Position numbers and translations under genes: made by a program
Notes under the pieces: generated by a model
Seen by the model: only the letters and a program-made list of their open reading frames with translations
Database searches by the model: none
Told to the model about the DNA's origin: nothing
Source of the DNA: Elusimicrobiota bacterium
Lineage (GTDB): Bacteria; Elusimicrobiota; Elusimicrobia; UBA1565; UBA9628
DNA length: 64,000 nucleotides
Direction: 5' to 3'
Assembly: GCA_038059415.1 (NCBI GenBank)
Contig: JBBTJN010000011.1
Span: 7,150 to 71,149, forward strand
Shown here: positions 1-64,000 of the stretch, one piece after another
Position numbering within the stretch: the first letter of the stretch is position 1
Layout of the letters: each line of letters begins with the position of its first letter

Positions 1-1
1 G

Positions 2-538
2 GATTTCGACGTCGTCGGTCTCGAGCCGTCCGAGTGGGCCGGCCGCATCGCGCGCGAGAGGTTCAAGCTCGACGTTTATCCGGAGTCTTTCCTCACGACG
101 CAGCGCTTTGCGCCCTGTAGCCTGGATTGCGTCGCGATGATCGACGTCATCGAGCACCTGCCAGACCCGGCCCGCGCCATGGCCCGCGCGGCGGAGCTTT
201 TGCGCCCGGGCGGCATTTTATATCTCGTCACCCCCGATGTGAGCAGCTTGTCGGCGAGGATCCTTGGGAGCTATTGGTGGGGACTGCGTCCCGCGCACAT
301 CTACTTCTTCGATGGACGAACGCTGGGCAAGATGCTCGATAAAGCGGGCTTTGAGGTGTTGCAAGTGGAATCGTTTGGGCGCATTTTTTCCTGGGGATAT
401 TGGGCCGGCAAGATGCGGCATTATCCCGCTTGGATTTATCAACCGTTACTTTGGATGATTCGTTCCTTGGGAATCGAGGAGAAAGTGTTGTACATCAACA
501 CGCGCGATTCGATGGAGGTATTGGCACGCAAACGTTGA
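2..538 (+). CDS. Class I SAM-dependent methyltransferase, C-terminal part (5' end outside window)
   Basis: The frame of the listed 137..538 ORF stays open back to nt 2 (DFDVVGLEPSEW...). DCVAMIDVIEHLPDP...LLRPGGILYLVTPD resembles the conserved core after the SAM-binding motif. Confidence 0.7.
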   Translation, partial: DFDVVGLEPSEWAGRIARERFKLDVYPESFLTTQRFAPCSLDCVAMIDVIEHLPDPARAMARAAELLRPGGILYLVTPDVSSLSARILGSYWWGLRPAHIYFFDGRTLGKMLDKAGFEVLQVESFGRIFSWGYWAGKMRHYPAWIYQPLLWMIRSLGIEEKVLYINTRDSMEVLARKR

Positions 539-584
539 GACGATTGCTTTCCCCCGGCGTTGCGGCCCACATGACCTGCGGCCG

Positions 585-2414
585 TCAGTCTCCCGACCAG
601 GAACTAAATCCGCCATCGAGCACGGGTGCGTCGGCGCTCAGCCGGTCGAAGAGAGCGAGCTGGGACTGGGTCGCCCCATCGATTTCGAGGCTCGTGCGAG
701 TCTCAGAGAGATACTCGTTATACGCGCTCTCAGCCCATGGCTGACCCTTCCTGGCGGCCGCGCGCTTGGCGGCATCGCGGATGCTATTTTCGCTGAGCGT
801 GCCTACCGCAACGCCCTTCTCGACGAGATTGGTCGCAAGCAGAGCCTTGAGTGCGTCGAGTTTCCCCGTCCCCGACGGGGCCTGCAGGCGGTAGTAGCGG
901 GAACCGTAGTCTGCGACGACCTGCAGGCCGCCATGGGTCAAGACATCGGCGATATCGTCATCGCCGATCTCGTTTTCGACATGTATGCCGCCGAGATCGA
1001 CCAAGATTTTCTTCTTGAATTTAACGACGACCTGTCGTTCTTCCGACTTCGCGAAGCGCAGCGGCACGCTATAGAGCACGACGCCGGAGGCCGCGAGCTT
1101 GGCTGCGGCCGCTTCGGCGTCAACGCCGTCATAGACCCCGAGTCTCCATGGCCCGTATTGATCGCTGGCTAGAACGAGCAGGCCCGCCTCACGCAAGGTC
1201 TTGGCGATCGCAGCGTCGTCGACGACCGTCTCAACGGGAATTCCCATATCCACGACGGTCTTCTTCTTGAACATCGCCAAGATCTGTCTCGATTCGGGGA
1301 TATCGACCTTGACGGGGGTGGCGAAGAGAACCAGCCCCTCTCCGGATAATTCGCGGGAGACGACGTCGGCCCGGGCCTCGCCGGTGACGGCGACAAGCCA
1401 GGTGTGCGCCTCAGGCTTGGCGAGCACACGCAAGCCGCGCTCTTCGAAGAATTCTGCGATCATCTCCGACGTCACTTCCACGTCGACGGGGAATTTTTCG
1501 CTTACGATAATACTGCGCAATCGGACGAGGATCTGTTTGTCTTGGGGTGCGTTCGGAGTCGACGGATGGGAAAAGGTCAACCGCATGTCCTTGAGACGGA
1601 TGGTCACCTTAAAGGAGCCGAGATGCGTTTTTGACTGGGACCACTCGACGGTGAATCGGACCTCGCTGACGTCGGCGGCCATCTTTGGCTTGAGGCCCTC
1701 GGCGGACTTCACTCTCAATACAGGCCCGACACTCTCGGGATTCTTGACATCCATCCTGGCGAGGCCCCGGAGCCAGCCCGCCTTGCGGCGGCGCAGCGTT
1801 TGGGCAAAGAGGTCGCGGTGGGCCGGGGTAACGACATCGGCGTAGGAGACCTGGGAGACGACGGGAAGCGCGCGCGAAATCCCGCTGGAAGGCGGCACCG
1901 CAACGAGAACGGCCGATCCTCTCTCGTTGGTGCCGATGAGCGAGTTCATCACGTTTTGGCCGACGTCCCTCACCGCGTCCGGGGCGCTAGATGGGTTCCC
2001 CAGTTCCCTGAGCGCGGGCGTGATAGCCGTCAAAACTTCCCGCAATCGCTGCGTCTGCCCGGTCTGCGCCTTTGGAGACGTCGCTCCAGGATTTGCAAGG
2101 TCCCAGACGATCCTGTTATCCCGCAGAGAACCCGGAACGGCCCCGCCGACCTCCCCAGATAGATCCTTGGACGTGTAGACCGCCGGCGCAGCCGAGACCG
2201 GAAACGATAACGCCGGCGTCGGCAATAGCCCAGTGAGGATGAGGCGTTCGTTTATGACGCCGATCTCCCCCATGCCCACGGCGCCGTGAATTTGGGCGCC
2301 GTTGAGGACTGGGCCGACGCGGGAGACGGGGGCCTTAACGACCTGGGCGCAGACCGTCAAACCGGCCTGCGCCCAGTAGAAGAAGCTGACGCCAAACACG
2401 CTGAGATACCGCAT
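585..2414 (-). CDS. Exported hypothetical protein with three tandem ~80-aa repeats
   Basis: 609-aa ORF with a hydrophobic N-terminus. Residues ~297-537 form three repeats (EKFPVDVEV..., KKKTVVDMGIPVE..., KKKILVDLGGIHVE...). It starts 18 nt downstream of the metallopeptidase gene on the same strand. Confidence 0.6.
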   Translation of the reverse strand: MRYLSVFGVSFFYWAQAGLTVCAQVVKAPVSRVGPVLNGAQIHGAVGMGEIGVINERLILTGLLPTPALSFPVSAAPAVYTSKDLSGEVGGAVPGSLRDNRIVWDLANPGATSPKAQTGQTQRLREVLTAITPALRELGNPSSAPDAVRDVGQNVMNSLIGTNERGSAVLVAVPPSSGISRALPVVSQVSYADVVTPAHRDLFAQTLRRRKAGWLRGLARMDVKNPESVGPVLRVKSAEGLKPKMAADVSEVRFTVEWSQSKTHLGSFKVTIRLKDMRLTFSHPSTPNAPQDKQILVRLRSIIVSEKFPVDVEVTSEMIAEFFEERGLRVLAKPEAHTWLVAVTGEARADVVSRELSGEGLVLFATPVKVDIPESRQILAMFKKKTVVDMGIPVETVVDDAAIAKTLREAGLLVLASDQYGPWRLGVYDGVDAEAAAAKLAASGVVLYSVPLRFAKSEERQVVVKFKKKILVDLGGIHVENEIGDDDIADVLTHGGLQVVADYGSRYYRLQAPSGTGKLDALKALLATNLVEKGVAVGTLSENSIRDAAKRAAARKGQPWAESAYNEYLSETRTSLEIDGATQSQLALFDRLSADAPVLDGGFSSWSGD

Positions 2415-2432
2415 TAGGGTGCCGCCCCCCTA

Positions 2433-4919
2433 CTAGTAGCCGAGGTTGCCGTCTTTGAGCGTCTTCGTGATGTTCTCGATCGCTCGGCTATTGCCGGTCA
2501 TCGAGAGCGTGTACTTGGCGTCGTTGCCGCTGATCTTGTAGGTCACGCCGAAGTAGTCGAGGTAGCCGCGGATGTAGCTCAGCGTGTCGTCGCGCACTGC
2601 GCGCTCGACCGAGAATATCGCCTGGCCCCGTGCGATCTTGGCATCCTCCGCGTTCGAGACGCCGCTGCCCGCGTCCGCCGCTTCAGGAGCAAGTCGCGCA
2701 TTTGCACTCGAAATCTCCGTAATCGACGACGACTTAACCTTCACCGCCGGCGACGTCGTCACGACGTCCACCTGCGGGAGAGTGATGCCGTGAGTTTTAG
2801 CGGCCGCGCGGATTTCCGCCTCGTGCAGGATCGTGCCGTCCTTCTTCGTCGCGTTGACGAGGACCTGCATCATCGCGTTGGGAATGGTCGCGGCCTTGGC
2901 GAACATCGTCGGCATGATGAGGGACTCGGTTATCTCAGCGCCCTCTGCATCGCCGAGCTTCGCCATCAGCGCCTTACGAAGCTTCCATGCGAAGCCGCCC
3001 CACGCCAAGCCCTGATCGTGGACTCCGTCGTACTCGTTGTACTGATACGTGTTCTCGCCGTGGCGGATGTAGTCCACGCCGTCGCCGGGCCGCTTGAGGA
3101 AGTGCTCGCCGATGATCGGATTGTTCAGGCGGAACATCGAGAGGATGTCGCCCCAGCCTTCGGACAGGCCTCCGTTGAGGATGCCGCCAGTGAAGTCGTC
3201 CCAGAAATGGCCGTTCTCGTGCTCGGCGACGGTGTCGTACGCGGTGTTCACGCAGTCCCTGCTCGAGCGGAAGAAGTTAAGGCTCGGTCTTCCCGGCGTG
3301 TAGTAGGCGTTGCAGTCGTCGTCGATGTTCGTGCGAACCGGGAGCTGGGTCTTGTCCATGCGCTTGGTGGTGAGCTTGCGCTCACGCAAGAAGTTGAGCG
3401 ACATGTTCACCTTATGGAACGCATTGATCTGCGACAGTGTGTTCTCGTCTTCGATGCCGGTGCCGGTATTGAATACGACTTTATTCTCGCCGGGCTTGAC
3501 GATCACCTTGACCGACAGGGTCCTGCCCTGCTGGTCCTCGACTCGGACGTACGGTCCGGAGAGGGTCGCGGTGAGCTCGAGGCCGGCACCGATTTCCTCG
3601 CTGAGGCCGGCGGGCAGCGCGCCGGTCTTGTCCGTGACATAGGACTTAGCCCCGATCTTCACTTCCATGAAGGGCATCGGGACTTCAGTGACGACGGAAT
3701 CCTTGAGTATCGGGCCGCGATCGACGGTGTTGCCGCTCATCGTTCCGGACAGGCCGCCGGCGTTCTGCGCGGCGGGCGTCTGTTGGAAGCTCTTGAGGCC
3801 GGCGCGGTTGTCCCAGGCGAACACGAGGCCGCTGACGACGTCCACGGCGACCATAAACGGAAGGTTCTCCGCGACGTACAGCTTCACGTTGTGCCACGAG
3901 CCTTCAGCGTAGACGATTTTCTGCTCGGAAAACTCGAAGAAGGCGGAGACGTCGGCGGCCAGCATGCCGATGCGCTCTGAGATCTTGACCGCGATCTCGG
4001 CGTCGGTGAGCACCGTGTCGGTGTTGACGTCCACTTGCGGGAAGACCTGGCCGGTCTGCGCGACGATCGTCGGGTGGTTGTCGAGCGTCTTGATCGTAAA
4101 GGAAAGGGCCGAGCCGTGGACGACGAGGCCGTTCTTGGTCTGGAGGAAGTACACGAACAGCGTGTCGGCCTGTTCGCCCTTGCCCTCGAACTTCTGGGCG
4201 TGGATAAGGCGCAGATCGGCGCTCGACACGCCGTAGCGGTCCTTGTCGGCGTCGATCATCGCCTTGACGGCTTCCACGACGGCCGTGACGTTCGACGCAT
4301 CGGCAGAAAGAGCCTTGCGGGACTCGAATATGCCGCCGACGTCGCGGCTGCCGGGGAGGCCGTACGCCTCGACGCGCGTGGTCGGCTCGCTGTCGGGAGA
4401 AGGGATGGTCGGCTGCTCATCGGCGGCGCTGCCGTTGGGCAGAGGAAGCGGCTTCTGCTCTCTAAAGCCCCTGCGGCCGAAGATAGTCGAGGACTTCGCG
4501 CCGGCGCCGTCGAAGGCGATCTCCGCCGCGGGGCGGTGCAAGAGGGTGGCGAGTGTGCGTCCGTCGCCATCCTTGGAAACGAGTTCGACGGTCTTGCCGG
4601 CGTGAACCTCGGTTTTCTCGGCGGCTTGCCTGGCGCTGAGCCCCGCGACGGGGGTCGCAACCACGGACAGGAGGGGCGCGGGCGCGATGCTAGGCGCGAC
4701 GAGCGCGCCATTGAGACCGATCGGCGTCAGCGGGTTAGACCAGGCGCCGGCGCTTGGCACGATGCCGGCGCCGATCGCGAGCACGACGGGGACCACGGTG
4801 CCGGAGCCGGCGCCGAGTTGCGCGCGCATTTGCGCGGCGGCGGGCAGCGGGCCGGAGGCGAGGAAAAGAGACGCGGCGACGAACAGAGTTGAAAGGCGGC
4901 GCTGTTTTTTCATGCGCAC
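2433..4919 (-). CDS. Secreted zinc metallopeptidase (HExxH...EGWxD, gluzincin / M36-like)
   Basis: 828-aa ORF. Signal-like N-terminus MRMKKQRRLSTLFVAASLFLASGPLPAAAQ. Contains AEHENGHFWDDFTGGILNGGLSEGWGD, i.e. HExxH plus a downstream Glu motif. Confidence 0.7.
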   Translation of the reverse strand: MRMKKQRRLSTLFVAASLFLASGPLPAAAQMRAQLGAGSGTVVPVVLAIGAGIVPSAGAWSNPLTPIGLNGALVAPSIAPAPLLSVVATPVAGLSARQAAEKTEVHAGKTVELVSKDGDGRTLATLLHRPAAEIAFDGAGAKSSTIFGRRGFREQKPLPLPNGSAADEQPTIPSPDSEPTTRVEAYGLPGSRDVGGIFESRKALSADASNVTAVVEAVKAMIDADKDRYGVSSADLRLIHAQKFEGKGEQADTLFVYFLQTKNGLVVHGSALSFTIKTLDNHPTIVAQTGQVFPQVDVNTDTVLTDAEIAVKISERIGMLAADVSAFFEFSEQKIVYAEGSWHNVKLYVAENLPFMVAVDVVSGLVFAWDNRAGLKSFQQTPAAQNAGGLSGTMSGNTVDRGPILKDSVVTEVPMPFMEVKIGAKSYVTDKTGALPAGLSEEIGAGLELTATLSGPYVRVEDQQGRTLSVKVIVKPGENKVVFNTGTGIEDENTLSQINAFHKVNMSLNFLRERKLTTKRMDKTQLPVRTNIDDDCNAYYTPGRPSLNFFRSSRDCVNTAYDTVAEHENGHFWDDFTGGILNGGLSEGWGDILSMFRLNNPIIGEHFLKRPGDGVDYIRHGENTYQYNEYDGVHDQGLAWGGFAWKLRKALMAKLGDAEGAEITESLIMPTMFAKAATIPNAMMQVLVNATKKDGTILHEAEIRAAAKTHGITLPQVDVVTTSPAVKVKSSSITEISSANARLAPEAADAGSGVSNAEDAKIARGQAIFSVERAVRDDTLSYIRGYLDYFGVTYKISGNDAKYTLSMTGNSRAIENITKTLKDGNLGY

Positions 4920-5046
4920 ATCTTAACAACTCAGGATAAATATTTAAGGGCCGTTGGTCCCTACGGCGTGACGGGAGAGTGCCCGGTCTATGTTGGGCCC
5001 TTTGGCCCACGGATCCAGTCTGAACGCGCCGTCGCGGCCCGGGCGT

Positions 5047-6591
5047 TTAGTTTTGCGCTCGTTCGGAGAACATCTCGGGATCGTCCAGCTTGCCGAAAGC
5101 CTTTTCGATCAGCGGATATGCGTCGAGCCACTTGCGGTTGGCTTCTCGCATCGATTGCTTTGCTTGTTGCGCGAAGTGTCGCAAAATCCGTCTGCCCGCA
5201 TACGCCGCGCCGAGAATGCCTAGGCCGATGGGCCAATACCCCGCGGCGGCGAGCAGAATGGCGAACAACGCGGAGCTCGGGATATTGGCCGCCCAGCCGG
5301 CGATTCTTCCCATTATGCCCGGCCGATAAACGGGTTTGACGATATTGGCGGCTATTCCGCTGATCAAATCTTCGTGATCAACAGATTCCACCATTTGAAG
5401 CGCGGGGAGAAGCCAGTTGACGGGCAGCGCTTTATTAACGAGCAACGCAAGAGATTCGGCCTGCTCTTTGCGGGTCCATTCCAAAAGCGCCGCCACCTTG
5501 TCCGAGATTTGATAGTAAATCTTGCTGCTCAGCAATATGCGAAGCGCATCCAATTGTATGTCGTTCGAGAACAAGACGAGGCTCGACATCGAGGGCTTGA
5601 GCGCCCGATGATGCTCTATCATGGCGCCAATCGCCTCCACCGGAATCGGCCCATTAATCCTAGTGATGTCGCCGATCTTGTCGGAGATACGATACTCAGT
5701 GGGCGCGAGCCGGCCGACGGCGGCGGCCTGGTGGGCATTGTCGAATTTCACGATTTCGCCGAGCGCAGGCAGAATATCCCGACCGTTTTCGACCATGGCC
5801 TTGAGTGCGGAGACTTGATGTTCGTTGTCGAAACTCACGATGGCGGGCAGCTTGTCGTAGATTTGGTAGTCGTTATCAATCAGGGATTGGAGCGCGTCGA
5901 GCTGCAGTTGATTGGAAAAGCTCCTGAGGTTTCCAATGGAAGGGCGCATGTCTTTTCCTGCCCGCGCCATCATCTTCATTGCCTCTATTGCGAACGTATT
6001 CTCAGAGTTCATCGTGCCGGCCATGGCAGTCACCGCTTTGGCCGCCTGCGAAATGGAAGTAAAAGGGGCCAACTCCGAGGCGGCCTTGGACAGCGGCATC
6101 GCTTCCTGCCCGTTTTGATTGAACGCGGCTGAGATCTCATCTGCGCGGGATTGAACGGATGACATGATCGTCTTCTCGGCGGTCGGATACACGCTCACTA
6201 ATGTGCTCAAGACGCCCTCTAATTCGCGTGGGTTTCCGGGTTCAATCGCCTCTGCCAGCTGGGTTTCGAAATCGGGGGGTAAGCCCAAGGCGCCGACGAT
6301 TCGACGATGCGCCTCACTCTCCGGCTTCAACGTCTGGAAGGTTGTCATTGAAGGATACCGGGAGAGGAGTCCCTTTCCAGTGTCGGTGAGCAGAAATACT
6401 TTGAGGTTGTCCAGCATGCCCCGCGACACGAGGTTAAAAGGGACGTTCCAAGCGGGGATGGTGCCCCCGCCCGCGGGAATACGGGTCTCGGTAAACTGAA
6501 TGGCCTGGGCCAACCCGCTTATAGACATCAAAATGGCCGTTACCGGCGCAATCATCAATAGACTTGCTCGTTTTACGATTGATATTCCCAT
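5047..6591 (-). CDS. Exported/anchored repeat protein (29-residue periodic repeats, C-terminal TM segments)
   Basis: 514-aa ORF. AGGGGA sits 5 nt upstream of the ATG. Signal-like N-terminus ending ...SGLAQA. F/W-x-N/D-xxQ-xxAL units recur at residues 225, 254, 283, 312, 341 and 372. Hydrophobic stretch ALFAILLAAAGYWPIGLGILGAAYA near the C-terminus. Confidence 0.6.
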   Translation of the reverse strand: MGISIVKRASLLMIAPVTAILMSISGLAQAIQFTETRIPAGGGTIPAWNVPFNLVSRGMLDNLKVFLLTDTGKGLLSRYPSMTTFQTLKPESEAHRRIVGALGLPPDFETQLAEAIEPGNPRELEGVLSTLVSVYPTAEKTIMSSVQSRADEISAAFNQNGQEAMPLSKAASELAPFTSISQAAKAVTAMAGTMNSENTFAIEAMKMMARAGKDMRPSIGNLRSFSNQLQLDALQSLIDNDYQIYDKLPAIVSFDNEHQVSALKAMVENGRDILPALGEIVKFDNAHQAAAVGRLAPTEYRISDKIGDITRINGPIPVEAIGAMIEHHRALKPSMSSLVLFSNDIQLDALRILLSSKIYYQISDKVAALLEWTRKEQAESLALLVNKALPVNWLLPALQMVESVDHEDLISGIAANIVKPVYRPGIMGRIAGWAANIPSSALFAILLAAAGYWPIGLGILGAAYAGRRILRHFAQQAKQSMREANRKWLDAYPLIEKAFGKLDDPEMFSERAQN

Positions 6592-6832
6592 TTTCGTCCC
6601 CTGTATAATTTGATATTGCCCGTCATGACTTGAATATTATGCTTGACGGAGTGAGACTTGTCATGAGTCCTGTGGGTAACGGCGGGGCAGCGAGGACCCA
6701 GGGCTTGCCCTAGGTCTAAAGTCCTGTACGGCCAATGACTTGCTCTTCGCATACCCGGCAACCTGATAACATCATGCGGCGTGCGTTCTGCGACGCGGGG
6801 ACCCCGGAAGTTGGTCGTTATGTTGCGAAGTC

Positions 6833-6862
6833 TTGCACCTTGACCAACCGCTGTGTTAAACT
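6833..6862 (+). promoter_or_regulatory. Candidate sigma70-type promoter of the cox operon
   Basis: TTGCAC (6833-6838), an 18-nt spacer ending in TGT, then TAAACT (6857-6862), ~33 nt upstream of the coxB ATG. GAGAGGA lies 4 nt before the ATG. Confidence 0.25.
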
Positions 6863-6894
6863 CCTCTCCGACAGTTTTCTGGTGAGAGGAACGA

Positions 6895-7740
6895 ATGGGG
6901 AAATACGGCTGGTCGTTGCCGGTCGCCGCTTCGAGCTACGCTGGCCACATTGACTTCGGCATCTGGCTCCTTCATGCGGTGATGCTCAGCATCTTCGCGC
7001 TATGGGGCGCTTTCTTCGTCTATCTTCTCGTCAAGTTCCGCGCCCGTCCCGGCGTCAAAGCCGTGCGCGAAGACCACGACGACGCCCCGGCGCCCGACTC
7101 GTCCTCTAAGCTCCCCTTCGCCGCTAAGCTCTACCGGCATAAGGGCGAGCTGAAGTCCCTGATCCCGGACGCGGTCATCCTGACGTTCGAGATCGCGCTG
7201 ATCGCCTTCTACGCGATCCCGGTCTGGAGCCAGATCAAGATGAACGTGCCCGACACGAAGGATCCGGTCCGCGTCGAGATCGTCAGCGAGCAATTCGGAT
7301 GGAGCATCCATTACGCGGGCCCCGATGGGAAGCTCGGGCGGCGCAAGATGGACCTCATGCACTTCAGCAATCCGATCGGTCTCGACCGGGATGATCCGGC
7401 GTCCGCCGACGACGTCGTCATGGGCAACGAGCTGCGCCTGCCCATCAACAAGACCGTCCTGATTGATCTTTTCTCGAAGGACGTAATTCACAGCTTCTTC
7501 ATCCCCGAGTTCCGCATCAAGCAGGACGCAGTGCCCGGCCTTAAGATCCCGATGTGGATCACGCCCACCAAGATCGGGAAGTTTGAGATCACCTGCGCGC
7601 AGCTGTGCGGATTCGCCCACAGTCTGATGCGCGGCGACGTCTATGTTCAGACCCAGGATGAGTTCGACTCCTGGTACCGCAGCCGTCTCGCGACGATCCC
7701 CGCGTCGGCCCAGCCCACCAATCCCGCGGAGGCCTTCTAG
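6895..7740 (+). CDS. coxB: Cytochrome c oxidase subunit II (no fused cytochrome c domain)
   Basis: Two N-terminal TM helices and the CuA motif HSFFIPE...CAQLCGFAHSLM (C-x3-C-x3-H-x2-M). First gene of the oxidase operon. Confidence 0.9.
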   Translation: MGKYGWSLPVAASSYAGHIDFGIWLLHAVMLSIFALWGAFFVYLLVKFRARPGVKAVREDHDDAPAPDSSSKLPFAAKLYRHKGELKSLIPDAVILTFEIALIAFYAIPVWSQIKMNVPDTKDPVRVEIVSEQFGWSIHYAGPDGKLGRRKMDLMHFSNPIGLDRDDPASADDVVMGNELRLPINKTVLIDLFSKDVIHSFFIPEFRIKQDAVPGLKIPMWITPTKIGKFEITCAQLCGFAHSLMRGDVYVQTQDEFDSWYRSRLATIPASAQPTNPAEAF

Positions 7741-7742
7741 TC

Positions 7743-9473
7743 ATGTCGAACGACGAACACGGACACGGACACAACGAGCTGTCCTTTCAGGAGAAATATG
7801 TTTTCTCCGTCGACCACAAGGTCATCGGGCTTCAATATCTCATCACCTCGTTCATCTTTCTCCTCGTCGGCTTCGCGCTGATGGGGCTGATGCGCTGGCA
7901 GCTCGCGTTTCCCGGCACGCCGATCCCGTTTTTCGGACGGTTCTTCCCGGCCGACCTGGCTCCCAACGGCGTCATGAGCGGAGAGTTCTACAACGCGCTC
8001 GGCGCCATGCACGGCACGATCATGGTGTTCCTGGGGGTCGTACCCCTTGCGGTCGGCGCCTACGGCAATTACGTTTTGCCGCTGCAGATCGGCGCGCCCG
8101 ACATGGCGTTCCCGCGCATGAACATGATGTCGTATTGGCTCTATCTTCCGGGAGGCATCCTCATGCTGTCGTCATTCCTGATGCCCGGCGGCGCCGCGCA
8201 ATCCGGCTGGACCTCCTATCCGCCCCTGTCCATCATCAACCCCGGCCAGACGATGTGGCTCGTGTCGATGGTGGTGCTGATCACCTCGTCTTTGCTTGGC
8301 GCGATCAACTTTCTGGTCACAACGATCAATATGCGCGCGCCGGGCATGTGCCTGTGGCGCATGCCGGTGTTCTGCTGGGCCCAGTTCGTGACGGCGGTCC
8401 TGCTCCTGCTCGCCTTCCCTCCGCTCGAAGCCGCTTCAGTACTTCAGCTCATGGACCGCGTGTTCCACACCAGCTTTTACATGCCCAAGGACCTCGTCTT
8501 CCTCGGCAAGGCGTACGCGGGCTCGGGCGGCGGCCAGCCGCTGCTGTGGCAGCACCTGTTCTGGTTCTTAGCCCATCCCGAGGTCTATGTGCTCGTCCTG
8601 CCGCCCATGGGCATCGTCGCCGAGATCATCGCCAACAACACGCGCAAGCCCCTGCACGGCTACAAGACGATGGTGTTCTCGATGATCGCCATCGGCGTCA
8701 TGAGCTTCATGGTCTGGGCCCACCACATGTTCATCTCCGGGATGAGCGCATCGCTCAGCAACTTCTTCCTGGTCACGACGATGATCATCTCGGTCCCGTC
8801 GGTGGCCCTGATGACCTGCCTCGTGTTCAGCCTGAAGGGCGGCTCGATCCGCTTCAACGTGCCGATGCTGTTCGCTCTGGCGTTCATCCCGCTGTTCGCC
8901 ATCGGCGGACTGACCGGCCTGCCGTTGGGCCTGACGGTGACCGATATTTATCTGCACGACACCTACTACGTGATCGGACACTTCCACTTCGTGGTGGTCT
9001 CGGGCTCGATTATCGCGCTGATGGGCGGCACCTACTACTGGTTCCCGAAGTGGTACGGTCGCAAGATGAACGACACCTTGGGACGCATCCACTTCTGGGG
9101 CACGGTCGCCACCATGTGCGGCGTCTTCATGCCGATGTTGTTCATGGGCATGGCGGGCGCCTCGCGCCGCTTGTACGACCCGACGGCCCAACTCCACAAC
9201 CTCCCCGTCCAAGGCTGGAACGTGGTGAGCACGATCTCGGCCTACCTCCTGGCCGTGTTCCAACTTCCGTTCATTTACAACTTCTTCAACAGCATGTTCA
9301 ACGGCGAGAAGACGCCGGAAAACCCGTGGCAGGCCACGACGCTCGAGTGGGCGTGCCCGTCGCCTCCTCCGCACGGCAACTTCGAGATAACCCCCACGGT
9401 GTACCGCGGGCCGTACGAGTACTCCGTCCCCGGACGCGAGACGGACTTCTGGATGCAGACGGACAAGAACTAA
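7743..9473 (+). CDS. coxA: Cytochrome c oxidase subunit I
   Basis: 576-aa polytopic ORF with typical haem-copper oxidase subunit I sequence (GAPDMAFPRMN, WAHHMF, HDTYYVIGHFHF). Starts 3 nt after coxB. Confidence 0.95.
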   Translation: MSNDEHGHGHNELSFQEKYVFSVDHKVIGLQYLITSFIFLLVGFALMGLMRWQLAFPGTPIPFFGRFFPADLAPNGVMSGEFYNALGAMHGTIMVFLGVVPLAVGAYGNYVLPLQIGAPDMAFPRMNMMSYWLYLPGGILMLSSFLMPGGAAQSGWTSYPPLSIINPGQTMWLVSMVVLITSSLLGAINFLVTTINMRAPGMCLWRMPVFCWAQFVTAVLLLLAFPPLEAASVLQLMDRVFHTSFYMPKDLVFLGKAYAGSGGGQPLLWQHLFWFLAHPEVYVLVLPPMGIVAEIIANNTRKPLHGYKTMVFSMIAIGVMSFMVWAHHMFISGMSASLSNFFLVTTMIISVPSVALMTCLVFSLKGGSIRFNVPMLFALAFIPLFAIGGLTGLPLGLTVTDIYLHDTYYVIGHFHFVVVSGSIIALMGGTYYWFPKWYGRKMNDTLGRIHFWGTVATMCGVFMPMLFMGMAGASRRLYDPTAQLHNLPVQGWNVVSTISAYLLAVFQLPFIYNFFNSMFNGEKTPENPWQATTLEWACPSPPPHGNFEITPTVYRGPYEYSVPGRETDFWMQTDKN

Positions 9474-9476
9474 CCC

Positions 9477-10082
9477 ATGAGCCAACCCTATAGCTGCGCC
9501 GCAATTCCAGACGACTCCGACACGCACAGCGGCGTCAGCAACGCCAAGCTCGGCGTGTGGCTGTTCCTCGCATCCGAGATCATGCTGTTCGCGACCTTGT
9601 TTACAAGCTACATCGTCCTGCGCATGGCCTCACCCTCCTGGCCGTGGGGCTGGGATGTGCTCAACGTCCCGCTGGCGACATTGAACACGGTGATCCTGAT
9701 CACGTCGTCGGTCACCATCGTGATGGCGTACGTGAAGGCCTACGACAAGAACAAGGCCGGCTTCCAGATGTGGATGGCGGCGACCTTGCTGCTCTCGCTC
9801 GGGTTCCTCGTGGTCAAGGGATTCGAATACGGGCATGAGTTCGCGCTTGGCATCGGGCCGCATACGAGCGTGTTCTATGCGATCTACTTCACGATGACGG
9901 GTCTTCACGGCCTGCATATCCTGGGCGGCATCGCGGTCAACGGCGGGCTGCTGTACATGAGCGGCGTCGAGGCGCACTGGGAAAATCCGTTATTCCTCGG
10001 CCGCGTCGAGGGCGCCGGGCTGTACTGGCACTTCGTCGACATCGTCTGGATATTCCTGTTCCCGGCGCTGTACCTACTCTAG
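9477..10082 (+). CDS. coxC: Cytochrome c oxidase subunit III
   Basis: 201 aa. Contains LGVWLFLASEIMLFATLF and YWHFVDIVWIFLFP, typical of subunit III. Operon position supports the call. Confidence 0.9.
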   Translation: MSQPYSCAAIPDDSDTHSGVSNAKLGVWLFLASEIMLFATLFTSYIVLRMASPSWPWGWDVLNVPLATLNTVILITSSVTIVMAYVKAYDKNKAGFQMWMAATLLLSLGFLVVKGFEYGHEFALGIGPHTSVFYAIYFTMTGLHGLHILGGIAVNGGLLYMSGVEAHWENPLFLGRVEGAGLYWHFVDIVWIFLFPALYLL

Positions 10083-10091
10083 GAGATCATC

Positions 10092-10493
10092 ATGTCCTCA
10101 TCTCATGACGCCTCGCCCGATCCCCATCGGCCCAACGTCGCACTCTACGTCAAGGTTTTCGCCGCGTTGATGGTGCTGACTTTGATCACGGTCGCGATAT
10201 CCAAGCTCCATCTCCCCCGCCATCAAGCCATCGGCCTCGGCCTGTTCGTCGCTCTGATCAAGGCGGCCCTCGTCGGCGCGCTATTCATGCATCTGTGGGG
10301 CGAGAACAAGCTGGTCCACAATATGCTCTTCCTCACGGTCGCCGGCGCCGCGATCCTGGTTCTGCCGATGATCGACTTCATGATGGTCGCGCGCAAGGTC
10401 ACGAGCCCGGCCGACGTCGCCGCCCAGCATCCGAATGAAGGCGGCGAGGGCAAGCATGTTGAGATAAGGAAGTCCGCCAAGAAGGGGAATTAA
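10092..10493 (+). CDS. Cytochrome c oxidase subunit IV (prokaryotic CoxD-type)
   Basis: 133 aa with 3 TM segments. YVKVFAALMVLTLITV...ALIKAALVGALFMHL resembles bacterial subunit IV. Follows coxC. Confidence 0.75.
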   Translation: MSSSHDASPDPHRPNVALYVKVFAALMVLTLITVAISKLHLPRHQAIGLGLFVALIKAALVGALFMHLWGENKLVHNMLFLTVAGAAILVLPMIDFMMVARKVTSPADVAAQHPNEGGEGKHVEIRKSAKKGN

Positions 10494-10494
10494 C

Positions 10495-10689
10495 ATGTCA
10501 CTGCAAGCCTTCCACCGATTCTTCATCGTCCTATGTCTGGCCCTGTTCGCCTTCACCGGCTATTGGGCCTCGGGAGGCAACCCGACCGCTGTCGTGACGC
10601 CGTGGCTGATGTACGTCAGCGTCGCAGGTGCTTGCGCCGTCCTCTGCTACCTCTTCTGGCATATCCGCTCGGCGAGACTGCCCAAGTGA
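10495..10689 (+). CDS. Small two-TM membrane protein in the cox operon
   Basis: 64-aa ORF starting 2 nt after subunit IV. Two hydrophobic helices. No recognisable family. Confidence 0.45.
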   Translation: MSLQAFHRFFIVLCLALFAFTGYWASGGNPTAVVTPWLMYVSVAGACAVLCYLFWHIRSARLPK

Positions 10690-10907
10690 GAGCCCTGGGC
10701 CTTGCCGCCCTGCTCCCCTTGATGCCCGGTTGCGCTGCGGCGTGCGCGGTGTGCTTTGGAGGCGCTACGGGCAACAAGGGGCTCATCGACGGCATCTGGT
10801 GGGGCATCATCATTCTGTTGTCGGTGACAATGAGCATAGTCGGCGGCATCTGCTGGCTTCTGCATAAGGTCGAGAAGGACCGCCTCGCCCACGAGACGGC
10901 GAAATGA
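10686..10907 (+). CDS. Small Cys-rich membrane protein in the cox operon (GTG start)
   Basis: GTG at 10686 overlaps the preceding TGA (GTGA). Product VRALGLAALLPLMPGCAAACAVCFGG... plus one TM helix. Its stop overlaps the ctaA start. Confidence 0.45.
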   Translation: MRALGLAALLPLMPGCAAACAVCFGGATGNKGLIDGIWWGIIILLSVTMSIVGGICWLLHKVEKDRLAHETAK

Positions 10908-11788
10908 ACACCACTCCCGCAAGGCCGGTGCGATTAAATCTCCGTCCCCCCTCCGGAGATCCTCTGTTCACTTCCTGGGCCAAGGCCACGGTCTGCGCCG
11001 CCTTCTTTCTCCTGTTCGCCGGAGGAATGGTGACCTCGACGGGTTCGGGACTCTCGGTTCCAGACTGGCCCCTCTCCTTCGGCGGGATCAACCCTCCCAT
11101 GATCGGAGGGATCTTCTTCGAGCACGGACATCGTCTGTTCGCGGGCGGCACGGCGCTCATGACCTGGGCGCTCCTGATCCTCTCGTGGCGTCCCGGCGTG
11201 CCCTCCGGCGCGCGTACGGCGACCATGCTTGCCTCGGGCGGCATTTTGCTTCAGGCCCTGCTCGGCGGCCTGACCGTGCTGATGAAGCTACCCCCCCTCG
11301 TTTCAATCTCCCACGCCTGCCTCGGCCAGGGCGTGTTCTGTCTGCTGTTGGCCTGCGTGGTCCTCTCCGTTCCGAGGACCGTCTTCGGGCCCGGGTATTC
11401 CCGCGTGTTCCGCTTCGCGGCGCTGGGATTTTTCGCCGCCTATCTTCAGCTGGCGCTCGGCGCGCTCGCGAGACACACCGGCCAGGGCCTGGGCTGGCAC
11501 ATCCTGTGGGCCTGCGCCGTCATCGTTCTGGCGGCCCTGGCCTGTTTCACGGCTTTACGTTGCGACGCCGACGTCCTCAAACGTCCGGCTTTGCTGCTCG
11601 CAGTCGCGGTACCGGTGCAGCTCTGCTTGGGTTTGTTCGCGCTTCTTGTGCGGGTGGACTCGACGATGGTCCTCGGCTTCAAAGAGGCCGCCGTATGGCG
11701 CACCGCGCACCTCTCGGGCGGGGCTCTCACCTTGGCCGCCTTTCTCCTGTTGGCGCTCAGTTCGCGCCGGACCGCGGAGCCCGCATGA
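10904..11788 (+). CDS. ctaA: Haem A synthase (COX15/CtaA family)
   Basis: 294-aa polytopic ORF with GGMVTSTGSGLSVPDWPLSFG and EHGHR motifs typical of CtaA. Lies between the oxidase subunits and ctaB. Confidence 0.8.
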   Translation: MNTTPARPVRLNLRPPSGDPLFTSWAKATVCAAFFLLFAGGMVTSTGSGLSVPDWPLSFGGINPPMIGGIFFEHGHRLFAGGTALMTWALLILSWRPGVPSGARTATMLASGGILLQALLGGLTVLMKLPPLVSISHACLGQGVFCLLLACVVLSVPRTVFGPGYSRVFRFAALGFFAAYLQLALGALARHTGQGLGWHILWACAVIVLAALACFTALRCDADVLKRPALLLAVAVPVQLCLGLFALLVRVDSTMVLGFKEAAVWRTAHLSGGALTLAAFLLLALSSRRTAEPA

Positions 11789-12624
11789 AGAACTACCTCC
11801 AGCTCGCCAAGCCCCGAATCGCGCTGATGGTCGCACTCACCACGTGGCTCGGTTGGGAACTGGCCGGCGCAACGGCGACGGGGGCTTTGTTTTTCGTCGT
11901 GCTCGGGGCCACGCTCGCCGCCGGCGCTTGCGGCGCGCTCAACTCGCGCCTGGAGATCGTCGAGGATGGTCTCATGAACCGCACGAAAAACCGCCCCCTG
12001 CCGACAGGCCGCGTCGCGCCGCGGGCCGCGATGACTTTCGGCTTGATCCTCGCGACCGCCGGGACGGCGCTCGTCTGGGCCGCGGGGGGGGCCATGGCCG
12101 CCGGCCTCACGCTCGCGACGATTATTCTTTACGTGCTTGTCTATACGCCTCTCAAGAAGGTCACCCCGCAAACCACCTGGATCGGCGCCGCCGCCGGCGC
12201 CACCTCTCCGTTGATCGGCTGGGTCGCCGCGGGCGGGCCTCTCGACGCGCGCGCCTTCACCCTTTTCGCGATCCAGTTCCTTTGGCAGATCCCTCATTTC
12301 CTGACGCTGTTCTGGATCCACCGCGAGGATTACGCGCGCGCGGGCTTCAAGGTCATGCCCGTCGTGCACCCCAACGGAGGCACGACGGCCGTCCAGATCG
12401 CGCTCCATTCTTTCACGCTTCTTCCCGCCACGATCGCCCCGGCGCTGGTCGGACTTGCTCGGCCCGAGTACGCGATCGGCGCCTTCGCGGTGTCAGGTTC
12501 ATTTTTACTCCTTGGTCTGCGCGCGAGCTGGACGATGACCGTCGTCGACAACCGCCGCCTCTTTTTGGCCTCGCTCGCTTTCCTTCCGCTCATCTTCGGC
12601 ATGCTCCTTTTCGGAGGCGTCTGA
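11785..12624 (+). CDS. ctaB: Protohaem IX farnesyltransferase (haem O synthase)
   Basis: ATG at 11785 overlaps the ctaA stop (ATGA). MKNYLQLAKPRIALMV..., NRTKNRPLPTGR and YTPLKKVTP are UbiA-family CtaB/CyoE signatures. The listed 11185 start is a spurious upstream extension. Confidence 0.9.
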   Translation: MKNYLQLAKPRIALMVALTTWLGWELAGATATGALFFVVLGATLAAGACGALNSRLEIVEDGLMNRTKNRPLPTGRVAPRAAMTFGLILATAGTALVWAAGGAMAAGLTLATIILYVLVYTPLKKVTPQTTWIGAAAGATSPLIGWVAAGGPLDARAFTLFAIQFLWQIPHFLTLFWIHREDYARAGFKVMPVVHPNGGTTAVQIALHSFTLLPATIAPALVGLARPEYAIGAFAVSGSFLLLGLRASWTMTVVDNRRLFLASLAFLPLIFGMLLFGGV

Positions 12625-12625
12625 C

Positions 12626-13330
12626 ATGAATCGCCTGCTTATGCCCTCCCTGATTCTCGCCTTGGCCTCCTGCTCTCGGCAGGCGGAGCTGACGAATTCC
12701 ATCGCCCGCGGCGAACGGGATTTCAACGGCATCGGCTGCGTGAAGTGCCACGCCATTGGCGACAAGGGAGGCGACTGGGGCCCCAACCTGACCATGCTCG
12801 GTTTTCGAAAATCATCGGCTTGGATAGATGCCTGGCTCAAGGATCCCCACGCCTGGAACCCGAAGACGATCATGCCCAACTTCCACCTGAAGGACTCTAC
12901 ACGCGTCGACCTCGTCGCCTACCTGTCCGCGCAAAGGGGACAGACCTGGAAGGTGAAGCCCTGGCAAACCCCCGAAGCCGCCGCCCTGCCCGCCGCCAAA
13001 CGCGGCAAGATCATTTTCAACTCGGTCGGTTGCGACTCCTGCCACGCCCAGGACGGCTACGGCGGTTACCCGAACAACAACGTGGCGGGCGGCCTCGTCA
13101 ACTCCCTGGGCAAGGTCACGGAGGGCTACAGCAAAGCCGAGCTGCACGAGAAAATCAAGGCAGGCGCGGTCCCGATTCCCAGCGACTCGACGAAACCCGC
13201 GCCAATGCTCCAGATGCCGAAATGGGGCGATTATTTGGGCGCCAATGAAATCGACGCCGTCGTCGAGTATCTCTACTCTCTCGGGCAGACGATTGCCGCC
13301 GGCGCGAAGCCCTCCAAGAACGACTTCTAA
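12626..13330 (+). CDS. Dihaem c-type cytochrome, probable lipoprotein
   Basis: Two CxxCH motifs (CVKCH, CDSCH). N-terminus ...LILALASC is lipobox-like. Last gene of the cox operon. Confidence 0.8.
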   Translation: MNRLLMPSLILALASCSRQAELTNSIARGERDFNGIGCVKCHAIGDKGGDWGPNLTMLGFRKSSAWIDAWLKDPHAWNPKTIMPNFHLKDSTRVDLVAYLSAQRGQTWKVKPWQTPEAAALPAAKRGKIIFNSVGCDSCHAQDGYGGYPNNNVAGGLVNSLGKVTEGYSKAELHEKIKAGAVPIPSDSTKPAPMLQMPKWGDYLGANEIDAVVEYLYSLGQTIAAGAKPSKNDF

Positions 13331-13351
13331 ATACCGCTGTCGGCGGTCGTT

Positions 13352-14583
13352 TTATTCAACCCCACTCCTGTGCGAGAGCCGCTTGCGCAGGGCGTCGACG
13401 TAGGCGTTCGGTCCCACCGCGCGCAGCGCGGGCGTGTCCTGGCGCGCGAACACCTTGCGCGCGCGCTCAGGCCAGCCTGCCGCGAGCTCGGCCTCGATGA
13501 CGGACCATTGGTCGGCGGGCCAGTCGCTAAGCCCACCCGCCGTGCGCAGGACGCGACCATCATGCACGTAGCGCGTCTCGATCAAGTCGAGAGTACGCCG
13601 CGCGTGCGCCTTCTGCGCAAGCGAGGCGACCTTTGAGAGCAGGACGGCCCTGGCCATGTCGGCGTTGGGCCCTGCAAACAGGCGCCGGTCCACGGTGGGA
13701 AGCCCGGAGGCCCGCCTGCCGGCGTCATCCTTGGCGAAGTACGACGTCCCCTCTTCGATACGGCCGTCCGGAAGGTGAACGTCGCCGTTCACCGAGGAGG
13801 CATAGCCGCCGCCGGGCAAGGACATGAACTTCTCGACGAAGCCCAAAACGGCTTTTGCCCGCGCGGCGTCGGTGGACAGCGCAACGGAAGTTTGGTCGAT
13901 AAGCGTTTTTGCGTATTCGTTCGGACCGTGATAAGCTCCGCCCCACACCGCGTCGTCAGGCCCCGGGGCGGGCTCCGGGCGCCGCCGCACGGCCTCCAAA
14001 CGTCTGCGCGCGTCGGCCGCAAATCCGTCGGCCTTGGCCGGATCGGCCTGCAGCGTCTCGAGGATCAGCTTCGCCCACGGCAGAAAGAGCTTCGGCGTCA
14101 GGCGCGCGGCCCCGGCGAGGGCCCGCCCGTCCGGATCAATGAGCGCCGTCGTGGGCCAGGCGCCGACGCCATATAAAAAAACAAGGTCGGGACGTTCATC
14201 GGCGTCGGCCCGCGTCGCCACGAGATTGGCAGATATCCACTTCGCGACCCCTGCGTCGGCGTAGACGCTTTCTTCCATCAACCGCGCTTCGCGCGACCAG
14301 GCCGGAGACAGATGGAGGAGCACGATCTTGTGAGAGACCTTGGCGCGAGACAGCGCGCCGGAATCAAAATCCTCAAAAGGCGCCGGAGCCTTGCGCGCAA
14401 CGCGGTACGACGGGGTTTCGCGCTTGCCCCACCCTCCCATCATCCACGCCGGGAACACTCCCGGGCTCATCGCGATAAGACCGGAGGCCAACGCGCAGAT
14501 AGCCATGATCGCGCCGAGGATGATCATCACCATGGCGTGAACGCGTTTTGAGCGGGCTTTTTCTTCGTCGGAGCGTTCATCGG

Positions 14584-14587
<4 letters not shown>
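13352..14587 (-). CDS. Membrane-anchored YyaL-like thioredoxin-fold paralogue lacking the CxxC motif
   Basis: ATG at 14587 overlaps the upstream stop (ATGA). TM helix [36 protein letters not shown]...ERPDL aligns with [16 protein letters not shown]...ERPDV of the upstream gene. Confidence 0.6.
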
Positions 14588-16653
<2,066 letters not shown>

Positions 16654-16737
16654 CAGTGCGCGTCGAGCGCGGTCCCGCCCGTCAGCAGTTCGCCTATGCC
16701 GGAGATCACGCGGTATTCTATCATCCTCCGCGGACGA

Positions 16738-17739
16738 ATGGTACAATACAATGTGGCCGTCGATAAAACATTTCTCCTCACCGGCGCGAAACGAGTCGTG
16801 GACTCCCGCCCGATGTACGCGCAGGTTGTCGTCACCGACGACTGCAACCTGACCTGCTCCTACTGCGACGAGTACGCCCCGGGCTCTCCTATCGTCCCGC
16901 TTGAGACGATGACGGCCAGGATCGACAAACTCGACGAGCTCGGCGTGCTCGTCTACGATTTCCTCGGCGGCGAGACGATGATGCATCCGGACATCGCGCA
17001 GCTTGTCAAGCGCGTGAAATCCAAGCGCGGCGGATCCAACCTGGCGACAATCATCACCAACGGCTTTTTGCTGACGAAGAAAAATATTTTAGACCTCAAC
17101 GAAGCCGGTCTTGATTTCATGCAGGTCTCGGTCGACACTCTCCATCCGACGGATTGGTCGGACAAGTCGCTTAAATCCGTTTTGCCGAAATTAAAACTCT
17201 TGGCCGAAACCGCGAAGTTCCAGGTAGAGATTCAGTCGGTACTTAACGAAGAGAACCTCAACAACTACGACGAGTTCCGCGCTGCTTTAGAAGAACTGCC
17301 CTTCGCCTTTGGATTCTCGATTATGCACGGCAAGGGCGGCCGGATCGCGATCAAGGGCGAGAAATACCTGGCCTTGCTCGACAAGTACGGCGTATTCGAA
17401 GGCGTCAACTTCTACGGCGAACACCTCAAAGAGATGCTGGCGGGCGATTTCTCCCGTCCCTGGAAATGCCTCGGCGGCTTCAAATTCCTCTACATCACCG
17501 CCGCCGGCTCGATCCAGTGGTGCGCGCAGCAGCGCGGCGTCGCCTTCGAGTTGATGTCGGCCACGCCCGAACGCCTGCAGACAAACAACGTGCACAAGCC
17601 CTGCGAGGCCGGCTGCTCGCTGGGCTGCGTGCGCATGGTGTCCCATACGCTCGGCGAGCCGCTCAAGACCTTTGGCGCGAGCGTTAAGCTCGCGATAGGC
17701 ATGAGCAAGCCGAAGCCGAAATCCGGGGCGGCCTGTTAG
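16738..17739 (+). CDS. Radical SAM protein with a C-terminal Cys-rich (SPASM/twitch-like) region
   Basis: CNLTCSYC (CxxxCxxC) lies near the N-terminus. The C-terminus has WKCLGG...WCAQQ...CEAGCSLGC. The start is ambiguous, with ATG candidates at 16696, 16738 and 16813. Confidence 0.75.
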
Positions 17740-17774
17740 CCTTTCCGTCCTATGAACGTCGCCTTCGCCGCCGC

Positions 17775-18341
17775 ATGATGAGCAATCTCGCGAACGTCGG
17801 TCGGCTCGTCATGGCGTTCATTCTATGCGGTTGCGCCACGATGAGCGGTAAAACCCCGCAAGAAAAACGCAAAACCATCCTCTCCATGAGAAACGAGGTG
17901 CTGGCGGATCTTTACAAAGTGCGCCCCGAGGCAAAGGCTCGGATCGCCGCGGCGCCGGGTTATGCGGTTTTCAGCAACGCCAGCGTCAACATCATCTTCG
18001 CAAGCTTCGGCGGCGGTTATGGCGTCGCCACCGACAATAAAACCAACAAGCCCATTTTCATGAAAATGGCGGAGATCGGCATCGGGCTGGGGGTGGGAGC
18101 CAAGGATTTTCGAGCGATCTTTATTTTCAATACCCCCGCAGCCCTGGAACGGTTCGTCGACTACGGGTGGGAAGCCGGCGGACACGCCAATGCGGCGGCG
18201 AAAGCCGGCGACAAAGGCGCGTCTGCGGGCGGCGAAGTCTTGATCGAAGACATGACCGTTTATCAGTTGACGAAAACCGGGCTGGCCCTTGAGATAACGG
18301 TTAAAGGGAACAAGTACTGGAAAGACGTAAACTTAAACTAA
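17775..18341 (+). CDS. Lipoprotein, SYLF/DUF500 (Ysc84-like) domain
   Basis: N-terminus ...AFILCGC is lipobox-like. YAVFSN...FGGGYGVATD...IGIGLGVGAKDFRAIFIF...GWEAGGHA resembles the SYLF lipid-binding domain. Confidence 0.55.
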   Translation: MMSNLANVGRLVMAFILCGCATMSGKTPQEKRKTILSMRNEVLADLYKVRPEAKARIAAAPGYAVFSNASVNIIFASFGGGYGVATDNKTNKPIFMKMAEIGIGLGVGAKDFRAIFIFNTPAALERFVDYGWEAGGHANAAAKAGDKGASAGGEVLIEDMTVYQLTKTGLALEITVKGNKYWKDVNLN

Positions 18342-18384
18342 CGAGCGCGAAGTTGTGCCTGAGCGCGTATCTTGATGCGCCCCG

Positions 18385-19002
18385 CTATTTCGCGGCATCC
18401 TGCGGCTTGAGAACGGCCTCGATGTCGAGGGAGATCGCGACGTCCTCGCCAAGCAACAGCCCGCCGGCATCGAGCGTCCTGTTGAAGCTGATTGCGAAGT
18501 CCTTGCGATTGAGCGTGCCGGTCGCCGAGAAGCCCGCGCGCGTGTTGCCCCACGGATCCTTCGTCGTGCCGCCGAGCATGAGGTCGAGGACGACGGGCTT
18601 GGTCACGCCGTGCATGGTGAGGTCCCCATGCAGCTTCGCCGTCTCGCCCTTGATGCCGGTGACCTGTGTGGACTTAAAGGATATCGCCGGGTACTTCGCG
18701 ACATCGAAGAAGTCCGGGGTCTTGAGGTGGCTGTCGCGCTTCTCGTTGTCGGTGTTGATCGAGGCGGGATCGATGGTCGCGTCGACCTTCCAGGATTCCG
18801 GCTTGCCGGGAGTAAAAGCGATCGTGCCCGTGAAATTCGTGAAGCGACCGGGGACTTTCCCGACGAGATGCTTGATGCGAAAGCCGACTGAGGAGTGCGC
18901 CGCGTCTATTACATAAATCTCCGCGCGCAGCGACGACGCGGCAACGGCGAGCATGGCGGTCAGAACGACGATCATCCGCATGGAACCTCCCTCCCCTTTC
19001 AT
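18385..19002 (-). CDS. YceI family periplasmic protein
   Basis: Signal peptide followed by YVIDAAHSSVGFRIKHLVGKVPGRF...DNEKRDSHLKTPDFFDVAKYP, typical of YceI. Confidence 0.85.
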   Translation of the reverse strand: MKGEGGSMRMIVVLTAMLAVAASSLRAEIYVIDAAHSSVGFRIKHLVGKVPGRFTNFTGTIAFTPGKPESWKVDATIDPASINTDNEKRDSHLKTPDFFDVAKYPAISFKSTQVTGIKGETAKLHGDLTMHGVTKPVVLDLMLGGTTKDPWGNTRAGFSATGTLNRKDFAISFNRTLDAGGLLLGEDVAISLDIEAVLKPQDAAK

Positions 19003-19036
19003 AGCGACGAGCGACGAACTGATATAACAGGATCGC

Positions 19037-20287
19037 TTATCTCGTTGTCAAGCGCCGCAAGAAGAAGCCGACCGCGAGAACGGCGGCTGCCGCCGCGACC
19101 TGAAGCCAGCCGCCCTGCGCGCCAAGCCAAAGAGTGGCGCAGATGCCCGCGAGCGGAATCAAGGCGCCCGGCAATACGCGTCGGCCTCCCCCGCATCGGC
19201 GCGCGCGGCGCACAAGAACGACGGCGCAGGTGGACAAGAACTGAGCCCCGATGACGACGTTGGAGAAGTCCACGAGCCCGTTGAAATCAAGAAGCAACGC
19301 TGCCATCAGGGCGACCACGGTCGACCCCAGAATCGCCGACGAGGGCGTGCCGAAGCGCGGATGGACCGCAGCGAGCGCTTTGGGAAAGTGCCCCTCCTCG
19401 GCCAAAGCCACCAGGTAGCGGGGACCGCCCAAGGCCGAACCGGCCACGAAGCCGGTCATCGAAATCACCGCCCCAGCCGTGAGGAGGGCCTCGCCCCAAG
19501 GCCCCATCAAGACGGCCGCGGCGTCGGCGAGCGGGCGCTGGGATGAGGCCAGATCCGGAACCAACGAGAGCGCGCCGATCTGCACCAATATGTATAGCAC
19601 CGCCGAGCCGAGCAGGGCCGTCAGAATGGCGAAGGGTACGTCGCGCTGGGGATCGCGGGCCTCGCCCGCCGGAACGGGCACGGTCTCGAACCCTTGATAG
19701 GCGAAATACGCGAGGAAACAGGCCTCCCCGAGAGGCCGCCAGCCCGCCGGCGGAAGCGCCGGACGCCAGGCGGGCAAAGCGTACGCCCCCGCCAGTGCGA
19801 TCAACGCGATCGCGCCGAGCTTGGCAACCGTGAAGAAATCCGTCGTCCACGCTCCCAGCCGCACGCCGCGCCAGTTCAGGGCGCCGAAGGCGGCTATCGC
19901 GAGGCATGCCACAGCCTTGCCGATCGCGGGCCGGGCTGCGATCCACGGAAGATAGGACGCGATGCCGTTGGCGACCGCGGCCCAACTAACGATCATCGTA
20001 ATCCAGCACAGCCACCCGATCGCAAATCCCCAATTCGGCCCGAACTCCGTGTGGGCGTATAGGGTCGGGCCGCCCGCGCGGTCGTGTTCCGAGGACGCCT
20101 CCGCAAAACAGATCGCCACGGGGGCCAGAAGCAAGGCGGTCAGCGCGTAGGCCGCAGGAGAAGCCGACCCCAGGTGTCCGGCTAGGCGGCCTGGGAACAG
20201 AAATATGCTCGAGCCGACCACGGCATTGACGCCAAGGCAGACCAGGTCGAAGCGAGTCAGCGGGCGGCGGGACGCAGAACGCGTCAA
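19037..20287 (-). CDS. Amino acid/polyamine (APC superfamily) permease
   Basis: 416-aa ORF with ~12 predicted TM segments. The N-terminal FDLVCLGVNAVVGSSIF motif and FETVPVPAGEARDPQRDVP are typical of the APC family. Confidence 0.8.
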   Translation of the reverse strand: MTRSASRRPLTRFDLVCLGVNAVVGSSIFLFPGRLAGHLGSASPAAYALTALLLAPVAICFAEASSEHDRAGGPTLYAHTEFGPNWGFAIGWLCWITMIVSWAAVANGIASYLPWIAARPAIGKAVACLAIAAFGALNWRGVRLGAWTTDFFTVAKLGAIALIALAGAYALPAWRPALPPAGWRPLGEACFLAYFAYQGFETVPVPAGEARDPQRDVPFAILTALLGSAVLYILVQIGALSLVPDLASSQRPLADAAAVLMGPWGEALLTAGAVISMTGFVAGSALGGPRYLVALAEEGHFPKALAAVHPRFGTPSSAILGSTVVALMAALLLDFNGLVDFSNVVIGAQFLSTCAVVLVRRARRCGGGRRVLPGALIPLAGICATLWLGAQGGWLQVAAAAAVLAVGFFLRRLTTR

Positions 20288-21066
20288 GGTTTAGCGCTCA
20301 TCGCAAGCACGATCTTCGTGCCGACAAAGCTCTGCGTGTACAAGCGGCGCGCGACCGGCAGCGGCAGAGAGAGGCACAGGTGCGCAAAGGCCTCGTGCTC
20401 GGCCTCTTTGAGCGGCGGGCCGTGGAGCACGAGACCCTCTCTCGTGAACAGGACGAACTCGCCCAGCGCGCTCGCGCGCACGGAGGTGCCGACTTGGGGC
20501 GGCTCCCAATGGAGTTGGCCGCCGACCTGCTCGAACTTAGGGCGCTCGGTGCTGGCGAAGCGCTCCTTGGTCAAGATCGTCGCGAAACGCGGCAGCGGGC
20601 GAGTCTCCGCGCCGACAACGCGCGGCCGGGCGCCCGCGAGGAGCAGGCTCTCGACGATCTGCTCGCCTCGAAAGAGCTGGACCTTGCCGGCCTCTTCGTC
20701 GAGGCGGATCCAAAGGCTCATAATCTCGAGTTGCTTTTCGAGCAGGCGTTTCTCCTCGGACAGCGCCATCCCCCCCTCGAACAGGACTTTGCGGGAGCGC
20801 GACAGCGTCGTCGCACTCTCCTTGGCACGCGCGAAATCGCGGGACACGAGCGCGATCAGCGCCTCGCGCTCCGCCAGGTCGAGATCAAGGTTCTCGCGCG
20901 CCACCGCGAGTGCTGCACGCCGATCGACGGCGATGGCGACGTGCGCGGACACCCAGCGGCCCATCAGCCACAGGCACGCGAGCACCGCGCCGCCGGCGGC
21001 GGCAAGGCCGAGGGCGCCGACCCGGCAATCGAGCGCGCGCAGACGGCTCTGCAGTGTCGCGCTCAT
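20284..21066 (-). CDS. L,D-transpeptidase-like paralogue with altered catalytic motif
   Basis: ATG at 21066 overlaps the upstream stop (ATGA). N-terminal TM segment plus a coiled-coil-like region. The C-terminal LVLHG...AHLCLSL aligns with FLIHG...SHGCVRV of the upstream gene. Confidence 0.55.
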   Translation of the reverse strand: MSATLQSRLRALDCRVGALGLAAAGGAVLACLWLMGRWVSAHVAIAVDRRAALAVARENLDLDLAEREALIALVSRDFARAKESATTLSRSRKVLFEGGMALSEEKRLLEKQLEIMSLWIRLDEEAGKVQLFRGEQIVESLLLAGARPRVVGAETRPLPRFATILTKERFASTERPKFEQVGGQLHWEPPQVGTSVRASALGEFVLFTREGLVLHGPPLKEAEHEAFAHLCLSLPLPVARRLYTQSFVGTKIVLAMSAKP

Positions 21067-21845
21067 TCGAAGATAAACACCCGCGTTCCGTTCGGCACGG
21101 AGACATAGAGCTTCTCGAGGTCGGCGGCGCCGACCCGCACGCAGCCGTGAGAGGCAGGGTGCCCGAGAAGCTCCTCGCGCTTGGTGCCGTGGATCAAGAA
21201 GCCATCGCCGAGGTTCATGACGAAGGCCCCGAGTTCGCCGGACACCATGCGCGAGGGATCGCCGGGAGGCGGCACGGGTTCGCCGTTCTCGACATAGGCC
21301 CAGTCGGGCTTGCGCCACTGAGGATTGAACGCCTTGCCGATGACGCGGAACTCTCCACGCGGCGTGACGAACTCCCATTTACGGCCGCTCATGGCGTCCA
21401 TGAGGATGCCTCCCCGGCCCACGGAGACATCGGCCTGCCATAGCAACTTGACGCCATTTTTGACGTAGAGCGTATTAGCCTTCGCGTCGATGACAAGATG
21501 GAGCTGCCCCCTCAGGCGCTTGGAGACCCTCGCGCGCAGGAGGCGAACCTCCCCTTTGATGGCCTCCTGCGTTCTTAAGTACCCCTTGTCCTCGGGAAGA
21601 ATATTTGGGATGTCCTGCAGGAAGCGCGCGTCGCGGGCGCGTTCGCTGTAATCGCGCACGAGCAAGCGCAGACGGCGCGCGCCCGAGTCGAGCGCTCGCG
21701 ATTCGTCCTCGAGGCGGCCCGCTTCGAGGTTCATCACCGACACGTCGCGAGAGATCGCGCAGGCGCGCCAGCCGAACGCGCCTGTCCACAGCACGAGCGC
21801 CAGCGGATACACGGTCCTGCCGAACGTGTTCTCGCTCACGATCAT
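21063..21845 (-). CDS. L,D-transpeptidase (YkuD domain), membrane-anchored
   Basis: GFLIHGTKREELLGHPASHGCVRVGAADLEKLY is the YkuD catalytic His/Cys motif. An N-terminal TM helix is present. Confidence 0.8.
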   Translation of the reverse strand: MIVSENTFGRTVYPLALVLWTGAFGWRACAISRDVSVMNLEAGRLEDESRALDSGARRLRLLVRDYSERARDARFLQDIPNILPEDKGYLRTQEAIKGEVRLLRARVSKRLRGQLHLVIDAKANTLYVKNGVKLLWQADVSVGRGGILMDAMSGRKWEFVTPRGEFRVIGKAFNPQWRKPDWAYVENGEPVPPPGDPSRMVSGELGAFVMNLGDGFLIHGTKREELLGHPASHGCVRVGAADLEKLYVSVPNGTRVFIFE

Positions 21846-21946
21846 ATTTTACGAAATCTAAGGGAGCGGCATGTCGTCTGCCCTGACGTCGGGGCAGGCC
21901 TCGTGTCGCGGCGACGGCAACGGTCCGGGCGTCCAGTCCCGGGATG

Positions 21947-22432
21947 CTACCAACCGTCGTTGTCCTCGTCGTGGCCTTTGTCGCCCTTTTTACCGCCCTT
22001 AACTCCCTTCTTTTCAAAGCCTTCGCCGCGGGGCTTCTTCTTATTGTCGTAGCGGTTCTTTCGGTCGGAAAAGGCCTTGCTGTCTGCGCCGAAATTGGGG
22101 TTACGTTCGCCAAACCCGCCCGCGGTCAGCCTAGGCGCGCCGCCGGAACTGTCCCGAGGCGGCAATCCACCCGCCGGGCGCGGCGCCATCGGGCGCGCCT
22201 CATTGACCATGATGCGGCGCGTGCCAAGAGTGAAATTATTGAACTTTAATAACGCGGCCTGCGCCTGATCGTCAGTCGTCATCTCAACGAAGCCGAACCC
22301 TTTCGACTTGTTGAGGGCCCGGTCGATAATCACTTTCGCGCTTACGACGGTTCCACAGGCGCCGAACAACTCCTTGAGCTGAGCATCGGTCATCTCGTAC
22401 GGCAGGCCGCCCACGAACAGCTTCTTACCCAT
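21947..22432 (-). CDS. RRM-type RNA-binding protein with a basic/acidic C-terminal tail
   Basis: RNP-2 (LFVGGL) and RNP-1 (KGFGFVEM) motifs lie within the first 80 aa. AAGGAG sits 8 nt upstream of the ATG. Confidence 0.85.
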   Translation of the reverse strand: MGKKLFVGGLPYEMTDAQLKELFGACGTVVSAKVIIDRALNKSKGFGFVEMTTDDQAQAALLKFNNFTLGTRRIMVNEARPMAPRPAGGLPPRDSSGGAPRLTAGGFGERNPNFGADSKAFSDRKNRYDNKKKPRGEGFEKKGVKGGKKGDKGHDEDNDGW

Positions 22433-22467
22433 TTCTCAATCGCTCCTTGCATTTTTACTGACGATTA

Positions 22468-22476
22468 ATTATAACA
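22468..22476 (-). promoter_or_regulatory. Extended -10 promoter (TGTTATAAT) of the RRM gene
   Basis: The minus strand reads ...TTTTAGTGTTATAATTAATCG..., with a perfect TATAAT preceded by TGn. It lies ~30 nt upstream of the ATG in an unusually AT-rich spacer. Confidence 0.4.
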
Positions 22477-22581
22477 CTAAAAGTTCTCCCGCGTTCGCAT
22501 GAGGCGCCCGGAGAGCGCCGGCCTCTGTATGTGTCGTATCATGCCGTAGGATAGAAAGGGAAGCCGCGCGAGGAAACCACT

Positions 22582-23082
22582 ATGCAAGCCAAGGACATCA
22601 TGCAGCGCAAAGTCATCAGCGTGGAAGCGGATATGAGCGTACGGGACGCGGCCAAGCTCTTCCTCGAAAAGAAAATTTCTGGAGCTCCCGTGCTTGACCA
22701 CGGCGAACTCGTCGGGATGGTTTCCCAAACAGACTTAGTGCGGCGCAATTCCAGGGCGCCTGAGACGTCGTCGCAGCAGCAGCAGCAGCAGACGGACGAC
22801 GACAAAAGTTCGCGTCCCGCATTCTACTCACATGATCTCCCGGATTTCCATCATGTCATCGACGTCATGACACCCTCCGTCATTGCCTCGGAAGAGACGA
22901 CCCCGGTCAGGGACCTGGCGCGTCTCATGCTGAAGAAAAATATTCATCGCATCATCATCACCCGCGCCGGCAAGTTGGCGGGAATCGTGACGACGACGGA
23001 TTTTATGAAAATAATCGCGCAGGCGCGGCCCCCAAAGAAGCCCGCCTCTCGTCGCGCTCATCGCACCCCGTCTCGACCCTAG
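22582..23082 (+). CDS. CBS-pair domain protein with a poly-Gln/Asp linker
   Basis: Two CBS-like units (IMQRKVISV...GAPVLD...GMVSQTDL and VMTPSVIAS...HRIIITR...GIVTTTDF) are separated by SSQQQQQQTDDDKS. Confidence 0.8.
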   Translation: MQAKDIMQRKVISVEADMSVRDAAKLFLEKKISGAPVLDHGELVGMVSQTDLVRRNSRAPETSSQQQQQQTDDDKSSRPAFYSHDLPDFHHVIDVMTPSVIASEETTPVRDLARLMLKKNIHRIIITRAGKLAGIVTTTDFMKIIAQARPPKKPASRRAHRTPSRP

Positions 23083-23142
23083 AAAAACGACGCCCCCCCC
23101 CGAACCGCTTCGACTTACGACCGTGAGGCACTGTCGAGGGGG

Positions 23143-24141
23143 CTACGTAGAGGGGGTTCGGCAATCCGCCACTTTCATTTCACGGTACAAGCGTTCCATT
23201 TTTTCGCTCATCCTGGAGGGAATGTCGACGCGCAGTACGGCATAGAGGTCGCCCCGCGAGCCGTCTTCCTTGCCCAAGCCCTTGCCGGGAATGCGGGAAG
23301 GTCGCCCGGCGTGGGTTCCCGCGGGTATCTTAATGCGGATCAAGCCGTCCAAAGCGGGCACCGAGACCTCCCGCCCAACGCCGCCATCCAAGGCATAACC
23401 GTGACGCTGGTTTCCAGATCGTCTCCGGAGACCTTGTACATTGGATGAGGCAGCAGCCGCACCCTGAGAAAGAGATCACCCGACTCCTTACGATTTAGGC
23501 CGGGAGAGCCCTGCCCGGAAAGCCTCAGCTTGACGCCGTCGCGGACATGCCTGGGCAGGCGCACCGTGATATGTTTCTCGCGCCGCTCTTCACCCACACC
23601 GCCGCATCGAGAGCAAAACCCGCGCCCGCGATGACCGGCGCCGCCGCAGGAGACGCAGAGAACCGGAACCACGAGCGATACCCTTTTCTCGCCCCCGCCG
23701 ACGGCATCTTCCAGGGACAGCGGCAACTCCGCTTCCACGTCCTGCCCTTTGATCGAGCCTACCGTGTCCGCATCCTCGACGCCGAAGCCGTGCCGGCCCG
23801 CGTCCCCAAATAATTCCTCGAAGAAGTCGCTGAAGCCGCCCCCCCCTGCGCCTCGCGGAATTCCCGGGGGGATTCTCCCCGACCGCGTCCATATCGCGGC
23901 TCATGTTCCGACTCCCGGTATGGGCCGAGTTGGTCGTACTTCCCTCTCTTCTCCTCATCGGAGAGCACTTGGTACGCCTCGTTGATCTCCTTGAATCTCT
24001 CCCCTGCCGAGGCGCCTTGCCGCGCTCGGGATGCAGGTCCGGATGGTGCTTCTTGGCCAGCACACGATACGCGCGCCTCACCTCCTCGCTAGAGGCGCTC
24101 GTCTTTATCTCCAAAACCGAGTAATAGTCTTTATAGCCCAT
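23143..24141 (-). pseudogene. dnaJ/cbpA-like co-chaperone gene disrupted by at least three frameshifts
   Basis: The J-domain start (YYSVLEIKTSASSEEVRRAYRVLAKKHHPD) is in one frame. FKEINEAYQVLSDEEKRGKYDQLG is in a second frame. GGGGFSDFFEELFG...EAELPLSLEDAVGG...CGGAG is in a third. EVSVPALDGLIRIKIPAGT...GDLYAVLRVDIP is in a fourth. Confidence 0.7.
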
Positions 24142-24197
24142 CGCCCCGGCCCCAAAAGGCGGGTGAGGTTTCCCCCCGCCCGCCCCACGGCGCGCCC

Positions 24198-24695
24198 TCA
24201 GTCGACCCTAACGCTCACGCCTCGCCTCTTGACCTCCGCGGGCTTGCGCATGGTCAACGTCAGTACGCCTTCCTTGCAGGACGCCTTGACGTCCTCGGTG
24301 TGCAGGCCTTCCGGGAGGACGAAACTCCTCTGGAAGGAACCGTAGGACGACTCGCGCCGCAGCCAGGTCTTGCCCTTCTCCTCCTTCTCGGTCTTCTTCT
24401 CGCCCGAGATGGTCAGGACACCATCTTTGACCTCCACCTTCACGTCCTCTTTCTTCACTCCCGGAAGCGAGAGGTCGAGGATGTACTCCTTCTCCGTCTC
24501 CCGGATGTCCACTCGAGGCATCCACGCAGTCGGCAGCGCGGGTAGACTCGTCCGCATGGGCGAGAATATGTCCTCGAGACCACCGAACGGCAATCGCCGG
24601 AACTCCCGCAGTTGGTTGAGTATCCGGAACGGATCCAACGTCTCGAGTTCGTTCTCGACCTCCCTCTCCACCACCGCCATCTTCTTGTCGACCAT
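24198..24695 (-). CDS. Hsp20/alpha-crystallin small heat-shock protein
   Basis: VDIRETEKEYILDLSLPGVKKEDVKVEVKDGVLTISGEKK...SYGSFQRSFVLPEG is an alpha-crystallin domain. GAGGAGGG lies 7 nt upstream of the ATG at 24695. Confidence 0.85.
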   Translation of the reverse strand: MVDKKMAVVEREVENELETLDPFRILNQLREFRRLPFGGLEDIFSPMRTSLPALPTAWMPRVDIRETEKEYILDLSLPGVKKEDVKVEVKDGVLTISGEKKTEKEEKGKTWLRRESSYGSFQRSFVLPEGLHTEDVKASCKEGVLTLTMRKPAEVKRRGVSVRVD

Positions 24696-24759
24696 GCTAT
24701 TGCCCTCCTCACTTGCTTGATAGTGGTGCAACTAAAACGCCAAGAAATGCGCCGCCGTC

Positions 24760-25749
24760 ATGGCAATATCGTTGCTTCTCTCCAGTCTGGCTCCCTCCAA
24801 TATGACTCCGGCAAAAATAGCGAAGGGCAAGGGCAGGGAACGCTGGTTGGTGACGGCTTGGCCTGGAATGGGCAATGTGGCCGTCACGGCGGTTGTCTAC
24901 CTGCTGTCCAATCTGAGGATGAAGCAAATCGGCGAGTTCGACGCGCGGGACCTTTTCGAACTTGAGGCGGCCGACGTTGAAGGCGGCCTGGTCCACGCCG
25001 TCCATTTGCCGCGCAGCCGCCTATTCCTGGCCGAAGATGTCGCGCCGAACCTCGATATCGTCGCCTTCCTGGGTGAAGCTGAGCCGCCGAAGGGCAAACT
25101 GGCCTTATGCCAGCGCCTCCTGACCATAGCGCGCGGTCTCAATGTGACCCACGTTTGCTGCTTTGCCGCGTGGGCGTCGAATATGATGGCTTCCGACCGT
25201 TCCCGCGTACACGGCATAGCGACCGATGAGGGCGGCCTGAGCGCACTGCGTCGCCGGGACGTCACCATCGTCGACAGCGGTCGAATCTCAGGCCTCAGCG
25301 GGGTGCTGCTCGCGGTTGCCGCCGAACAGGGTCTACCCGGCGTGGGGCTGCTCGGCGAGATGCCCGCGCTGGCGCTCCATCTCCCCTACCCTTCCGCGTC
25401 GGCTGCGGTCCTGCGCATATTCTGCACGATGACCGGCATGACACTCGATCTCGACGAATTGGAACGTTACGGACGCCAAATGCAGGAGCAGTTGTCCGAC
25501 GCTTATCAGCAGGCCATAAAGGCCCTGCGTGACGCCGGTCCCGCGCAGGCGCAAGAGGAAGAGGCCCTGCGTCCAGTTCTCGAGGCGGACGAAGGCTCCT
25601 CCTCGGAGGACGCGCAGCGCGTCGAAAAGTTGTTCCTTGAAGCTGCCAAAGATCGCGCCAAGGCCTTTGAACTCAAGTCTGAACTCGATCGTCTCGGCAT
25701 GTTCCGTCAATATGAAGACCGTTTCCTCGGCCTGTTTAAGGAGCGCTAG
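24760..25749 (+). CDS. PAC2-family (proteasome-assembly-chaperone-like) protein
   Basis: WLVTAWPGMGNVAVTAVVYLLSNL plus a second GLPGVGLLGEMP region resemble PAC2-family proteins. The acidic/helical C-terminal tail is unassigned. The start could also be the ATG at 24802. Confidence 0.5.
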   Translation: MAISLLLSSLAPSNMTPAKIAKGKGRERWLVTAWPGMGNVAVTAVVYLLSNLRMKQIGEFDARDLFELEAADVEGGLVHAVHLPRSRLFLAEDVAPNLDIVAFLGEAEPPKGKLALCQRLLTIARGLNVTHVCCFAAWASNMMASDRSRVHGIATDEGGLSALRRRDVTIVDSGRISGLSGVLLAVAAEQGLPGVGLLGEMPALALHLPYPSASAAVLRIFCTMTGMTLDLDELERYGRQMQEQLSDAYQQAIKALRDAGPAQAQEEEALRPVLEADEGSSSEDAQRVEKLFLEAAKDRAKAFELKSELDRLGMFRQYEDRFLGLFKER

Positions 25750-26948
25750 CCTCCAATTGTCAGGCTTTGTCTGGTCGCGCGCACGAGAGCGGAACCGAGG
25801 CGGGGAATCCTGGAAATCAGGCGCACGGCCGCTTCCCCCCCGGGCGCCCAAAGTAAGGTCGATTGGAGAAGGCGTCCGCGTTTCAGGCGTTTGACGAATC
25901 GACTCTTCCATATCTCGTCCCAACCCTTGCTCAGTGCGGCAATGTCACTGTCGTCCATGCGCCGGGGGTGGCCCCCAATCAACTCGGCAAGATGAATCGC
26001 GGACTCAAGCGCCATCGCCTGGCCATCGCCGCAGAGGGGCGCGATCATGCCCGCGGCGTCTCCAACGAATATCACGCGTCCTAAACTCGTCTCCTTGGGA
26101 GAAAAACCCAGTCCCGCCACGGCATGAAACCCGTCTTCGGCAGGCACCAGCGCCGAGAGGCGACCGCGCAGGCTGGCGCTGCGTGCGCGCATGGCCGAGC
26201 AGACCTCGTCCCAGCTTGGGGCGGCCAATCTCTTGAGAAAGGATTTTTCAACCAGGAGGCAGACATTGACGAGCCCCCCTTCGACGCGGCTCAGGCCGCA
26301 ATAACCATCCTCAAAGAGATGTATCTCCACGCCTCCCGTCAATTCGCGCAGCAGAAGCCGTCCCGTCTCGGTATCGGCCGGACGATGGTGACGTTTGAGT
26401 CCGAGCGCGGAGGGCGAATCCTCCAGGATGGGCCGCCCGAGCTGGGCGTCTAGCGGGGAACGTCTGCCGTAGGCCGCCACGACCAGGCGCGCCTCGACGA
26501 CGGTCCGCCTCCCGTCCTGCCACTCCAGGTTGAGTCGTATACCGCCCGCAATCGCCACGATGCCGATGACTTTAGCCCTTTCGTGAGCCGACGCCCCCGA
26601 ACGGCCGGCGTGACGGAAGAGCGTCTCGTCGAGAGACCAGCGGCTGATCCCCAGCGCCACTCCGTTCAGGTCGAAGACAGCTTCATGGCCGGAAGGGGAG
26701 AAGAATCGCCCCTGAGTGATGCGGGCGGGCCCCAGGGCGAGCACCCCCCCCAGACAGCCGACGCGCTGGAGCATCTGCTGCGATTCCGCGGACAGAAACT
26801 CTCCGCACAGCTTATGACGAGGCAAGCCGTCCTTCTCGAAAAGAAGAACGTCGCGACCGGAGCGCGAGAGCAGCGCCGCCAAAGCGCTTCCCGCGATGCC
26901 GCCGCCGATCACCGCGATCTCGCAGCGCCCGTCTGGACCGGCGCTCAT
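25746..26948 (-). CDS. FAD-dependent oxidoreductase/monooxygenase (geranylgeranyl-reductase-like, SrsC-like position)
   Basis: The ATG at 26948 overlaps the methyltransferase stop (ATGA). Contains VIGGGIAGSALAALLSRSG (GxGxxG) and GDAAGMIAPLCGDGQAMAL. Confidence 0.75.
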   Translation of the reverse strand: MSAGPDGRCEIAVIGGGIAGSALAALLSRSGRDVLLFEKDGLPRHKLCGEFLSAESQQMLQRVGCLGGVLALGPARITQGRFFSPSGHEAVFDLNGVALGISRWSLDETLFRHAGRSGASAHERAKVIGIVAIAGGIRLNLEWQDGRRTVVEARLVVAAYGRRSPLDAQLGRPILEDSPSALGLKRHHRPADTETGRLLLRELTGGVEIHLFEDGYCGLSRVEGGLVNVCLLVEKSFLKRLAAPSWDEVCSAMRARSASLRGRLSALVPAEDGFHAVAGLGFSPKETSLGRVIFVGDAAGMIAPLCGDGQAMALESAIHLAELIGGHPRRMDDSDIAALSKGWDEIWKSRFVKRLKRGRLLQSTLLWAPGGEAAVRLISRIPRLGSALVRATRQSLTIGG

Positions 26949-27658
26949 TTGCGGACAACCATGAGCCAGCGGAAGGCCCATCGCCAGGAGATATCCGCGT
27001 CGGGCAGGCCGGCACGGCGCGCGAGATCCTCAAGCTCGCCGCGGCGAAAGGCGCGAAGGACCGAGAGCGGGGCGTCGTGGCGGATGAGGCGGTTTTTCGA
27101 GAGCGCGGAGGTCAAGCCGTTGATGACGAAGTAGGCCGCCGGGTGCCGGTGGAGGTCGTTGATCACGATCCCCCATCGGCTCAGCTCGAACATCTTCGCC
27201 AGGGCCCGCACCGCCGCCTCATCGGAAAAGTGGTGGAGGAACAACGCCGCGTGGACGACGTCATACTTGCGCGTCGTCGGCAGGTCGAAGAGGTCGGCGA
27301 CGGTGAATTCCAGGACGGATAGGCCGGCATTCGTCCGGCGCGCGCAGGCGACGGCCTCCGGCGATAGATCGATGCCCTGGACGCGCGCGCTCAGGCCCCG
27401 GCGGCTCGCCCGCTCCACGATGCATCGCGCCGTGTCGCCCCCGCCCGAACCCACGTCCAGGACGTCGAACTCAGCGCAGTCCGGCGCCATGAGTTGGGCC
27501 AAGCCATCCAACGTCGCGTCGTGGCCGCCCAAGGTTTTATTGATAAAGGCGAGCTCCCCCAAGGTTTCGGCCAACTCGGCGGGGTCGAGGCCGTGCTCGT
27601 CGATCAGTTCGTGAGCCGTACTGCGCGAGTTGAAGGCGGATAGGGCGGGCGCGCTCAT
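26945..27658 (-). CDS. SAM-dependent methyltransferase (SrsB-like position)
   Basis: The ATG at 27658 overlaps the PKS stop (ATGA). VLDVGSGGGD is SAM motif I. The listed 509-aa ORF is a spurious Arg/Pro/Gly-rich 5' extension. Confidence 0.75.
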   Translation of the reverse strand: MSAPALSAFNSRSTAHELIDEHGLDPAELAETLGELAFINKTLGGHDATLDGLAQLMAPDCAEFDVLDVGSGGGDTARCIVERASRRGLSARVQGIDLSPEAVACARRTNAGLSVLEFTVADLFDLPTTRKYDVVHAALFLHHFSDEAAVRALAKMFELSRWGIVINDLHRHPAAYFVINGLTSALSKNRLIRHDAPLSVLRAFRRGELEDLARRAGLPDADISWRWAFRWLMVVRK

Positions 27659-28785
27659 GGCCGGAAAAGGACGGCTCCCTCCATGGTGAGGCCCGGTCCA
27701 AATCCCATGGCCGTGACGACGCGGCCGGACGCTCGCCGCAGTTCCCGGTCCAGAACGAAGAGGATGGTCGCGCTCGACATGTTGCCGCAGGTTTTTAAGA
27801 CTTCTCGCGAAGCGAGAACCTGCGAGTCCGTCAGGCGCAGGGCGGCCTGAACCTCGTCGACAATTTTGCGGCCCCCGGGGTGGATGGCCCAAGCGCTCTC
27901 CTCGCGCTTGAGACCCGCTTTCTCCAGGAGCGCTGCTACAAAACCCGGGGCGGCGGCCTTGAGCCGCGCGGGCACCTCTCGGTTCAGACGCATCTCGAAG
28001 CCCGAGGGGCCAATGCGCCAGGACATATGGTCGAGGCTGCTGTTTTCGACGCAGCTGTGTGTCGCGACGAGATCTCCCAAGCCCTTTTTGAGGCGCTCCG
28101 GCCGGGCGTAAACGGCAGCGGCGGCGCCGTCGCCGAAGAGGCTGTTGGCCACGACGAAATCGGGAAGGGGCCTCTTCTGAAAATGCAAAGTGCAGAGCTC
28201 GACGCAGACCTGAAGGACCACGGCCTCCGGCTCGGCGGCCAGAATCTGTCCCGCCACCCTCATGCCGTTGAAGCCCGCGTAGCAGCCCATGAAGCCCAGC
28301 ACCGTCCGGTGGACCTGGAGCCCCAGTCCCAGACGGCCGAGCAGAAGGATGTCGGGGCCGGGCGCGAAAAGCCCGGTGCAGGTCGTGAAGACGAGGTGGG
28401 TCACCTCGGCGGGACGGGCGCCCGATTCGCGCAGGGCTTTCCGGCAGGCCGCCTCCGCCAGGTCGACGCTCCATTTTTCATACAGCTTCATGCGAGCCGC
28501 CGTGGTCGGGAAGGGCTCGAGCGCCCAGTTGGCCGGGTAGAAATCAAAATCTTCCGGGGCGTCCTTGGCATAGTCGCCCAGCACGCTGTGCCGCTTCTCG
28601 ATGCCCGAAGAGGCGTATATCCCGTTCAAAAATTCGAGCGTGACCGCGCGCCGCCGGCCCGTAAGCGTGGCCCCAGCCAAAGAATCCATAAACCGTTTCG
28701 CCGCTGGCTGCCCCACCCTATGCGGGGGCAACGCCGTCCCTAAACCGTAGAGTCGGGCATGGCGGCGCATCAACGAGGCGCTCAC
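27655..28785 (-). CDS. Type III polyketide synthase (chalcone/stilbene synthase family)
   Basis: 376 aa with a GTG start. Cys/His/Asn triad context: FTTCTGLFAPG, IHPGGRKIVD, GNMSSATILF. Confidence 0.9.
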   Translation of the reverse strand: MSASLMRRHARLYGLGTALPPHRVGQPAAKRFMDSLAGATLTGRRRAVTLEFLNGIYASSGIEKRHSVLGDYAKDAPEDFDFYPANWALEPFPTTAARMKLYEKWSVDLAEAACRKALRESGARPAEVTHLVFTTCTGLFAPGPDILLLGRLGLGLQVHRTVLGFMGCYAGFNGMRVAGQILAAEPEAVVLQVCVELCTLHFQKRPLPDFVVANSLFGDGAAAAVYARPERLKKGLGDLVATHSCVENSSLDHMSWRIGPSGFEMRLNREVPARLKAAAPGFVAALLEKAGLKREESAWAIHPGGRKIVDEVQAALRLTDSQVLASREVLKTCGNMSSATILFVLDRELRRASGRVVTAMGFGPGLTMEGAVLFRP

Positions 28786-28862
28786 GGCGAGCTCATCTCA
28801 GACATGGCCGGAGCGACGCGTCTGCCGGAATGCCGCCATTATTCATTTCCCCTCCATTGTAG

Positions 28863-29007
28863 TCAATCCGGCACGCCGCCCGAGCGGGCATATTCTCGCC
28901 ACGAAGCCGTAGAGGTCTGCTGGCCCGCCACGGTTGTCGTCGCAACGATCTTCATGGTCTCCCGCGGAGACAGCCCATGCTCGTTGAAAAAATCATATCT
29001 TGCTACC
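28863..29007 (-). pseudogene. Degenerate copy of the ferredoxin 3' segment (copy A), frameshifted
   Basis: The minus strand encodes ETMKIVATTTVAGQQTS, 12/17 identical to ETIKMVPTTTLAGHQTS of the 40275..40727 gene. It is preceded by the same ATGATTT...GGTAGCAAGAT junction as copy B, but 2 extra nt break the frame. Confidence 0.5.
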
Positions 29008-29189
29008 TAGCTCGCATTCCTTGCCGAGCAAGGAAGAGGTGCTGGAGCGGCGGGCCAAGATCAAGCTAGAGACGATGGCTCGGCATTATGCGTACAATAT
29101 GGCACGGACGCCGGAACCGCAAACGAATTCAGGCCAATAAAATTCCCGAAATCGCTGAAGACGTGCAATGTTCACTAAAAGGGTAACAC

Positions 29190-31889
29190 ATGCCTAAACA
29201 CTTCCAAAAACTCGGGACGATCGCCTATCTCATCCTCTTCGTGGGGCTGGGCTTTTTTAACAAGATCGTGGGACTGGCATCTGATTATCTTTGGTTCAAG
29301 GAGATGGACCTCCTCTCGGTCTTCACGGTTACATTCCTCTCCAAATGGGGCCTGGGAATCCTGAGTGCCGTGGCCGCGTGGCTGGCAATATTCATCAACC
29401 TTCGCCTGGCTCAAAGATGGGCCAAACGCGGAGTGATCGTAGTCAGCAAGGATGAGATCGCAACCATCCCCCAGCTACATGAAATCCGAGAAAAGGCCGG
29501 CCCCCTTCTTCTTCTCGGCAGCGCGGCCGCTGCGTTCTTCATCGGTTCATGGTCCGCCTCGCACTGGGACAACATCCTTATGTTCCGCCATGCCGTGCCC
29601 TTCGGTTCGCAGGACCCGATCTTCAACAAGGACATAGGCTTCTATGTATTCTCCCTGCCCTTTTACAGGTTCGTCCATGGTTTCTTTCAAGGGACGGTTC
29701 TCTTGTCGGGCCTTGTCACCCTCGTCCTCTACGTCCTAGAGGGCAAACTGGTTCTGACAGGCAGAGGCCTCAAAACCACTCCCTGGGTCAGAAACCACCT
29801 GGCCTTCCTCGGGGCGCTGATCTGTCTTTTGACGGCCTTCCACTTCCAGCTCAAGATTTATGGTCTCTTGAACATCCAGCGGTCGGTCGCGCCCGGGCCG
29901 GGCTACGCGGACCTGACCGCCTATCTTCCCGCTCTCAAAGGCTTGAGGTTCGTCGCGATAGTCTCCGCCCTGCTCCTCTGGGCCAGCCCGTTCTTCCAAA
30001 GCGCTAAGTTGGTGCTGGCTGGAACGGGCCTATTGGTTATGGGAAGCCTTTTGTCCGGTTTGTTCAGCGGCGTCGTCCAACGCTTCATCGTGGCTCCCAA
30101 CGAAATCGTCAAGGAAACACCGTATATACGATGGGCTATTGAATTCACCCGCAAAGCTTACGGGATAGATCAAATCCAAGAACTCGAGTTTGAACCGACC
30201 GAGAACCTGACGCCGCAGGTCCTCAAGCGCAACGACCTCACCGTCAAGAATATCCGCCTTTGGGATCATGCGCCCCTGCTGACGACCTATGGCCAGCTCC
30301 AGGAGATCCGCACCTACTACGATTTCATGGACGTGGACAATGACCGATACTACGTCAACGGCGAGTACCGCCAGGTGATGCTTTCTCCGCGGGAACTCAA
30401 TCCCGCCGCCCTGCCTAGCCGCATCTGGATCAACGAGAACTTGACCTACACCCACGGCTACGGCCTGACTCTGGGCCCCGTCAACCGCATATCGCCCGAG
30501 GGCCTACCTGAGTTCTTCATCAAGGACATCCCTCCCCAAGCCTCGACGAACCTCGAGGTCACGCGCCCAGAAATCTACTATGGCGAGGCCAAGGGAAACT
30601 ACGTCATCGTCAACACCGAGTCCAAGGAGTTCGACTACCCTTCCGGAGACGAAAACATCTACACCAACTACCAAGGGACAGGAGGGGTGTCCATCCATGG
30701 GTTCTTGAAGAAGCTCTTATTCGCCCTGCGCTTCAAGGAGCTCAAAATCCTTCTGTCCGGCGATATGACGCCGGCAAGTAAAATCCTATACCACAGAAAC
30801 ATCCAGGAGCGGCTGTCCAAGGCCGCACCCTTCCTGCGCTACGACCAGGACGCCTACCTCGTCCTCTCCGACAAGGGGAGACTTTTCTGGATCGTGGACG
30901 CCTACACGGCCACCGACAACTATCCCTATTCCGAAAGGATCAGGGGTGTGGGCAATTATATCCGGAACTCGGTCAAGGCCGTCGTGGACGCCTACAATGG
31001 GGACATTTCCTTCTATGTCACCGAGGACAGCGATCCAATCATTCAAACCTACGCAAATATTTTCCCAAATACCTTCAAGCCCATATCCGAGATGCCCCAG
31101 GACTTGAGGAGCCACATCCGCTATCCCCAGGACCTGTTCTCCATCCAGGCCCACATCTATGCCACCTACCACATGACGGACCCGCAAGTCTTCTACAACA
31201 AGGAGGACCTCTGGAAGATTCCAGAAAAGAGCGTCGGCAACCAGGTTCAAAGGATGCCTCCCTACTACACCATTATGAAACTGGCCTCCGTGGGCAAGCA
31301 AGAAGAGTTCATCCTGATGGCGCCCTTTACCCCGGCCCGCAAGGAGAACATGATCGCCTGGATGGCCGCTCGGTGCGACGCTCCCAACTACGGGAAGCTC
31401 CTGGTCTATAACTTCCCCAAACAAAAAATGGTCTACGGACCACAACAGATCGAATCGCGCATTGACCAGGACGCAGAAATATCCAAGCAGCTCAGCCTCT
31501 GGAATCAGGGCGGCTCCAAGGTCATACGAGGCAGCCTGCTGGTGATCCCGGTGGAAAGCTCGCTCCTCTATGTCCAGCCACTGTACCTCGAGGCGACGGG
31601 TGGCGGACTGCCCGAGCTCAAACGTGTCATCGTGGTCTACGGCAACGCCATCGCCATGGAAGAGAATCTCGAAAAGTCCCTCAACAAAATATTCGACGGG
31701 AGGACGCAGGGAGCCCCGGTCGATGCTTCGCCAGGCTCGCGCGATCCCGGTATCAAGAGCCTGATCCGGCAAGCCCAGGAACGCTTCAGTAAAGCGCAGT
31801 CTCGTCTAAAGCAAGGCGATTTGGCAGGGTACGGGCAAGAGATGAAAGAGGTCGAGCGGTTGATCCAAAAAATGGCGGAGGTACCATAG
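29190..31889 (+). CDS. UPF0182 family membrane protein
   Basis: 899 aa with an N-terminal multi-TM region and a large soluble part. YTHGYG, RYPQDLFSIQAHIYATYHMTDPQVFYNKEDLW and LYVQPLYL are typical of UPF0182. AAGGG lies 8 nt before the ATG. Confidence 0.85.
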   Translation: MPKHFQKLGTIAYLILFVGLGFFNKIVGLASDYLWFKEMDLLSVFTVTFLSKWGLGILSAVAAWLAIFINLRLAQRWAKRGVIVVSKDEIATIPQLHEIREKAGPLLLLGSAAAAFFIGSWSASHWDNILMFRHAVPFGSQDPIFNKDIGFYVFSLPFYRFVHGFFQGTVLLSGLVTLVLYVLEGKLVLTGRGLKTTPWVRNHLAFLGALICLLTAFHFQLKIYGLLNIQRSVAPGPGYADLTAYLPALKGLRFVAIVSALLLWASPFFQSAKLVLAGTGLLVMGSLLSGLFSGVVQRFIVAPNEIVKETPYIRWAIEFTRKAYGIDQIQELEFEPTENLTPQVLKRNDLTVKNIRLWDHAPLLTTYGQLQEIRTYYDFMDVDNDRYYVNGEYRQVMLSPRELNPAALPSRIWINENLTYTHGYGLTLGPVNRISPEGLPEFFIKDIPPQASTNLEVTRPEIYYGEAKGNYVIVNTESKEFDYPSGDENIYTNYQGTGGVSIHGFLKKLLFALRFKELKILLSGDMTPASKILYHRNIQERLSKAAPFLRYDQDAYLVLSDKGRLFWIVDAYTATDNYPYSERIRGVGNYIRNSVKAVVDAYNGDISFYVTEDSDPIIQTYANIFPNTFKPISEMPQDLRSHIRYPQDLFSIQAHIYATYHMTDPQVFYNKEDLWKIPEKSVGNQVQRMPPYYTIMKLASVGKQEEFILMAPFTPARKENMIAWMAARCDAPNYGKLLVYNFPKQKMVYGPQQIESRIDQDAEISKQLSLWNQGGSKVIRGSLLVIPVESSLLYVQPLYLEATGGGLPELKRVIVVYGNAIAMEENLEKSLNKIFDGRTQGAPVDASPGSRDPGIKSLIRQAQERFSKAQSRLKQGDLAGYGQEMKEVERLIQKMAEVP

Positions 31890-31953
31890 AGTCATGATCC
31901 CCGACACATATAGACGTTCAGATAGCAGATCCCGGACCCCAAAGGAGTCAGGC

Positions 31954-32082
31954 ATGCCAAAACACGCCAGGCTCATGACTGTCTTCGGTGTCATTTTTAT
32001 CCTTTGCGGGTTTCTCGGGTGGGCGTCCACCGGCTTTGAGGCGCGCGCTAAGACCGACGGGGACATCTCTCGTCATCTTTAA
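31954..32082 (+). CDS. Possible 42-aa single-TM peptide
   Basis: AAAGGAG lies 6 nt upstream of the ATG at 31954. Product MPKHARLMTVFGVIFILCGFLGW.... No recognisable homology. Confidence 0.3.
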   Translation: MPKHARLMTVFGVIFILCGFLGWASTGFEARAKTDGDISRHL

Positions 32083-32247
32083 ACTCGCCGGCGAGTCCTC
32101 GGCACTTGTCGATGAGATCGCCCTCGTCCTCGAGAAACCGAGCGAGGCCTGGATCTAGGCTGAAAATACGAGGCTGAGGCAGGTGAGTTCGCAGTCCGCA
32201 ATCACGTGGCTCGGCCAGCAGACCAACGCGATCATTTCAGGCGCGGC

Positions 32248-32496
32248 TTACTTCGGGCTCATCAGCCCCGGAACGACGGGGTTGTTCTTACCGAAGAGTT
32301 CTAGCACGACAGGATCGGTCTTCGGGGACTTATTGACGAAGCCACGGATCTCCTCGGGGACGAGCGCGGGATTCAGATAGACGGCGTGATCGTGGTCGAG
32401 CTGGCTGTCGAGCGAGGTCTGGTCGCCGGCGACCGTCGCGGTCGGAACCATCTTGATGGTCTCCCACGGACAGTCCATTATCGTCGAGGAAATCAT
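32248..32496 (-). CDS. Truncated ferredoxin paralogue (copy B): C-terminal tail only, no Fe-S cluster motifs
   Basis: 82-aa intact ORF MISSTIMDCPWETIKMVPTATVAGDQTSLDSQ.... Of 25 aligned residues, 22 are identical to the 40275..40727 ferredoxin. Nt 32440-32476 are identical to 40470-40506. Confidence 0.5.
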   Translation of the reverse strand: MISSTIMDCPWETIKMVPTATVAGDQTSLDSQLDHDHAVYLNPALVPEEIRGFVNKSPKTDPVVLELFGKNNPVVPGLMSPK

Positions 32497-32653
32497 ATCT
32501 TGCTACCCAATCTGCCACCCATCCAAGTGTCGCAGTCCCAATCACAGGCAACTTCTATCATCTTGCCCCTCGGCTAAACCCATAAAATCAACCCTTAACC
32601 GTATCAACGAACGCCTGTTTCATAACATCCGCGAGGGAAGCAAAGCAATTTTC

Positions 32654-32682
32654 GGGACAGGGACGCCAGAAATTGGCATAAT
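32654..32682 (+). promoter_or_regulatory. Candidate promoter of the phoB-like gene (leaderless geometry)
   Basis: GGGACA (32654-59), a 17-nt spacer, then TGgCATAAT (32674-82). The ATG at 32690 is 7 nt downstream and no SD is present. Confidence 0.35.
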
Positions 32683-32689
32683 AAAATAT

Positions 32690-33373
32690 ATGGCGGGCGA
32701 GAAGATCCTGATTGTGGAGGATGAGAAGCATCTGGTGAAGATCCTCAAATATAACCTTGAAAAAGAGGATTATCGGGTTTCGATCGCCGGGGATGGGGAG
32801 GCCGGGCTGGCACTGTGTCGTCATGAGAAACCCGATCTGGTAATCCTCGACGTCATGCTGCCCAAGCTGGACGGTTTTGAGTTCTGCAAAGCCGTCAGGC
32901 AATCCGCGAAAACCCCGATCCTAATGTTGACGGCAAAGACCGGCGAGATCGACAAGGTGCTGGGATTGGAGCTTGGGGCCGACGACTATGTAACCAAGCC
33001 GTTCAGCGTGCGGGAAGTATTGGCCCGCATCAAGGCCATCCTGAGACGCGTCGGTGATAAGGAATCCGACAAACCAGTGATTCTCATCGGCGGCCTTGAG
33101 GTCGATCTGGAAAGATACGTGGTTCGGGTGGAAGGCGCCCCGGTTTCTCTGAGCCCGAAGGAATTCGACTTCTTGAAGTGCCTCCTGCAAGCTGACGGTC
33201 GAGCGATGACACGGGACCAGCTCCTCGAAAAGGTCTGGGGCTACGACAAATCGATGGAGATCGACACCACCACCATCGACCAACACATCGCCCGCCTCCG
33301 GGGCAAACTGGGGAGCGAGGCCAGTCGGATCGTCACTGTGAAAAACGTCGGTTACCGCATTAATATGGATTGA
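32690..33373 (+). CDS. phoB: OmpR/PhoB-family response regulator
   Basis: Receiver domain (KILIVEDE...DLVILDVMLPKLDG) plus a winged-helix domain (LSPKEFDFLKCLL...VKNVGYR). Lies upstream of a PhoR-like kinase and pstSCAB-phoU. Confidence 0.85.
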   Translation: MAGEKILIVEDEKHLVKILKYNLEKEDYRVSIAGDGEAGLALCRHEKPDLVILDVMLPKLDGFEFCKAVRQSAKTPILMLTAKTGEIDKVLGLELGADDYVTKPFSVREVLARIKAILRRVGDKESDKPVILIGGLEVDLERYVVRVEGAPVSLSPKEFDFLKCLLQADGRAMTRDQLLEKVWGYDKSMEIDTTTIDQHIARLRGKLGSEASRIVTVKNVGYRINMD

Positions 33374-35166
33374 TCGTGGCTCACTGGGTCTTTCGCAAGT
33401 TCTCCCGCAAACTCTCCCTGATGGTCGGCGTGATCCTTGTGTGCGCCATGGCGCTGACCGACCTATTGCTGACCCGTGCACTGCGGCGACAATTCATCGA
33501 TGAAGTCGCATCGAACCTCTTGGTCCAGGCCGACCTCATTGAGATGCAGTTGCGGTCAAAAACCTTCTCAAAGAAAGCCGGCGGCGAACTCCAAAGCATG
33601 GCCAAACAGTATGACCGGACGTGCGACTGCCGAGTCACCTTCGTCAGCAAGGACGGGGCGGTGCTCGCGGATTCCAGCCTAACCACTGACGAGATCATCC
33701 GCATGGAAAACCATAAAGGAAGGCCGGAAATCAGCACGGCGCTTGCCGGTAGCCCGGGACATTCCATCCGGTACAGCGAAACCATCCGGCAGGACATGCT
33801 CTATGCTGCAACCCCGCTTCGTCTTAACGGCACGGTGCATGGCGTGGTACGCGTGGCCATGTCCCTGGCTCAAGTCGAGCAGAAAATCGCAGGCGTACGC
33901 AAGACCATCGCCACAATCACGATATTCATGATTCTTGCTGCGATACTGGCCTCCCTTTGGATGTCGCGTTCAATCAGCCAGCCCCTGGCAGAGATGTCCC
34001 GTATCGCCGAAAAACTGGCGCAAGGGGATTACAGCGCACGGGTCCGGCCCCGTTTGCCCGATGAGCACGGACAATTAGGGGCCACATTGAACCTCCTCGC
34101 GCAGAAGGTTCAATCAGCTATTCATGCCCTCTCCCAGGAAAAAGCCCATCTTTCCGCCATTCTCTCCAACATGACCGAAGCGGTGATCGCCGTGGACGAA
34201 ACCGGACATGTGCTTGCGGTCAACCCCGCCCTGACGCGTTTATTCGGCATCCAGCCTCAGGAGTGCGTCGGCAAGCCTTTCCTGGAAGTCATCCGCAACA
34301 ACAGGCTTAGCGCCCTGTTGAACATTGTCATCAAGGATTCCACGCGCCAGCAGGATGAAGTGAAGGTCTTGGCTCCAGAAGAAGCCGTCTTTGAAGCTCA
34401 GGCCGTTCCCCTGCTCATGGAAGAACGCTGCATCGGCGCTCTCCTGGTTTTGCATGACATAACGCGCCTGCGCCAACTCGAACAGATCCGCAAGGATTTC
34501 GTGGCCAACGTTTCCCACGAGATCAAGACGCCGCTGGCCTCCATCAAAGCCTTCGCGGAAACTTTACGCACCGGGGCCATCGACGATCCCGCGAACCGCA
34601 AGGAATTCGTTGAGATCATCGAGAAGGACGCAGACAGGATGATGCGGCTTGTAGACGACCTGCTTGAGCTTTCCTCTATCGAATCGGGCCGCAGAGCTCC
34701 CAATTTTGAGCCTGTCGCTCTGGCGGAATGCGCGATGGCAGTGGCCGCCAGCCTTGCGCCTCTTGCCGACCGTAAGCAGGTGCGTGTCGACATTCGGATT
34801 CCGGACAATCTCCCACTTCTCCGCGCGGACAATGGCCAATTGCGGCAGGTTCTCACCAATCTACTGGACAATGCCATTAAGTTCAACAAGGACGAAGGCA
34901 GCGTAACTGTTAAGGCATCGGCCAACCAGCGCATCGTCACCGTCGTAGTCCAGGATACCGGCTCGGGAATCACCGCCGAGAATCTGCCGCGCATATTCGA
35001 GCGCTTCTACCGCGTAGACAAAGCTCGTTCCTGCGAACTCGGTGGCACCGGCTTGGGCTTGGCCATCGTCAAACACATTATTGATGCCCATGGCGGCTCC
35101 GTCGGCGTCGAGAGCAAACCAGGCCAAGGCTCCACATTCCGCTTCACTCTGCCCACCGCCGCATAA
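33370..35166 (+). CDS. phoR: PhoR-like sensor histidine kinase (TM-HAMP-PAS-HisKA-HATPase)
   Basis: The TTG at 33370 overlaps the regulator stop. H-box FVANVSHEIKTPL. N, G1 and G2 boxes (NLLDNAIKF, DTGSGI, GGTGLGLAIV). Confidence 0.85.
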   Translation: MIVAHWVFRKFSRKLSLMVGVILVCAMALTDLLLTRALRRQFIDEVASNLLVQADLIEMQLRSKTFSKKAGGELQSMAKQYDRTCDCRVTFVSKDGAVLADSSLTTDEIIRMENHKGRPEISTALAGSPGHSIRYSETIRQDMLYAATPLRLNGTVHGVVRVAMSLAQVEQKIAGVRKTIATITIFMILAAILASLWMSRSISQPLAEMSRIAEKLAQGDYSARVRPRLPDEHGQLGATLNLLAQKVQSAIHALSQEKAHLSAILSNMTEAVIAVDETGHVLAVNPALTRLFGIQPQECVGKPFLEVIRNNRLSALLNIVIKDSTRQQDEVKVLAPEEAVFEAQAVPLLMEERCIGALLVLHDITRLRQLEQIRKDFVANVSHEIKTPLASIKAFAETLRTGAIDDPANRKEFVEIIEKDADRMMRLVDDLLELSSIESGRRAPNFEPVALAECAMAVAASLAPLADRKQVRVDIRIPDNLPLLRADNGQLRQVLTNLLDNAIKFNKDEGSVTVKASANQRIVTVVVQDTGSGITAENLPRIFERFYRVDKARSCELGGTGLGLAIVKHIIDAHGGSVGVESKPGQGSTFRFTLPTAA

Positions 35167-35177
35167 GCGCCACACCT

Positions 35178-35199
35178 CCGTCATTCAAAAGTCATTCGG
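35178..35199 (+). promoter_or_regulatory. Pho-box-like direct repeat upstream of pstS
   Basis: In CCGTCATTCAAAAGTCATTCGG, GTCATTC occurs at 35180 and 35191, an 11-bp period with an A-rich spacer. This resembles the E. coli CTGTCAT-N4-CTGTCAT Pho box. It lies 75-95 nt upstream of the pstS ATG. Confidence 0.4.
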
Positions 35200-35271
35200 G
35201 ATAGAGCCCGCTTCTATGGAGCGTGCTAATCGCAGCCGATATACTGAAAGTGGAAAAATGGGAAGAAATAG

Positions 35272-36141
35272 ATGAACACAAGAGCAATCAAGGCGGCTGC
35301 CATCCTGCTCAGCGCAGGTTTCATGACCGGCACGGCCTACGCCGCCGGCAAGACAGTGACGATCAAGGGCTCCGACACGATGGTCATCTTGGGCCAACGC
35401 TGGGCGGAAGAATACATGAAGGCGCATCCGGGCGTGATCATCCAGGTCACAGGCGGAGGCTCGGGGACCGGTATCGCCGCCCTCATCAACGGCTCGACCG
35501 ATATTGCCGAGGCTTCGCGCCCCATGAAGCCGGAGGAAAAGGCTTCTGTAAAAAAGAAGCACGGCAAGGACGTCGAGGAGATTCCTGTGGCCCAGGATAG
35601 TCTGGCCATTTATGTCCATCAGTCTAACTCCCTCAAGACCATCACCCTAGCCCAGGCCAAGGCCATCTATACAGGGAAGATGACGAAGTGGGACGAACTC
35701 GGGGTCAAGCTCGGCCAGATCATAGCCTACGGCCGCGAGAACAACTCCGGGACCTATGCCTACTTCAAGGAGCATGTACTCGGTAACCAGGACTTTGCCC
35801 CTGAGATACTTAGCTTACCCGGCACGGCCGCAGTCATCAACGCTATCAGCAAGGACAAGATCGCCATCGGCTACGGCGGCATCGCCTACGGCAAGGGCAT
35901 CCGGGAGCTCAGCGTCAGCAAGGACGAGAAGAGTCCGGCCATCACCCCGACCATGGCAAACGTGCTCAACGGCTCTTATCCCCTTTCCCGTGCCTTGTAC
36001 TTCTACACGGCAGGCAAACCCGAGGGCGAGGAGAAGCTCTTCATCGACTGGGTCCTCGGACCAGAGGGACAGAAGATATGCGACCAAGTGGGATACTATC
36101 CCCTCAAGCAGGCTAAGAAACCCGCAAAGAAAAAGTCATGA
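35272..36141 (+). CDS. pstS: Phosphate ABC transporter substrate-binding protein
   Basis: Signal peptide followed by GSDTMV...VTGGGSGTGIAAL...GTYAYF motifs typical of PstS. First gene of the pst operon. Confidence 0.9.
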   Translation: MNTRAIKAAAILLSAGFMTGTAYAAGKTVTIKGSDTMVILGQRWAEEYMKAHPGVIIQVTGGGSGTGIAALINGSTDIAEASRPMKPEEKASVKKKHGKDVEEIPVAQDSLAIYVHQSNSLKTITLAQAKAIYTGKMTKWDELGVKLGQIIAYGRENNSGTYAYFKEHVLGNQDFAPEILSLPGTAAVINAISKDKIAIGYGGIAYGKGIRELSVSKDEKSPAITPTMANVLNGSYPLSRALYFYTAGKPEGEEKLFIDWVLGPEGQKICDQVGYYPLKQAKKPAKKKS

Positions 36142-37145
36142 AAAGAGCGGAAGGCGTGCCTGTTGAAGCGACCGGACCAGTGGGGCCGACGTTGGCCCTG
36201 CCGGTTTCCGTCCGGGGCCGACCACGCAGACGCATTACGGAAGCAGTTATAGAAGGGATCATCCGCGCGAGCGCTTATTCCGCCATCATCGGACTTTTCC
36301 TCATCTTCGTGTTCATCGGAAAAGAAGCGCTGCCCATCTTCACCTCCTCGGAGGTGCGCAAGGAAGCCAACATCTCCAAACTGTTCCTGCCCCAGGATCA
36401 GGCCCATCCTTACTCCTGGCAGCCGGTTTCCGAGGTCCCGAAGTACTCCATACTGCCTCTTTTCATCGGGACTTTGAAGGTGACCTTAGTCGCCATCCTG
36501 TTCGCGATTCCGCTGGCCCTGGGCGCAGCCCTGTTCACATCGGAGTTTTCCCCGGACTGGCTCAAGGAATTCATCAAGCCGATCATTGAAATTCTTGCAG
36601 GAATCCCATCCGTGGTGCTTGGATTCTTTGCGCTCATGGTCATGGCGAGCTATGTACAGGATGCCTTTGGCATCGTCTATCGTCTCAACGCCATCAACGC
36701 CGGGATAGCCCTGGGCTTGGCGGTAATACCAATCGTCTACACGGTCGCCGATGACGCCCTGACAGCCGTCCCTAAGAGTTATCGGGAAGCATCCATCGCT
36801 ATGGGCGCTTCCTCGTGGCAGACCGCCTGGCTGGTCGTGTTCCCAGCTGCCCTTCCCGGCGTTCTGGCCGCCTGCGTGTTGGGCTTCGGGCGGGCCATCG
36901 GGGAGACGATGATCGTCCTTATGGCGTCGGGGAATGCTCCGATTATGTCCTTGGCACTAGCCAAACCGGTACGCAGCCTGTCTGCCACCATCGCGGCCGA
37001 GTTGGGTGAAGTCGTGATCGGCAGCGCACATTACCACGTCCTCTTCTTCATCGGCACTTGCCTCTTTATTTTCACGTTCGTCCTGAATATGTTCGCACAC
37101 TGGTTTATCACCCGGCTACAGAAGAGGATATTGGGGACGACATGA
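36138..37145 (+). CDS. pstC: Phosphate ABC transporter permease PstC
   Basis: Polytopic ORF with an EAS-loop-like YREASIAMGASSWQT. Its start overlaps the pstS stop. Confidence 0.9.
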   Translation: MKRAEGVPVEATGPVGPTLALPVSVRGRPRRRITEAVIEGIIRASAYSAIIGLFLIFVFIGKEALPIFTSSEVRKEANISKLFLPQDQAHPYSWQPVSEVPKYSILPLFIGTLKVTLVAILFAIPLALGAALFTSEFSPDWLKEFIKPIIEILAGIPSVVLGFFALMVMASYVQDAFGIVYRLNAINAGIALGLAVIPIVYTVADDALTAVPKSYREASIAMGASSWQTAWLVVFPAALPGVLAACVLGFGRAIGETMIVLMASGNAPIMSLALAKPVRSLSATIAAELGEVVIGSAHYHVLFFIGTCLFIFTFVLNMFAHWFITRLQKRILGTT

Positions 37146-38032
37146 TCGGGAAACTCTTCGTCGCATTGACTGCGTTTTGCTGCCTGATAATCGTGGTACT
37201 GGTGGCTGCCATCCTCGGGGACATCGCCTATTTTGGGTGGGAACGCCTGAGCCTGCAATTCTTGATAGCCGCGCCGCAGCAAGGCATGGCCGAAGGCGGT
37301 ATATTTCCGGCAATCTTCGGGACGTTCTTCCTGGTTCTCTTGATGACCATCGCGGTCATCCCACTGGGTGTCATGACCGCAATTTATCTTCATGAATACG
37401 CTCCAAAGAAGTCCGCCATGGTCCGCTGGATCAGGCTGGCCATAGAGAATCTCGCCGGTGTGCCGGCCATTGTCTTCGGGCTCTTCGGGCTGGGTTTCTT
37501 TATTGAATTCGTCGGCAGGGGCATGGACCGCATCTTCCTGAACGACCAGCTGACTTTTGGCCAGCCTGCCATCATTTGGGCGGCGATGACCCTGGCCCTT
37601 CTAACCCTCCCGACTGTCGTCGTGGCCACGGAAGAGGCGCTCCGGGCCATACCGGCCTCCCACAGAGAGGTGGCATATTCCCTGGGAGCCACACGCCTGC
37701 AGATGGTGCGCAGGGTCGTCCTGCCGCAATCCATCGGAGGCATCCTGACGGGCGGCATCTTAGCCATCAGCCGCGGCGCTGGAGAAGTTGCGCCGATCCT
37801 CTTTACCGGCGCGGCCTATTTCTTGCCATATCTGCCCAAGAAGCTCAACGACCAGTTCATGGAGCTCGGCTACCACATCTACGTGCTGGCCACCCAGTCG
37901 CCGGATGTCGAGAAGACCAAGCCCATCCTCTATTCGACCGTTTTCGTTCTGTTGGCGCTGACTTTCATGTTGAATTTCACGGCCATCTGGGTCAGGTCCA
38001 GAATCCGTCGCAAGTTGAGGATGGCAAAATGA
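37142..38032 (+). CDS. pstA: Phosphate ABC transporter permease PstA
   Basis: The ATG at 37142 overlaps the pstC stop (ATGA). HREVAYSLGATRLQM permease motif. The listed 37058 start is an upstream extension. Confidence 0.9.
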   Translation: MIGKLFVALTAFCCLIIVVLVAAILGDIAYFGWERLSLQFLIAAPQQGMAEGGIFPAIFGTFFLVLLMTIAVIPLGVMTAIYLHEYAPKKSAMVRWIRLAIENLAGVPAIVFGLFGLGFFIEFVGRGMDRIFLNDQLTFGQPAIIWAAMTLALLTLPTVVVATEEALRAIPASHREVAYSLGATRLQMVRRVVLPQSIGGILTGGILAISRGAGEVAPILFTGAAYFLPYLPKKLNDQFMELGYHIYVLATQSPDVEKTKPILYSTVFVLLALTFMLNFTAIWVRSRIRRKLRMAK

Positions 38033-38786
38033 AGGAGCCAAACAGGCTGCAAATCGAGCATCTCAGTATCCGAGCGGGTGAACAGGACATCCTGCGTTCT
38101 GTTTCTCTGCAAGTGAGCCTGGGTGAGATACTCGGCATCATCGGCCCGGCTGGAAGCGGGAAGACGACGTTCCTCCGGGCGCTTAACAGACTCATCGACC
38201 TCGACGAGGGGCTGGAAGTTTCCGGCGACATCCAGCTCAACGGAATATCCATCCTGGACAAGAGGGCCGACGAGGTCGACATCCGCAGAAAGATCGGCCT
38301 GGTCTTTTCGGTCCCAACGCCCCTCCCAATGTCCATCTTTGACAATCTTGCCTTCGGGCCAAGACTCAACGGCGTAATGAAGATCAGCGAACTGAAGCGA
38401 AGGATGGAGGCCAGCCTCAAATCCGCATATCTTTGGGACGAGGTCAAAGATCGGCTAAGCGAACCCGCCGTCAACCTCTCCGGCGGCCAACTACAACGAC
38501 TTTGCCTGGCCAGAACCCTCATGATGGAGCCCGCGGTACTGCTTCTGGACGAGCCCTGCTCCGGCCTGGACCCGATTTCCACCGCACAGATTGAGGAAGC
38601 CCTAAAAGTCCTCAAGAACGACATGGCCATCATCCTGGTCACCAACAACGTCAAGCAGGCCTCGCGGGTGGCCGACAAAACCGCTTTCCTGCTACTGGGA
38701 GAGTTGGTAGAGTTCGCCCCAACCCAAGTGATTTTCACCACACCCAAAGACAAGAGGACGGAGGATTACGTCACGGGGAGGTTCGG

Positions 38787-38790
<4 letters not shown>
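38029..38790 (+). CDS. pstB: PstB-like ATPase, divergent copy (Q-loop and H-loop substituted, signature intact)
   Basis: ATG at 38029 (ATGA overlap). Walker A GPAGSGKT, signature LSGGQLQR and Walker B LLLDEP are present. However it has VFSVPTP in place of VFQ.PNP and VTNN in place of VTHN. Confidence 0.85.
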
Positions 38791-39554
<764 letters not shown>

Positions 39555-39566
39555 GGGGGAGGATTT

Positions 39567-40247
39567 ATGCGCAGACAGTTTGAAGAAGCCGAAGGCGAAC
39601 TGAAGAATAAAATATTGTCGATGGGAAGTCTGGCCGAAGAGATGATCCATTCGGCCATCCAGGGACTTGCCGAAAGGAAGCGGGAGCCTTTGCAGAAGGT
39701 GACCACAAACGAGGACGAGGTCAACCGGCTCCACATCGACATAGACAACCGCTGCGTCAACCTGATAGCGTTACACCAACCCGCCGCGACCGACCTGCGG
39801 TTCATAATCGCGGCGATCAAGATCAACTCCGACCTTGAACGCATCGGCGACCAAGCAGTCAACATCTCGCAGACAGCCGCCCTATTGCTAGATCACCCCC
39901 AGCTCGAGAAGAAGTTACTGAATATCCCGCGGATGACGGAATTGGCGCAAAGCATGTTCAAGGATAGCCTGGATTCATTCGTCAAGAAAGACGTCGCGCT
40001 CGCACGAACAGTCCTGGCTAGAGATGCCGAAGAAGACCAGTTAAAGAGCGAGGCGTTCAACGAACTGATGCAGCTGATGCAATCAGACGCATCCACGATT
40101 CAACGGGCTTTGGGACTCATTCTCATCGCCCGGAACTTGGAGCGGATCGCCGATCACGCCACCAACATTGCGGAGGACGTGATTTTCATGACCCTCGGCA
40201 AGGACATCCGCCATCACGCGGAAGGGGTCAAAGATGCCAACTCTTGA
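39567..40247 (+). CDS. phoU: Phosphate signalling regulator PhoU
   Basis: 226 aa in two PhoU repeats, each with an ...LERIGDQAVNI / LERIADHATNIAED motif. Follows pstB. Confidence 0.9.
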   Translation: MRRQFEEAEGELKNKILSMGSLAEEMIHSAIQGLAERKREPLQKVTTNEDEVNRLHIDIDNRCVNLIALHQPAATDLRFIIAAIKINSDLERIGDQAVNISQTAALLLDHPQLEKKLLNIPRMTELAQSMFKDSLDSFVKKDVALARTVLARDAEEDQLKSEAFNELMQLMQSDASTIQRALGLILIARNLERIADHATNIAEDVIFMTLGKDIRHHAEGVKDANS

Positions 40248-40274
40248 TAAGAAAAGGCGTTTCGTGAGAAGCCA

Positions 40275-40727
40275 CTAGGGAAATCTTATGGAAGACGGCT
40301 TAGCGATCACGGCGGCCGGGGCCGCCACCGTCGGAGGAGCGACAGGCTTTTCCCCTCTGAGGACGAAGGGCGTCTTGACCTCTTCCGGAAGCAACTCGAG
40401 CTTCTCGAACACTGCGTGCTCGCGGTTGGGCTGGCTGTCCAAAGAGGTCTGGTGTCCGGCCAAGGTCGTGGTCGGAACCATCTTGATGGTCTCCCACGGA
40501 CAGTCCTTGGCGCAGAGCTGGCAGCCGATGCAGATGTCGTAGTTCACGAACACGCCGGTGTTCGACGGGTCCGTGCCGAACTTCTCGATGCACTGAGGCA
40601 CGGGGCACACGGCGACGCAGACTTCGCAGCCGGTGCAGGCGGAGAGATTGATAAGAGCCTTGATCTTGGCTTTCGACGCGCCCTTGACGAGGGCAGCCCG
40701 GCGCGCATCATTCTGGAGGGAGGGCAT
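40275..40727 (-). CDS. 2x[4Fe-4S] ferredoxin with a ~70-aa C-terminal extension (full-length copy C)
   Basis: CTGCEVCVAVCP and CIGCQLCAKDCP are both CxxCxxCxxxCP motifs. The start shares one nt with the bcp stop (TAATG). Confidence 0.85.
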   Translation of the reverse strand: MPSLQNDARRAALVKGASKAKIKALINLSACTGCEVCVAVCPVPQCIEKFGTDPSNTGVFVNYDICIGCQLCAKDCPWETIKMVPTTTLAGHQTSLDSQPNREHAVFEKLELLPEEVKTPFVLRGEKPVAPPTVAAPAAVIAKPSSIRFP

Positions 40728-41194
40728 TAAACGGTCTCCAAAATAGCTTTGGCATGTCCGGCGACGGACACCTTCCTCGCGACATGAACGATTCTACCGG
40801 TTGGTCCGATCACGAAGGTCGAACGCACGATCCCCATGAACTTGCGCCCGTAAAGCGTTTTTTCCCGCCACACACCGTACGCGCGGCAAATCGCCCTGTC
40901 CTCATCAACGAGCAAAGGAAACGGGAGGCCGTGCTTGGCCTTAAAGCCGGCGTGCGACTTCGCCGCATCGGGGCTCACGCCGAAAATGCGCGCTCCCTTT
41001 TTGACAAACGCGTCGTAGCAGTCGCGAAAGTCACAGGCCTCGGTCGTGCAGCCCGAGGTGTTGTCCTTCGGATAAAAATAAAGGACCACGGTCTTGCCTT
41101 TGAGCGCATTCAGCGACCAAGTGCGCCCGGTCTCGTCGGCGGCGGAGAAATTCGGAGCCCTGTCACCAACGATCACAGGCTTTATCTTACTCAC
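40727..41194 (-). CDS. bcp: Peroxiredoxin, Bcp type
   Basis: VGDRAPNFSAADETGRTWSLNALKGKTVVLYFYPKDNTSGCTTEACDFRD contains the peroxidatic Cys motif. I chose the GTG at 41194 (155 aa), because the listed ORF has an Arg/Pro-rich upstream extension. Confidence 0.85.
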   Translation of the reverse strand: MSKIKPVIVGDRAPNFSAADETGRTWSLNALKGKTVVLYFYPKDNTSGCTTEACDFRDCYDAFVKKGARIFGVSPDAAKSHAGFKAKHGLPFPLLVDEDRAICRAYGVWREKTLYGRKFMGIVRSTFVIGPTGRIVHVARKVSVAGHAKAILETV

Positions 41195-41204
41195 GGGCAC
41201 CGCG

Positions 41205-42356
41205 TTATTGTAACAGGAATTGGCGGGAGCGGTCAAACGCCAGAGAGCTGCTCGCGGACACGACGGCCGCCGCCGAGGACGGCCGTCCCGTCGAGGACGC
41301 GGCGGCGCGCAAGTTCGACAGCGCCCCCGGGCCGCGCAACAGGGCGGCCGCTGTCCGCGCAGCGCGTTCCGGCGCTCCTGCTTCAATCGCGGCGCCGGCG
41401 GCTATTAGGCGCCTGGCGTTGACCTCCTCCTGGCCCGGTAAAGGATTGATTAATACCATGGGCAGTCCCGAAGCGAGGCTCTCGGCCGCGCTGAGCCCTC
41501 CAGGCTTGCCGATATGAATGTCGGCCGCCGCCATCATGGCCGCGACAAGTTCCGGCGGCTGCGGCCCAAACACGCGCAGACGCCCGCCCGCCTCGCGGCG
41601 AGAGCAGAGCGCGGCACGAAGCCGGTCGTTGGCGCCGCACAGGATCAGCAGGTGTGCGCGCGGGCTTACGGCCAGGAGGGCGGCGGCCGCGCGATCGATG
41701 CCGCCAAGTCCCTTTCCCCCACCCGACAGAAGAGCGACCGGCGCGGCGGACGGCAGGGCGAGCGCTCGGCGGGCCTCCTCCCGGGAAGGTCGCGATTGGA
41801 ACGCAGGGTGAATTGGAATCCCGGTCGACTGAAGGCGCTCGCGCGGGACGCCGAGAGCGGCCAAAGCGTCCACGGCCGTATCGTCCGGAGCCAAAATGAG
41901 ATCCGCCGGCGGATCGGCCCAGAACGGGTGCACGCCGTAGTCGGTCAGGACTGAAACAACCGGGATGTCGAGCTCGCCTCGTCGTCGAGCCTCCGAGAGA
42001 ACAGCCGCAACCGTAGCCTGAGGGCAGACCACGACCTGGGCTCCCGAGCGGCGCATGCCCTCGCGCAGGCGCCGGGTGCCGCCAAGGTCAAGGTAAACGG
42101 CGCGCACCGCGCGCAGGACGCAGCGCGCCCAGGCGCCCCGGTACAACGCTCCATAGAAACCGGGCGCGGCACGCAAAAGCCCATGATAGCCCCGCGCCGC
42201 CGCTAGGCCGGCGGCCGGATGATAATCCGCGGCGATTTCCACCCGGGAAAAAAAGAGGCCGGCCTTTCGGCCGGCCTCCTCGATGGCGAACGCCGCCGCG
42301 GAGTGCCCGCTCGGCGCGTAACCGTAGACGAGCAGCGCCCGCGAGACTTCGCCCAA
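41205..42356 (-). CDS. GT28 glycosyltransferase, MGDG-synthase/UgtP-like
   Basis: LLVYGYAPSGHSAAAFAIEEA, LLSGGGKGLGGI and GKPGGLSAAESLASGLPMVLINPLPGQEEVNA are typical of diacylglycerol glycosyltransferases. The start is uncertain. I chose the TTG at 42356, just after the cytochrome c stop. Confidence 0.7.
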   Translation of the reverse strand: MGEVSRALLVYGYAPSGHSAAAFAIEEAGRKAGLFFSRVEIAADYHPAAGLAAARGYHGLLRAAPGFYGALYRGAWARCVLRAVRAVYLDLGGTRRLREGMRRSGAQVVVCPQATVAAVLSEARRRGELDIPVVSVLTDYGVHPFWADPPADLILAPDDTAVDALAALGVPRERLQSTGIPIHPAFQSRPSREEARRALALPSAAPVALLSGGGKGLGGIDRAAAALLAVSPRAHLLILCGANDRLRAALCSRREAGGRLRVFGPQPPELVAAMMAAADIHIGKPGGLSAAESLASGLPMVLINPLPGQEEVNARRLIAAGAAIEAGAPERAARTAAALLRGPGALSNLRAAASSTGRPSSAAAVVSASSSLAFDRSRQFLLQ

Positions 42357-42360
42357 TTGC

Positions 42361-42957
42361 TTAAAGGTCCTTCGCTTCCTGAAGCTCGGCGAAGCGCTTC
42401 GGGTCCTTTGTCTTGAGCTGCTCAACAAGACCTTTGCGATGCACGGCCCAGGCTGCCGCGTTGGCGCCGGTTTTGCGTTTGACCGAGTCGTACGAGAGGA
42501 ATTCGTAGATGGCCTTGCCGTCGGCCTTCTGCAGATTGCAGCCGGGCTTGTTCATCATCCGTTTGACATAGCGGCTCCAGACCTTGGTTTCGATCTGCCA
42601 GACGGACCCGTCCTTGAACAGCTCAGGCTGGTCTATCTTAAGTTTGGCGACCCAAGCGTTCTGCTTCGCTTCGTCCAACCCGCCTTCGGGTTCGACGAAG
42701 CGGCTGTTGAGAGGGCGAGCGGCCGAATGGCACTGCGCGCAGCCGCCCTTGGCGCCGATAAGCTTCGCGTAGCCCGTCTGAACGTTGGCCGGGTAGGTCT
42801 TGAGGAGGTCCGCGGGAAGCGTGTCCGGCCCGAAGTCGTTCGGGTACGGGTTCGTCATCGCTTTTTCCTTCTCGCTCATCTCGACCGCACGCACGGGCGA
42901 CGCATAGGCGCCACCCATCAAGGTTGCCGCGAGTATCAAAGTCAGTTTGCGATTCAT
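42361..42957 (-). CDS. Monohaem c-type cytochrome (exported)
   Basis: Signal peptide MNRKLTLILAATLMGGAYASPVRA and a single CAQCH motif. Follows the pentahaem gene. Confidence 0.75.
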   Translation of the reverse strand: MNRKLTLILAATLMGGAYASPVRAVEMSEKEKAMTNPYPNDFGPDTLPADLLKTYPANVQTGYAKLIGAKGGCAQCHSAARPLNSRFVEPEGGLDEAKQNAWVAKLKIDQPELFKDGSVWQIETKVWSRYVKRMMNKPGCNLQKADGKAIYEFLSYDSVKRKTGANAAAWAVHRKGLVEQLKTKDPKRFAELQEAKDL

Positions 42958-42975
42958 GTCATTGCCTCCTGGTAA

Positions 42976-44361
42976 TTAAAAGCCGCTGTCGTCCTTTTTC
43001 GCGATGCTGAGCAGCCAGGTCGCGAGGTCGTCGAGCTCCTGCTTCGAGATCTTCCCCCGCCACGCCGGCATATACACCATCGGCATGGGGCCTTTCAAGC
43101 TCCACCTCGTCGCGTCCGACGCCGGCACGCCCGCTTCAATCTTCTTGACTAGCTCCTCGTGCGTGTAGGTGCCCATCAAGTCGGGCAAGGTCGGCTCGGC
43201 GCCGATGTTCATCTGCTCGTACCGCTCGGTCTCGGACATCTTCTCGTCGTACGGCTTTTGAGCGTTGCTGGATCCGTTGAAACGACGGCGGCCCTGCTTC
43301 GCATCAAGGCCGTGGCAGCCCTGGCAGCCGTACTTCGCGTAGACGAACTTGCCGTGCGCGACAGCGCTGAGCGCAGGCTCCTTAACGGGCGCAGCCGCTA
43401 CATGATAGCGGTACGGGATGACCTCTTCCTTGGTCATGCCCGATAGGTAGGCCACGATCGCATCGGCCTCGGCGCGACTGATTTCCTTCGTAAAGTCGGG
43501 CATGCCCGACGGAGAGATCGGCTCCGAGTTAAGATGGGCGAACGGGTCGTTAGGCGTGACTTCCACCGGATCATTGACGAGATGGGCGAGAATCCAGTTC
43601 TGGATATTCCAATGGCTATCATGGTGCTCGTTGGCAAGCTCCTTGCCGTCGATGCGCACGCGCATGAAGTTGTAGCCGGAGATGCGCTCGAAGGGCTTGT
43701 CGGCGATGTCTCCGAGGTCCACCGAGGTAACGCCGCCCCGGCCGTTGATAGCATGGCAGCCCTGGCAGCCGTGCCGATTAAACAGCTTCTTGCCTGCGGC
43801 CGCCACTTCCGCGCCTTTGAGGGTCTCAAAGTTGTCATGGCACTTCACGCAGGAGCCCTGAATCGTGACGCCCTTGAGCATGGGCTTTTCCCAGTGCTTG
43901 ACCCAACCGTGCGCGGGCTCCACCTGCGTGGCGAGCCCCTGGCCGGAGTGGCACGAGGTGCAGCCGAATTTCGAGAACGGATGAGCCTTGATGAGCGCCG
44001 TGTCCACCTTCGGATGCGCCTTGTACGGGTTCTCCGTGAAGTCGTTCTTGAGCGTGGTGTTCGTGTACTCGTCCATGCCCACGTGGCAGGTCACGCAGCG
44101 GTCAAAGCGGCCGAGATCGACGGCGATGATTTGCTTGATCTCCATCGGAGAATGGCGCATTTTCCGGGCTTCGGCCATGAGATTCGAGGCTTTTGTAGGA
44201 TCCTTCTCGACCGCGGCCTGCTTCTCCATGACGTCAGCCGCCATCTGGTAGTACTTCGCCTGATACGGCCGCCACGGAGCGTAAAAGTCCTTGGCGAAGG
44301 CCCAAACGAAGGCCGCCAGCATCAGCGCATTGGAGACGATAAAGGCTTTCCGGTAGCTCAT
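42976..44361 (-). CDS. Membrane-anchored pentahaem c-type cytochrome
   Basis: N-terminal TM helix and five CxxCH motifs (CVTCH, CTSCH, CVKCH, CQGCH, CQGCH). Starts 2 nt after the cytochrome b stop. Confidence 0.8.
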   Translation of the reverse strand: MSYRKAFIVSNALMLAAFVWAFAKDFYAPWRPYQAKYYQMAADVMEKQAAVEKDPTKASNLMAEARKMRHSPMEIKQIIAVDLGRFDRCVTCHVGMDEYTNTTLKNDFTENPYKAHPKVDTALIKAHPFSKFGCTSCHSGQGLATQVEPAHGWVKHWEKPMLKGVTIQGSCVKCHDNFETLKGAEVAAAGKKLFNRHGCQGCHAINGRGGVTSVDLGDIADKPFERISGYNFMRVRIDGKELANEHHDSHWNIQNWILAHLVNDPVEVTPNDPFAHLNSEPISPSGMPDFTKEISRAEADAIVAYLSGMTKEEVIPYRYHVAAAPVKEPALSAVAHGKFVYAKYGCQGCHGLDAKQGRRRFNGSSNAQKPYDEKMSETERYEQMNIGAEPTLPDLMGTYTHEELVKKIEAGVPASDATRWSLKGPMPMVYMPAWRGKISKQELDDLATWLLSIAKKDDSGF

Positions 44362-44362
44362 G

Positions 44363-46018
44363 TCAGAAGTTCATGCTGATCGAGGGTATCGTCAGCACGT
44401 ATTTGATGTTGAACGCGAGACGAGCGCACATCTTCAGGAGGACGCTCATCGTGCTGATGACTAGGATCATTGTGACGAGATACCGAGGCCAGTCGAGCGC
44501 CCGTATGTGGCGCTGCGGCAGGACGAAGCCGAAGTAGAAAGACGCTCCGAGGAAGAACAGCAGAAATCCCCCTTCGGCCGCGCCCATCTTGCCCATCGCC
44601 AAGCCGGCCGCGGCGAAGACGGCGACGAGGCCAAGGAAGGCGCCCATCGTCTTCTTGCCGTCGAGCTCCTTTTGGATGAGCTTGGGCAGGAGCATCCAGG
44701 CAGCGGACACCGCACCCATCAGCGGGATGCCAATCAGCATGCTGTAAGAGCCGGCGCCCTTCGGTCCGAAGACGCTCCAGGTGGGCGCCGGCGCGGCCTT
44801 CAGCATGTACCAGGACTCCCACGGCCAGTACCAGGCGTAGTTCGGCCCGCGCAAGGAGTTCCCGATGTAGATCAGCACGAACCACATCACGACGCCAAGC
44901 ATGAACAAGGTGTTCGCGAACGGACGCTCTTTCCAGGCGTAGTAGCCGACGCCCTTCGGGTTCGTGTCGATGTATGGGATCGCGACCAGGCCGACGATGA
45001 TCAGGCCGGGCATGACGACGCCGGCGATCCACGGATCGAAGTACACGAGAAGCTCCTGCAGACCGACGAAGTACCACGGCGCCTTGGACGGGTTCGTGGT
45101 CACGTTGGGGTTGGCGATCGCCTCGAGCGGCGCGTTCTGAAGAATGGACCAGATCATGATAAATAAGGTGGTGCCGGCCGCGGCGATGTACTCGCGCTTG
45201 ACGAGATGCGGCCACACGTCTACCTTCTCCTCGGTCGCGGTGTAGGGCGCGGCCGAGAAGCTGTCCTTGCGGATGCGCCAGAAGTGGAGGATCAGCAGGA
45301 TGCCGACGAGGAGCGGAACTGCGACGCAATGCATGACGTAGAAGCGCAGGAGCGTGTTCTCGCCGACCATCGTGCCGCCGAGCAAGGTGAAGCGCACGTC
45401 GTTGTTGATGCGCATGCCGACAAGCGCGCCGAGGGGGCCCTCATTGCCGAGCACGGGGGTCGCACCCGCCATGTTCGTGCCTACGGTGACGGCCCATATC
45501 GCGAGTTGGTCCCACGGCAGCAGGTACCCGGTGAACGAAAGGAACAAGGTCAAAGTCAACAGCAAGACGCCGATGCCCCAGTTGAACTCCCGCGGCTTCT
45601 TGTACGCGCCGGTCAGAAACACGCGCACCATGTGCGCGATGACGGCGATGATCATCGCCTGCGCGGCCCATCGATGGGCGTTGCGAAGGAACATGCCAAG
45701 AGTAACCGCGAACTCCAGGTCCTTGATGTCGCGGTAGGCGAGGCCGATCGTCGGGCGGTAGTAGAACATCAGCGCCACGCCGGTGAGCGTCAGCAGCAGG
45801 TAGAGCGCAAACGAGATGCCGCCCATGCCCCAAGTGTAGGTCCACTTCAGCGCGCGCGGCCGCAGCTTCACGGGGTGGAGGTGCAGCCAGACGTTTCCGA
45901 TGATGTGGCCGGCGCGGTCACGCGGGGTGTCCTTCCAAACGCCTCCTCGGAAAACGGACCGCCACAGCTGGGAGTCTATGATCTCCTTCTTGATCTTCTC
46001 GAGGTCTAGAGTGGGCAT
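44363..46018 (-). CDS. Cytochrome b (fused b6 plus subunit IV type, with C-terminal extension)
   Basis: I chose the ATG at 46018 ([11 protein letters not shown]...). Contains WLHLHP..., [15 protein letters not shown] and [12 protein letters not shown] (PEWY-region equivalent). The listed 659-aa ORF carries a spurious Arg-rich extension that overlaps the Rieske gene. Confidence 0.9.
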
Positions 46019-46038
46019 TATTTTGATGGTCCTTAGGC

Positions 46039-46587
46039 CTAAACGTAGCTCACGAAGTAAGGCGCGTTCTCGCGCTTGCCGGGTTTGTTCTCGAGGACGG
46101 CCTTGTCGACGATCAGGTCGCCGGTCGGGGCCAAGTCCACCTTCGTGCGCCACAGCGGCATGGGCGCCGGGCCGGCGATCACGTCGCCGTCGAGCGTGTA
46201 GTTGGATCCGTGGCACGGACACTGGAAGCGGTTCTGGTCTCCCCACCAGTTCGGCGTGCAGCCGAGGTGGGTGCAGCGCGCCCACATCGCGTAAAAGCCC
46301 GACGGCGTGCGCACGATCCAGACGCGCTGCTCGTTGAGCCATTTCGTGGAGACGCCGAGATCGTAGCCGACGGCGGGTCCGGCATTGAACTTCTGAGACG
46401 GCTCGTAGATCACGTTCGGGAACATGAAGCGCGCGCCCGCGGCCGCGGAGGCGGCGAAAAAGGCGGCGAGCATGCCCCAGCCGGCCCAGAGGAAATCCCC
46501 CCTCGAGAGGTCGGCAGGTTTGACGAGCGGCTTCGGCGCGGCGGCTGGGCCGGAGACTGAAGACGGATTCGAATTGGATTCGCTCAT
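46039..46587 (-). CDS. Rieske [2Fe-2S] subunit
   Basis: CTHLGCTP...CPCHGSNY Rieske motifs and an N-terminal TM/Tat-like region. Confidence 0.9.
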
Positions 46588-46640
46588 TTTACCGTTCTTG
46601 CCTTTTCAAATTTTTTTAAAAAAATAACGCGAAGTCTCTC

Positions 46641-46670
46641 AAAATATCAATTAGCGTTCGGACCTGTCAA
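46641..46670 (-). promoter_or_regulatory. Candidate promoter of the Rieske/cytochrome b operon
   Basis: The minus strand has TTGACA (complement of 46665-46670), an 18-nt spacer, then TATTTT (complement of 46641-46646). It sits in a strongly AT-rich spacer (TTATTTTTTTAAAAAAATTTG). Confidence 0.35.
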
Positions 46671-46704
46671 ACACGCGAGGCGGGCAAGCAAATCTTCACT
46701 CATG

Positions 46705-47607
46705 CTATTTCCCCTGCTCTCCCGCCGCGGAGGCGGCCCGATCGAGGATCCAAGCGTCGAAGCCCGTGTGCGGCATCAAAGTTTTCCCATCCCAGGCGTA
46801 GTCAAGCCCGGCAAGGTCCTTGACGATCTTCTCTTCGATGCCGCCGCGGGCGATGAGCACCGGGAGCACGATGGCGCGGCCTTCCCGCGACTTCGCGCGC
46901 GCGACCGTCGAACGCAGGGCCGCCACCGCCGCGGCTCGGATCTCGGGCGCCGCGTCGTCGCGAAGAAGGCAGAAGCCGCAGTCCCGAAATCCCTTGAGGG
47001 CCTGGCACAGCGACATCATCGAGTCTCTCCAGGCCGGCACGGCCGCGTCGTCGACGGGGCCGTGCGCGACGAGGACGACGCTCTCCTTCGACGCGTCCTG
47101 ACTCAGCGCCTTGGCCCTCTTGTTGAGGATGCGTGCGACGAGTTCGTGGTCATCAAGCGCGCGCGACATCGCAATCGGCGCGCGCGCTTTGACGCGCTCG
47201 AGAGAGAACGACATCGCATGGACGTGGCCTGAGTGGCCGGCATGGGTCCGGGGCATGAGCGCGAGCCCGGCCCGAAAGGCCTCGGAAGGCTTCTGCGCGA
47301 GACCGAGCGCGTAGCGCGTCTGATCGAGCACCTCGGAGCGGCTCTGCACGAACAGGGGCACGGCGATGATGCGCGCCACGCCGCGTTTCTCGAGAATGTC
47401 CACGGCGGCCTGGAGGCTCTTGGTGTCGGCCATGCCGAGCGCGGTCTCGGTCGGGACCTGCTTGTCAACGCGCGCACGCAAGATCTCGATCTCGCGGTTC
47501 CACGAGGCGTCTCCGCCGTGCGCGAGCAGGAGGATGCCGTAGGGCGCCGTCGCCGCGCGCAGCGGAGCGCAGAGGAGGAGCAGCGCCAACGACGTCGCGA
47601 TTGTCAT
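46705..47607 (-). CDS. CbiX/SirB-type chelatase (two-domain) with a signal-like N-terminus
   Basis: LLLAHGGDASWN...IIAVPLFV and VVLVAHGPVDD...VLPVLIARG form duplicated CbiX-like halves. The N-terminus is MTIATSLALLLLCAPLRAATAP. The start overlaps the hemA stop (ATGA). Confidence 0.65.
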   Translation of the reverse strand: MTIATSLALLLLCAPLRAATAPYGILLLAHGGDASWNREIEILRARVDKQVPTETALGMADTKSLQAAVDILEKRGVARIIAVPLFVQSRSEVLDQTRYALGLAQKPSEAFRAGLALMPRTHAGHSGHVHAMSFSLERVKARAPIAMSRALDDHELVARILNKRAKALSQDASKESVVLVAHGPVDDAAVPAWRDSMMSLCQALKGFRDCGFCLLRDDAAPEIRAAAVAALRSTVARAKSREGRAIVLPVLIARGGIEEKIVKDLAGLDYAWDGKTLMPHTGFDAWILDRAASAAGEQGK

Positions 47608-48653
47608 TGCGGGTTCTCCGAATGTTTAAAGCTGCGTTCGCGTCCCGTCGACAGTGATTTCGCCCACGCGACGAACTCGGACGTCTTCGCGTCGACGATG
47701 CGGCGCGCCGCGGCGACGGCTTGCGCGCGCGAGGCCATGTTCTTGGCGACGATCGCCTCGAGGTCTTCAAGGCGATAAAGGTATACGCCGTCGATCTTAT
47801 GGACGGACTCTTCGATGTCGCGCGGCATGGCAATGTCGATGAGAAACAGCGAGCGCCCGCCGCGGCGGCGGACGGCGGCATGGACAATGCTGTGAGTAAG
47901 CACCACATTGGGCGCTCCGGTCGAGGAAATGACGACGTCGGCGCGCTCAAGCTCGGCCGGGAAAGCTTCCCATTTGACGGCTTCGCCCTGATAGCGCGCG
48001 GCCAACTGGTAGGCGCGCTCCCAGGTGCGATTGGCGACGGCAAGCTTGCTCACGCCGCGCTCGGCGAGGTGCTTGGCGGCGAGCTCGGCCATCGCGCCCG
48101 CGCCGAAGATCAGCACGGACTTGCCCTCGAGGCGGCCGAAGATCGTTTCCGCGAGTTGAACGGCGACGGACGGCACCGACAGCGAGCCGGCGGCGAGGGC
48201 GGTCTCCGTGCGGACCTTTTTCCCGACGAACAGCGCGCGCTGGAAGAGGACGTTGAGGCGCTTATCGGTCATGCCCGCGATCTTGGCCTTTTCATAGCCG
48301 GACTTCACCTGGCCAAGGATCTCGACCTCGCCGACGACGAGCGAGTCGAGGCCGGAGGCGACGGAGAAAAGATGGTCGACGGCGGCGCCATCATCGCGGA
48401 CCTCGGCCTTCTCCCCGAGCGGAATGCCGGCCAGTTCCTCGAGCGCGTCAATTAAGGCAGCCGCGCGGGGAGCTTGGTCCGGCGAGCCGGCGGCATACAG
48501 CTCAAAGCGGTTGCACGTAGACAGCACCGCGGCCTCCGTGAAGCCGCGCGCCTTCAGCTCGAGCAGCACGCGCTCGACGGGCACGCTCGACAGCGCCTCA
48601 CGCGCCGCGCAGGCGTGGTCGCGGTGGCTCCAGCTCAGGCAGACGAGCTTCAC
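47604..48653 (-). CDS. hemA: Glutamyl-tRNA reductase
   Basis: VLSTCNRFELY contains the catalytic Cys. LIFGAGAMAELAAKHL is the NADPH fold. FLIDIAMPRDIE is also present. I chose the GTG at 48653, which overlaps the upstream stop (GTGA). The product is rather short at 349 aa, so the start is uncertain. Confidence 0.8.
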   Translation of the reverse strand: MKLVCLSWSHRDHACAAREALSSVPVERVLLELKARGFTEAAVLSTCNRFELYAAGSPDQAPRAAALIDALEELAGIPLGEKAEVRDDGAAVDHLFSVASGLDSLVVGEVEILGQVKSGYEKAKIAGMTDKRLNVLFQRALFVGKKVRTETALAAGSLSVPSVAVQLAETIFGRLEGKSVLIFGAGAMAELAAKHLAERGVSKLAVANRTWERAYQLAARYQGEAVKWEAFPAELERADVVISSTGAPNVVLTHSIVHAAVRRRGGRSLFLIDIAMPRDIEESVHKIDGVYLYRLEDLEAIVAKNMASRAQAVAAARRIVDAKTSEFVAWAKSLSTGRERSFKHSENPQ

Positions 48654-49498
48654 TTCCCCCCCAGGAAGCCGTGGTGGCCGGAGCACAGCTCGGCGCCGAA
48701 AAAGGTCAGGAGCATGCACGCGAAGCCGGCCATGGAGACGTAGACGGGAATACGGCCGCGCTTGCCGCAGACATAGCGCAGCCACAGAAACTCGGCGTAG
48801 AACGCGGCCGTGATCAGCGACATGGTCTCCTTCGGGTCCCAAGACCAGGCGCGGCCCGAGGCCTGGTACGCCCAAACCGAGCCCATCACAAGCCCCACGA
48901 CGAGAATGGGAAGCGTGACGGCGATGATGCTACCGTTGAGCGCGTCGAGCTCGTCAAGCGAGGGCAGGCGGTAGCACAGCTCGCTCGGCTTTCGCGACTT
49001 GATCTGCCGCTCCTGGATCAGCAGCGCCAGGGCCACGCCGAATGCGTTGGTGAACGCCGCATACGAGGTCATCAGGACCATGGGATGAATGTTAAGCCAG
49101 TAACTGCGCAGCCTGGGGCCAAGCGGCGCAAGCGCCGGATCGGCCAAGAGCACCGCAAGACCAAGGCTCAGCGCGACCATCGGCAGCACGAACGCCCCGA
49201 GAATGCCCAGGCGCCTGCGCACCTCAATCGTGTAGAACGCCGCGGCCAGGGCAAAGGACATGTAGGAGAGCGCGCCGAAGAAGTTGTTCACCGGCAGGAA
49301 CCAACGATTCTCCGGGTAGGCCCAAAACGCGGCGAGGCGGATGCCGAAGGTCGGCAGGTGCGCGGCGAGACCGCAGCCGATGAGCGTCAACATGAAGCGG
49401 CTGGCGCGCGCGTTTTTGGTCAGCAGATAGAAGAAAGCCGCGGCGCACGCCGCGATATAAAGGAGGAACGCGCACCACGACAGAATAGACTCGACCAT
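48650..49498 (-). CDS. Cytochrome c assembly protein family (CcsA/HemX-like)
   Basis: 8-TM ORF with the Trp-rich motif WAYQASGRAWSWDPKE. Its position upstream of hemA matches that of Bacillus hemX. Confidence 0.8.
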   Translation of the reverse strand: MVESILSWCAFLLYIAACAAAFFYLLTKNARASRFMLTLIGCGLAAHLPTFGIRLAAFWAYPENRWFLPVNNFFGALSYMSFALAAAFYTIEVRRRLGILGAFVLPMVALSLGLAVLLADPALAPLGPRLRSYWLNIHPMVLMTSYAAFTNAFGVALALLIQERQIKSRKPSELCYRLPSLDELDALNGSIIAVTLPILVVGLVMGSVWAYQASGRAWSWDPKETMSLITAAFYAEFLWLRYVCGKRGRIPVYVSMAGFACMLLTFFGAELCSGHHGFLGGK

Positions 49499-49555
49499 AG
49501 CCCCTTATTTTAGCACGAGGTCGGGCACGATCGTCTGGAAGAACTCGCGCGAACC

Positions 49556-51079
49556 CTAATGACCGGAACCGGCGTTGCGGTCCTTCGACGCGACGGACTC
49601 GAGCACCTTTTGCGCGACCTCGGGCCCATTGCCGTTAAGCGCCCAGCCGTTGCGCGCGCGCGGATCCATCGCCGTGCCGACGCCGAGCGTCAGCACGCCG
49701 GGCAGCTTCTTCGCCATGTTCAGGTCGGTCTCGTTGCCGATCTTCACCTGCGGGCGGCCGCTGAGACGCTCGCCCAGTCGCGACAGCCAGCCGGCCTTCT
49801 TCGCCTCATGCGGGACGAACATCGCGTCGCCGATGACAAGAGCGTCTTTGGCCTCGATCTGAAGGGCACTCGCGATATACGCCGCCGCATCGGTCTTGGT
49901 GATAATCGAGAACATGATGTAGGGCGGGTTCTCCGGCTTCTTGGCGAAGCGCGCTTTGACCTCGACCTTGATGCCGCGTTTGGACAATTCCTCGGACAGG
50001 ATCGCGGCGGCGCCTCTCACCGAGTCCTCGGAGGAGCCGAGTGCGAGCATCATCGCGTAGCCGTAGTCGCTGTAGGATTCGGGGGGATTCCTGGTGTCGC
50101 CGCCATATTGCGCGGTGCCGACTTCTTGCAGGCGCGTCTTGGTAGCGGTCGCGGCGGCTGTGACGGCAGCGACCTTTTCTTTCGCCAGGGCGGGCGCCTC
50201 GTGTACCTTCTGGGGCACGCCCTGTGCATCGTAACGATACACCTTGCCGCCGCTGTTGGCGGCCACGTACATGCCGGCGCGGTCTGGAACCGGTAGCGAC
50301 GCGAGGGATTCGAACACGGTGAGTTGCGTGGAATTGGGATAGCTGACGTCGCCACGGTCGCTGATCACGGCGATGTGTTTGCCCGCGGCTCGAATTTTGA
50401 CAAACGCATCCACCTTGGGGCTGGGCAGGATCTCATTGTTGCCGGCCAACGTGTCGTCGAAATCCGAGAGCACGAGCGTCTTGTCCGCGGCGGAGGCGAT
50501 GATCTGGGCGGTGAGCGCCGGGCCGGCCTGGGGCAAAGTGAACACCGCGCCCGTGAGAGCGGCGATAACCATCAGCGCGAAGCGATGGGCCTTATAAGCA
50601 AAAACCGACTCGATCGACTTGAAAGGTGCCGGGGCTGCGGCGGGAACCTCGGCGCCCTTCCCAACTTGCGGCGTGGCCGATCGCGCCGAAAGGCCCGGGC
50701 CCCGGTCCGACGCGGCGCCGACGACGACGTTGGACATGCCTCCGGAAGGCCGGGCGGGAATATCCCCGGTCAAGGCAGCTTCGAGATTGCGGCCGGCGAT
50801 TGCCGCGCAGTCGACGGTTTTAGACTCGGTCAGCGCCTGAAGCGCGGGCATGGCGGCCGTGAGAGACGCGTCGATGCGCGTCAGCGCGACGGTTAAAGGA
50901 AACCCCAACGGAGTCGGCGCGTTCGTCATCCCGAGGCGGAGTTGGGGCATCGGGGAAACGGACGCGGCGCGTCCGGAAATGGTCTGCGCCGCGGCCCGCT
51001 GAGCATCGAGTCCGGCGGAGAGGACGACGAGCGCGGCGCAAAGAGCGATCGAGACGATGCGGTTGAGGCGTCGGGCCAT
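49556..51079 (-). CDS. Exported protein with a C-terminal HAD-superfamily phosphatase-like domain
   Basis: Signal-like N-terminus. HAD motif I LSDFDDTL (DxDxT). IAVISDRG resembles motif II. GNETDLNMAK resembles motif IV. Confidence 0.55.
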   Translation of the reverse strand: MARRLNRIVSIALCAALVVLSAGLDAQRAAAQTISGRAASVSPMPQLRLGMTNAPTPLGFPLTVALTRIDASLTAAMPALQALTESKTVDCAAIAGRNLEAALTGDIPARPSGGMSNVVVGAASDRGPGLSARSATPQVGKGAEVPAAAPAPFKSIESVFAYKAHRFALMVIAALTGAVFTLPQAGPALTAQIIASAADKTLVLSDFDDTLAGNNEILPSPKVDAFVKIRAAGKHIAVISDRGDVSYPNSTQLTVFESLASLPVPDRAGMYVAANSGGKVYRYDAQGVPQKVHEAPALAKEKVAAVTAAATATKTRLQEVGTAQYGGDTRNPPESYSDYGYAMMLALGSSEDSVRGAAAILSEELSKRGIKVEVKARFAKKPENPPYIMFSIITKTDAAAYIASALQIEAKDALVIGDAMFVPHEAKKAGWLSRLGERLSGRPQVKIGNETDLNMAKKLPGVLTLGVGTAMDPRARNGWALNGNGPEVAQKVLESVASKDRNAGSGH

Positions 51080-51201
51080 GCGAAGTTTTCTCCCTGCGTC
51101 CGGTCTGCCGTCCGCATTATTGTATCGTGACTAGACCCGCACGCTCTAGGCCGTACGGGAAGAGCGCGAAGGCATAAGGCCCGGACTGGCGAACTCGGAT
51201 T

Positions 51202-51260
51202 ATGGGCCTTTAGGCCTATACTAGCATGGGCCTTTAGGCCCTGACTTGGGCCTAAGGACC
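51202..51260 (+). repeat. Direct repeats ATGGGCCTTTAGGCC (two exact copies plus one degenerate) upstream of the S8 peptidase gene
   Basis: Exact 15-mers at 51202-51216 and 51226-51240. TGGGCCTAAGGACC at 51247-51260. Each contains GGCC-N4-GGCC. Confidence 0.5.
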
Positions 51261-51277
51261 CGGCTAATATCAGGTCC

Positions 51278-52516
51278 ATGAGCCCCCTCCCCCCCTCCTT
51301 CGTGATCCTCGCCGTTCTTCTCTCCTCCTCGGCCCACGCGCAGTTCTGCCCGCTCAACTCCGGCGACACCGTCCGAAAGATCGTGGCCTGCACGCCGGAA
51401 GTGACGACGAACGCCTGTCGCAAGCTCGCGCAAAGCGTGGGCTGCGCGGTCGTGCGCGAATTGCCTTCGATCAACGCAATCGTCGTCGAAATACCCGCCT
51501 TCCGTGCCGACGGCGCCGAGACCACGCTCAGGCGCGCGTTTCAAGTGGATTTTGTCGAAACCGATAAAATTATCAATTGGCTCAAGGCCGCAACCGTGGC
51601 GCCGCCGGCGCCGACCGCGCGTTTCGCCTTCGACGACGTCGCCCGCGACATCCTCAAACGAATGGCCGCCCTGAAGCCCGTCGCCGTCGCGGAGGGAGAA
51701 CAGCCGTGGGGCATCCGCCGCGTGAATGCCGCCGCCTCCTGGACCACGCCGCGCGGCCAGGGTCAGGGTTCGGCCGTCGCGATCATCGACACCGGCATCT
51801 CTCGGACGCATCCCGATTTGATCGGCGTCGTCATCGGCGGCTTCAACGCCCTCGACCCCAATAGGCCCGACGCGTGGGACGACGACGAGGGCCACGGCTC
51901 CCACGTCGCCGGCACGATCGCGGGCAAGCGCGACGGCAAAGGCGTCGTCGGAGTCGCACCTCTGGCCAAACTCTACGCGGTGAAGGTGCTCGACGCGAAC
52001 GGCAACGGCGGCTTCTCGAGCGTCATCGCCGGCATCGAGTGGGCCGCCAAACACGGCATCAAGGTCGCCAACATGAGCCTCGGCGCCGATGAGGGCAGCG
52101 AGGCGCTCAAACGCGCCGTCACGGCCGCGAACAAGGCCGGGCTCCTCATCGTCGCCGCGGCCGGGAACTCGGGCGGCTCCGTTGACTTCCCCGCCAACTA
52201 CCCGGAGACCATCGCCGTCGCCGCCTCCGACATCAAGAACAACGTCCCTGATTTCTCAAGCCGCGGGCCCGAGGTGGATTTTATCGCGCCCGGCGTGGAC
52301 GTGAAATCGGTCAAAATGGACGGCGGGTGGGTCGAGATGTCCGGAACCTCGATGGCGACCCCGCATGTGGCGGGCCTGGCCGCCCTCGCGGTCGCGCGCG
52401 GCGCGTCGACTCCTGCCGCGGTGCGCGCCGCGCTCAAGAAAGCGGCAACGCCACTTGCGGGCCTCGCGACGACCTTGCAGGGCATGGGCATGATCGACGC
52501 GGGCAATCTGCCTTAG
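51278..52516 (+). CDS. S8 family (subtilisin-like) serine peptidase, exported
   Basis: Asp/His/Ser triad motifs AIIDTGI, HGSHVAGTIAG and SGTSMATPHVAG, plus a signal-like N-terminus. Confidence 0.9.
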   Translation: MSPLPPSFVILAVLLSSSAHAQFCPLNSGDTVRKIVACTPEVTTNACRKLAQSVGCAVVRELPSINAIVVEIPAFRADGAETTLRRAFQVDFVETDKIINWLKAATVAPPAPTARFAFDDVARDILKRMAALKPVAVAEGEQPWGIRRVNAAASWTTPRGQGQGSAVAIIDTGISRTHPDLIGVVIGGFNALDPNRPDAWDDDEGHGSHVAGTIAGKRDGKGVVGVAPLAKLYAVKVLDANGNGGFSSVIAGIEWAAKHGIKVANMSLGADEGSEALKRAVTAANKAGLLIVAAAGNSGGSVDFPANYPETIAVAASDIKNNVPDFSSRGPEVDFIAPGVDVKSVKMDGGWVEMSGTSMATPHVAGLAALAVARGASTPAAVRAALKKAATPLAGLATTLQGMGMIDAGNLP

Positions 52517-52567
52517 AGAAACCCGCTGTGATGGCCTCCATTTCCTTAATATACTAGAATTCCAGGC

Positions 52568-53062
52568 ATGAACCGACGAGGATCGAAGACCGCCGCGTTC
52601 GCCGTTATCGTCGGGGTCGCCTTCGGCGGCCTGTTCGCCGTTCGTCACCTGAACAAGACGCGCGCCCGTCACGAGAGTGAGTGCCGCGCCCTGACCAAGG
52701 CCCTCGATAAGACCGTCCGCGCGCGCTCCCCCCGCTTCTTGGAGAGCATCGTCGAGCACCGCTATGATCGAACAGAAGGCCGCTGCCTCGCCGCGCTCGA
52801 GTACCATTACAAGCCTTGCGACGCCAAACTGCTCAAGAGGACTCCGTTGCTCTGCACCGGCCCCGACGCCGACGTCGCGATATACTCCTTCCACAACGCC
52901 GGCGCCAACCCGCTGTTCATCTGCGAGCGGTTCTACGCGACGGGCAAGGCCCGGTGCACCGAGTCGATGTACGGCGCCGACGGCAGACTCCTGTCCACCC
53001 GGGAATTCCCCCCCGATCGGTTCCCCGCCATTAAATCCGAACTCATCAACCCCAAGCCTTAA
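52568..53062 (+). CDS. Hypothetical N-terminally anchored Cys-rich protein
   Basis: 164-aa ORF with one TM helix (AAFAVIVGVAFGGLFAV) and six Cys in the soluble part. No recognisable family. Confidence 0.45.
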   Translation: MNRRGSKTAAFAVIVGVAFGGLFAVRHLNKTRARHESECRALTKALDKTVRARSPRFLESIVEHRYDRTEGRCLAALEYHYKPCDAKLLKRTPLLCTGPDADVAIYSFHNAGANPLFICERFYATGKARCTESMYGADGRLLSTREFPPDRFPAIKSELINPKP

Positions 53063-53121
53063 CGTTTAAACCCCGGCACCGCCGAATTGATGATGGTCAA
53101 TGACACATTCTCATATCGGCA

Positions 53122-53130
53122 TGGTAGAAT
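53122..53130 (+). promoter_or_regulatory. Extended -10 element (TGgTAGAAT) 6 nt upstream of the enoyl reductase ATG
   Basis: The sequence is CATGGTAGAATAAAGGGATG. The hexamer TAGAAT lies at 53125-53130 and the ATG at 53137. There is no correctly spaced SD. Confidence 0.3.
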
Positions 53131-53136
53131 AAAGGG

Positions 53137-54102
53137 ATGGATCAGAAAAATACGCTGGATTTTCACGGTTCCGGCCTTTGGGCGGTCATCCTCGGCGGCT
53201 CGTCGGGATTCGGTCTAGCGACGGCAAAAAGGCTGGCACGCGCCGGTTTCAACATCCTCATCGGGCACAAGGACAAGGAAGGCACAGTCGAGACGGTGAT
53301 CAAGCCCCATTTCGACGAAATTCGAGCTTCGGGCGTCAACCTCATAACCCACAACATCAATTTGTTCGATGAGGACGCAAGAGGCGAACTCTTCGAAAGC
53401 ATCCAGACCAACTGCGGGCCCGGCAAGGTTCATCTATTCATGCAGTCCATCGCAGCCGGTTCCTGCCGTCTGATGATCGACGACAAGACTCCCGATTTCC
53501 GCGGCAAGGCGATCAAGGGCCTGGCCGAGGCGCTGGGTCTGCCTCCCGAGAAGGTCAAGGCAGCCGTCAACGCCGCGTTCCACGACAAGGGCTGCGACGC
53601 ATTGCACACGCTTGCCGATTCGCGAATTCCGTACCGCGAGGAGCTGCTGACCCAGGAAGATTTCGAGAAAACCATCTTCATGATGGGCTACGATTATTTG
53701 CTGTGGGGCCGCGAGCTGTGCAAGGAAGGCCTCCTCACCAAGGACGCCCGTTTGGTGGCCATGACGTCCGAAGGCAACGAGGTCGCGTGGAAGGGCTATG
53801 CCGCCGTTTCTGCCGCGAAGACCGCGCTGGAAGCCTCATGCCGCGCGATGGCCGTCGAGCTCGCGCCTTACGGCGTGTCCTCGTACATCATGCAGGCCGG
53901 CATCACCGACACGCCCGCCGGCAACGCGATCCCGAACTTCGACCTGATGAAGGCCCAGGCCCGCATCCGCAACCCGTTCCATCGGCTGACGACGCCCGAG
54001 GATATCGCCGAGGCCATCCTCGGCATCTGCGGACCCGCCTTGCGGTGGGTCAACGGTTCCATAATCCGCGCCGACGGCGGGGAAGCGATATCAGGCCTGT
54101 GA
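53137..54102 (+). CDS. Enoyl-[acyl-carrier-protein] reductase-like SDR (FabI/FabL-type Y-x6-K)
   Basis: Rossmann motif VILGGSSGFGLATAKRLA and WKGYAAVSAAKTALEA (Tyr-x6-Lys, as in FabI). An insertion is present around residues 100-170. Confidence 0.65.
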   Translation: MDQKNTLDFHGSGLWAVILGGSSGFGLATAKRLARAGFNILIGHKDKEGTVETVIKPHFDEIRASGVNLITHNINLFDEDARGELFESIQTNCGPGKVHLFMQSIAAGSCRLMIDDKTPDFRGKAIKGLAEALGLPPEKVKAAVNAAFHDKGCDALHTLADSRIPYREELLTQEDFEKTIFMMGYDYLLWGRELCKEGLLTKDARLVAMTSEGNEVAWKGYAAVSAAKTALEASCRAMAVELAPYGVSSYIMQAGITDTPAGNAIPNFDLMKAQARIRNPFHRLTTPEDIAEAILGICGPALRWVNGSIIRADGGEAISGL

Positions 54103-54151
54103 CCGAGCATAGCGGGAGAATGGTCGCTTCGAAAGCCGCAGGAAAGCGACC

Positions 54152-55162
54152 ATGAGCAACCCCTTCAACATCTTGGGAATGGGCTGGGCCCTTCCGAAAA
54201 ACGAAATCGACAACGACTTCCTGCACAAGGAAGTGGGCCTGAAGAAGACACCCGAATGGTGCCTCTCGCGCCTCGGCATCCTGAAGCGCTACTCGGTTCT
54301 ATCAAGGAAATACATCGCCAAGACGCACAACAAGGACCCTCTGCAGGCGATCATCCACGCCCGCGCCAACGGCGAGACGCCGGTATCCTTGGCGGTGCGC
54401 GCGGCGCAACGGGCGATGGCCCATTGCGGCGTAAAGCCCGCGAGGATCGGCATGGTCGTCTGCAACTGCGACCTGCCCTTCGATCTCGTGCCCGGCACCG
54501 CGAACTACATCGCCAAGGCGCTCGGCATCGGCTCCGGGCCGCACATGGACCTCAACACCGCGTGCTCCTCGTTTGCTCGTCATATGCTGTACCTGGGAGA
54601 TCTGAGCGACCGCGCGTTCCCCGAGTTCGTACTGACCGTGCAGACCGCCTGCTACACGACGCGCACCGACTACTCCCCCGAAAACTTCGACGGCTACATC
54701 TGGGGCGACGGCGCGTCAGCCCAGATATGCTCGCTTAAGCATAAGGGCCGCATCAAGGTGGAGCCTCTGGTGTTCGCGACCGACCCCCAGGGCTGCGACG
54801 ACGTGAAGGTGGACGCCACGAGGCACTTCTGGCAGGACGGCGCGAAGATCCGCGAGTTCTCGATAAGACGGACCGTCGAAATGTTCGAGCAGATCGCCGC
54901 GGCGAAGAAACTCTTCGCGGAGGATGTCTACACCGTCACTCACCAAGCGAATTTCGTGATGCAGGAAAGCATCCTCGGTCATCTGAATCTGCCGAAGGAA
55001 CGCCATATCAGCAATGTGCAAGTCCAAGGCAACATCGCCTCGGCCGGCATGCCCTCGGCCATCGCCCAGCATTTGGATAAATTGAAGAAGGGCGACCAAA
55101 TCGTGTACGCCGTCCTCGGCGCAGGTCTCGCGTGGGGCGGCGGCCATATGGAGGTGCAGTAA
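54152..55162 (+). CDS. 3-oxoacyl-ACP synthase III (KAS III / FabH-like)
   Basis: Cys/His/Asn triad contexts NTACSSFARH, VTHQANFVM and QGNIASAGMP. Confidence 0.85.
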   Translation: MSNPFNILGMGWALPKNEIDNDFLHKEVGLKKTPEWCLSRLGILKRYSVLSRKYIAKTHNKDPLQAIIHARANGETPVSLAVRAAQRAMAHCGVKPARIGMVVCNCDLPFDLVPGTANYIAKALGIGSGPHMDLNTACSSFARHMLYLGDLSDRAFPEFVLTVQTACYTTRTDYSPENFDGYIWGDGASAQICSLKHKGRIKVEPLVFATDPQGCDDVKVDATRHFWQDGAKIREFSIRRTVEMFEQIAAAKKLFAEDVYTVTHQANFVMQESILGHLNLPKERHISNVQVQGNIASAGMPSAIAQHLDKLKKGDQIVYAVLGAGLAWGGGHMEVQ

Positions 55163-55887
55163 TGCCCGATATCGCGGTCGTGACCGGCGCCTCGGGCGGC
55201 ATCGGCGCCGCGACGGCGATAATGATCCACGCAAGATCCGAAGGATGCCTCCAGGTCTGCCTACACTGCAATGGGAACAAGGCCGCGGCTCAGGCGCTTT
55301 CCAAGGATATCCCGAATTCGTTTGTCGTGCAGGCCGATCTGTCCGCGGCCGAAGGTCGTAAAGCTCTCTTGGACGCCGTGCTTTCCGCGGGAACCCCTTA
55401 TTGTTTGGTCAACAACGCCGGCATCGACCGTCCCCACGAGCCCGCATTGATGGTGACAGAAGAGGCGTACGACAAGATTATGGACACAAATCTGAGGGCG
55501 CCATTATTTCTTATGCGCGACTTCGCCAAAGAGATGGCGCGCAACGAGGCGGGCGTGATCGTCAACGTCTCGTCAGTGTTGGCGCGCAAAGCCGTCGTCG
55601 GCTCGGCCATCTATCGCGCCTCCAAGGCTGCGGTCGAGGCATTAACCCGGCAGTTCGCCTCGGAATTGGGTCCGAAAGGAGTGCGCGTCGTCGCGATCGC
55701 CCCCGGCTTCATCGAGACGAGCATGACCGCCGCCATCCCCGAGGATCAGCGCGCCGGCATCAAAAAAGACGTCGCTCTCGGCGCGTTCGGCGCGCCCGAA
55801 GCCATCGCCGAGACCGTCTGGCACGCGATCGAGAACCAATATCTGACGGGCGCCGTCATCGCGGTGGATGGAGGCATGGCGTTGTGA
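55162..55887 (+). CDS. 3-oxoacyl-ACP reductase (FabG-like SDR)
   Basis: The ATG at 55162 shares a nt with the upstream TAA (TAATG). Contains VVTGASGGIGAATA, NNAG and SAIYRASKAAVEAL (YxxxK). Confidence 0.85.
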   Translation: MPDIAVVTGASGGIGAATAIMIHARSEGCLQVCLHCNGNKAAAQALSKDIPNSFVVQADLSAAEGRKALLDAVLSAGTPYCLVNNAGIDRPHEPALMVTEEAYDKIMDTNLRAPLFLMRDFAKEMARNEAGVIVNVSSVLARKAVVGSAIYRASKAAVEALTRQFASELGPKGVRVVAIAPGFIETSMTAAIPEDQRAGIKKDVALGAFGAPEAIAETVWHAIENQYLTGAVIAVDGGMAL

Positions 55888-56375
55888 GCGATCTCACCGC
55901 CGCCGAGGTGCTCAAGCTGGTACCCCAACGTCCGCCGATGCGCTTCATCGATCAGATTGTCGAGATCGACAAGGAGCACGTGCTCACCAAGTACACCTGG
56001 AAGGACGCGGACTGCGCGGGGCATTTCCCGGGCAACCCCGTCGTGCCCGGCGTGAAGATGGTGGAGATGGCGGTCCAGACATCGGTCGTCGCCTGGGCGA
56101 TCTATCTCATGAGCGCCAGGGCCCGCGAAGAGCGCTTGTCGAGCATGGTCAACCTCTTCACCCACCTCGACCGGGGCTCCTTCAAGAAGATGGTGCGCCC
56201 CGGCGACACTCTCGCCTGCCGCGCGGCGTTCGGCAAGGACGGATTTTTCCGCGACGGGAAGCTCGTGGCCGAGGCCGAGATCAATTTCCTCGGCGGACCC
56301 AAAGACGGCGAGGCCGCGTTTACCGGCGTCGTGTCCGGACTCTGGATGTCGAAGGACTCGGAGAAACTGAAATGA
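55884..56375 (+). CDS. 3-hydroxyacyl-ACP dehydratase (FabZ/FabA-like hotdog fold)
   Basis: The GTG at 55884 overlaps the FabG-like stop (GTGA). LVPQRPPMRFIDQIVE...HFPGNPVVPGVKMVE is the FabZ-type active-site motif. Confidence 0.8.
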   Translation: MSDLTAAEVLKLVPQRPPMRFIDQIVEIDKEHVLTKYTWKDADCAGHFPGNPVVPGVKMVEMAVQTSVVAWAIYLMSARAREERLSSMVNLFTHLDRGSFKKMVRPGDTLACRAAFGKDGFFRDGKLVAEAEINFLGGPKDGEAAFTGVVSGLWMSKDSEKLK

Positions 56376-57691
56376 GCACCCGCTACCCGAAGCGCGTCGT
56401 CATCACCGGCATCGGCGCCGTGGCCCCGAACGGCCTCGGCATCGCAAACTACCACGCCGCCTTGCTGGCCGGCAGGTCCGGCATCTCCCACCATGAAGAT
56501 CTCGCGACGCTCAACTTCGCCTGCCAGATCGGCGGCAAGCCCCCCGTCGGCCCGGATGAAGCCGAGGCCCTGCTCTCCGGTCCCGACCTAGCCAAGCTCA
56601 ACGAGGCGATGGTGTACGCGACGATGGCCGCCGTCGAGTGCGCGCGGATGTCCGGCGTAAACGTCGACTTAAAGAAGGGCTATAGCGACACTCCCGTGGA
56701 TTGGACGACGGGCGCGATCATCGGCTGCGGCATCGGCGGTATGGACACGATGTGCGAGGACATGGGGCCGGTGCTCGCGGCGGCGAGCGCGCAGGAACCG
56801 GGCATGGGCGTGCGCCCCATGGGAACGGATATCGTCCCCAAGATCATGGAGAGCTCGGTGTCGGTCGCCGTCGGAAAATTCCTGGGCTTGGGCGGGCAAA
56901 CGACGACGAACTCGTCGGCCTGCAACACGGGAACGGAAGCTATTTTCGAGGCCTTCAAACATATTCAGCTCGGCTTCTGCGATTCGATGTATGCCGGCGG
57001 AGCCGAAGGCACCCACCCCGGCACCTGGTCGGGCTTCGACGCGATGCGTGACGTGCTCTGCTCCAGGTTCAACGACCGCCCTGAGAAGGGCTCCCAACCG
57101 ATGGGCGCGGGCGCCTGCGGTTTCGTCCCGTCCGGCGGCGCGGGCGTATTGCGCCTGGAAACGTTGGAGTCGGCGCGCAAACGCGGCGCCAAGATTTTGT
57201 GCGAAGTCGTCGCGACCTACGTTAACTCCGGCGGCCAACGCGACGGCGGCACGATGACCTTCCCCAACCCGGACGGGGTCATGCGCTGCATAAGACAAGT
57301 CATCAAGGATGGAGATTTGGATCCCCGCCGGATTTCTTTAATCAACGGCCATTTGACGTCGACGGGCGCGGATCCGAAGGAAGTGGGCAGCTGGATCAAG
57401 GCTCTGGAACTGCCGCTGGAGAAGTTTCCTCTCATCCAGTCCACGAAATCCATGATCGGGCATGCGCTCGGCGCGGCGGGCGCTTTAGAATGCGTCGCCG
57501 TCGTCGACCAGATCGTCAACAGTTACGTGCATCCCTCGATCAACAGCGAGGACGTTCACCCCCAGATTCCCATCGGCGACAGCATCCCGCATCAGATGGT
57601 GAGAAAAGAGCTCGAGTACGTCATCAAAGCCAGTTTCGGCTTTGGCGACGTAAACGGATGCGTCCTCTTCAAACGCTGGGACGGAAAATAA
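56372..57691 (+). CDS. 3-oxoacyl-ACP synthase I/II type (Cys-His-His)
   Basis: ATG at 56372 (ATGA overlap). Contains RVVITGIGAVAPNG, NSSACNTGTEAI, NGHLTSTGADPKE and STKSMIGHALGAAGALE. Confidence 0.85.
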   Translation: MSTRYPKRVVITGIGAVAPNGLGIANYHAALLAGRSGISHHEDLATLNFACQIGGKPPVGPDEAEALLSGPDLAKLNEAMVYATMAAVECARMSGVNVDLKKGYSDTPVDWTTGAIIGCGIGGMDTMCEDMGPVLAAASAQEPGMGVRPMGTDIVPKIMESSVSVAVGKFLGLGGQTTTNSSACNTGTEAIFEAFKHIQLGFCDSMYAGGAEGTHPGTWSGFDAMRDVLCSRFNDRPEKGSQPMGAGACGFVPSGGAGVLRLETLESARKRGAKILCEVVATYVNSGGQRDGGTMTFPNPDGVMRCIRQVIKDGDLDPRRISLINGHLTSTGADPKEVGSWIKALELPLEKFPLIQSTKSMIGHALGAAGALECVAVVDQIVNSYVHPSINSEDVHPQIPIGDSIPHQMVRKELEYVIKASFGFGDVNGCVLFKRWDGK

Positions 57692-57725
57692 TAGAATCGC
57701 AGTTATCCTCGGAGGAACGAAGAAA

Positions 57726-58628
57726 ATGGCATTCATGCGAAAACAGTCGGTTGTCGAGGCGGTCGACGTGAGTACTCTCACCGCGGAAGAGGCCGAGAAG
57801 CGCATCACGGCGGGCGTCAAGAAATACGCCACCAACGAGGCCAACTACGCCGTGGCCGACGCGAATACACCCTACCTCGGGCACATCGTGGGCATGGGCA
57901 TCGAGTCCTCGAACCTCGCCGACATCACGATGTCCATTGAGCGCCAGTTCCTCACCAAGATGACCACAAAGGTTCCCCTGTCCGAAGGCTCCTCCGAATA
58001 CAAGTTCAAGGCGGGAGAACTCGGCAAGCTTCGCATCCTGGACGGCCAGGACGCTTTAGCCGCCACGCCGGGACTGTCGGTCAAGATGCTCATGGACCTC
58101 GGCCATCTACCGAGGAACGACGCCTATCTCGAGAAGGTCATGTCGTTTGCCTACGTGATGGCGACGGGCGACGGCTGGAAGATGGCCGACGCGCTCAAGA
58201 AGATGGCGGGCAAGGCCGATAAGTTGGCCGGTGCCGAACGAGGAGAAGCCATCGTCAACATGAAGACCCTCGTAGCACAGGCCAAGGACTACGATCTCCT
58301 TCTCGCCGACGCGGCCAAGCTCGCGGCCTCCAAGGCGAAGGCCTACGCCAACGACAAGGGCGGTTTCGACGCGCTGACCAGCGAGTTGAACCTGACCCTC
58401 GACAAGATCAAGGGCGTTTCCTCCGACGGCGATGCCGCGGCGCTCGCCAAGCTGCGCGGCGAGGAAGCCGAAATTCGCACGCGTCTCAAGATGAGCGCGG
58501 CCAAGCTTCGCGTCTCGCAGGAAGTCTCCGAGGCCGCCGGCAAGCGCCGCTCAATCGAGGGCAAGAAGGTCGACGAGGTTCGCGCCGCCCTTCAGGAAGC
58601 CGTTACGCTCGCCGAGAAGCTCTCCTAA
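57726..58628 (+). CDS. Hypothetical 300-aa protein: ACP-like N-terminal segment plus a long Ala/Lys-rich helical tail
   Basis: Residues 54-75, IVGMGIESSNLADITMSIERQF, align position-for-position with the ACP helix II region [20 protein letters not shown]. Ser61 falls at the phosphopantetheine site. Residues ~150-300 are A/K/E/L-rich and predicted helical. Confidence 0.5.
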   Translation: MAFMRKQSVVEAVDVSTLTAEEAEKRITAGVKKYATNEANYAVADANTPYLGHIVGMGIESSNLADITMSIERQFLTKMTTKVPLSEGSSEYKFKAGELGKLRILDGQDALAATPGLSVKMLMDLGHLPRNDAYLEKVMSFAYVMATGDGWKMADALKKMAGKADKLAGAERGEAIVNMKTLVAQAKDYDLLLADAAKLAASKAKAYANDKGGFDALTSELNLTLDKIKGVSSDGDAAALAKLRGEEAEIRTRLKMSAAKLRVSQEVSEAAGKRRSIEGKKVDEVRAALQEAVTLAEKLS

Positions 58629-58630
58629 CG

Positions 58631-60040
58631 ATGCCGCTGGATGCGGAGGAAGTCAAAGCCCTCCGCTTCCAGTGGCGCTTGAGCCGCGCGCTCGTGGTGC
58701 TCGTGTCGCTTGTGGTCACCGCGATCGCGCGGTTTCATTTCCAGTACCGCCTCGACGAGGACATCGACGAGTTGCGCGCGGACATATGGACCAAGCTCGA
58801 CGCGCACGACGGCCCCGTCATCTGGGCCGCCAACCACCTGACGCTCATCGACAGCTTCCTCGTCTATTGGGCGATCTTCCCCGTCAGCCGCCTCCTCGAT
58901 GAGCGGCGCATCCCTTGGTCCACGCCCGAGTACACGAATTACTACAGGCTCGGCGGGCCGGTGCAAAGCGCCCTCATCCGCGGCCTGCTCTATCTGTGCC
59001 GCTGCATCCCGTTCCTTCGGGGCGGGGAAGACGCGGCGTCTGAAATGTGGCGACGGAAGGCCTTCGACAAGTGCGTATGGGTTCTCAAAGAGGGCGGCGC
59101 CGTGTTCGTTTATCCGGAAGCCGGACGCTCGCGCTCGGGCTGGCTCGAGCCTCGGCGCCCGAAGGACTTCCTCGGCAAGTTGGCCATCGAGGTCCCTGCC
59201 TCGAAATTCCTTTGCGTGTATCTGCGTTCCGACCGCCAGATCTCGACGACCGCCTGCCCGCCGCGTGGCGACCGTCTACGCGTCGTGGCCGATCTTATCT
59301 CGGGCGTGCTCCCCGGCGAGACGAATCCCCGCGACATCAGCCAGCGCCTGTTCAACCGGCTCGCCGAGATGCAGCAGGAGTGGTGGAAGGGCTCCGAAAT
59401 GGCGCGCAACTGTGCTGGCAACGACATCGTAGACCTCAAGACGCCGCTGCTGCGCGAGAATTTCTCCGACGACCTGACCGAGGCCGATCAGGAGTGGCTC
59501 GAACGTCACCTGACAAAGAAGGAACTCGCCTATCTCCCCGAACAAGGGCCGACCAATCTCTTCCGCTGCTTCTGGCGCTTCTTCTGCGCGAAGGAAGCCT
59601 GCCACAAGGCGCTGGGCCGCGCCGTGATCGTGGTCCCCAACGGCGCGTTTCACGAGATCGAAATAGACCTTTTCCGCCGCAGGGCGACGCACATCCCGAG
59701 CGGCCTCCAACTCGACATCCGCTTCACCGACGACGACGAGGAGAAGCTCCATTGCGTCGCGGTCCTGCGCGGCGGCTACATCGGCGACGAGGAGACTGCG
59801 GGTGATATCCTCTGGACCGTGGGCGAGGTCCCGGCGGGAACCTCTGCCGGCGCCTTCGTCCGGGACTTAGCGCTCGACATGATCGCCTCGTCCAACGACG
59901 AGATCGCCACCGCCTCGCGCCTGGCCCTCACCGAAAATTCCGGCCTTCCCGGCGTGCTGTGGCGCGGTGCTCTCCAAGACTGGAGCCTGTCTCTGTCCCA
60001 CTCCGGCCGATTCGCGGCCGCCAGCTTCATGATCTCGTGA
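58631..60040 (+). CDS. Fusion protein: PlsC/LPLAT-type acyltransferase plus 4'-phosphopantetheinyl transferase
   Basis: The N-terminal half has AANHLTLID (NHx4D) and VYPEAGRSRSG (motif III). The C-terminal half has GNDIVDL, FCAKEACHKALG and SLSHSGRFAAA, typical of AcpS/Sfp-type PPTases. Confidence 0.7.
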   Translation: MPLDAEEVKALRFQWRLSRALVVLVSLVVTAIARFHFQYRLDEDIDELRADIWTKLDAHDGPVIWAANHLTLIDSFLVYWAIFPVSRLLDERRIPWSTPEYTNYYRLGGPVQSALIRGLLYLCRCIPFLRGGEDAASEMWRRKAFDKCVWVLKEGGAVFVYPEAGRSRSGWLEPRRPKDFLGKLAIEVPASKFLCVYLRSDRQISTTACPPRGDRLRVVADLISGVLPGETNPRDISQRLFNRLAEMQQEWWKGSEMARNCAGNDIVDLKTPLLRENFSDDLTEADQEWLERHLTKKELAYLPEQGPTNLFRCFWRFFCAKEACHKALGRAVIVVPNGAFHEIEIDLFRRRATHIPSGLQLDIRFTDDDEEKLHCVAVLRGGYIGDEETAGDILWTVGEVPAGTSAGAFVRDLALDMIASSNDEIATASRLALTENSGLPGVLWRGALQDWSLSLSHSGRFAAASFMIS

Positions 60041-60050
60041 GGAGAATCGC

Positions 60051-60983
60051 ATGAGCGATGCCATTTGCGCGCTGTTCGCCGGCCAGTCGGTTCAGGAGAC
60101 GGGCATGGGCGTCGAGTTGCTGAGAAACCCCGCCGCCCGCGCCGTCATCGATAGGCTGAAGCCCTCGCTCGGCGCCGATCTCGAGACTTTGCTGACGACG
60201 ATGCCCGATGAGTCCTTGGCGCTCACCTTCAACGCCCAACGCGCGATCCATGCCTCGCATGTCGCGCACTGGTTCGCCTACAAGTCGGCTCATCCCGGCA
60301 TCAAGCTCTCCGGCGCCGTCGGTCACTCGATGGGCGTGGTCGCCGCCCTGGTCGCCGCCGAAGCTCTGCTCCTCGAGGACTCCGGCCGCTTCATTGCCGC
60401 GCGCGCGAAGGCGTTCTCCGACTGCTGCAAGGCCTTCACCGAGCCGATGGGACTGGCCGCCGTCTCGGCGGACGATTTCAACGACGTCGTCCAATCCGCG
60501 GACGAGGTGCCCGGCGTCTGCGTCGCGTTGTGGAACACGCGCGGTCGCGGCACGCTCGGCGGGACGCTCGCCGCGCTCGAGGCCTACGCGGCCAAAGCCC
60601 GGGCCGAGGACTGGCCCGTGAAAATCAAGATTCTCAAGGTTGAGGGACCCTATCACACCGCGGCCTTCGCTCCCGCCAAAGACGCCCTCGCCGCAACGCT
60701 CGCGGCCCTCGAGGTGAAGGCGCCCAAGGTCCCCGTGTTTATGGGAACCTCGGGAAAGGCCGAGAACGACCCGGCGAGGATCAAGGCGCTGCTCGGCGAG
60801 CAGACCGTCGCCTGCGAGCGGCACCTCGACGCGGTGCGAGCGGCGCACGCGGCCGGCTGCCGTACCTTCGTCGAGGCGTCCTTCAAGCCCCAGCCTGTGA
60901 CCTGGCTGCCCGACCAGCTAGAGGCGGGTTCCTACAAGGCCATCGCGCTCACCACGGCGGAAATCACCGCGTCGACGAGATAG
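60051..60983 (+). CDS. Malonyl-CoA:ACP transacylase-like acyltransferase (FabD family)
   Basis: Contains FAGQSVQETGMG, GHSMGVVAAL (GHSxG nucleophile elbow) and YHTAAF. Confidence 0.8.
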   Translation: MSDAICALFAGQSVQETGMGVELLRNPAARAVIDRLKPSLGADLETLLTTMPDESLALTFNAQRAIHASHVAHWFAYKSAHPGIKLSGAVGHSMGVVAALVAAEALLLEDSGRFIAARAKAFSDCCKAFTEPMGLAAVSADDFNDVVQSADEVPGVCVALWNTRGRGTLGGTLAALEAYAAKARAEDWPVKIKILKVEGPYHTAAFAPAKDALAATLAALEVKAPKVPVFMGTSGKAENDPARIKALLGEQTVACERHLDAVRAAHAAGCRTFVEASFKPQPVTWLPDQLEAGSYKAIALTTAEITASTR

Positions 60984-61024
60984 TCGGCCCCTGCTCGATC
61001 GCGGCCTTATGTTAGAATAACCCC

Positions 61025-62365
61025 ATGCCCACCCGGCGCTACCCCGAGACCGGTGTTTTCTACCGCGCGCTCGATCGAGAGTTCCCCATGATCGTACGCG
61101 GCGAGGGTTGTTGGCTTGTCGACGACAAGGGCCGGCGTTACCTGGACGCCTGCGGCGGAGCCTACGTCGCGAACCTGGGGCACGGCGTTTGCGAGATCGC
61201 TGACGCGGTCGCCGAGCAAGTCCGCAAGGTCGCCTATGTCAATGGGACGGCCTTTACCAACGAGCCCGCCGAGGAACTGGCCGCAGAGTTGCGCACGCTC
61301 AACCCCCAAGGCCTCGACTTCGCCTACTTCCTTTCTTCCGGCTCGGAGGCCGTCGAGGCCGCGCTCAAGCTCGCCCGCCAGCACTGGATCGAGTCGGGAA
61401 AGCCCGGCAAGCACAAGATCATCGCGCGCGCGCCCGGCTATCACGGCAACACCTTGCTGGCGCTCTCCGCGTCAGCACGCGAAGAGTACAAGAAAATGTT
61501 CGCTCACTGGCTCGTGCCCGTGACCATGATTCCCGCTCCATACCCCTACCGTTGCATGCCGGACTCTCCCGCGATGACGGCCTCGGCCCTGGAGGACGCC
61601 ATCCTCAAAGAGGGTCCGGACTCGGTCGCCGCCTTCATCGCCGAGCCGGTCGGCGGCTCCTCGACCGGCGCGTCGGCGCCGCCGAAGGACTACTTCAAGC
61701 GGGTGAGAGATATCTGCGACAAGCATAGCGTGCTGTTTGTCGCAGACGAGGTCTTGTCCGGTTCCGGCCGCACCGGCAAATGGACGGCTCTCGAACACTT
61801 CGACGCGGCCCCGGACATCATGACGCTCGGCAAAGGTTTGTCGGGGGGTTATGTGCCGCTGTCCGCCGTCCTCGCGACAAGAAAAGTGATCGACCCGATC
61901 GCCAATGGATCGGGAACATTCAAACACGCCCAGACTTTTTCCCACTCGCCCGCCATTTGCGCCGCAGGGTTGGCCGCCGTCCGTCATATCAAGAGAAACA
62001 ACCTCGTCGACCGCTGCTCCAAGATGGGCGCCGCGCTTCAGCGCAAAATCTCCGTTTTGCTCGACCTTCCGTCCGTCGGCGACGTCCGCGGCCTCGGTCT
62101 TTTGGCGGGGATAGAGTTCGTCGCCGACAAAAAGACGAAGGCGCCGTTTCCCCGCGCGCTTAAATTCGCCGAGACCTTCGTCGCCTCGGCCCATAACGCC
62201 GGGCTCCTCGTCTGGCCCAACACCGGGCACGCCGACGGCGAGAACGGCGACCTCGTCGTGCTCGCCCCCCCATTCATCGTGACCGAGGCGGAGATCGACG
62301 AGATCGTCGTCCGCTTCAAGACCGCGCTCGAACGCACACTGGAGAAACTTCATGTCCACCGCTAA
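61025..62365 (+). CDS. Class III PLP-dependent aminotransferase
   Basis: Contains SGSEAVEAALKLAR, FIAEPVGGS, FVADEVLSGSGRTGKW and TLGKGLSGGYVPLSAV (PLP Lys). Confidence 0.85.
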   Translation: MPTRRYPETGVFYRALDREFPMIVRGEGCWLVDDKGRRYLDACGGAYVANLGHGVCEIADAVAEQVRKVAYVNGTAFTNEPAEELAAELRTLNPQGLDFAYFLSSGSEAVEAALKLARQHWIESGKPGKHKIIARAPGYHGNTLLALSASAREEYKKMFAHWLVPVTMIPAPYPYRCMPDSPAMTASALEDAILKEGPDSVAAFIAEPVGGSSTGASAPPKDYFKRVRDICDKHSVLFVADEVLSGSGRTGKWTALEHFDAAPDIMTLGKGLSGGYVPLSAVLATRKVIDPIANGSGTFKHAQTFSHSPAICAAGLAAVRHIKRNNLVDRCSKMGAALQRKISVLLDLPSVGDVRGLGLLAGIEFVADKKTKAPFPRALKFAETFVASAHNAGLLVWPNTGHADGENGDLVVLAPPFIVTEAEIDEIVVRFKTALERTLEKLHVHR

Positions 62366-63932
62366 CGCCGCTCCCGCCGCGAAGATCACCTACACCTCCG
62401 TGAACACGGACATGACCGCGTTCCACCGTTCTTTCGACGAGGCCCTGACGCTCGTGCGCGGCAAGGCCGGAAAGGAGCACCCGCTCTGGATCGACGGCAA
62501 GGCCGTGAAGTCGGCTTCCCCCCTTCTCGTCGACCTCTCGCCCATCGATACATCCTTCGTCCTCGGAAAGTTCGCGGCCTCGACCGCCGACCATGTGGAC
62601 CAGGCCGTCAAAGCCGCCCATCGCGAGCAGAAGCTCTGGCGCGCTCTCACGTGGCAGGAGCGCGTGAAGACGATGCGCAAGGCCGCCGTCGCCATACGCG
62701 AACGCAAGTTCGAGATCGCCGCCGTGATGAGCCTGGAAGTGGGCAAGAGCCGCCTGGAGGCCATGGGCGACGCCGAGGAGTCGGCCGACCTCATCGAATA
62801 TTACGCCAAGAACGTCGAGGACAATAACGGCTACATCGTGCCGCTGGGCAAGCTCCTGCCCAACGAAAACACGCGCTCGGTGCTGCGCCCCTTCGGGGTG
62901 TTTGTTTGCATCGCGCCCTTCAACTTCCCCATGGCGCTCTCGACCGGGATGTCCGCAGCGGCCCTGCTCGCCGGCAACGGCGTCGTCTACAAGCCCGCCC
63001 AGGACGCGCCCTGGACCGGCCTCATGCTCTACGAGTGCTACATGGCCGCGGGCATCCCGGCCGGGCTGTTCAATTTCGTGACGGGCCTGGGCTCGGTGAT
63101 CGGAGACGCGCTGTGGAAGAACCCGGGCGTCGACGGCATCGTGTTCACCGGCTCCAAGGAAATCGGAATGCGCATGGTCAAAGAGTTCTCCTCGGCCTAC
63201 CCCAAGCCCGCGCTCATGGAGCTGGGCGGCAAGAACCCGACCTACGTTTCCGAAACCGCCAACCTCGACGACGCCGCCTCGGGCGTCATGAAGTCCGCCT
63301 TCGGTCTGCAGGGACAGAAGTGTTCCGCCTGCTCGCGCGTGTACGTCCACGAGGAGATCTATGACGCCTTCGTGGCCAAGCTCGTCGAAAAGAGCAAGGC
63401 CATCGTCAGCGGCGACCCCACGCAGAAGGACGTATACTTCGGGCCGGTCATCAACGCCAAGTCGGCCAAGACCTTCGATCAAGCCATCGAGTCCGCGAAG
63501 AAGGGCGGCAAGGTTTTGCTCGGCGGAGAGCGCCTCAAGGGAGGGCTCTTCGACAAGGGGCACTTCTGCGCCGCGACCATCGTGGAGCTTCCTCTCGACC
63601 ATGAAATCTTCATGCGAGAACTGTTCGTGCCTATTCTCGCGGTGGGAAAGGTCAAGGACATGGATCAGGCCATCACGCAATCCAACCGTGCGGAGTACGG
63701 CCTGACCGCGGGAATCTTTACAGCCAGTCAAGAAGAGATACAGCGGTATTTCGATGAGATCGAGTCCGGCGTCTGCTACGCCAACCGCCCCTCGGGCGCG
63801 ACCACCGGCGCGTGGCCCGGCGTGCAGTCCTTCTGCGGCTGGAAGGGCTCCGGCTCGACTGGCAAGGGAGGCTGCGGGCCCTATTACGTCACGCAGTTCA
63901 TGCGCGAACAATCGCGCACCATCATGGAATGA
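62352..63932 (+). CDS. Aldehyde dehydrogenase, L-glutamate gamma-semialdehyde (P5C) dehydrogenase-like
   Basis: Contains MELGGKNP, FGLQGQKCSACSR (catalytic Cys) and EYGLTAGIFT. At 526 aa the length matches RocA/PruA-type enzymes. Confidence 0.8.
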   Translation: MSTANAAPAAKITYTSVNTDMTAFHRSFDEALTLVRGKAGKEHPLWIDGKAVKSASPLLVDLSPIDTSFVLGKFAASTADHVDQAVKAAHREQKLWRALTWQERVKTMRKAAVAIRERKFEIAAVMSLEVGKSRLEAMGDAEESADLIEYYAKNVEDNNGYIVPLGKLLPNENTRSVLRPFGVFVCIAPFNFPMALSTGMSAAALLAGNGVVYKPAQDAPWTGLMLYECYMAAGIPAGLFNFVTGLGSVIGDALWKNPGVDGIVFTGSKEIGMRMVKEFSSAYPKPALMELGGKNPTYVSETANLDDAASGVMKSAFGLQGQKCSACSRVYVHEEIYDAFVAKLVEKSKAIVSGDPTQKDVYFGPVINAKSAKTFDQAIESAKKGGKVLLGGERLKGGLFDKGHFCAATIVELPLDHEIFMRELFVPILAVGKVKDMDQAITQSNRAEYGLTAGIFTASQEEIQRYFDEIESGVCYANRPSGATTGAWPGVQSFCGWKGSGSTGKGGCGPYYVTQFMREQSRTIME

Positions 63933-63936
63933 TGCC

Positions 63937-64000
63937 ATGGCCAAGACGATCACGCCGGTGAAAGCGGAGTACCCTCGCATCGTCACGGCCCCTCCTGGAC
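63937..64000 (+). CDS. Start of a further ORF, possibly a GabT-like aminotransferase (3' end outside window)
   Basis: The ATG at 63937 lies 4 nt after the ALDH stop. MAKTITPVKAEYPRIVTAPPG resembles the N-terminal ...IVT.PGP of 4-aminobutyrate aminotransferases. Only 21 codons are visible. Confidence 0.35.
   Translation, partial: MAKTITPVKAEYPRIVTAPPG

Follow-up and report, generated by a model that had tools for sequence, protein, structure and literature searches.

Results

Gene content and composition of the locus

The window, a 64-kb stretch of a groundwater Elusimicrobiota genome, contains a 2x[4Fe-4S] ferredoxin gene on the minus strand (40275-40727) with a product of 150 aa. The 3' part of this gene is present again in an intact copy B and a frameshifted copy A, and two gene cassettes are found on the plus strand, one carrying a UPF0182 gene and the other phoB/R-pstSCABB-phoU, with only 27 nt between the phoU stop and the ferredoxin stop (Table 1). 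These gene identities had been proposed in an earlier note on this DNA, and Pfam searches returned the same assignments for UPF0182, phoB/R, pstSCA, the two pstB genes and phoU. Other window genes identified through Pfam include AhpC/TSA (bcp), an MGDG-synthase-type glycosyltransferase and a type III PKS. Two positions, 32476 and about 32170, are possible for the left boundary of the UPF0182 cassette.

Table 1. Features of the ferredoxin locus in window coordinates.
Feature	Coordinates	Strand	Basis
RRM-domain protein gene, conserved right flank	21947-22432	-	Pfam RRM_1
PKS block: CBS protein, DnaJ pseudogene, Hsp20, PAC2, FAD monooxygenase, methyltransferase, type III PKS	22582-28785		Pfam, synteny
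Copy A: tail remnant, 1-nt insertion in core, tail homology only to 28911, then unrelated sequence to in-frame stop	28863-28972	-	
J(A): older P-arm-type junction; one intact GGTAGCAAG repeat, decayed palindrome (TTTTCAACGAGC)	28973-29038	-	nhmmer E = 3.3e-16; 17-mer also in J(B)
UPF0182 cassette cargo	29190-32082	+	UPF0182 29190-31889 (Pfam PF03699, E = 2e-293); 42-aa ORF 31954-32082
Copy B: displaced type II ferredoxin tail, reading frame intact	32248-32476	-	identity to L009 tail
37-nt perfect direct repeat, right copy	32440-32476		exact match to 40470-40506
J(B): P-arm-type junction; degenerate GTGGCAG repeat, intact GGTAGCAAG repeat, TCCTCGACGA, GGAC at break	32477-32537	-	nhmmer E = 2.4e-20 vs J profile
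pho cassette cargo	32690-40247	+	Pfam; gene calls on identical contig L018
phoB	32690-33373	+	
phoR	33376-35166	+	
pstS	35272-36141	+	
pstC	36138-37145	+	
pstA	37142-38032	+	
pstB (first)	38029-38790	+	
pstB (second)	38787-39554	+	
phoU	39567-40247	+	
Core (TGTCCGTGGGAG...) and type I ferredoxin tail	40275-40502	-	informative sites, identity to relatives
37-nt perfect direct repeat, left copy (att identity block)	40470-40506		exact match to 32440-32476
Ferredoxin 5' part, codons 1-75, both Fe-S motifs up to Asp before Cys-Pro-Trp	40503-40727	-	Pfam Fer4 families

The G+C content of positions 29008-40274 was 0.563 compared to 0.630 for the window outside 22456-40274, with values of 0.566 and 0.560 for the pho and UPF0182 cassettes, respectively. 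Calculated per gene, mean G+C was 0.560 in the cassettes and 0.629 elsewhere (Mann-Whitney p = 9e-7), while GC3 was 0.71 and 0.78 (p = 0.008). Tetranucleotide distance to the rest of the window, evaluated against equal-sized background chunks, was 0.032 for the pho cassette (null maximum 0.017) and 0.036 for the UPF0182 cassette (null maximum 0.026). Both cassettes are compositional outliers of foreign composition. Hand counts of G+C in the earlier note (31, 29, 26, 45 and 43 of 60) were exact, and the composition check that it had called for found G+C, GC3 and tetranucleotides to be non-uniform across the cassette boundaries.

A chimeric ferredoxin gene and its displaced 3' ends

The intact gene and both partial copies lie at the coordinates first given for them. 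Copy B is an intact 82-aa ORF (32248-32496, minus strand); the alignment pairs its residues 8-82 with residues 75-127 and beyond of the ferredoxin. In copy A, which carries a 1-nt insertion, ferredoxin homology runs from 28972 to 28911 and is followed by an ORF remnant that reaches a stop at 28863. The Cys-Pro-Trp codons are the break point in both copies, and a common junction, termed J, precedes each of them, in line with the earlier note. Two repeats that it had reported were likewise recovered, namely the exact 37-nt identity that brackets the pho cassette, and the 17-mer AATCATATCTTGCTACC, which occurs at 28991-29007 and 32491-32507 and nowhere else in the window; by chance neither was obtained (0, in 100 shuffles for the 37-mer).

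Informative sites at nt 76-169 of the ferredoxin gene are of the native kind (type II lineage), and from nt 208/237 onward all are type I. The 5' part, together with bcp, is closest to the loci L009, L008 and L012 (79-91% nt), while the 3' part shows 77-92% identity to L001, L002 and L003 versus 33-82% to the native group. The intact ferredoxin gene of the window is a chimera of a native 5' part, which forms the chromosomal portion of an attL-type junction, and a foreign tail that probably came with the incoming pho element. Copy B shares its first 37 nt with the intact gene and is 95% (aa) and 87% (nt) identical to the tail of the intact ferredoxin in L009, the closest relative judged by flanking genes. 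It appears to be the tail that completed the ferredoxin gene before the pho element arrived. Copy A is probably the oldest displaced tail remnant.

Conservation of the junction across related loci

Comparison to about 50 related loci revealed J as a conserved motif of ~52 nt, made up of two GTAGCAA repeats, a CTCGACGAG palindrome and, last, the core TGYCCNTGGGA. At 14 non-redundant sites this motif stands in front of a displaced ferredoxin tail, with the consensus cGGTAGCAAaaac.GTAGCAAAc...gTCCTCGACGAGGAT.GAC followed by TGTCCGTGGGA. The cargo beside it is unrelated from site to site and consists mostly of toxin-antitoxin and defence genes: ParE and Peptidase_C14 in L025, Peptidase_C14 and AAA_14/DUF4143 in the three-site array of L021/L028, TerB-BrxC/D-helicase-RhuM-Xre/RES in L022, AbiEi/AbiEii in L031 and a TPR protein in L030. 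On both strands of the 64 kb, GTAGCAA was found only in J(A) and J(B), and a further ~45 nt upstream of J(B), to about 32570, are common to the J of L021b.

In four relatives (L001, L030, L036 and L038) the same site is occupied by elements with a tyrosine integrase and an excisionase, and GTAGCAA repeats are also present between tail and integrase. The ferredoxin tail of L001 is followed by two CCGTAACCA repeats, int (PF00589, 4e-21; phrog_1, 3e-56), an excisionase-like HTH gene and a degenerate J and core. An integrase with 96% aa identity to that of L001 lies behind a displaced tail in L030. The int-xis-J segments of these two loci share 92% nt identity yet their tails differ, so tail and integrase are not strictly linked. 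Two tandem int-xis elements follow the ferredoxin gene in L036, the distal one being prophage-like (CI/LexA-like repressor, Sak4-like protein, RusA, HNH, replication initiator) with a displaced tail and three GTAGCAA repeats beside its int. In L038 a more distant, short ferredoxin (46% identity) ends in ...CPWDAISMIPRSSA and is followed by a P' arm with four GTAGCAA repeats and an integrase at 51% identity, with J at the far end of the element.

Empty sites were observed in L003, L004, L015 and L016, where the RRM gene directly follows the ferredoxin stop, and in L021/L028 the RRM gene follows the last remnant of J and tail. The RRM-protein gene was thus the ancestral downstream neighbour of the ferredoxin gene, not the type III PKS operon as suggested previously, and the PKS/Hsp20/CBS block (22.6-28.8 kb) therefore also lies inside the variable interval. 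This block is missing from the ferredoxin-RRM interval in relatives, has no J at its far, RRM-proximal end and is native-like in composition (tetranucleotide distance 0.014 versus a null mean of 0.013). No relative carried pho or UPF0182 cassette genes in the interval. A synteny check found the arrangement of the window only in its own population (L018-L020, L041-L052) and not in common with relatives.

Discussion

Proposed mechanism

Based on these results we propose, at a probability of roughly 0.8, that the last third of the ferredoxin gene serves as attB for a family of tyrosine-integrase elements in Elusimicrobiota, and that the window holds at least two stacked insertions, old and now immobilised, which brought a complete phosphate-uptake regulon and a UPF0182 gene into this genome. 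Crossover would take place in (G)AC TGY CCN TGG GA, encoding Asp-Cys-Pro-Trp-Asp/Glu of the second Fe-S motif, although its exact point is placed only approximately. The predicted attP begins with a P arm corresponding to J (two GTAGCAA repeats 12 nt apart, ~14 nt, the CTCGACGAG palindrome and 6 nt), followed by the core, a ferredoxin tail carried by the element itself (a copy of the gene's last ~225 nt), a P' arm containing AATGTTGCC-type and GTAGCAA repeats, and then int and xis; GTAGCAA would be the putative arm-binding site of the integrase. Integration would restore the ferredoxin ORF using the tail of the element and displace the previous tail to the element's far end, now with J in front, and repeated integration would stack elements with the newest adjoining the gene. 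The newer event would have brought the type I tail, phoU-pstBBACS-phoRB and J(B), bracketed by the perfect 37-nt direct repeat, while the older one would be associated with UPF0182 and J(A), and the decayed copy A that precedes the PKS block would stem from it. Tandem accretion at the 3' end of one target gene, as the earlier note had envisaged, is supported by J at 14 sites, integrase-bearing occupants, empty sites and the chimeric ferredoxin.

A search of the six-frame translation of the window with a profile of 89 integrases of the relevant family gave nothing at E <= 1, in agreement with the earlier note, and the window has neither an excisionase nor P' arm repeats. For this reason, integrase action in this genome is deduced from the relatives. 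The missing integrase had been held against accretion; the absence stands, but it is accounted for by decay, the window elements being remnants. Both would have lost int, xis, the P' arm and part of the arm repeats, and we infer the order of events and a loss, as opposed to an original absence, of the integrase genes. The 37-nt block is type I in both of its copies, an outcome that one reciprocal crossover joining a type I attP to a pure type II attB would not produce; either the recipient was already mosaic or gene conversion took place afterwards. Neither an excised circle nor an empty-site variant of the window's population was seen, which counts against the proposal, as do the missing J and the native-like composition of the PKS block. 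Recombination between tails blurs the simple picture of one tail per cassette.

Alternative explanations

Homologous recombination between tails clearly contributes, as the match of L009 to the window consists of a copy-B-type tail and ~80 nt before different genes follow. If recombination were the only process, J and tail would have arisen once in an ancestor and the window cassettes would have been imported from other strains with no integrase in the window's lineage, the left crossover lying within the ferredoxin gene or upstream of it and the right one between the J and tail of the donor and the tail of the recipient. The limited L009 match, the broken tail-integrase link in L001 and L030 and the lack of an integrase in the window are in keeping with this, as are the tails themselves, among which mosaics are common (copy B begins as ETIKM-type and continues as type II; P0005 is the reverse) and where the right-hand switch of copy B lies ~37 nt inside the tail and not at the break. 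We nevertheless consider this explanation unlikely. J is conserved motif-wise (two GTAGCAA, palindrome, fixed spacing) between variable stretches and in distant lineages, down to the ferredoxin of L038, a pattern that functional constraint predicts and neutral drift does not. Identical GTAGCAA repeats flank integrase genes, the left switch of the intact gene falls within nt 170-237, an interval that contains the core, and all fragments break at one and the same nucleotide. The two explanations are not exclusive, and recombination may describe how the window cassettes arrived even though the family of sites was made by integrases.

Less likely again is an integron-like platform, where cassettes bounded by J and core are still alive and are excised and reinserted in trans by an integrase of this family whose gene lies at another place in the genome or on a co-resident element. 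Very small integrase-less cassettes do occur between intact J and tail sites in L021/L028 (1.1-2.4 kb) and L025 (1.7 kb), and the pho cassette is flanked by a perfect repeat, but the window sites are decayed, each J retaining one intact GTAGCAA and neither tail being followed by a P' arm. Contigs of the window's population tend to end at the repeats, one of them (L020) with 18 unmatched nt directly after copy B; assemblers, however, are expected to break contigs at 85%-identical repeats. The exact PhoU and UPF0182 proteins had no alternative context in any assembly searched. Integrons share with this locus a recombinase-less cassette array with repeated recombination sites in between and growth at one end. 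They differ in that no intI lies beside the array here, the sites consist of an arm-type motif and a 225-nt gene fragment and not of folded attC palindromes (J(B) has no attC-like fold, z = -0.5 and -0.7), and as many as 8 genes, with regulation of their own, are found per cassette.

If the ferredoxin 3' end had been duplicated locally long ago and the copies stably inherited, with ordinary genes of the chromosome between them, this would suit the housekeeping-type cargo and the lack of mobility genes in the window. Such ancient duplications are very improbable, being already contradicted by synteny and composition: the arrangement is confined to one population, the cargo genes are in no relative's interval, ferredoxin adjoins the RRM gene in four relatives, J lies beside unrelated cargo elsewhere and both cassettes are compositional outliers. 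A chimeric assembly across the repeated segment, conceivable for a MAG whose contigs tend to end at repeats, has a negligible probability and is contradicted by independent assemblies (NCBI MAG GCA_964360845.1, two Hainich H52 assemblies and several others), at least two of which span every junction at 99.8-100% identity (L019 from cyt c to UPF0182, L047 from the RRM gene to copy B, L045 and L048 from J(A) to the RRM gene), so that the joins, which the earlier note had wished to see checked, are not artefacts.

Relation to known systems

Islands in tRNA genes with P4-type integrases consist of an intact target, int, cargo and a direct repeat of the displaced 3' end, with arm-type repeats on both sides of the core, and decay to integrase-less islands. 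Such islands and tandem arrays resemble the ferredoxin locus in overall layout, arm-type repeats and this decay, whereas the ferredoxin tail is long and itself recombining; as the target is protein-coding, a tail that can be translated has to be part of the element. Xer-dependent elements (IMEX, pdif modules) are likewise modules that lack an integrase, have short recombination sites at their ends and can form tandem stacks, as here, but the present sites are not dif-like and dedicated integrase and excisionase genes occur at the same site in relatives.

Insertion of a tyrosine-integrase element inside the 3' part of a protein-coding gene is found in E. coli icd with e14 (and phage 21), where e14 supplies a replacement 3' end that keeps the gene intact and a displaced pseudo-3' fragment of 163 bp remains at the far end (PMC6379469). 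Compared to e14, the targeted sequence encodes a ferredoxin Fe-S motif of Elusimicrobiota, the replaced part of ~225 nt (75 codons) makes up half of the protein and exists in two strongly divergent versions, several elements are stacked, and those of the window have lost their integrase. In Prochlorococcus tycheposons, successive integrations at one site push older elements deeper into an island with scattered partial copies of the target tRNA and degenerate elements, and the cargo includes nutrient-uptake modules, phosphate assimilation among them (bioRxiv 10.1101/2020.12.28.424599). Stacked one-site integrations, partial target copies, degenerate elements and phosphate-uptake cargo are all seen here as well, but tycheposons use tRNA/tmRNA sites and have their own replication and integration modules, while the present site is protein-coding and the integrases belong to an Elusimicrobiota clade. 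The window elements have most likely been immobilised, leaving as cargo a domesticated Pho regulon and UPF0182 gene.

Displaced ferredoxin tails in the window

Two 3' parts of the ferredoxin gene, referred to as tails (copies A and B), were found displaced from the intact gene in the window. Both begin at the Cys-Pro-Trp codons and have the same non-ferredoxin sequence ahead of them, the junctions J(A) and J(B). Copies A and B form an imperfect repeat of each other, while copy B shares with the intact gene a perfect 37-nt direct repeat, the att identity block. In the window the 17-mer AATCATATCTTGCTACC occurs only at the two positions tabulated; neither of these identities is expected by chance. 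A direct repeat is present at both ends of the insert, as in integrative elements that restore their target. The ferredoxin repeats that had been reported in the earlier note, including the 37-mer and the 17-mer, are therefore real and correctly placed, and its gene identifications and hand counts of G+C were all accurate. The window ferredoxin is 100% identical to the NCBI entry 'MAG: Elusimicrobiota bacterium', and contigs identical to the window come from Hainich groundwater assemblies.

Features of the variable interval and its borders in the window
Feature	Coordinates	Strand
Gene homologous to the RRM-domain protein gene of empty-site genomes	21947-22432	
Interval between ferredoxin and RRM genes	22456-40274	
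PKS block	22582-28785	
DnaJ-like gene	23143-24141	minus
DnaJ-like gene, J domain	23590-24141	minus
DnaJ-like gene, DnaJ_C pieces	23340-23738 and 23143-23391	minus
Copy A, ferredoxin 3' part, one-base insertion	homology confined to 28972 to 28911	minus
17-mer, two occurrences	28991-29007 and 32491-32507	
UPF0182 cassette	29190-32082	plus
Copy B, ferredoxin 3' part, intact 82-aa ORF	32248-32496	minus
37-nt direct repeat	32440-32476 equal to 40470-40506	
Stretch upstream of J(B) in common with L021b	32520-32570	
pho cassette, phoB/R-pstSCA-pstB-pstB-phoU	32690-40247	plus
Two pstB ATPase genes in tandem	38029-39554	plus
Ferredoxin, 150 aa, 2x[4Fe-4S]	40275-40727	minus

Composition and assembly of the insert

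The G+C content was 0.563 over positions 29008-40274 compared to 0.630 in the window outside the variable interval. Cassette genes differed from the other genes in both mean G+C (0.560 vs 0.629, p = 9e-7) and GC3 (0.71 vs 0.78, p = 0.008). The tetranucleotide distance was 0.032 for the pho cassette (null maximum 0.017) and 0.036 for the UPF0182 cassette (null maximum 0.026), meaning that both deviate from the rest of the window beyond every equal-sized background chunk. The PKS block at 22.6-28.8 kb, with a distance of 0.014 (null mean 0.013), was not distinguishable from background. Composition is accordingly not uniform, and the deviating composition of a genomic island is seen in the pho and UPF0182 cassettes and not in the PKS block.

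Chimeric assembly does not account for the joins, as independent contigs at 99.8-100% identity to the window jointly span every junction at least twice each. They derive from the NCBI MAG (GCA_964360845.1), from two assemblies of Hainich H52 metagenomes (ERZ1292620, ERZ1292622) and from several further runs. Matching contigs often stop at the ferredoxin repeats, which is expected since these are ~85% identical over 96 nt. One contig (L020:9931-9948, ERZ1300416) matches the window to the copy B stop codon, just past 32248, and its last 18 nt (AGTCCACCCCGGCTTCGC) have no match in the window. They reflect either strain variation at the boundary of the cassette or noise at the contig end.

The site in related genomes

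In four related loci (L003, L004, L015 and L016) the site is unoccupied. A gene for an RRM-domain protein is located 25-100 nt after the ferredoxin stop codon and is followed, as in the window, by permease and YceI genes. In the window 17.8 kb separate the ferredoxin and RRM genes, and the PKS block, encoding PKS, a methyltransferase, an FAD monooxygenase, PAC2, Hsp20, a DnaJ pseudogene and CBS, therefore also falls inside the variable interval. In the earlier note the ferredoxin gene was expected to run directly into the PKS operon if the insert were absent, and this layout speaks against it. For the immediate ancestor the expectation may nevertheless be correct, given the native composition of the PKS block. 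Neither a further ferredoxin fragment nor a J was found by the RRM gene (22456-22582) using tblastn, blastn and an nhmmer profile of J, and the far end of the PKS block carries no J. The DnaJ-like gene in the PKS/Hsp20/CBS block is split over three reading frames and is thus a pseudogene; the split is also present in two independent assemblies (L048 and L049). When the exact PhoU, UPF0182 and RRM proteins were searched for in other genomic contexts, only the same population was returned, and no empty-site protein variant was found.

The intact ferredoxin is a chimera

For comparison, 17 loci of species-representative genomes were set in a common orientation relative to the ferredoxin gene. Genes for a Rieske protein, cytochrome b, cytochrome c, a 198-aa protein, a glycosyltransferase and bcp are conserved upstream of it, and those of the window are nearest to L009, L008 and L012 (78-89% amino acid identity). 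The whole window ferredoxin is instead nearest to that of L001 and L002 (89-90%), whose flanking genes are far more distant from the window (41-63%; glycosyltransferase, cytochrome c). By sliding comparison and a scan of individual sites, bcp and ferredoxin nt 1-169 were assigned to the native, L009-like lineage (type II) and everything from nt 208/237 onward to the lineage of L001 and L002 (type I). The switch lies within nt 170-237, an interval that includes the break at nt 222. The intact ferredoxin is therefore a chimera of a type II 5' part and a type I 3' part. Copy B is 95% identical in amino acids and 87% in nucleotides to the tail of the intact ferredoxin in L009, the nearest relative, and is the tail that completed the gene before the pho DNA arrived. 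The target gene is thus intact by way of an element-borne 3' end, with the native 3' end displaced to the distal junction.

Many displaced tails are intact ORFs and might be functional small proteins, although an open frame may also reflect selection before displacement. Across the ferredoxin family (P0002-P0120; L001-L016) the last 75 residues come in two versions with unrelated ends, one Pro/Ala-rich and the other ending ...NPVVPGLMSPK. Mosaics of the two are also found, and both versions are present in empty-site genomes.

A common junction with unrelated cargo

A search with the copy B protein returned roughly 20 short ORFs that lack a Fer4 domain and consist of a ferredoxin tail with a few junction-derived residues ahead. 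The contexts of these ORFs, together with a metagenome scan for the J+core pattern, gave 14 non-redundant J sites, all of which break at the same nucleotide. J is a ~52-nt motif made up of two GTAGCAA repeats and the palindrome CTCGACGAG, followed by the core TGYCCNTGGGA that contains the Cys-Pro-Trp codons; the consensus common to the sites is cGGTAGCAAaaac.GTAGCAAAc(~9 nt)gTCCTCGACGAGGAT.GAC|TGTCCGTGGGA. Stretches between these motifs and farther upstream are variable and the adjacent cargo is unrelated among sites, comprising a ParE toxin and a caspase-like peptidase (L025), TerB, BrxC/BrxD, a helicase, RhuM and an Xre/RES pair (L022), AbiEi/AbiEii (L031) or a TPR protein (L030). In the window GTAGCAA occurs twice, counting either strand, once in each J. 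The J+core pattern had 0 matches in the viral contigs of IMG/VR.

Upstream of the J motif, J(B) and one J of L021 (L021b, L021:9995-10040) have ~45 nt in common that read MIEVACDWDCD... and MEVACDCDW..., respectively. The two have this stretch in common even though their neighbouring cargo differs completely, which points to J subfamilies whose arms are longer. In L021 and L028, three J+tail sites lie within 4 kb with very small cassettes between them, and the last tail, which is internally deleted, directly precedes the RRM gene. This array (L021:7600-11700) also holds one solo J (8607-8660). Its cassettes are 1-2 kb in length and integrase-less (Peptidase_C14; AAA_14/DUF4143), and it is the densest array among the loci seen.

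Integrases at the site

No match to the integrase-family profile was obtained in the window at E <= 1, in agreement with the absence of an integrase noted earlier. A tyrosine integrase is found at the site in relatives (L001, L030, L036 and L038), and the window therefore holds remnants and not complete members. In L001, two CCGTAACCA repeats come after the ferredoxin tail; next are a 343-aa tyrosine integrase (PF00589 4e-21, phrog_1 3e-56), encoded on the opposite strand, and an excisionase-like HTH protein (phrog_66), and then a degenerate J+core. The same integrase, at 96% identity, is located behind a displaced tail in L030, and 89 members of the family could be detected, most of them with the label Elusimicrobia. 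The ferredoxin gene of L036 is 68% identical and is followed by a stack of two int-xis units; next to the distal integrase are a displaced tail, three GTAGCAA repeats and one inverted copy. The distal unit of this locus (L036:1-16200, Elusimicrobia MAG GCA_016205025.1) is prophage-like, with genes for a CI/LexA-type repressor, a Sak4-like protein, RusA, HNH and a replication initiator. The ferredoxin of L038 is more distant and short, ending ...CPWDAISMIPRSSA; after it come four GTAGCAA repeats, then a MazE/PIN pair and an integrase of 51% identity, with J at the far end. The core, the arm repeat and related integrases thus recur over a wide span of divergence.

GTAGCAA or GTAACCA repeats are located both in J (P arm) and between the tail and int (P' arm) in L001, L036 and L038. 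Judging from this sequence pattern, GTAGCAA is a putative arm-type site that the integrase would bind. The window retains one intact arm repeat per J and no P' arm; after its tails, P' arm motifs were represented only by single chance-level AATGTTG matches. Repeats of the AACGTTGCC type also follow the tail in L012, which continues into a multihaem cytochrome gene, and in L022, whose contig ends before any integrase could be seen.

Proposed mechanism and alternatives

The simplest account would be a lambda/P4-style attachment system. The Cys-Pro-Trp region of the ferredoxin gene would serve as attB, and attP would consist of J, the core, a replacement tail and the P' arm, beside int and xis. 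Integration would keep the ferredoxin gene intact and leave J and the old tail at the far end, and repeated integration would result in stacked elements. The pho element would be the newer one, on account of its position nearest the gene, the perfect 37-nt repeat and its better-preserved J, and the UPF0182 element the older, as J(A) is decayed and copy A frameshifted and truncated. Neither element keeps int, xis or a P' arm, and the phoU stop codon is 27 nt from that of the ferredoxin gene; both are therefore regarded as immobilised remnants.

For individual events the main rival is homologous recombination between tails, by which the cassettes of the window may have entered. The 37-nt block is of type I in both copies, so that either the recipient tail was already mosaic or gene conversion followed. 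The int-xis-J segments of L001 and L030 are 92% identical in nucleotides, yet their tails differ. L009 has a copy-B-type tail and ~80 nt beyond it in common with the window, followed by different genes, the UPF0182 cassette being absent from this closest relative. Mosaic tails are also found elsewhere, e.g. P0005. These cases indicate that homologous recombination between tails is frequent. Tandem accretion at the 3' end of one target gene, the reading put forward in the earlier note, is essentially right given the chimera, J, the integrase-bearing relatives and the empty sites. The insert in the window is a case of an integrase-made island that restores its target gene. This kind is already known: e14 in icd follows the same logic, with the target gene kept intact and the old 3' end at the far end (PMC6379469), as do the successive integrations of tycheposons (bioRxiv 10.1101/2020.12.28.424599).

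We consider it improbable that the ferredoxin tail site is an integron-like platform, in which integrase-less cassettes bounded by J+core are moved in trans by integrases of the family. Integrons are defined by intI, attI and Pc, whereas the window has no tyrosine recombinase of the searched family and the genes upstream of its array encode the Rieske, cytochrome b and cytochrome c proteins, a glycosyltransferase and bcp, not intI. The attC sites of integrons are imperfect palindromes that fold in single-stranded form; on neither strand did J(B)+core fold better than its shuffles (z = -0.5 and -0.7), and J(A) forms only local hairpins, so that attC-like folding of the junctions is not supported. 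If such a platform did exist, strains would exchange whole operons such as the complete Pho regulon, and with every such move the C-terminal half of a host ferredoxin would be rewritten. The L021/L028 array is the best locus for testing in-trans cassette mobility.

Tycheposons differ in that they occupy tRNA or tmRNA genes with their own integrase and replication modules, whereas the site here is a protein-coding gene; no tRNA, tmRNA or Rfam element was found in the window as an alternative attachment site.

Cargo and significance

The best 50%-cluster representatives of the UPF0182 protein, from Elusimicrobia (partial), Deltaproteobacteria and Armatimonadota in a coarse sampling, are only 48-61% identical to it and spread over several phyla, and hence do not identify a donor. 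The pho cassette contains two pstB genes in tandem. In L004 a pst-phoU operon (L004:11161-14142; PhoU 61% identical) is located ~7 kb beyond the ferredoxin gene, after RRM, YceI and thioredoxin-like genes. At this position pst genes are absent from the window, where the pho cassette may have taken the place of a native copy that was lost.

In the literature searched, no published description was found of this attachment site and its integrase/att family, which belong to an uncultivated phylum. A conserved ferredoxin gene is targeted at its Cys-Pro-Trp codons, and the ~52-nt arm motif is recognisable and can be used as a marker for delimiting mobile DNA in Elusimicrobiota MAGs. What sets the system apart, besides this marker, is a protein-coding target in which half of the protein is replaced per event and a complete Pho regulon as fixed cargo. 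A complete set of two-component regulator, high-affinity phosphate transporter and PhoU can be brought in together at such a site and later become fixed as ordinary-looking chromosomal genes. This parallels, in a groundwater lineage, the nutrient-uptake cargo on tycheposons of marine cyanobacteria, which includes phosphate genes and where successive integrations leave partial tRNAs (bioRxiv 10.1101/2020.12.28.424599). Half of a host redox protein has been repeatedly swapped for element-borne variants, which explains the mosaic C-termini across the ferredoxin family.

Follow-up and report, generated by a model that had tools for sequence, protein, structure and literature searches.

A conserved type II fatty acid synthase-like gene cluster in Elusimicrobiota with a putative 300-residue acyl carrier protein and an acyltransferase–phosphopantetheinyl transferase fusion

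A 64-kb stretch of DNA from a groundwater Elusimicrobiota bacterium, referred to here as the window, contains eight co-directional genes (ORF calls, positions 53137–60983, forward strand) with the functions expected of a type II fatty acid synthase (FAS II). The explanation that we favour, and hold to be reasonably probable without regarding it as settled, is that the cluster specifies a dedicated, self-contained FAS II-like pathway which operates on a novel type of acyl carrier protein (ACP), termed X below, most likely alongside the ordinary FAS II of the cell.

Organization of the cluster

The genes are arranged in the order enoyl reductase (ER, g1), initiating ketosynthase (KS3, g2), ketoreductase (KR, g3), dehydratase (DH, g4), elongating ketosynthase (KS, g5), carrier (X, g6), LPLAT-type acyltransferase fused to a 4′-phosphopantetheinyl transferase (PPTase; g7) and FabD-like acyltransferase (AT, g8). 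Neighbouring genes overlap by up to 4 nt or are separated by at most 49 nt, with overlapping stop and start codons at the g2/g3 (TAATG at 55160), g3/g4 (GTGA at 55884) and g4/g5 (ATGA at 56372) junctions. This tight same-strand packing is as described in the original prediction, with matching ORFs and junctions; the cluster was also said there to end in the fusion, which is indeed present but penultimate, g8 being the last gene.

A −10-like hexamer, TAGAAT (53125–53130, forward strand), lies 6 nt 5′ of the g1 ATG and is, by inference only, a putative promoter that would give a leaderless or near-leaderless transcript and mark the 5′ boundary of the unit. The same arrangement (TAGAAT-N6/7-ATG) is found ahead of g0 (52568) and of an aminotransferase gene (61025). 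An internal TAGAAT (57692–57697, forward strand), 28 nt 5′ of g6 and ahead of a ribosome-binding site (GGAGG), is possibly an extra promoter for the carrier gene, an inference based on nothing more than a consensus match.

Profile-HMM searches against Pfam and NCBIfam, together with alignments to FabH and FabF structures, uphold all of the domain assignments proposed earlier. The product of g1 (53137–54102; this and all following genes of the cluster are on the forward strand) is a 321-aa enoyl reductase, an SDR of the FabL/FabI/FabV type with a Y-x6-K motif (adh_short_C2, PF13561, 3e-30; Enoyl_reductase, PF12241, 1e-10). Its best NCBIfam model is FabL (102 bits, cut-off 328), its closest PDB sequence is Bacillus subtilis FabL (3oic, 4e-15), and it is 85–95% identical among close relatives. 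The KAS III-like initiating ketosynthase encoded by g2 (54152–55162, 336 aa; ACP_syn_III_C, PF08541, 3e-15; 101 bits to TIGR00747, cut-off 292) retains the Cys/His/Asn triad, as ACS/HQAN/GN, when aligned to the FabH structure 8vd9. It is followed by a FabG-like 3-ketoacyl reductase with the S...YxxxK signature (g3, 55162–55887, 241 aa; adh_short, PF00106, 2e-43; 173 bits to TIGR01830, cut-off 298) and by a FabZ/ApeI-like hot-dog dehydratase carrying HFPGNPVVPGV (g4, 55884–56375, 163 aa; FabA, PF07977, 4e-10; 64 bits to TIGR01750, cut-off 155), the orthologues of which are annotated with the ApeI-like family PF22818. The KAS I/II-type elongating ketosynthase (g5, 56372–57691, 439 aa; ketoacyl-synt, PF00109, 2e-24; Ketoacyl-synt_C, PF02801, 2.5e-20; 268 bits to TIGR03150, cut-off 494) is closest in the PDB to Thermus thermophilus FabF (190 bits), with which its catalytic Cys, His and His align. 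The FabD-like malonyl transacylase (g8, 60051–60983, 310 aa) displays the GQ...GHSMG...R...H pattern (Acyl_transf_1, PF00698, 4e-28; 113 bits to TIGR00128, cut-off 261); in many relatives its gene has moved 1–8 kb downstream.

The fusion protein g7 (58631–60040) consists of two recognizable halves. The N-terminal one (58631–59380) is an LPLAT/AGPAT acyltransferase with H69-x4-D74 and YPEAGRS motifs, matching Acyltransferase PF01553 over residues 60–188, which include NHLTLID (H69/D74), at 31.5 bits (gathering threshold 23); the NHx4D motif is kept in all 113 family members. It is preceded by a hydrophobic N-terminal segment with a hydropathy peak at about residues 17–35. The domain matches no characterised subfamily in NCBIfam and no sequence in the PDB. 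The C-terminal half (59381–60040) is a PPTase with AcpS-like motif order (ACPS, PF01648, residues 263–354, 36.2 bits, gathering threshold 25), in which GNDIVDL, FCAKEACHKA and SLSHSG are kept in 102–109 of the 113 members. Four loci (L069, L071, L072 and L074) have a standalone PPTase at the position of g7. We found no published description of an LPLAT domain fused to a PPTase.

Conservation and distribution

The same order of genes was recovered from about 120 contigs of independent assemblies, almost all from Elusimicrobiota, with 66 loci complete and 52 truncated. These colinear loci span X identities of 41–100% and GC contents of 43–75%, a recurrence far beyond chance. Whether relatives keep the eight-gene neighbourhood had been left to be checked, and its order proves to be strongly conserved. 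MAGs that bear the labels Acidobacteriota and Planctomycetota also contain the cluster, as does a bacterium of 43% GC whose off-loading genes differ; in such 43%-GC distant relatives a thioester reductase and an aldehyde-decarbonylase-like protein replace the LPLAT. Carrier, PPTase, KS, KR, DH, ER and AT form a core that behaves as a portable module, the off-loading enzyme of which differs by lineage, and its patchy occurrence among phyla is what an accessory module typically shows. Against the dedicated-system reading stand four loci from 50%-GC Elusimicrobiota (L050, L051, L052 and L054), where only X, the LPLAT–PPTase fusion and AT lie within 10 kb and the elongation enzymes are located elsewhere or shared with another FAS. 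The architecture had not been matched to any described pathway, and our literature search likewise gave no pathway or paper with such an architecture.

Possible relationship to type III polyketide synthases

In Azotobacter, acyl chains pass from ArsA/ArsD to the type III polyketide synthases (PKSs) ArsB/ArsC, and the original prediction speculated that the cluster might similarly feed a type III PKS. On that reading the cluster would mainly serve to build long acyl chains on X, which would go straight to the PKS as starters and, with a methyltransferase and an FAD-dependent oxidoreductase, end up in alkylresorcinol or alkylquinone phenolic lipids; we regard this as unlikely without ruling it out. 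A possibly associated module of this kind, identified with Pfam, lies outside the operon on the reverse strand (25746–28785): type III PKS (27655–28785), methyltransferase (26945–~27640) and FAD-dependent oxidoreductase (25746–26981). Judged by its sequence, this trio is a predicted alkylresorcinol operon of the srs/hid type. Operons of this composition produce alkylresorcinols and use long-chain acyl starters (PMC10896814).

The proposal gains partial support from a close relative (loci L079 and L092; g7 78% identical), in which the three genes directly precede the cluster on the same strand, so that the order T3PKS-MT-FAD-ER-KS3-KR-DH-KS-X-LPLAT/PPT-AT runs in one direction with 0–40 nt between neighbouring genes; the trio of the window is 60/49/47% identical to that of L079 (tblastn). 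In L023 a distinct type III PKS paralogue ends ~90 nt 5′ of the ER gene, and in L011 the methyltransferase and oxidoreductase genes with a PKS remnant, a decayed copy, are situated 1.5 kb upstream of the cluster. However, such adjacency is restricted to about three lineages among ~60 loci with upstream sequence, and even in L079 the ER gene still has its own TATAAT box. In the window itself the trio is 24 kb from the cluster, on the opposite strand and beyond more than 20 unrelated genes, and a distance of 440 kb separates them in the complete genome CP096137.1. Furthermore, in Elusimicrobiota it is the LPLAT rather than a PKS that is universally conserved as the off-loader of the cluster, and ordinary acyl-CoAs serve PKSs of the Srs and Hid types. 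Compared with arsABCD of Azotobacter vinelandii and the srsABC/hidABC-type operons (PMC10896814, PMC4824345), the likeness consists in the trio present in the window and in loci L079/L092 and L023, where a dedicated FAS adjoins a type III PKS module; the differences are that the Azotobacter FAS (ArsA/ArsD) is of type I, whereas the one here is of type II and its atypical carrier is free-standing, that PKS adjacency is exceptional, and that the cluster has an LPLAT off-loader of its own.

A dedicated or a housekeeping system?

The cluster could instead be the housekeeping FAS II in an odd order, X having replaced AcpP, or acpP lying elsewhere, and g7 being a fused PlsC–AcpS. Such an origin would account for the full set of FAS II activities with a PPTase and a PlsC-family domain, and for identities of 65–95% in ER, KS and X across many free-living Elusimicrobiota; nor were further fab genes seen in the sequences examined, which are cluster neighbourhoods only. 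We nevertheless consider it improbable. The Fab-like proteins of the cluster all remain far below the NCBIfam equivalog cut-offs, reaching 18–58% of them, whereas the housekeeping proteins hemA, PstA, PstB, PstS and PhoU, also encoded in the window, exceed the cut-offs of their own models. For this reason the cluster is probably a dedicated second system beside the housekeeping FAS II, although the evidence is indirect and a separate FAS II or AcpP remains unproven. An unconserved order, with genes that are ordinary fab orthologues, would have refuted the original prediction; instead the order is kept and the scores are sub-threshold. The X family comprises just 28 clusters among 1.84 billion representatives, and with detection in 70 of 185,579 species genomes it does not characterise the phylum as a whole. 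Loci from further phyla and GC classes combine the module with reductive off-loading or FAAL priming, as would be expected of an accessory pathway. Finally, LpxA, LpxD and PlsX normally rely on canonical acyl-ACP, a need that also counts against the housekeeping reading.

Relative to canonical FAS II (FabH, FabD, FabG, FabZ, FabI/L/V, FabF, AcpP, AcpS and PlsC), the cluster shares the seven catalytic activities and their catalytic residues, a discrete protein for each step, a PPTase and a PlsC-family acyltransferase. It differs in its gene order, in its low equivalog scores, in the fusion of PPTase with LPLAT and in its carrier, a protein of 300 residues in which the ACP fold has a hairpin inserted into it and is joined to a basic helical bundle, and in which ES(S/A) replaces DSL.

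The putative carrier protein X

Gene g6 (57726–58628) encodes X, a 300-aa putative carrier with an ACP-fold N-domain and a C-terminal helical bundle. No sequence-profile method recognises it as an ACP: it has no match in Pfam or NCBIfam, a profile search of PDB sequences finds nothing, and hhalign, while setting S61 of X on Ser36 of AcpP, does so with E = 0.23 only. The fold was assigned from an AlphaFold2 model of the N-terminal 143 residues (N-domain, 1–~140; pLDDT 81, pTM 0.74), for which the alignment was shallow (23 sequences). Among the top 50 Foldseek matches of this model in the PDB, nearly all are carrier proteins (TM(target) 0.70–0.80), including mitochondrial, Thermotoga maritima, Escherichia coli, T. 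thermophilus and Staphylococcus aureus ACPs and an anammox-specific ACP (7auf); probabilities are 0.96–1.0 for the top 29, but E-values are only 0.016–0.3. Ser61 (codon 57906–57908), the sole invariant serine, is kept down to 22–33% identity within the context GMGIE-S-SN, of which G-M-G-I-E-S is invariant in the family, and in the model it caps the N-terminus of a helix (61–74) equivalent to ACP helix II. A β-hairpin of ~27 residues (75–101) is inserted after this helix, and residues 141–299 form a basic five-helix bundle (~160 aa, pI 9.2).

X could conceivably be no carrier but a helical protein with a structural, regulatory or lipid-binding role, the enzymes then using a normal AcpP and the g7 PPTase serving it as well. 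The absence of a significant PP-binding profile match is compatible with this, as are the share of the bundle, which makes up more than half of the protein and has weak structural neighbours among amphipathic bundles of the AhlC/ClyA type, and the basic character of the whole protein (pI 8.4), unlike that of acidic ACPs. There is, though, little to recommend it beyond these points: the N-domain resembles carriers almost exclusively, its invariant serine occupies the helix-II position, and residues 1–75 are acidic (pI 4.9). Moreover, a PPTase gene directly follows that of X in all 70 loci, fused to LPLAT in 66 and standalone in four distant ones, hence even without the LPLAT. The first 77 loci contain no other carrier gene. 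An ACP HMM run over 12,226 ORFs from the window and 77 related loci (~1.2 Mb) detected no canonical ACP (best E-value 2; 32 in the window), while in a leave-one-out control it recovered every left-out ACP (E = 4e-26 to 9e-7). The earlier claims that the cluster lacks a free-standing canonical ACP and that the 300-aa protein is the carrier are therefore both supported; X is most likely the acyl carrier of the cluster.

Specialised ACPs deviating from the usual minimal size of ~80 aa are represented in unusual lipid pathways by Mycobacterium tuberculosis AcpM, with its C-terminal tail, and by the anammox-specific ACP (7auf); X differs from both in its 160-aa folded helical bundle, in the hairpin after helix II and in escaping PP-binding profiles.

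Comparison with other lipid and pigment clusters

A reading as an aryl-polyene (APE) or flexirubin cluster, or as another type II PKS-like cluster for a pigment or secondary metabolite, can be practically dismissed, because the FAS II-like character, the ApeI/ApeP-like Pfam matches of the dehydratase, the presence of an LPLAT, which APE clusters also include, and a weakly FlxB-like KR (128 bits against a cut-off of 340) are outweighed by an enoyl reductase that is the best-conserved gene, a FabD, a single KS without a chain-length-factor partner, the lack in Elusimicrobiota loci of small ACPs and of an aryl-starter ligase, thioesterase, methyltransferase, glycosyltransferase and MMPL/LolA export set, and the failure of every NCBIfam APE or flexirubin model to reach its cut-off.

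In rhizobia, acpXL-fabZXL-fabF2XL-fabF1XL-adh-lpxXL provides the very-long-chain acyl group of lipid A. As in the dedicated pathway proposed here, a private carrier, own elongation enzymes and a terminal acyltransferase deliver a special acyl group to one membrane lipid in parallel to the housekeeping FAS. AcpXL, however, has the usual small ACP form, LpxXL is not an LPLAT but a member of the lipid A acyltransferase family, and PPTase, ER, FabD and KAS III are missing from that cluster. LPLAT is coupled to carrier-handling machinery elsewhere too, as an AGPAT domain inside myxobacterial PUFA synthases and fused to acyl-ACP synthetase in E. coli Aas, carrier-bound acyl groups being transferred to glycerolipid; in g7, by contrast, the fusion partner is a PPTase, and the synthase is a dissociated type II system, not a megasynthase.

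Proposed pathway

In the pathway that we propose, the PPTase half of g7 would attach 4′-phosphopantetheine to Ser61 of X, as inferred from the ACP fold, the invariant serine and the universal gene adjacency, and FabD-like g8 is inferred to load malonate onto holo-X. Domain content and catalytic residues suggest that KAS III (g2) would start the chain from an acyl-CoA primer, and that KR (g3), dehydratase (g4), enoyl reductase (g1) and KAS I/II (g5) would carry out reductive elongation to a saturated chain of unknown length. The membrane-associated LPLAT half of g7 may then move the finished acyl group from X to a lyso-lipid-type membrane acceptor, the identity of which is unknown. More speculatively, the basic C-terminal bundle of X probably docks the carrier at the membrane or at g7, in which case synthesis would be channelled to the g7 acyltransferase alone. 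Off-loading would fall to the LPLAT in Elusimicrobiota and to the thioester reductase with the aldehyde-decarbonylase-like protein in the 43%-GC lineage; in a few relatives a type III PKS operon adjoins the module. With the product still unknown, the combination of a conserved operon, an undescribed 300-residue carrier and a PPTase–acyltransferase fusion points to an uncharacterised lipid pathway.

Organization of the gene cluster

The cluster consists of eight co-directional open reading frames (g1–g8; 53137–60983, forward strand), with spacing that ranges from a 4-nt overlap to a gap of 49 nt. The TAATG, GTGA and ATGA overlaps listed in the original prediction (at 55160, 55884 and 56372) were confirmed by reading of the sequence, and the enzymes that it had assigned were borne out by Pfam and NCBIfam domains together with catalytic motifs. 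The genes encode, in order, an SDR enoyl reductase (g1; PF13561 and PF12241, with FabL, FabI and FabV as the nearest models), a KAS III (g2), a FabG-like ketoreductase (g3), a FabZ/ApeI-like hot-dog dehydratase (g4), a KAS I/II (g5), protein X (g6), which belongs to no Pfam or NCBIfam family, a fusion of an LPLAT domain (residues 60–188, with H69-x4-D74) to a PPTase domain (residues 263–354; g7), and a FabD-like transacylase (g8). Only the last place in the cluster, previously given to the fusion, has to be corrected, as the fusion gene is the penultimate one. The Cys/His/Asn residues of g2 and the Cys/His/His residues of g5 align onto the sequences of the FabH and FabF crystal structures, and the Y-x6-K, S/YxxxK, HFPGNP and GHSMG motifs were located by direct reading of the cluster proteins. 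The full set of elongation-cycle activities is present, each as a discrete protein with intact catalytic residues, and the cluster as a whole is not covered by any Pfam or NCBIfam family model. The sequence derives from an uncultivated groundwater member of the Elusimicrobiota, and proteins identical to its own are encoded both on contigs from the Hainich aquifer and in NCBI MAGs carrying AAB268 locus tags.

The hexamer TAGAAT is found at 53125 (forward strand), 6 nt upstream of the g1 start codon (53137), at 61013 (forward strand), 6 nt upstream of the ATG of the aminotransferase gene that follows the cluster (61025), and 28 nt upstream of X, where a GGAGG site comes after it. These are consensus matches only; judged from the sequence, their placement is consistent with g1–g8 forming a transcription unit of their own, possibly with an extra boost for the carrier gene. 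Further copies are located at 52555 (forward strand) before g0, the gene upstream of g1 (start at 52568), at 40796 (reverse strand) before an ATG at about 40783, and possibly at 16720 (reverse strand). The hexamer is separated from the start codon by 5–7 nt at g0, g1, the aminotransferase gene and the ATG near 40783, a spacing suggesting that leaderless or near-leaderless transcripts may be common in the source organism.

Conservation of the gene order

Loci carrying X-type clusters in other genomes and metagenomes (designated by L and a number) were surveyed. Seventy were retrieved from 185,579 species genomes and 45 from JGI metagenomes, the set amounting to 125 with look-ups included. The complete order of enoyl reductase, KAS III, ketoreductase, dehydratase, KAS I/II, X and LPLAT–PPTase on one strand was found in 66 of the 125 loci, with the FabD-like gene further downstream in 51 of the 66. 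Another 52 loci are colinear and interrupted by contig ends, and a handful are variants. Among the first 77 loci, a PPTase domain follows X in every one of the 70 that extend at least 1.5 kb downstream of X; it is fused to the LPLAT domain in 66 of these and standalone in the four most distant ones (L069, L071, L072 and L074). No description of this gene order was found in the literature.

Four Elusimicrobia loci with a GC content of about 50% (L050, L051, L052 and L054) contain only X, the LPLAT–PPTase fusion and the transacylase, without any gene for enoyl reductase, KAS III, ketoreductase, dehydratase or KAS I/II within 10 kb upstream. This clade has either a split cluster or a carrier on which other FAS enzymes act.

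Protein X, a putative acyl carrier

Protein X (300 aa; 57726–58628) is annotated by both NCBI and JGI as 'hypothetical protein'. No significant PP-binding match (PF00550 or equivalent) was obtained for it in Pfam or NCBIfam, and a profile search of PDB sequences returned only noise. Alignment of X to a profile of four ACPs with hhalign placed GIESSNLADITMSIERQF on AcpP GADSLDTVELVMALEEEF and S61 on Ser36, albeit with an E-value of only 0.23. The family is narrow: when 1.84 billion representatives were scanned exhaustively with HMMER, 28 clusters were recovered, and a word-indexed search returned 241 sequences, the best 120 of which are 67–100% identical. Among the matches listed, X is more tightly conserved than the g7 fusion (67–100% versus 55–93% identity). 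Alignments of the family contain an invariant block, NTP(Y/F)LGxIxGMGIE-S-(S/A)N(L)ADITMSIERQFL, and Ser61 is the only invariant serine of X, retained also in members at 22–33% identity. The motif around this serine is E-S-(S/A), not D-S-L.

The AlphaFold2 model of full-length X (pLDDT 77) has a small domain at its N-terminus and five long helices thereafter (residues 141–299), and Foldseek searches with it returned only non-specific helical bundles (AhlC, SMC arms; E≥0.025). The N-terminal domain (residues 1–143) was then modelled alone with a more diverse alignment of 23 sequences, resulting in a pLDDT of 81.4 and a pTM of 0.74. The model contains helices at residues 20–34, 38–42, 61–74, 108–111, 115–124 and 132–137 and a beta-hairpin at 75–101. 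Nearly all of the top 50 Foldseek hits of this model in the PDB were carrier proteins (ACP or PCP chains), including the mitochondrial ACP of complex I, the ACPs of T. maritima, E. coli, T. thermophilus, S. aureus and H. pylori, several PCPs and an anammox ACP. The target-normalised TM-scores of the ACP matches were 0.70–0.80 and the probabilities of the top 29 were 0.96–1.0, although the E-values remained modest (0.016–0.3). In the model Ser61 is the first residue of helix 61–74, the counterpart of ACP helix II. Residues 1–75 are acidic (pI 4.9) and the C-terminal bundle is basic (pI 9.2). Since Pfam, NCBIfam, the PDB profile search and hhalign gave no ACP-fold signal, the signal comes from the structural route alone.

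In order to look for a conventional carrier, an HMM was built from four ACP sequences; in control searches a left-out ACP was recovered at E-values of 4e-26 to 9e-7. Among 12,226 open reading frames from the window and 77 related loci, this model matched no small acidic AcpP (∼75–100 aa, DSL), the best E-value being 2. Because a PPTase is always present, a recognisable ACP never is, and X is always encoded directly upstream of the PPTase, the best explanation is that X is the substrate of the latter. Therefore, X is very probably the acyl carrier of the cluster, with the qualification that its ACP fold is taken from a predicted structure and that its phosphopantetheinylation and acyl carriage are inferred.

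The LPLAT–PPTase fusion

Both halves of g7 are supported by family models. The LPLAT domain matches PF01553 (31.5 bits, gathering score 23) and contains NHLTLID and YPEAGRS; across 113 homologues, NHx4D is present in all and the block III motif (F/Y)PEG(T)R in 107. None of the NCBIfam models of characterised LPLAT subfamilies (PlsC, OlsA and others) matched it. The PPTase domain matches PF01648 (36.2 bits, gathering score 25), and its motifs GxD and (F/W)xxKE(A/S)xxK are found in 102 and 109 of the 113 homologues, respectively. The standalone orthologue of L071 spans the whole ACPS model. Residues 17–35 of g7 form a hydrophobic N-terminal segment. No sequence relatives of g7 were found in the PDB at E≤1, and no fusion of a PPTase to an LPLAT was found described in the literature.

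Distant variants and product exits

The KAS III gene is missing from L071, L072 and L121, and in L071 and L121 genes for an AMP-binding ligase and a methyltransferase are located upstream. In L071 and L072 the transacylase gene is followed by those for a thioester reductase (NAD_binding_4) and a di-iron protein resembling aldehyde decarbonylase (PF11266, 65 bits; TIGR04059, 64 against a cut-off of 223). The complete L071 array (3041–14324) thus reads ligase, methyltransferase, enoyl reductase, ketoreductase, dehydratase, KAS I/II, X, PPTase, transacylase, reductase and decarbonylase-like protein. Going by gene content, arrays of this type may represent an aldehyde- or alkane-forming pathway outside cyanobacteria that operates on the same atypical carrier. 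L071 itself belongs to an uncultured bacterium (∼43% GC) and is situated on a 3 Mb contig.

In the clade of L069, the cluster is followed by genes for an MGDG-synthase-like glycosyltransferase, MacB/FtsX permeases and a LolA-like protein. The L069 glycosyltransferase (MGDG/diglucosyl-DAG-synthase-like; 13597–14694, reverse strand) is encoded about 1 kb from the cluster, with an ABC ATPase gene also nearby, and a glycosyltransferase of the same kind is encoded in the window at 41205–42428 (reverse strand), within about 11 kb of the cluster. Formation or export of a glycolipid may be tied to the pathway.

An extra gene for a 376-aa protein with two FabA-like hot-dog domains (NF003509, 196 bits) occurs in 14 loci (L029, at 6305–7435, and L021, L022, L031, L035, L044, L049, L053, L065, L066, L074, L093, L096 and L111); its point of insertion in L029 and in the majority of the other loci lies between the KAS III and ketoreductase genes. 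Because of this insertion some lineages may add cis-unsaturation: judging from the domains, the protein may act as a dehydratase/isomerase and lead to unsaturated products there.

Relation to the type III PKS

The window also encodes a type III PKS (27655–28785), which heads a three-gene operon on the reverse strand together with a methyltransferase (26945 to about 27640, masked by a longer forward-strand open reading frame at 27159–27614) and an FAD-dependent oxidoreductase (25746–26981). Such a trio is known as the srs/hid-type alkylresorcinol module (PMC10896814). The product of the window operon (25746–28785) is probably an alkylresorcinol or an alkylquinone. In both the window and L079, the operon is in the vicinity of respiratory-chain genes.

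The original prediction had speculated that the cluster hands acyl chains to this PKS in the manner of the Ars systems, and the neighbourhoods lend the idea support in a few loci only. In the close relative represented by L079 and L092, which has both flanks in common with the window, the trio is contiguous with the cluster, lying directly upstream of the enoyl reductase gene on the same strand, and in L023 a different type III PKS paralogue occupies that position. L011 has intact methyltransferase and FAD genes (1624–3600; 74% and 71% identical to those of the window) 1.5 kb upstream of the cluster and a PKS remnant of about 24 residues, an apparent case of gene decay. In the window, however, the trio lies 24 kb from the cluster on the opposite strand, with UPF0182, pst/phoU, heme and cytochrome bc genes and those for a two-component system and a glycosyltransferase in between; about 55 other loci have no PKS neighbour, and 440 kb separate the trio from the cluster in the complete genome CP096137.1. 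Because this evidence is mixed, we retain the hand-off as a live but secondary hypothesis, and consider it unlikely to be the core function.

Housekeeping or dedicated pathway

The chemistry of the cluster is that of ordinary type II FAS. Scores against NCBIfam equivalog models were far below the cut-offs (FabF 268/494, FabD 113/261, FabZ 64/155, FabH 101/292, FabG 173/298, FabL 102/328 and FabI 62/337), so that the Fab-like proteins reach 18–58% of them and fail the orthologue criterion. General divergence of the lineage does not account for this, since HemA, PstA, PstB, PstS and PhoU of the window score above their own equivalog cut-offs and CtaD nearly does. The top PDB scores were likewise low (g5, 190 bits to FabF; g2, 79 bits to FabH). 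The module is patchily distributed: about 70 species genomes were found to carry it, almost all of them from free-living Elusimicrobiota, the few remaining MAGs being labelled Acidobacteriota or Planctomycetota or left unclassified, and the GC content of the loci ranges from 43 to 75%. The modularity of the accessory genes in the distant versions is typical of specialised lipid pathways. Taken together, the scores below cut-off, the patchy spread and the changing accessory genes favour a dedicated system.

A second fab set was not found in the flanks of the 125 loci (up to 10 kb on either side of the matched gene), neither fab nor ACP entries appear in the supplements of a paper on groundwater Elusimicrobia, and a search for literature on lipid synthesis in Elusimicrobia yielded nothing relevant. 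We nevertheless think it likely that a canonical FAS II and AcpP co-exist with the cluster, on indirect evidence only, as no whole genome was read. We regard it as very improbable that X has taken over entirely from AcpP in these Elusimicrobiota.

Comparison with known systems

The rhizobial AcpXL system, with its private carrier, private elongation enzymes and private acyltransferase, resembles the cluster in its logic, as do the PUFA synthases of myxobacteria with their terminal AGPAT domain. The Ars systems employ multidomain type I FAS proteins (ArsA/ArsD) and direct transfer from ACP to PKS, whereas the enzymes described here form a dissociated type II system. In the literature, we found no ACP fold that combines a hairpin insertion with a helical-bundle domain of 160 residues. 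Membership in the PUFA, ole and AcpXL families was rejected. Aryl polyene and flexirubin clusters are characterised by the lack of an enoyl reductase, a KS and chain-length-factor pair, small ACPs, a ligase for the aryl starter and export genes; they are ruled out by the presence and conservation of the enoyl reductase, the single KS, the lack of a small ACP and the lack of a ligase or exporter in the Elusimicrobiota loci.

Flanking genes

The cluster is directly followed by genes for a class III aminotransferase and an aldehyde dehydrogenase (61025–63932). They were not accepted as cluster members: the TAGAAT-N6-ATG start is their own, they accompany a minority of loci and their matches are to generic amine catabolism. 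The set also occurs at L023, L038, L073, L088 and L092, in several relatives followed by a second class III aminotransferase; its sequence matches suggest a unit for amine or polyamine catabolism, and it is not conserved across the family.

Directly upstream (51278–53062) are the genes for a secreted S8 subtilase and a 164-aa protein. The subtilase recurs upstream even in clades at 50–55% identity, and the Cys-rich, membrane-anchored 164-aa protein, which has no family match, does so in closer relatives (upstream recurrence: L005, L012, L016, L040, L056, L058, L060–L062, L073, L083 and L085). Both carry signal or anchor sequences, are probably extracytoplasmic and were rejected as catalytic parts.

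Elsewhere in the window, three large consecutive reverse-strand open reading frames (585–6591; 609, 828 and 514 aa) with high GC3 matched nothing in Pfam at E≤1e-4. The window also contains a complete operon for an aa3-type cytochrome c oxidase (COX2, COX1, COX3, COX4 and CtaA; 6895–13330) and genes for cytochrome b/c, CbiX and HemA (42976–48875); the source lineage is an aerobic respirer, consistent with the literature on groundwater Elusimicrobia.

Proposed mechanism and implications

The domain set, catalytic residues, fold prediction and synteny documented here form the basis of the following scheme, the reaction steps of which are inferred. The PPTase half of g7 would convert apo-X to holo-X at Ser61, and g8 would load malonate. 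Priming by g2 and elongation by g3, g4, g1 and g5 would yield a saturated chain, which the LPLAT half of g7 would transfer to an acceptor of the lyso-lipid type. More speculatively, the basic helical bundle of X may dock on the membrane or on g7 and thereby channel the product. If this scheme is confirmed, the fusion of PPTase and LPLAT would suggest that carrier activation and product delivery take place on one membrane-bound enzyme.

At its broadest, our hypothesis is that X is the founder of a new ACP class, in which an ACP fold, a beta-hairpin and a basic helical-bundle anchor tether an entire type II FAS either to the membrane or to the off-loading enzyme. The core of carrier, PPTase and FAS would then be a horizontally mobile cassette with LPLAT, reductase plus ADO-like enzyme, or type III PKS as alternative exits, making undescribed lipid classes in uncultivated phyla. 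We put this forward tentatively, as a possibility that we do not hold to be probable.

Few small proteins are as conserved or as thoroughly studied as ACPs, and it is mainly by way of PP-binding domains that annotation pipelines recognise lipid and polyketide pathways; a carrier unseen by sequence profiles would leave the whole pathway hidden. If confirmed, X would be a carrier protein of a new architectural class, in which the docking domain is built in, and g7 would be the first PPTase–LPLAT fusion. The compact eight-gene cassette would be transferable to other hosts and provide a defined acyl chain independently of host FAS. Confirmation would also be relevant to whether alkylresorcinol or alkylquinone synthesis has a dedicated supply of acyl chains and to whether there is a non-cyanobacterial route to alkanes. 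For the free-living Elusimicrobiota, of which we know no cultured representatives, it would provide a concrete handle on their membrane lipids.

Follow-up and report, generated by a model that had tools for sequence, protein, structure and literature searches.

Few bacterial proteins are as conserved and abundant as the acyl carrier protein AcpP (PF00550), the hub of fatty acid, phospholipid, lipid A, lipoate and biotin synthesis. Clusters of fab genes commonly carry acpP, and helix II of canonical acyl carrier proteins (ACPs) is the helix recognized by their partners. Larger carrier assemblies are also known. The ACP of fungal type I fatty acid synthase (FAS) consists of a four-helix core and a four-helix structural subdomain, mycobacterial AcpM has a C-terminal extension, and in the NDUFAB1-LYRM arrangement a small helical bundle binds the mitochondrial ACP and takes up its acyl-phosphopantetheine arm. 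An unusual, lineage-specific type II system (FAS-II) is represented by the ladderane lipid cluster of anammox bacteria, which includes amxACP, named as an acyl carrier protein (PMC10139942).

We analyzed a 64,000-nt stretch of DNA (the window) from an uncultured Elusimicrobiota bacterium, which contains a FAS operon with a gene annotated as 'hypothetical protein' at 57726-58628, here called X. Its product is probably a two-domain ACP variant that is invisible to Pfam, with a predicted carrier role. The X cluster is comparable to the anammox cluster in being lineage specific and in combining divergent FAS-II enzymes with what would be a dedicated, unusual carrier (PMC10139942). Unlike amxACP, X escapes detection by sequence and has two domains, and the gene content of the two clusters differs, the Elusimicrobia cluster having a PlsC-AcpS fusion.

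A divergent FAS-II cluster around gene X

The cluster genes and the features of X described here lie on the forward (+) strand. In most loci the cluster opens with the gene for an enoyl reductase-like SDR (FabL/FabV-like; 321 aa, 53137-54102 in the window). It is followed by a FabH-like KAS III (54152-55162) and a FabG-like 3-oxoacyl reductase, the ORF of which spans 55132-55887 and the true start of which is probably the ATG at 55162; all three were assigned by Pfam and NCBIfam. The next gene (55884-56375, with a presumed GTG start) encodes a FabZ/FabA-type hotdog dehydratase. Its matches to Pfam FabA and NCBIfam FabZ fell short of the curated cutoffs, and its homologues gave ApeI-like and ApeP-like matches. 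Directly upstream of X is a divergent, FabF/FabB-like KAS I/II (56372-57691), identified by both Pfam ketoacyl-synt domains (N and C) and by NCBIfam. It scored 268 bits against TIGR03150, compared with a cutoff of 494, and was equidistant from the solved FabF and FabB structures (~150-190 bits). A FabD-like malonyl transacylase (60051-60983; Pfam/NCBIfam) closes the set in the window, and in most loci it adjoins the cluster or lies a few kilobases away. A 164-aa ORF upstream (52568-53062) was not counted as a cluster member, being conserved in only 10 of the 73 loci, and neither were the downstream aminotransferase and ALDH genes, which lead into a catabolic operon of their own and neighbor the cluster in some genomes only.

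The gene that follows X (58631-60040) starts 2 nt past the X stop codon and encodes a 469-aa fusion of a PlsC-type acyltransferase and an AcpS-type phosphopantetheinyl transferase (PPTase), both detected above the Pfam gathering cutoffs (Acyltransferase, 31.5 bits, cutoff 23; ACPS PF01648, 36.2 bits, cutoff 25). An N-terminal hydrophobic segment precedes the acyltransferase (residues ~60-188) and the PPTase (residues ~263-469), the latter carrying an insertion of ~70 aa relative to AcpS. The motifs of both domains are intact: NHxxxxD (68-74) and PEAGRSRSG (162-170) are invariant in the acyltransferase, and G-N-D (263-265), K-E-A..K (321-326) and S-H (456-457) are invariant in the PPTase, in which E344 is at least 90% conserved. 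In profile alignments FAAKEAxxKA lies in register with the solved AcpS structures 3qmn and 1f7l. The region of residues ~263-469 has both the profile match and the conserved Mg/CoA-binding motifs (GxD, (F/W)xxKEAxxK and the Glu of IEI) of an AcpS-type PPTase. The fusion family has 156 members; every organism-named match is from Elusimicrobia, and many of the contigs also carry X.

We compared 73 loci, comprising 70 GTDB species genomes, almost all of Elusimicrobiota, and three further loci. In the 70 genomes the PlsC-PPTase gene comes immediately after X in every case in which the contig is long enough and the gene order unaltered, and the KAS gene usually comes before X. The conserved order is ER-FabH-FabG-DH-KAS-X-PlsC/PPT(-FabD), a complete but divergent FAS-II set. 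In two loci with rearranged gene order (L071/L075) the association of X was kept, and it also holds in L003, where X is only 22% identical and where FabD and a 1833-aa ACC fusion come next.

None of the 73 orthologous clusters had a conventional ACP beside it. An ACP HMM, which in leave-one-out tests detected even the act PKS ACP (E=3e-7), found nothing at E<1 in the 1.21 Mb of DNA flanking the loci, and no Pfam PP-binding match was recorded in L001-L003 and L075. A possible ACP hidden in an insertion of the enoyl reductase (53515-53676, FHDKGCDALHTLAD; AcpP tblastn E=2.9) was rejected, as it has Ala at the Ser position and lies inside the catalytic match of Pfam trans-2-enoyl-CoA reductase (residues 65-270). 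Since these searches covered flanking DNA, a canonical acpP could be present elsewhere in the X-bearing genomes, and the cluster may be either the only FAS/ACP system of the organism or a second, specialized lipid pathway.

Gene X and its predicted carrier domain

ORF and Pfam analyses confirmed the initial annotation of a 300-aa ORF at 57726-58628, located between the KAS I/II gene and the acyltransferase-PPTase gene. A Shine-Dalgarno sequence, GGAGGA, can be read at 57711-57716, with the ATG 9 nt further on, and the start codon is fixed by the conservation of M1-A2-F3 among homologues. About 250 homologues were found, with identities of 22-100% and a length of ~300 aa in nearly all; two of them bear the name 'muconolactone delta-isomerase'. 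A complete genome, CP096137.1 (3.8 Mb), has X at 1,680,281-1,681,183. A representative search of 1.84 billion proteins with X returned only 30 representatives, none of them an ACP, and our literature search found no account of the X family or of ACP loss in Elusimicrobia.

Structure prediction with AF2 gave a confident model of full-length X (pLDDT 92, pTM 0.86) and a less confident one of residues 1-140 alone (pLDDT 79.7, pTM 0.70). The N-terminal domain (residues 1-140, 57726-58145) contains helices at residues 20-34, 61-74, 115-124 and 132-139, with a loop between the first two. Between the second helix and the equivalents of helices III/IV, both models place a beta-hairpin insertion (residues 75-101, 57948-58028), with DSSP strands at E75-84 and E92-101; in four distant members (P0129, P0131, P0141 and P0125) the hairpin is short or absent. 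Foldseek comparison of the 1-140 model with 350,542 PDB chains returned ACPs or carrier proteins as 17 of the top 18 matches. Mitochondrial ACPs (NDUFAB1; 9n50_C, 9i4i_X and 7v2c_G) were the best structural matches, and the others included E. coli AcpP (9mlw_C), Vibrio harveyi ACP (2l0q), DltC (7r49_E) and Helicobacter pylori ACP (4zjb_G). For this predicted model the TM-scores per target were 0.70-0.77 for ACPs and lower for DltC and 4zjb_G, with a best rmsd of 2.4 Å and a best probability of 0.99. Since the E-values were 0.08-3, the fold assignment rests on the TM-scores and on the uniformity of the match list. These results suggest that residues 1-140 adopt an ACP-like fold, the kind of fold that the initial annotation had proposed to look for, with Ser61 at the N-terminus of the predicted helix II equivalent.

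Ser61 is encoded by TCC at 57906-57908, where it had been placed previously. Helix 61-74 begins with this residue in both AF2 models, and the serine is invariant in all 217 informative unique homologues, including one with only 22% identity. The surrounding motif is G-M-G-I-E-S-(S/A)-N; as noted before, Glu rather than Asp precedes the serine, and the distant member P0141 has the variant D-I-P-S-A-D, in which Pro precedes Ser. Residues 51-80 and 101-120 are the most conserved parts of X, helix II is its most conserved stretch, and the block 61-70 has the lowest entropy (0.17 bits). Mean family identity is 0.79 in the N-terminal domain and 0.66 in the C-terminal domain. E60, D66 and E72, each conserved to 90% or more, occupy the positions of AcpP D35, E41 and E47, and R73 is also present in the helix. 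Ahead of the last core helix X has a 'T-P-G' turn, in the place of the 'T-V-G/Q' of ACPs. In its predicted structure the X core resembles AcpP, superposing on solved ACPs with the serine at the N-terminus of helix II, and its gene is likewise the neighbor of a KAS gene within a fab operon, next to one for an AcpS-type PPTase.

Sequence comparison provided sub-threshold signals. The ungapped alignment from which a carrier had originally been proposed is correct, in that GMGIESSNLADITMSIERQF shares 5 of 20 residues (Gly, Ser, Met, Glu and Phe) with E. coli AcpP, but this number is no more than expected by chance: of the 78,941 20-mers in the six frames of the window, 570 have at least five identities to the AcpP 20-mer, and 33 of the 570 also place Gly and Ser correctly. 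By BLOSUM62 the X segment (score 35) is the best match to the AcpP 20-mer in the whole window. Alignment of X with eight ACPs by hhalign put GIES on GADS (P=0.019, probability ~2%), and an AcpP HMM run over 13,485 six-frame segments ranked four X homologues among its top six, each with Ser on Ser. The hairpin-less P0141 matched positions 4-74 of this HMM, with its TPG motif falling at the start of ACP helix IV. These sub-threshold signals (hhalign, AcpP HMM and BLOSUM62 20-mer) share one register, and in every hhalign and ACP-HMM alignment Ser61 falls on the serine of the DSL motif.

Besides the weak Foldseek E-values, the Glu (Pro in P0141) before the serine and the canonical acpP that could lie elsewhere, three observations count against reading X as an ACP. 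The first is that no carrier protein resembles X significantly in sequence. Full-length X matched no family in Pfam and NCBIfam at E<=1, the PP-binding HMM check suggested in the initial annotation failed for X and also for 28 N-domain members scanned against Pfam even at E<=10, and neither phmmer nor profile hmmsearch of PDB sequences retrieved an ACP. Ribosomal protein eS4, which the hairpin region matched weakly in a profile search (E=0.12), was taken as noise. The second is the charge of the N-terminal domain, which has a pI of 5.4-5.7 and a net charge of about -3, compared with a pI of 4.05 and a charge of -15 for AcpP. The third is that the full-length model joins the carrier core and the helical domain into one rigid body (pTM 0.86). 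X differs from AcpP in matching neither PF00550 nor any solved ACP significantly, in having ES(S/A) instead of the DSL motif, in its 27-residue beta-hairpin after helix II and its fused 160-aa C-terminal five-helix domain, and in its size and acidity (300 aa and pI ~5.5 versus ~78 aa and pI 4.0).

These three observations would suit an ACP-derived pseudo-carrier or scaffold, which would keep the ACP fold without phosphopantetheine. It would serve, for instance at the membrane, to organize the PlsC-PPTase and the Fab enzymes, leaving the acyl chains to a canonical AcpP encoded elsewhere. A domain that is not strongly acidic, shows no detectable PP-binding signature and is modeled as packed rigidly against a large helical bundle, as a carrier that diffuses freely would not be, is compatible with such a role, and the search for a conventional ACP reached flanking DNA rather than whole genomes. 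We nevertheless consider a scaffold unlikely. An unmodified scaffold has no obvious need for a serine at the exact ACP position in 217 of 217 homologues or for helix II to be the most conserved element, an AcpS-type PPTase gene adjoins X in the great majority of loci, and a canonical ACP occurs in 0 of 73 loci.

We give hardly any credence to X being a regulator or sensor of fatty acid synthesis that binds acyl-CoA or acyl-ACP, or controls the PlsC-PPTase, with no covalent carriage. Its operon position would fit a regulatory subunit, and helical bundles can bind acyl chains, but Pfam and NCBIfam detected no DNA-binding or known ligand-binding domain, the fold matches are carriers, and an invariant serine at a helix N-terminus would be left unexplained. 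The original carrier reading of X is supported by its predicted ACP fold, its invariant Ser61 and the lack of a conventional ACP in the 73 loci; the PP-binding HMM test failed.

The C-terminal five-helix domain

The remainder of X (residues 141-300, 58146-58625) was predicted by AF2 to form five long helices (141-166, 169-194, 196-232, 237-271 and 276-299), with block-mean pLDDT mostly above 90. Ala, Lys, Glu and Leu make up 52% of these residues, compared with 26-41% in the neighboring enzymes, in agreement with the composition noted originally. The length of ~220 residues given to this tail had to be reduced to ~160 aa, because the conserved N-terminal domain, including the hairpin at 75-101, reaches to about residue 140.

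The tail had also been likened to the surface-binding amphipathic helices of phasins and apolipoproteins, and we considered whether X as a whole is a lipid- or membrane-surface-binding helical protein of this type, the ACP resemblance of its N-terminus being coincidental. The X tail shares A/K/E/L-rich amphipathic helices with phasins and with exchangeable apolipoproteins such as the apoE N-terminal domain and apolipophorin III, and as a five-helix bundle of ~160 aa it is similar in size and helix count to apolipophorin III. The tail is basic in the clade of the window (pI 9.2), and RAP, ApoE and designed helical bundles were matched weakly. These matches are at noise level: a profile search of PDB sequences gave RAP at E=0.07 and ApoE at E=9.9, profile E-values were at least 0.016, and the top 50 PDB matches of full-length X in Foldseek were generic bundles with TM-scores of at most 0.35. 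Full-length searches of PDB and BFVD returned AhlC, designed bundles, SMC arms and tape-measure proteins, and were uninformative, since the long helices dominate them.

The comparison with phasins and apolipoproteins found no support. The Pfam scan of X detected no phasin or apolipoprotein family, and the tail has no sequence or fold match to them above noise and appears as a folded domain that is conserved in sequence and not in charge. Its net charge among homologues ranges from +5.8 to -10, which argues against a conserved electrostatic binding to membranes. A FAS operon encodes it, fused to a carrier-like domain, with no PHA or lipoprotein genes alongside. In the cluster and the flanking DNA there are FAS-II, PlsC/PPTase and unrelated genes, and neither a PHA synthase nor storage-lipid genes. 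A protein of the phasin type would also leave unexplained the most conserved residues, the invariant serine, the ACP-only Foldseek list and the fixed place beside a PPTase, and this reading is very improbable.

A divergent ACP with an added helical domain has partial precedents. By analogy with NDUFAB1-LYRM, X would join an ACP-like core to a helical bundle, although its bundle, unlike LYRM, belongs to the same polypeptide, with five long helices and without detectable LYR-family similarity. The fungal FAS ACP and AcpM can be regarded as precedents for a carrier core with added noncatalytic segments. Both keep a recognizable PP-binding signature and the DSL motif, which X does not, and X differs further in being free-standing in a type II system and in having a larger extension; neither was among the top 50 Foldseek matches of full-length X.

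Proposed carrier function and its significance

Taken together, we favor the explanation that X is a highly divergent ACP with putative phosphopantetheinylation, to which we assign a probability of roughly 0.7. Residues ~9-140 would form an ACP-type helical core with a beta-hairpin inserted after helix II. We propose Ser61, which opens this helix within the invariant motif GMGIES(S/A)N, as the attachment site of 4'-phosphopantetheine. Apo-X would be converted by the AcpS-type domain of the neighboring, membrane-anchored fusion to holo-X, on which FabD, FabH, KAS, FabG, the dehydratase and the enoyl reductase would load and extend the acyl chain. The PlsC-type domain of the fusion would then move the finished chain from acyl-X to a lyso-lipid acceptor. 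The five-helix domain may be a folded structural subdomain that packs on the carrier core and serves in shielding the acyl chain or in docking to partner enzymes; this is the weakest part of the proposal.

A more far-reaching version, which we regard as tentative and rather doubtful, is that canonical AcpP was lost in this Elusimicrobiota clade and that X is the sole fatty acid carrier, with which the FAS-II set, the AcpS domain and PlsC have co-evolved, the five-helix domain shielding the chain or handing it to the PlsC-PPTase. Such co-evolution with a sole carrier would explain why every Fab enzyme of the operon falls far below its equivalog cutoff, and X would then be a built-in equivalent of the mitochondrial ACP-LYRM arrangement.

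X occupies the slot that is normally that of AcpP, and standard annotation is blind to it. If X is a carrier, it would be one that Pfam and NCBIfam do not see, that is four times larger and that is not strongly acidic, which would extend the range of sequences and architectures known for carrier proteins. It would also be a natural example of a carrier coupled, physically and genetically, to a PPTase and an acyltransferase. About 250 'hypothetical protein' annotations would be corrected, and the apparent 'missing ACP' in the FAS operon across a clade of uncultured bacteria would be explained.

The candidate carrier and its divergent operon

X, a 300-aa protein with Ser61 as the proposed 4'-phosphopantetheine site, is encoded at 57726-58628 (+), with a ribosome-binding site (GGAGGA) 9 nt upstream of its start. 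Reading of the sequence confirmed this frame and the Ser61 codon, TCC at 57906-57908 (+). The window comes from an uncultured Elusimicrobiota MAG, and the identical NCBI protein, AAB268_01210, is named "hypothetical protein". X lies within a closely packed FAS-II operon, all on the plus strand, which contains genes for an enoyl reductase-like SDR (53137-54102), a FabH-like KAS III (54152-55162), FabG (~55162-55887), a FabZ/FabA hotdog dehydratase (55884-56375), KAS I/II (56372-57691), X, a 469-aa protein in which Pfam recognises Acyltransferase and ACPS domains (58631-60040) and FabD (60051-60983). Every Fab enzyme of the operon (the enoyl reductase, FabH, FabG, dehydratase, KAS and FabD) fell far short of its NCBIfam equivalog cutoff, reaching about a quarter to 60% of it; KAS scored 268 against a cutoff of 494 (TIGR03150, fabF), FabD 113 against 261 (TIGR00128, fabD) and the dehydratase 64 against 155 (TIGR01750, fabZ). 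The KAS was equally distant from solved FabF and FabB structures. Judged by sequence, divergence extends beyond the carrier to the entire FAS-II pathway (53137-60983).

Several neighboring genes were also inspected. Immediately 5' of the enoyl reductase gene is a 164-aa ORF (52568-53062, +) whose product starts with a hydrophobic segment, contains several cysteines and matches no family; it was kept in only 10 of the 73 X-bearing loci, all from close relatives. An MGDG-synthase-like glycosyltransferase (PF06925 plus Glycos_transf_1; 41205-42428, -) is encoded 11 kb 5' of the operon; it is possibly a glycolipid synthase that could consume diacylglycerol produced downstream of the FAS pathway. 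FabD is followed by a class III aminotransferase and an aldehyde dehydrogenase (61025-63932, +; 3555-7162 in another X-bearing locus, L077), and then by another aminotransferase and a pair of CoA-transferase subunits. The run looks like a separate amine/amino-acid catabolic operon and not part of the lipid cluster.

About 250 homologues of X (90% clustering) were found, nearly all of them ~300 aa long and, where an organism was named, nearly all from Elusimicrobia MAGs. Searched exhaustively with a profile, 1.84 billion representatives yielded only 30 matches and no carrier protein, which marks this as a small, orphan family; we found no publication on it. Two JGI homologues (P0107 and P0108) carry the name "muconolactone delta-isomerase", which had no support among our results and looks like an annotation error. 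Full-length members reach down to 22% identity (P0124, P0126, P0127, P0129, P0131 and P0141), and the columns invariant over all members include S61, F75, I104, T114, G116, G126 and F141. All 217 unique sequences that were informative (217/217) have Ser61; only a fragment that ends at residue 62 departs from this. The N-terminal 140 residues were better conserved than the remainder (mean identity 0.79 vs 0.66), and the least variable block was 61-70 (0.17 bits), followed by 101-110, 71-80, 51-60 and 111-120.

Resemblance to acyl carrier proteins

By sequence alone, X was not recognised as a PP-binding protein in Pfam, NCBIfam or PDB sequence and profile searches. The initial annotation had aligned a segment of X without gaps to helix II of AcpP. 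That alignment was correct. Its 5/20 identities are no more than chance would give (the window has 78,941 20-mers, and 570 of them do equally well), yet under BLOSUM62 the segment was the top-scoring 20-mer of the whole window against AcpP. Below threshold, hhalign against eight ACPs placed G-I-E-S of X on G-A-D-S, and an AcpP HMM run over 13,485 ORF segments gave six best matches of which four, also sub-threshold, were X homologues, each with Ser on Ser. In P0141, a homologue lacking the hairpin, the HMM match spans nearly the entire ACP model and puts the invariant T-P-G where ACP helix IV begins. These independent alignments share one register. The acidic residues E60, D66 and E72 of X sit at the equivalents of AcpP D35, E41 and E47, positions that contact partner enzymes in canonical systems. 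The N-terminal domain (residues 1-140) is only mildly acidic overall, which may accompany the marked divergence of all the partner enzymes. A segment of the enoyl reductase gene, ...AAFHDKGCDALHTLAD... (53515-53676, +), is faintly AcpP-motif-like (tblastn E=2.9) with Ala at the serine position; it was judged a chance match because it lies inside the Pfam trans-2-enoyl-CoA reductase catalytic region.

Residues 1-140, modelled separately (pLDDT 79.7, pTM 0.70), were compared with the PDB by Foldseek, and 17 of the 18 top matches were acyl or peptidyl carrier proteins, including mitochondrial ACP (in OXSM, complex I and mitoribosome entries), E. coli AcpP, V. harveyi ACP, DltC and H. pylori ACP. 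The ACP matches had target-normalised TM-scores of 0.70-0.77 and a best rmsd of 2.4 A; the best probability was 0.99, yet E-values were only 0.08-3. The predicted fold is thus ACP-like, as had been proposed. The full-length AlphaFold2 model, built from a 49-sequence alignment, was confident (pLDDT 92.3, pTM 0.86), with N-terminal helices 20-30, 38-42 and 61-74, a beta-hairpin (75-84/92-101), helices 115-124 and 132-135, and five long C-terminal helices (141-299); against the PDB and BFVD it matched generic helical bundles only. In the AlphaFold2 models Ser61 is the first residue of helix 61-74. Since the N-terminal core offers only three long helices for superposition of a whole ACP, we infer that helix 61-74 is the equivalent of helix II, with Ser61 at its start, and the common register of the sub-threshold alignments corroborates this assignment.

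The C-terminal 160 residues (52% A/K/E/L) had been read as a surface-binding amphipathic tail of phasin or apolipoprotein type. Sequence and fold lent this no support, as no match to either above noise was obtained in Pfam, a PDB profile search or Foldseek. The charge of the domain ranges from +5.8 to -10 among homologues, which speaks against electrostatic membrane anchoring as a conserved property. The domain is instead predicted to be a conserved, folded five-helix unit, joined to the carrier core in a single rigid body, and the pLDDT of the N-terminal domain rose from ~80 alone to >90 in the full-length model. We favor a structural, acyl-shielding or docking role, by analogy only with ACP-LYRM pairs and with the additional helices that form a subdomain in the ACP of fungal FAS.

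Genomic context and the adjacent PlsC-PPTase fusion

When GTDB representative genomes were scanned, X turned up in 70 species. Almost all of these are Elusimicrobiota, and a few X-bearing MAGs go under the label Acidobacteriota, Planctomycetota or "bacterium". The order enoyl reductase-FabH-FabG-dehydratase-KAS-X-PlsC/PPTase was unbroken in most loci, with FabD adjoining or a few kb away, and wherever the contig reaches beyond X and order is conserved, the gene 3' of X encodes the PlsC-PPTase fusion. The association was retained in two rearranged loci with genes around X on both strands (L071 and L075), and in the most divergent lineage (L003), where X (22% identical) is followed by the fusion, FabD and an acetyl-CoA carboxylase. 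The latter is a single chain of 1833 aa (13652-19153, +) with biotin carboxylase, BCCP (biotin-lipoyl) and carboxyltransferase domains. In L001, a tandem pair of FabH-like genes and a gene for a GNAT acetyltransferase (2124-4137 and 4945-5529) lie between FabG and the dehydratase in an otherwise conserved cluster. In the Planctomycetota-labelled L075, a FabA-domain protein of 400 aa and an unannotated one of 187 aa immediately 3' of X (8662-9864, -, and 10926-11489, +) join the cluster, and the 469-aa acyltransferase has a faint Acyltransferase match and no recorded ACPS match.

A conventional ACP consistently beside orthologous clusters had been named beforehand as evidence against a carrier role for X. 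None was found: no Pfam PP-binding protein was recorded in any inspected locus (L001-L003 and L075), an AcpP-type HMM gave nothing at E<1 in 1.21 Mb (loci plus window), and tblastn with four ACPs detected no ACP within the 64-kb window. In leave-one-out controls the same HMM would pick up even a type II PKS ACP at E=3e-7.

The fusion (58631-60040, +) belongs to a family of 156 members, all from Elusimicrobia where an organism is named, many of which share contigs with X. Its PlsC motifs, N-H-x4-D (68-74) and P-E-A-G-R-S-R-S-G (162-170), and its AcpS motifs, G-N-D (263-265), K-E-A-x-x-K (321-326) and S-H (456-457), are invariant, and its profile is in register with solved AcpS structures, so both halves look catalytically competent. 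The AcpS-type PPTase carries an insertion of ~70 aa, and an N-terminal hydrophobic segment read from the sequence suggests that the fusion is membrane-anchored.

A proposed carrier pathway and its place in the lineage

The predicted fold, the invariance of Ser61 and the unusually consistent genomic context argue for X as a carrier, whereas sequence-profile searches do not; we put the probability that it is a phosphopantetheinylated carrier at about two in three. The adjacent AcpS-type domain would convert apo-X to holo-X at Ser61, FabD, FabH, KAS, FabG, the dehydratase and the enoyl reductase of the cluster would build the chain on holo-X, and the PlsC domain of the fusion would unload it onto a lyso-lipid. 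The combination of carrier-activating and carrier-unloading enzymes in a single polypeptide is unusual in itself.

The odds are roughly even between two roles for the cluster. A lineage-wide replacement of housekeeping FAS is favored by an enzyme set that is divergent throughout, by a distribution that is wide and looks vertical, by the core-genome surroundings (Pst/Pho, haem and cytochrome genes) and by the acetyl-CoA carboxylase that adjoins the cluster in one lineage. The below-cutoff Fab scores and ApeI/ApeP-like matches of the dehydratase favor a specialised second pathway. X itself is best classed as a divergent, Pfam-invisible, two-domain acyl carrier protein coupled to a PlsC-AcpS fusion.
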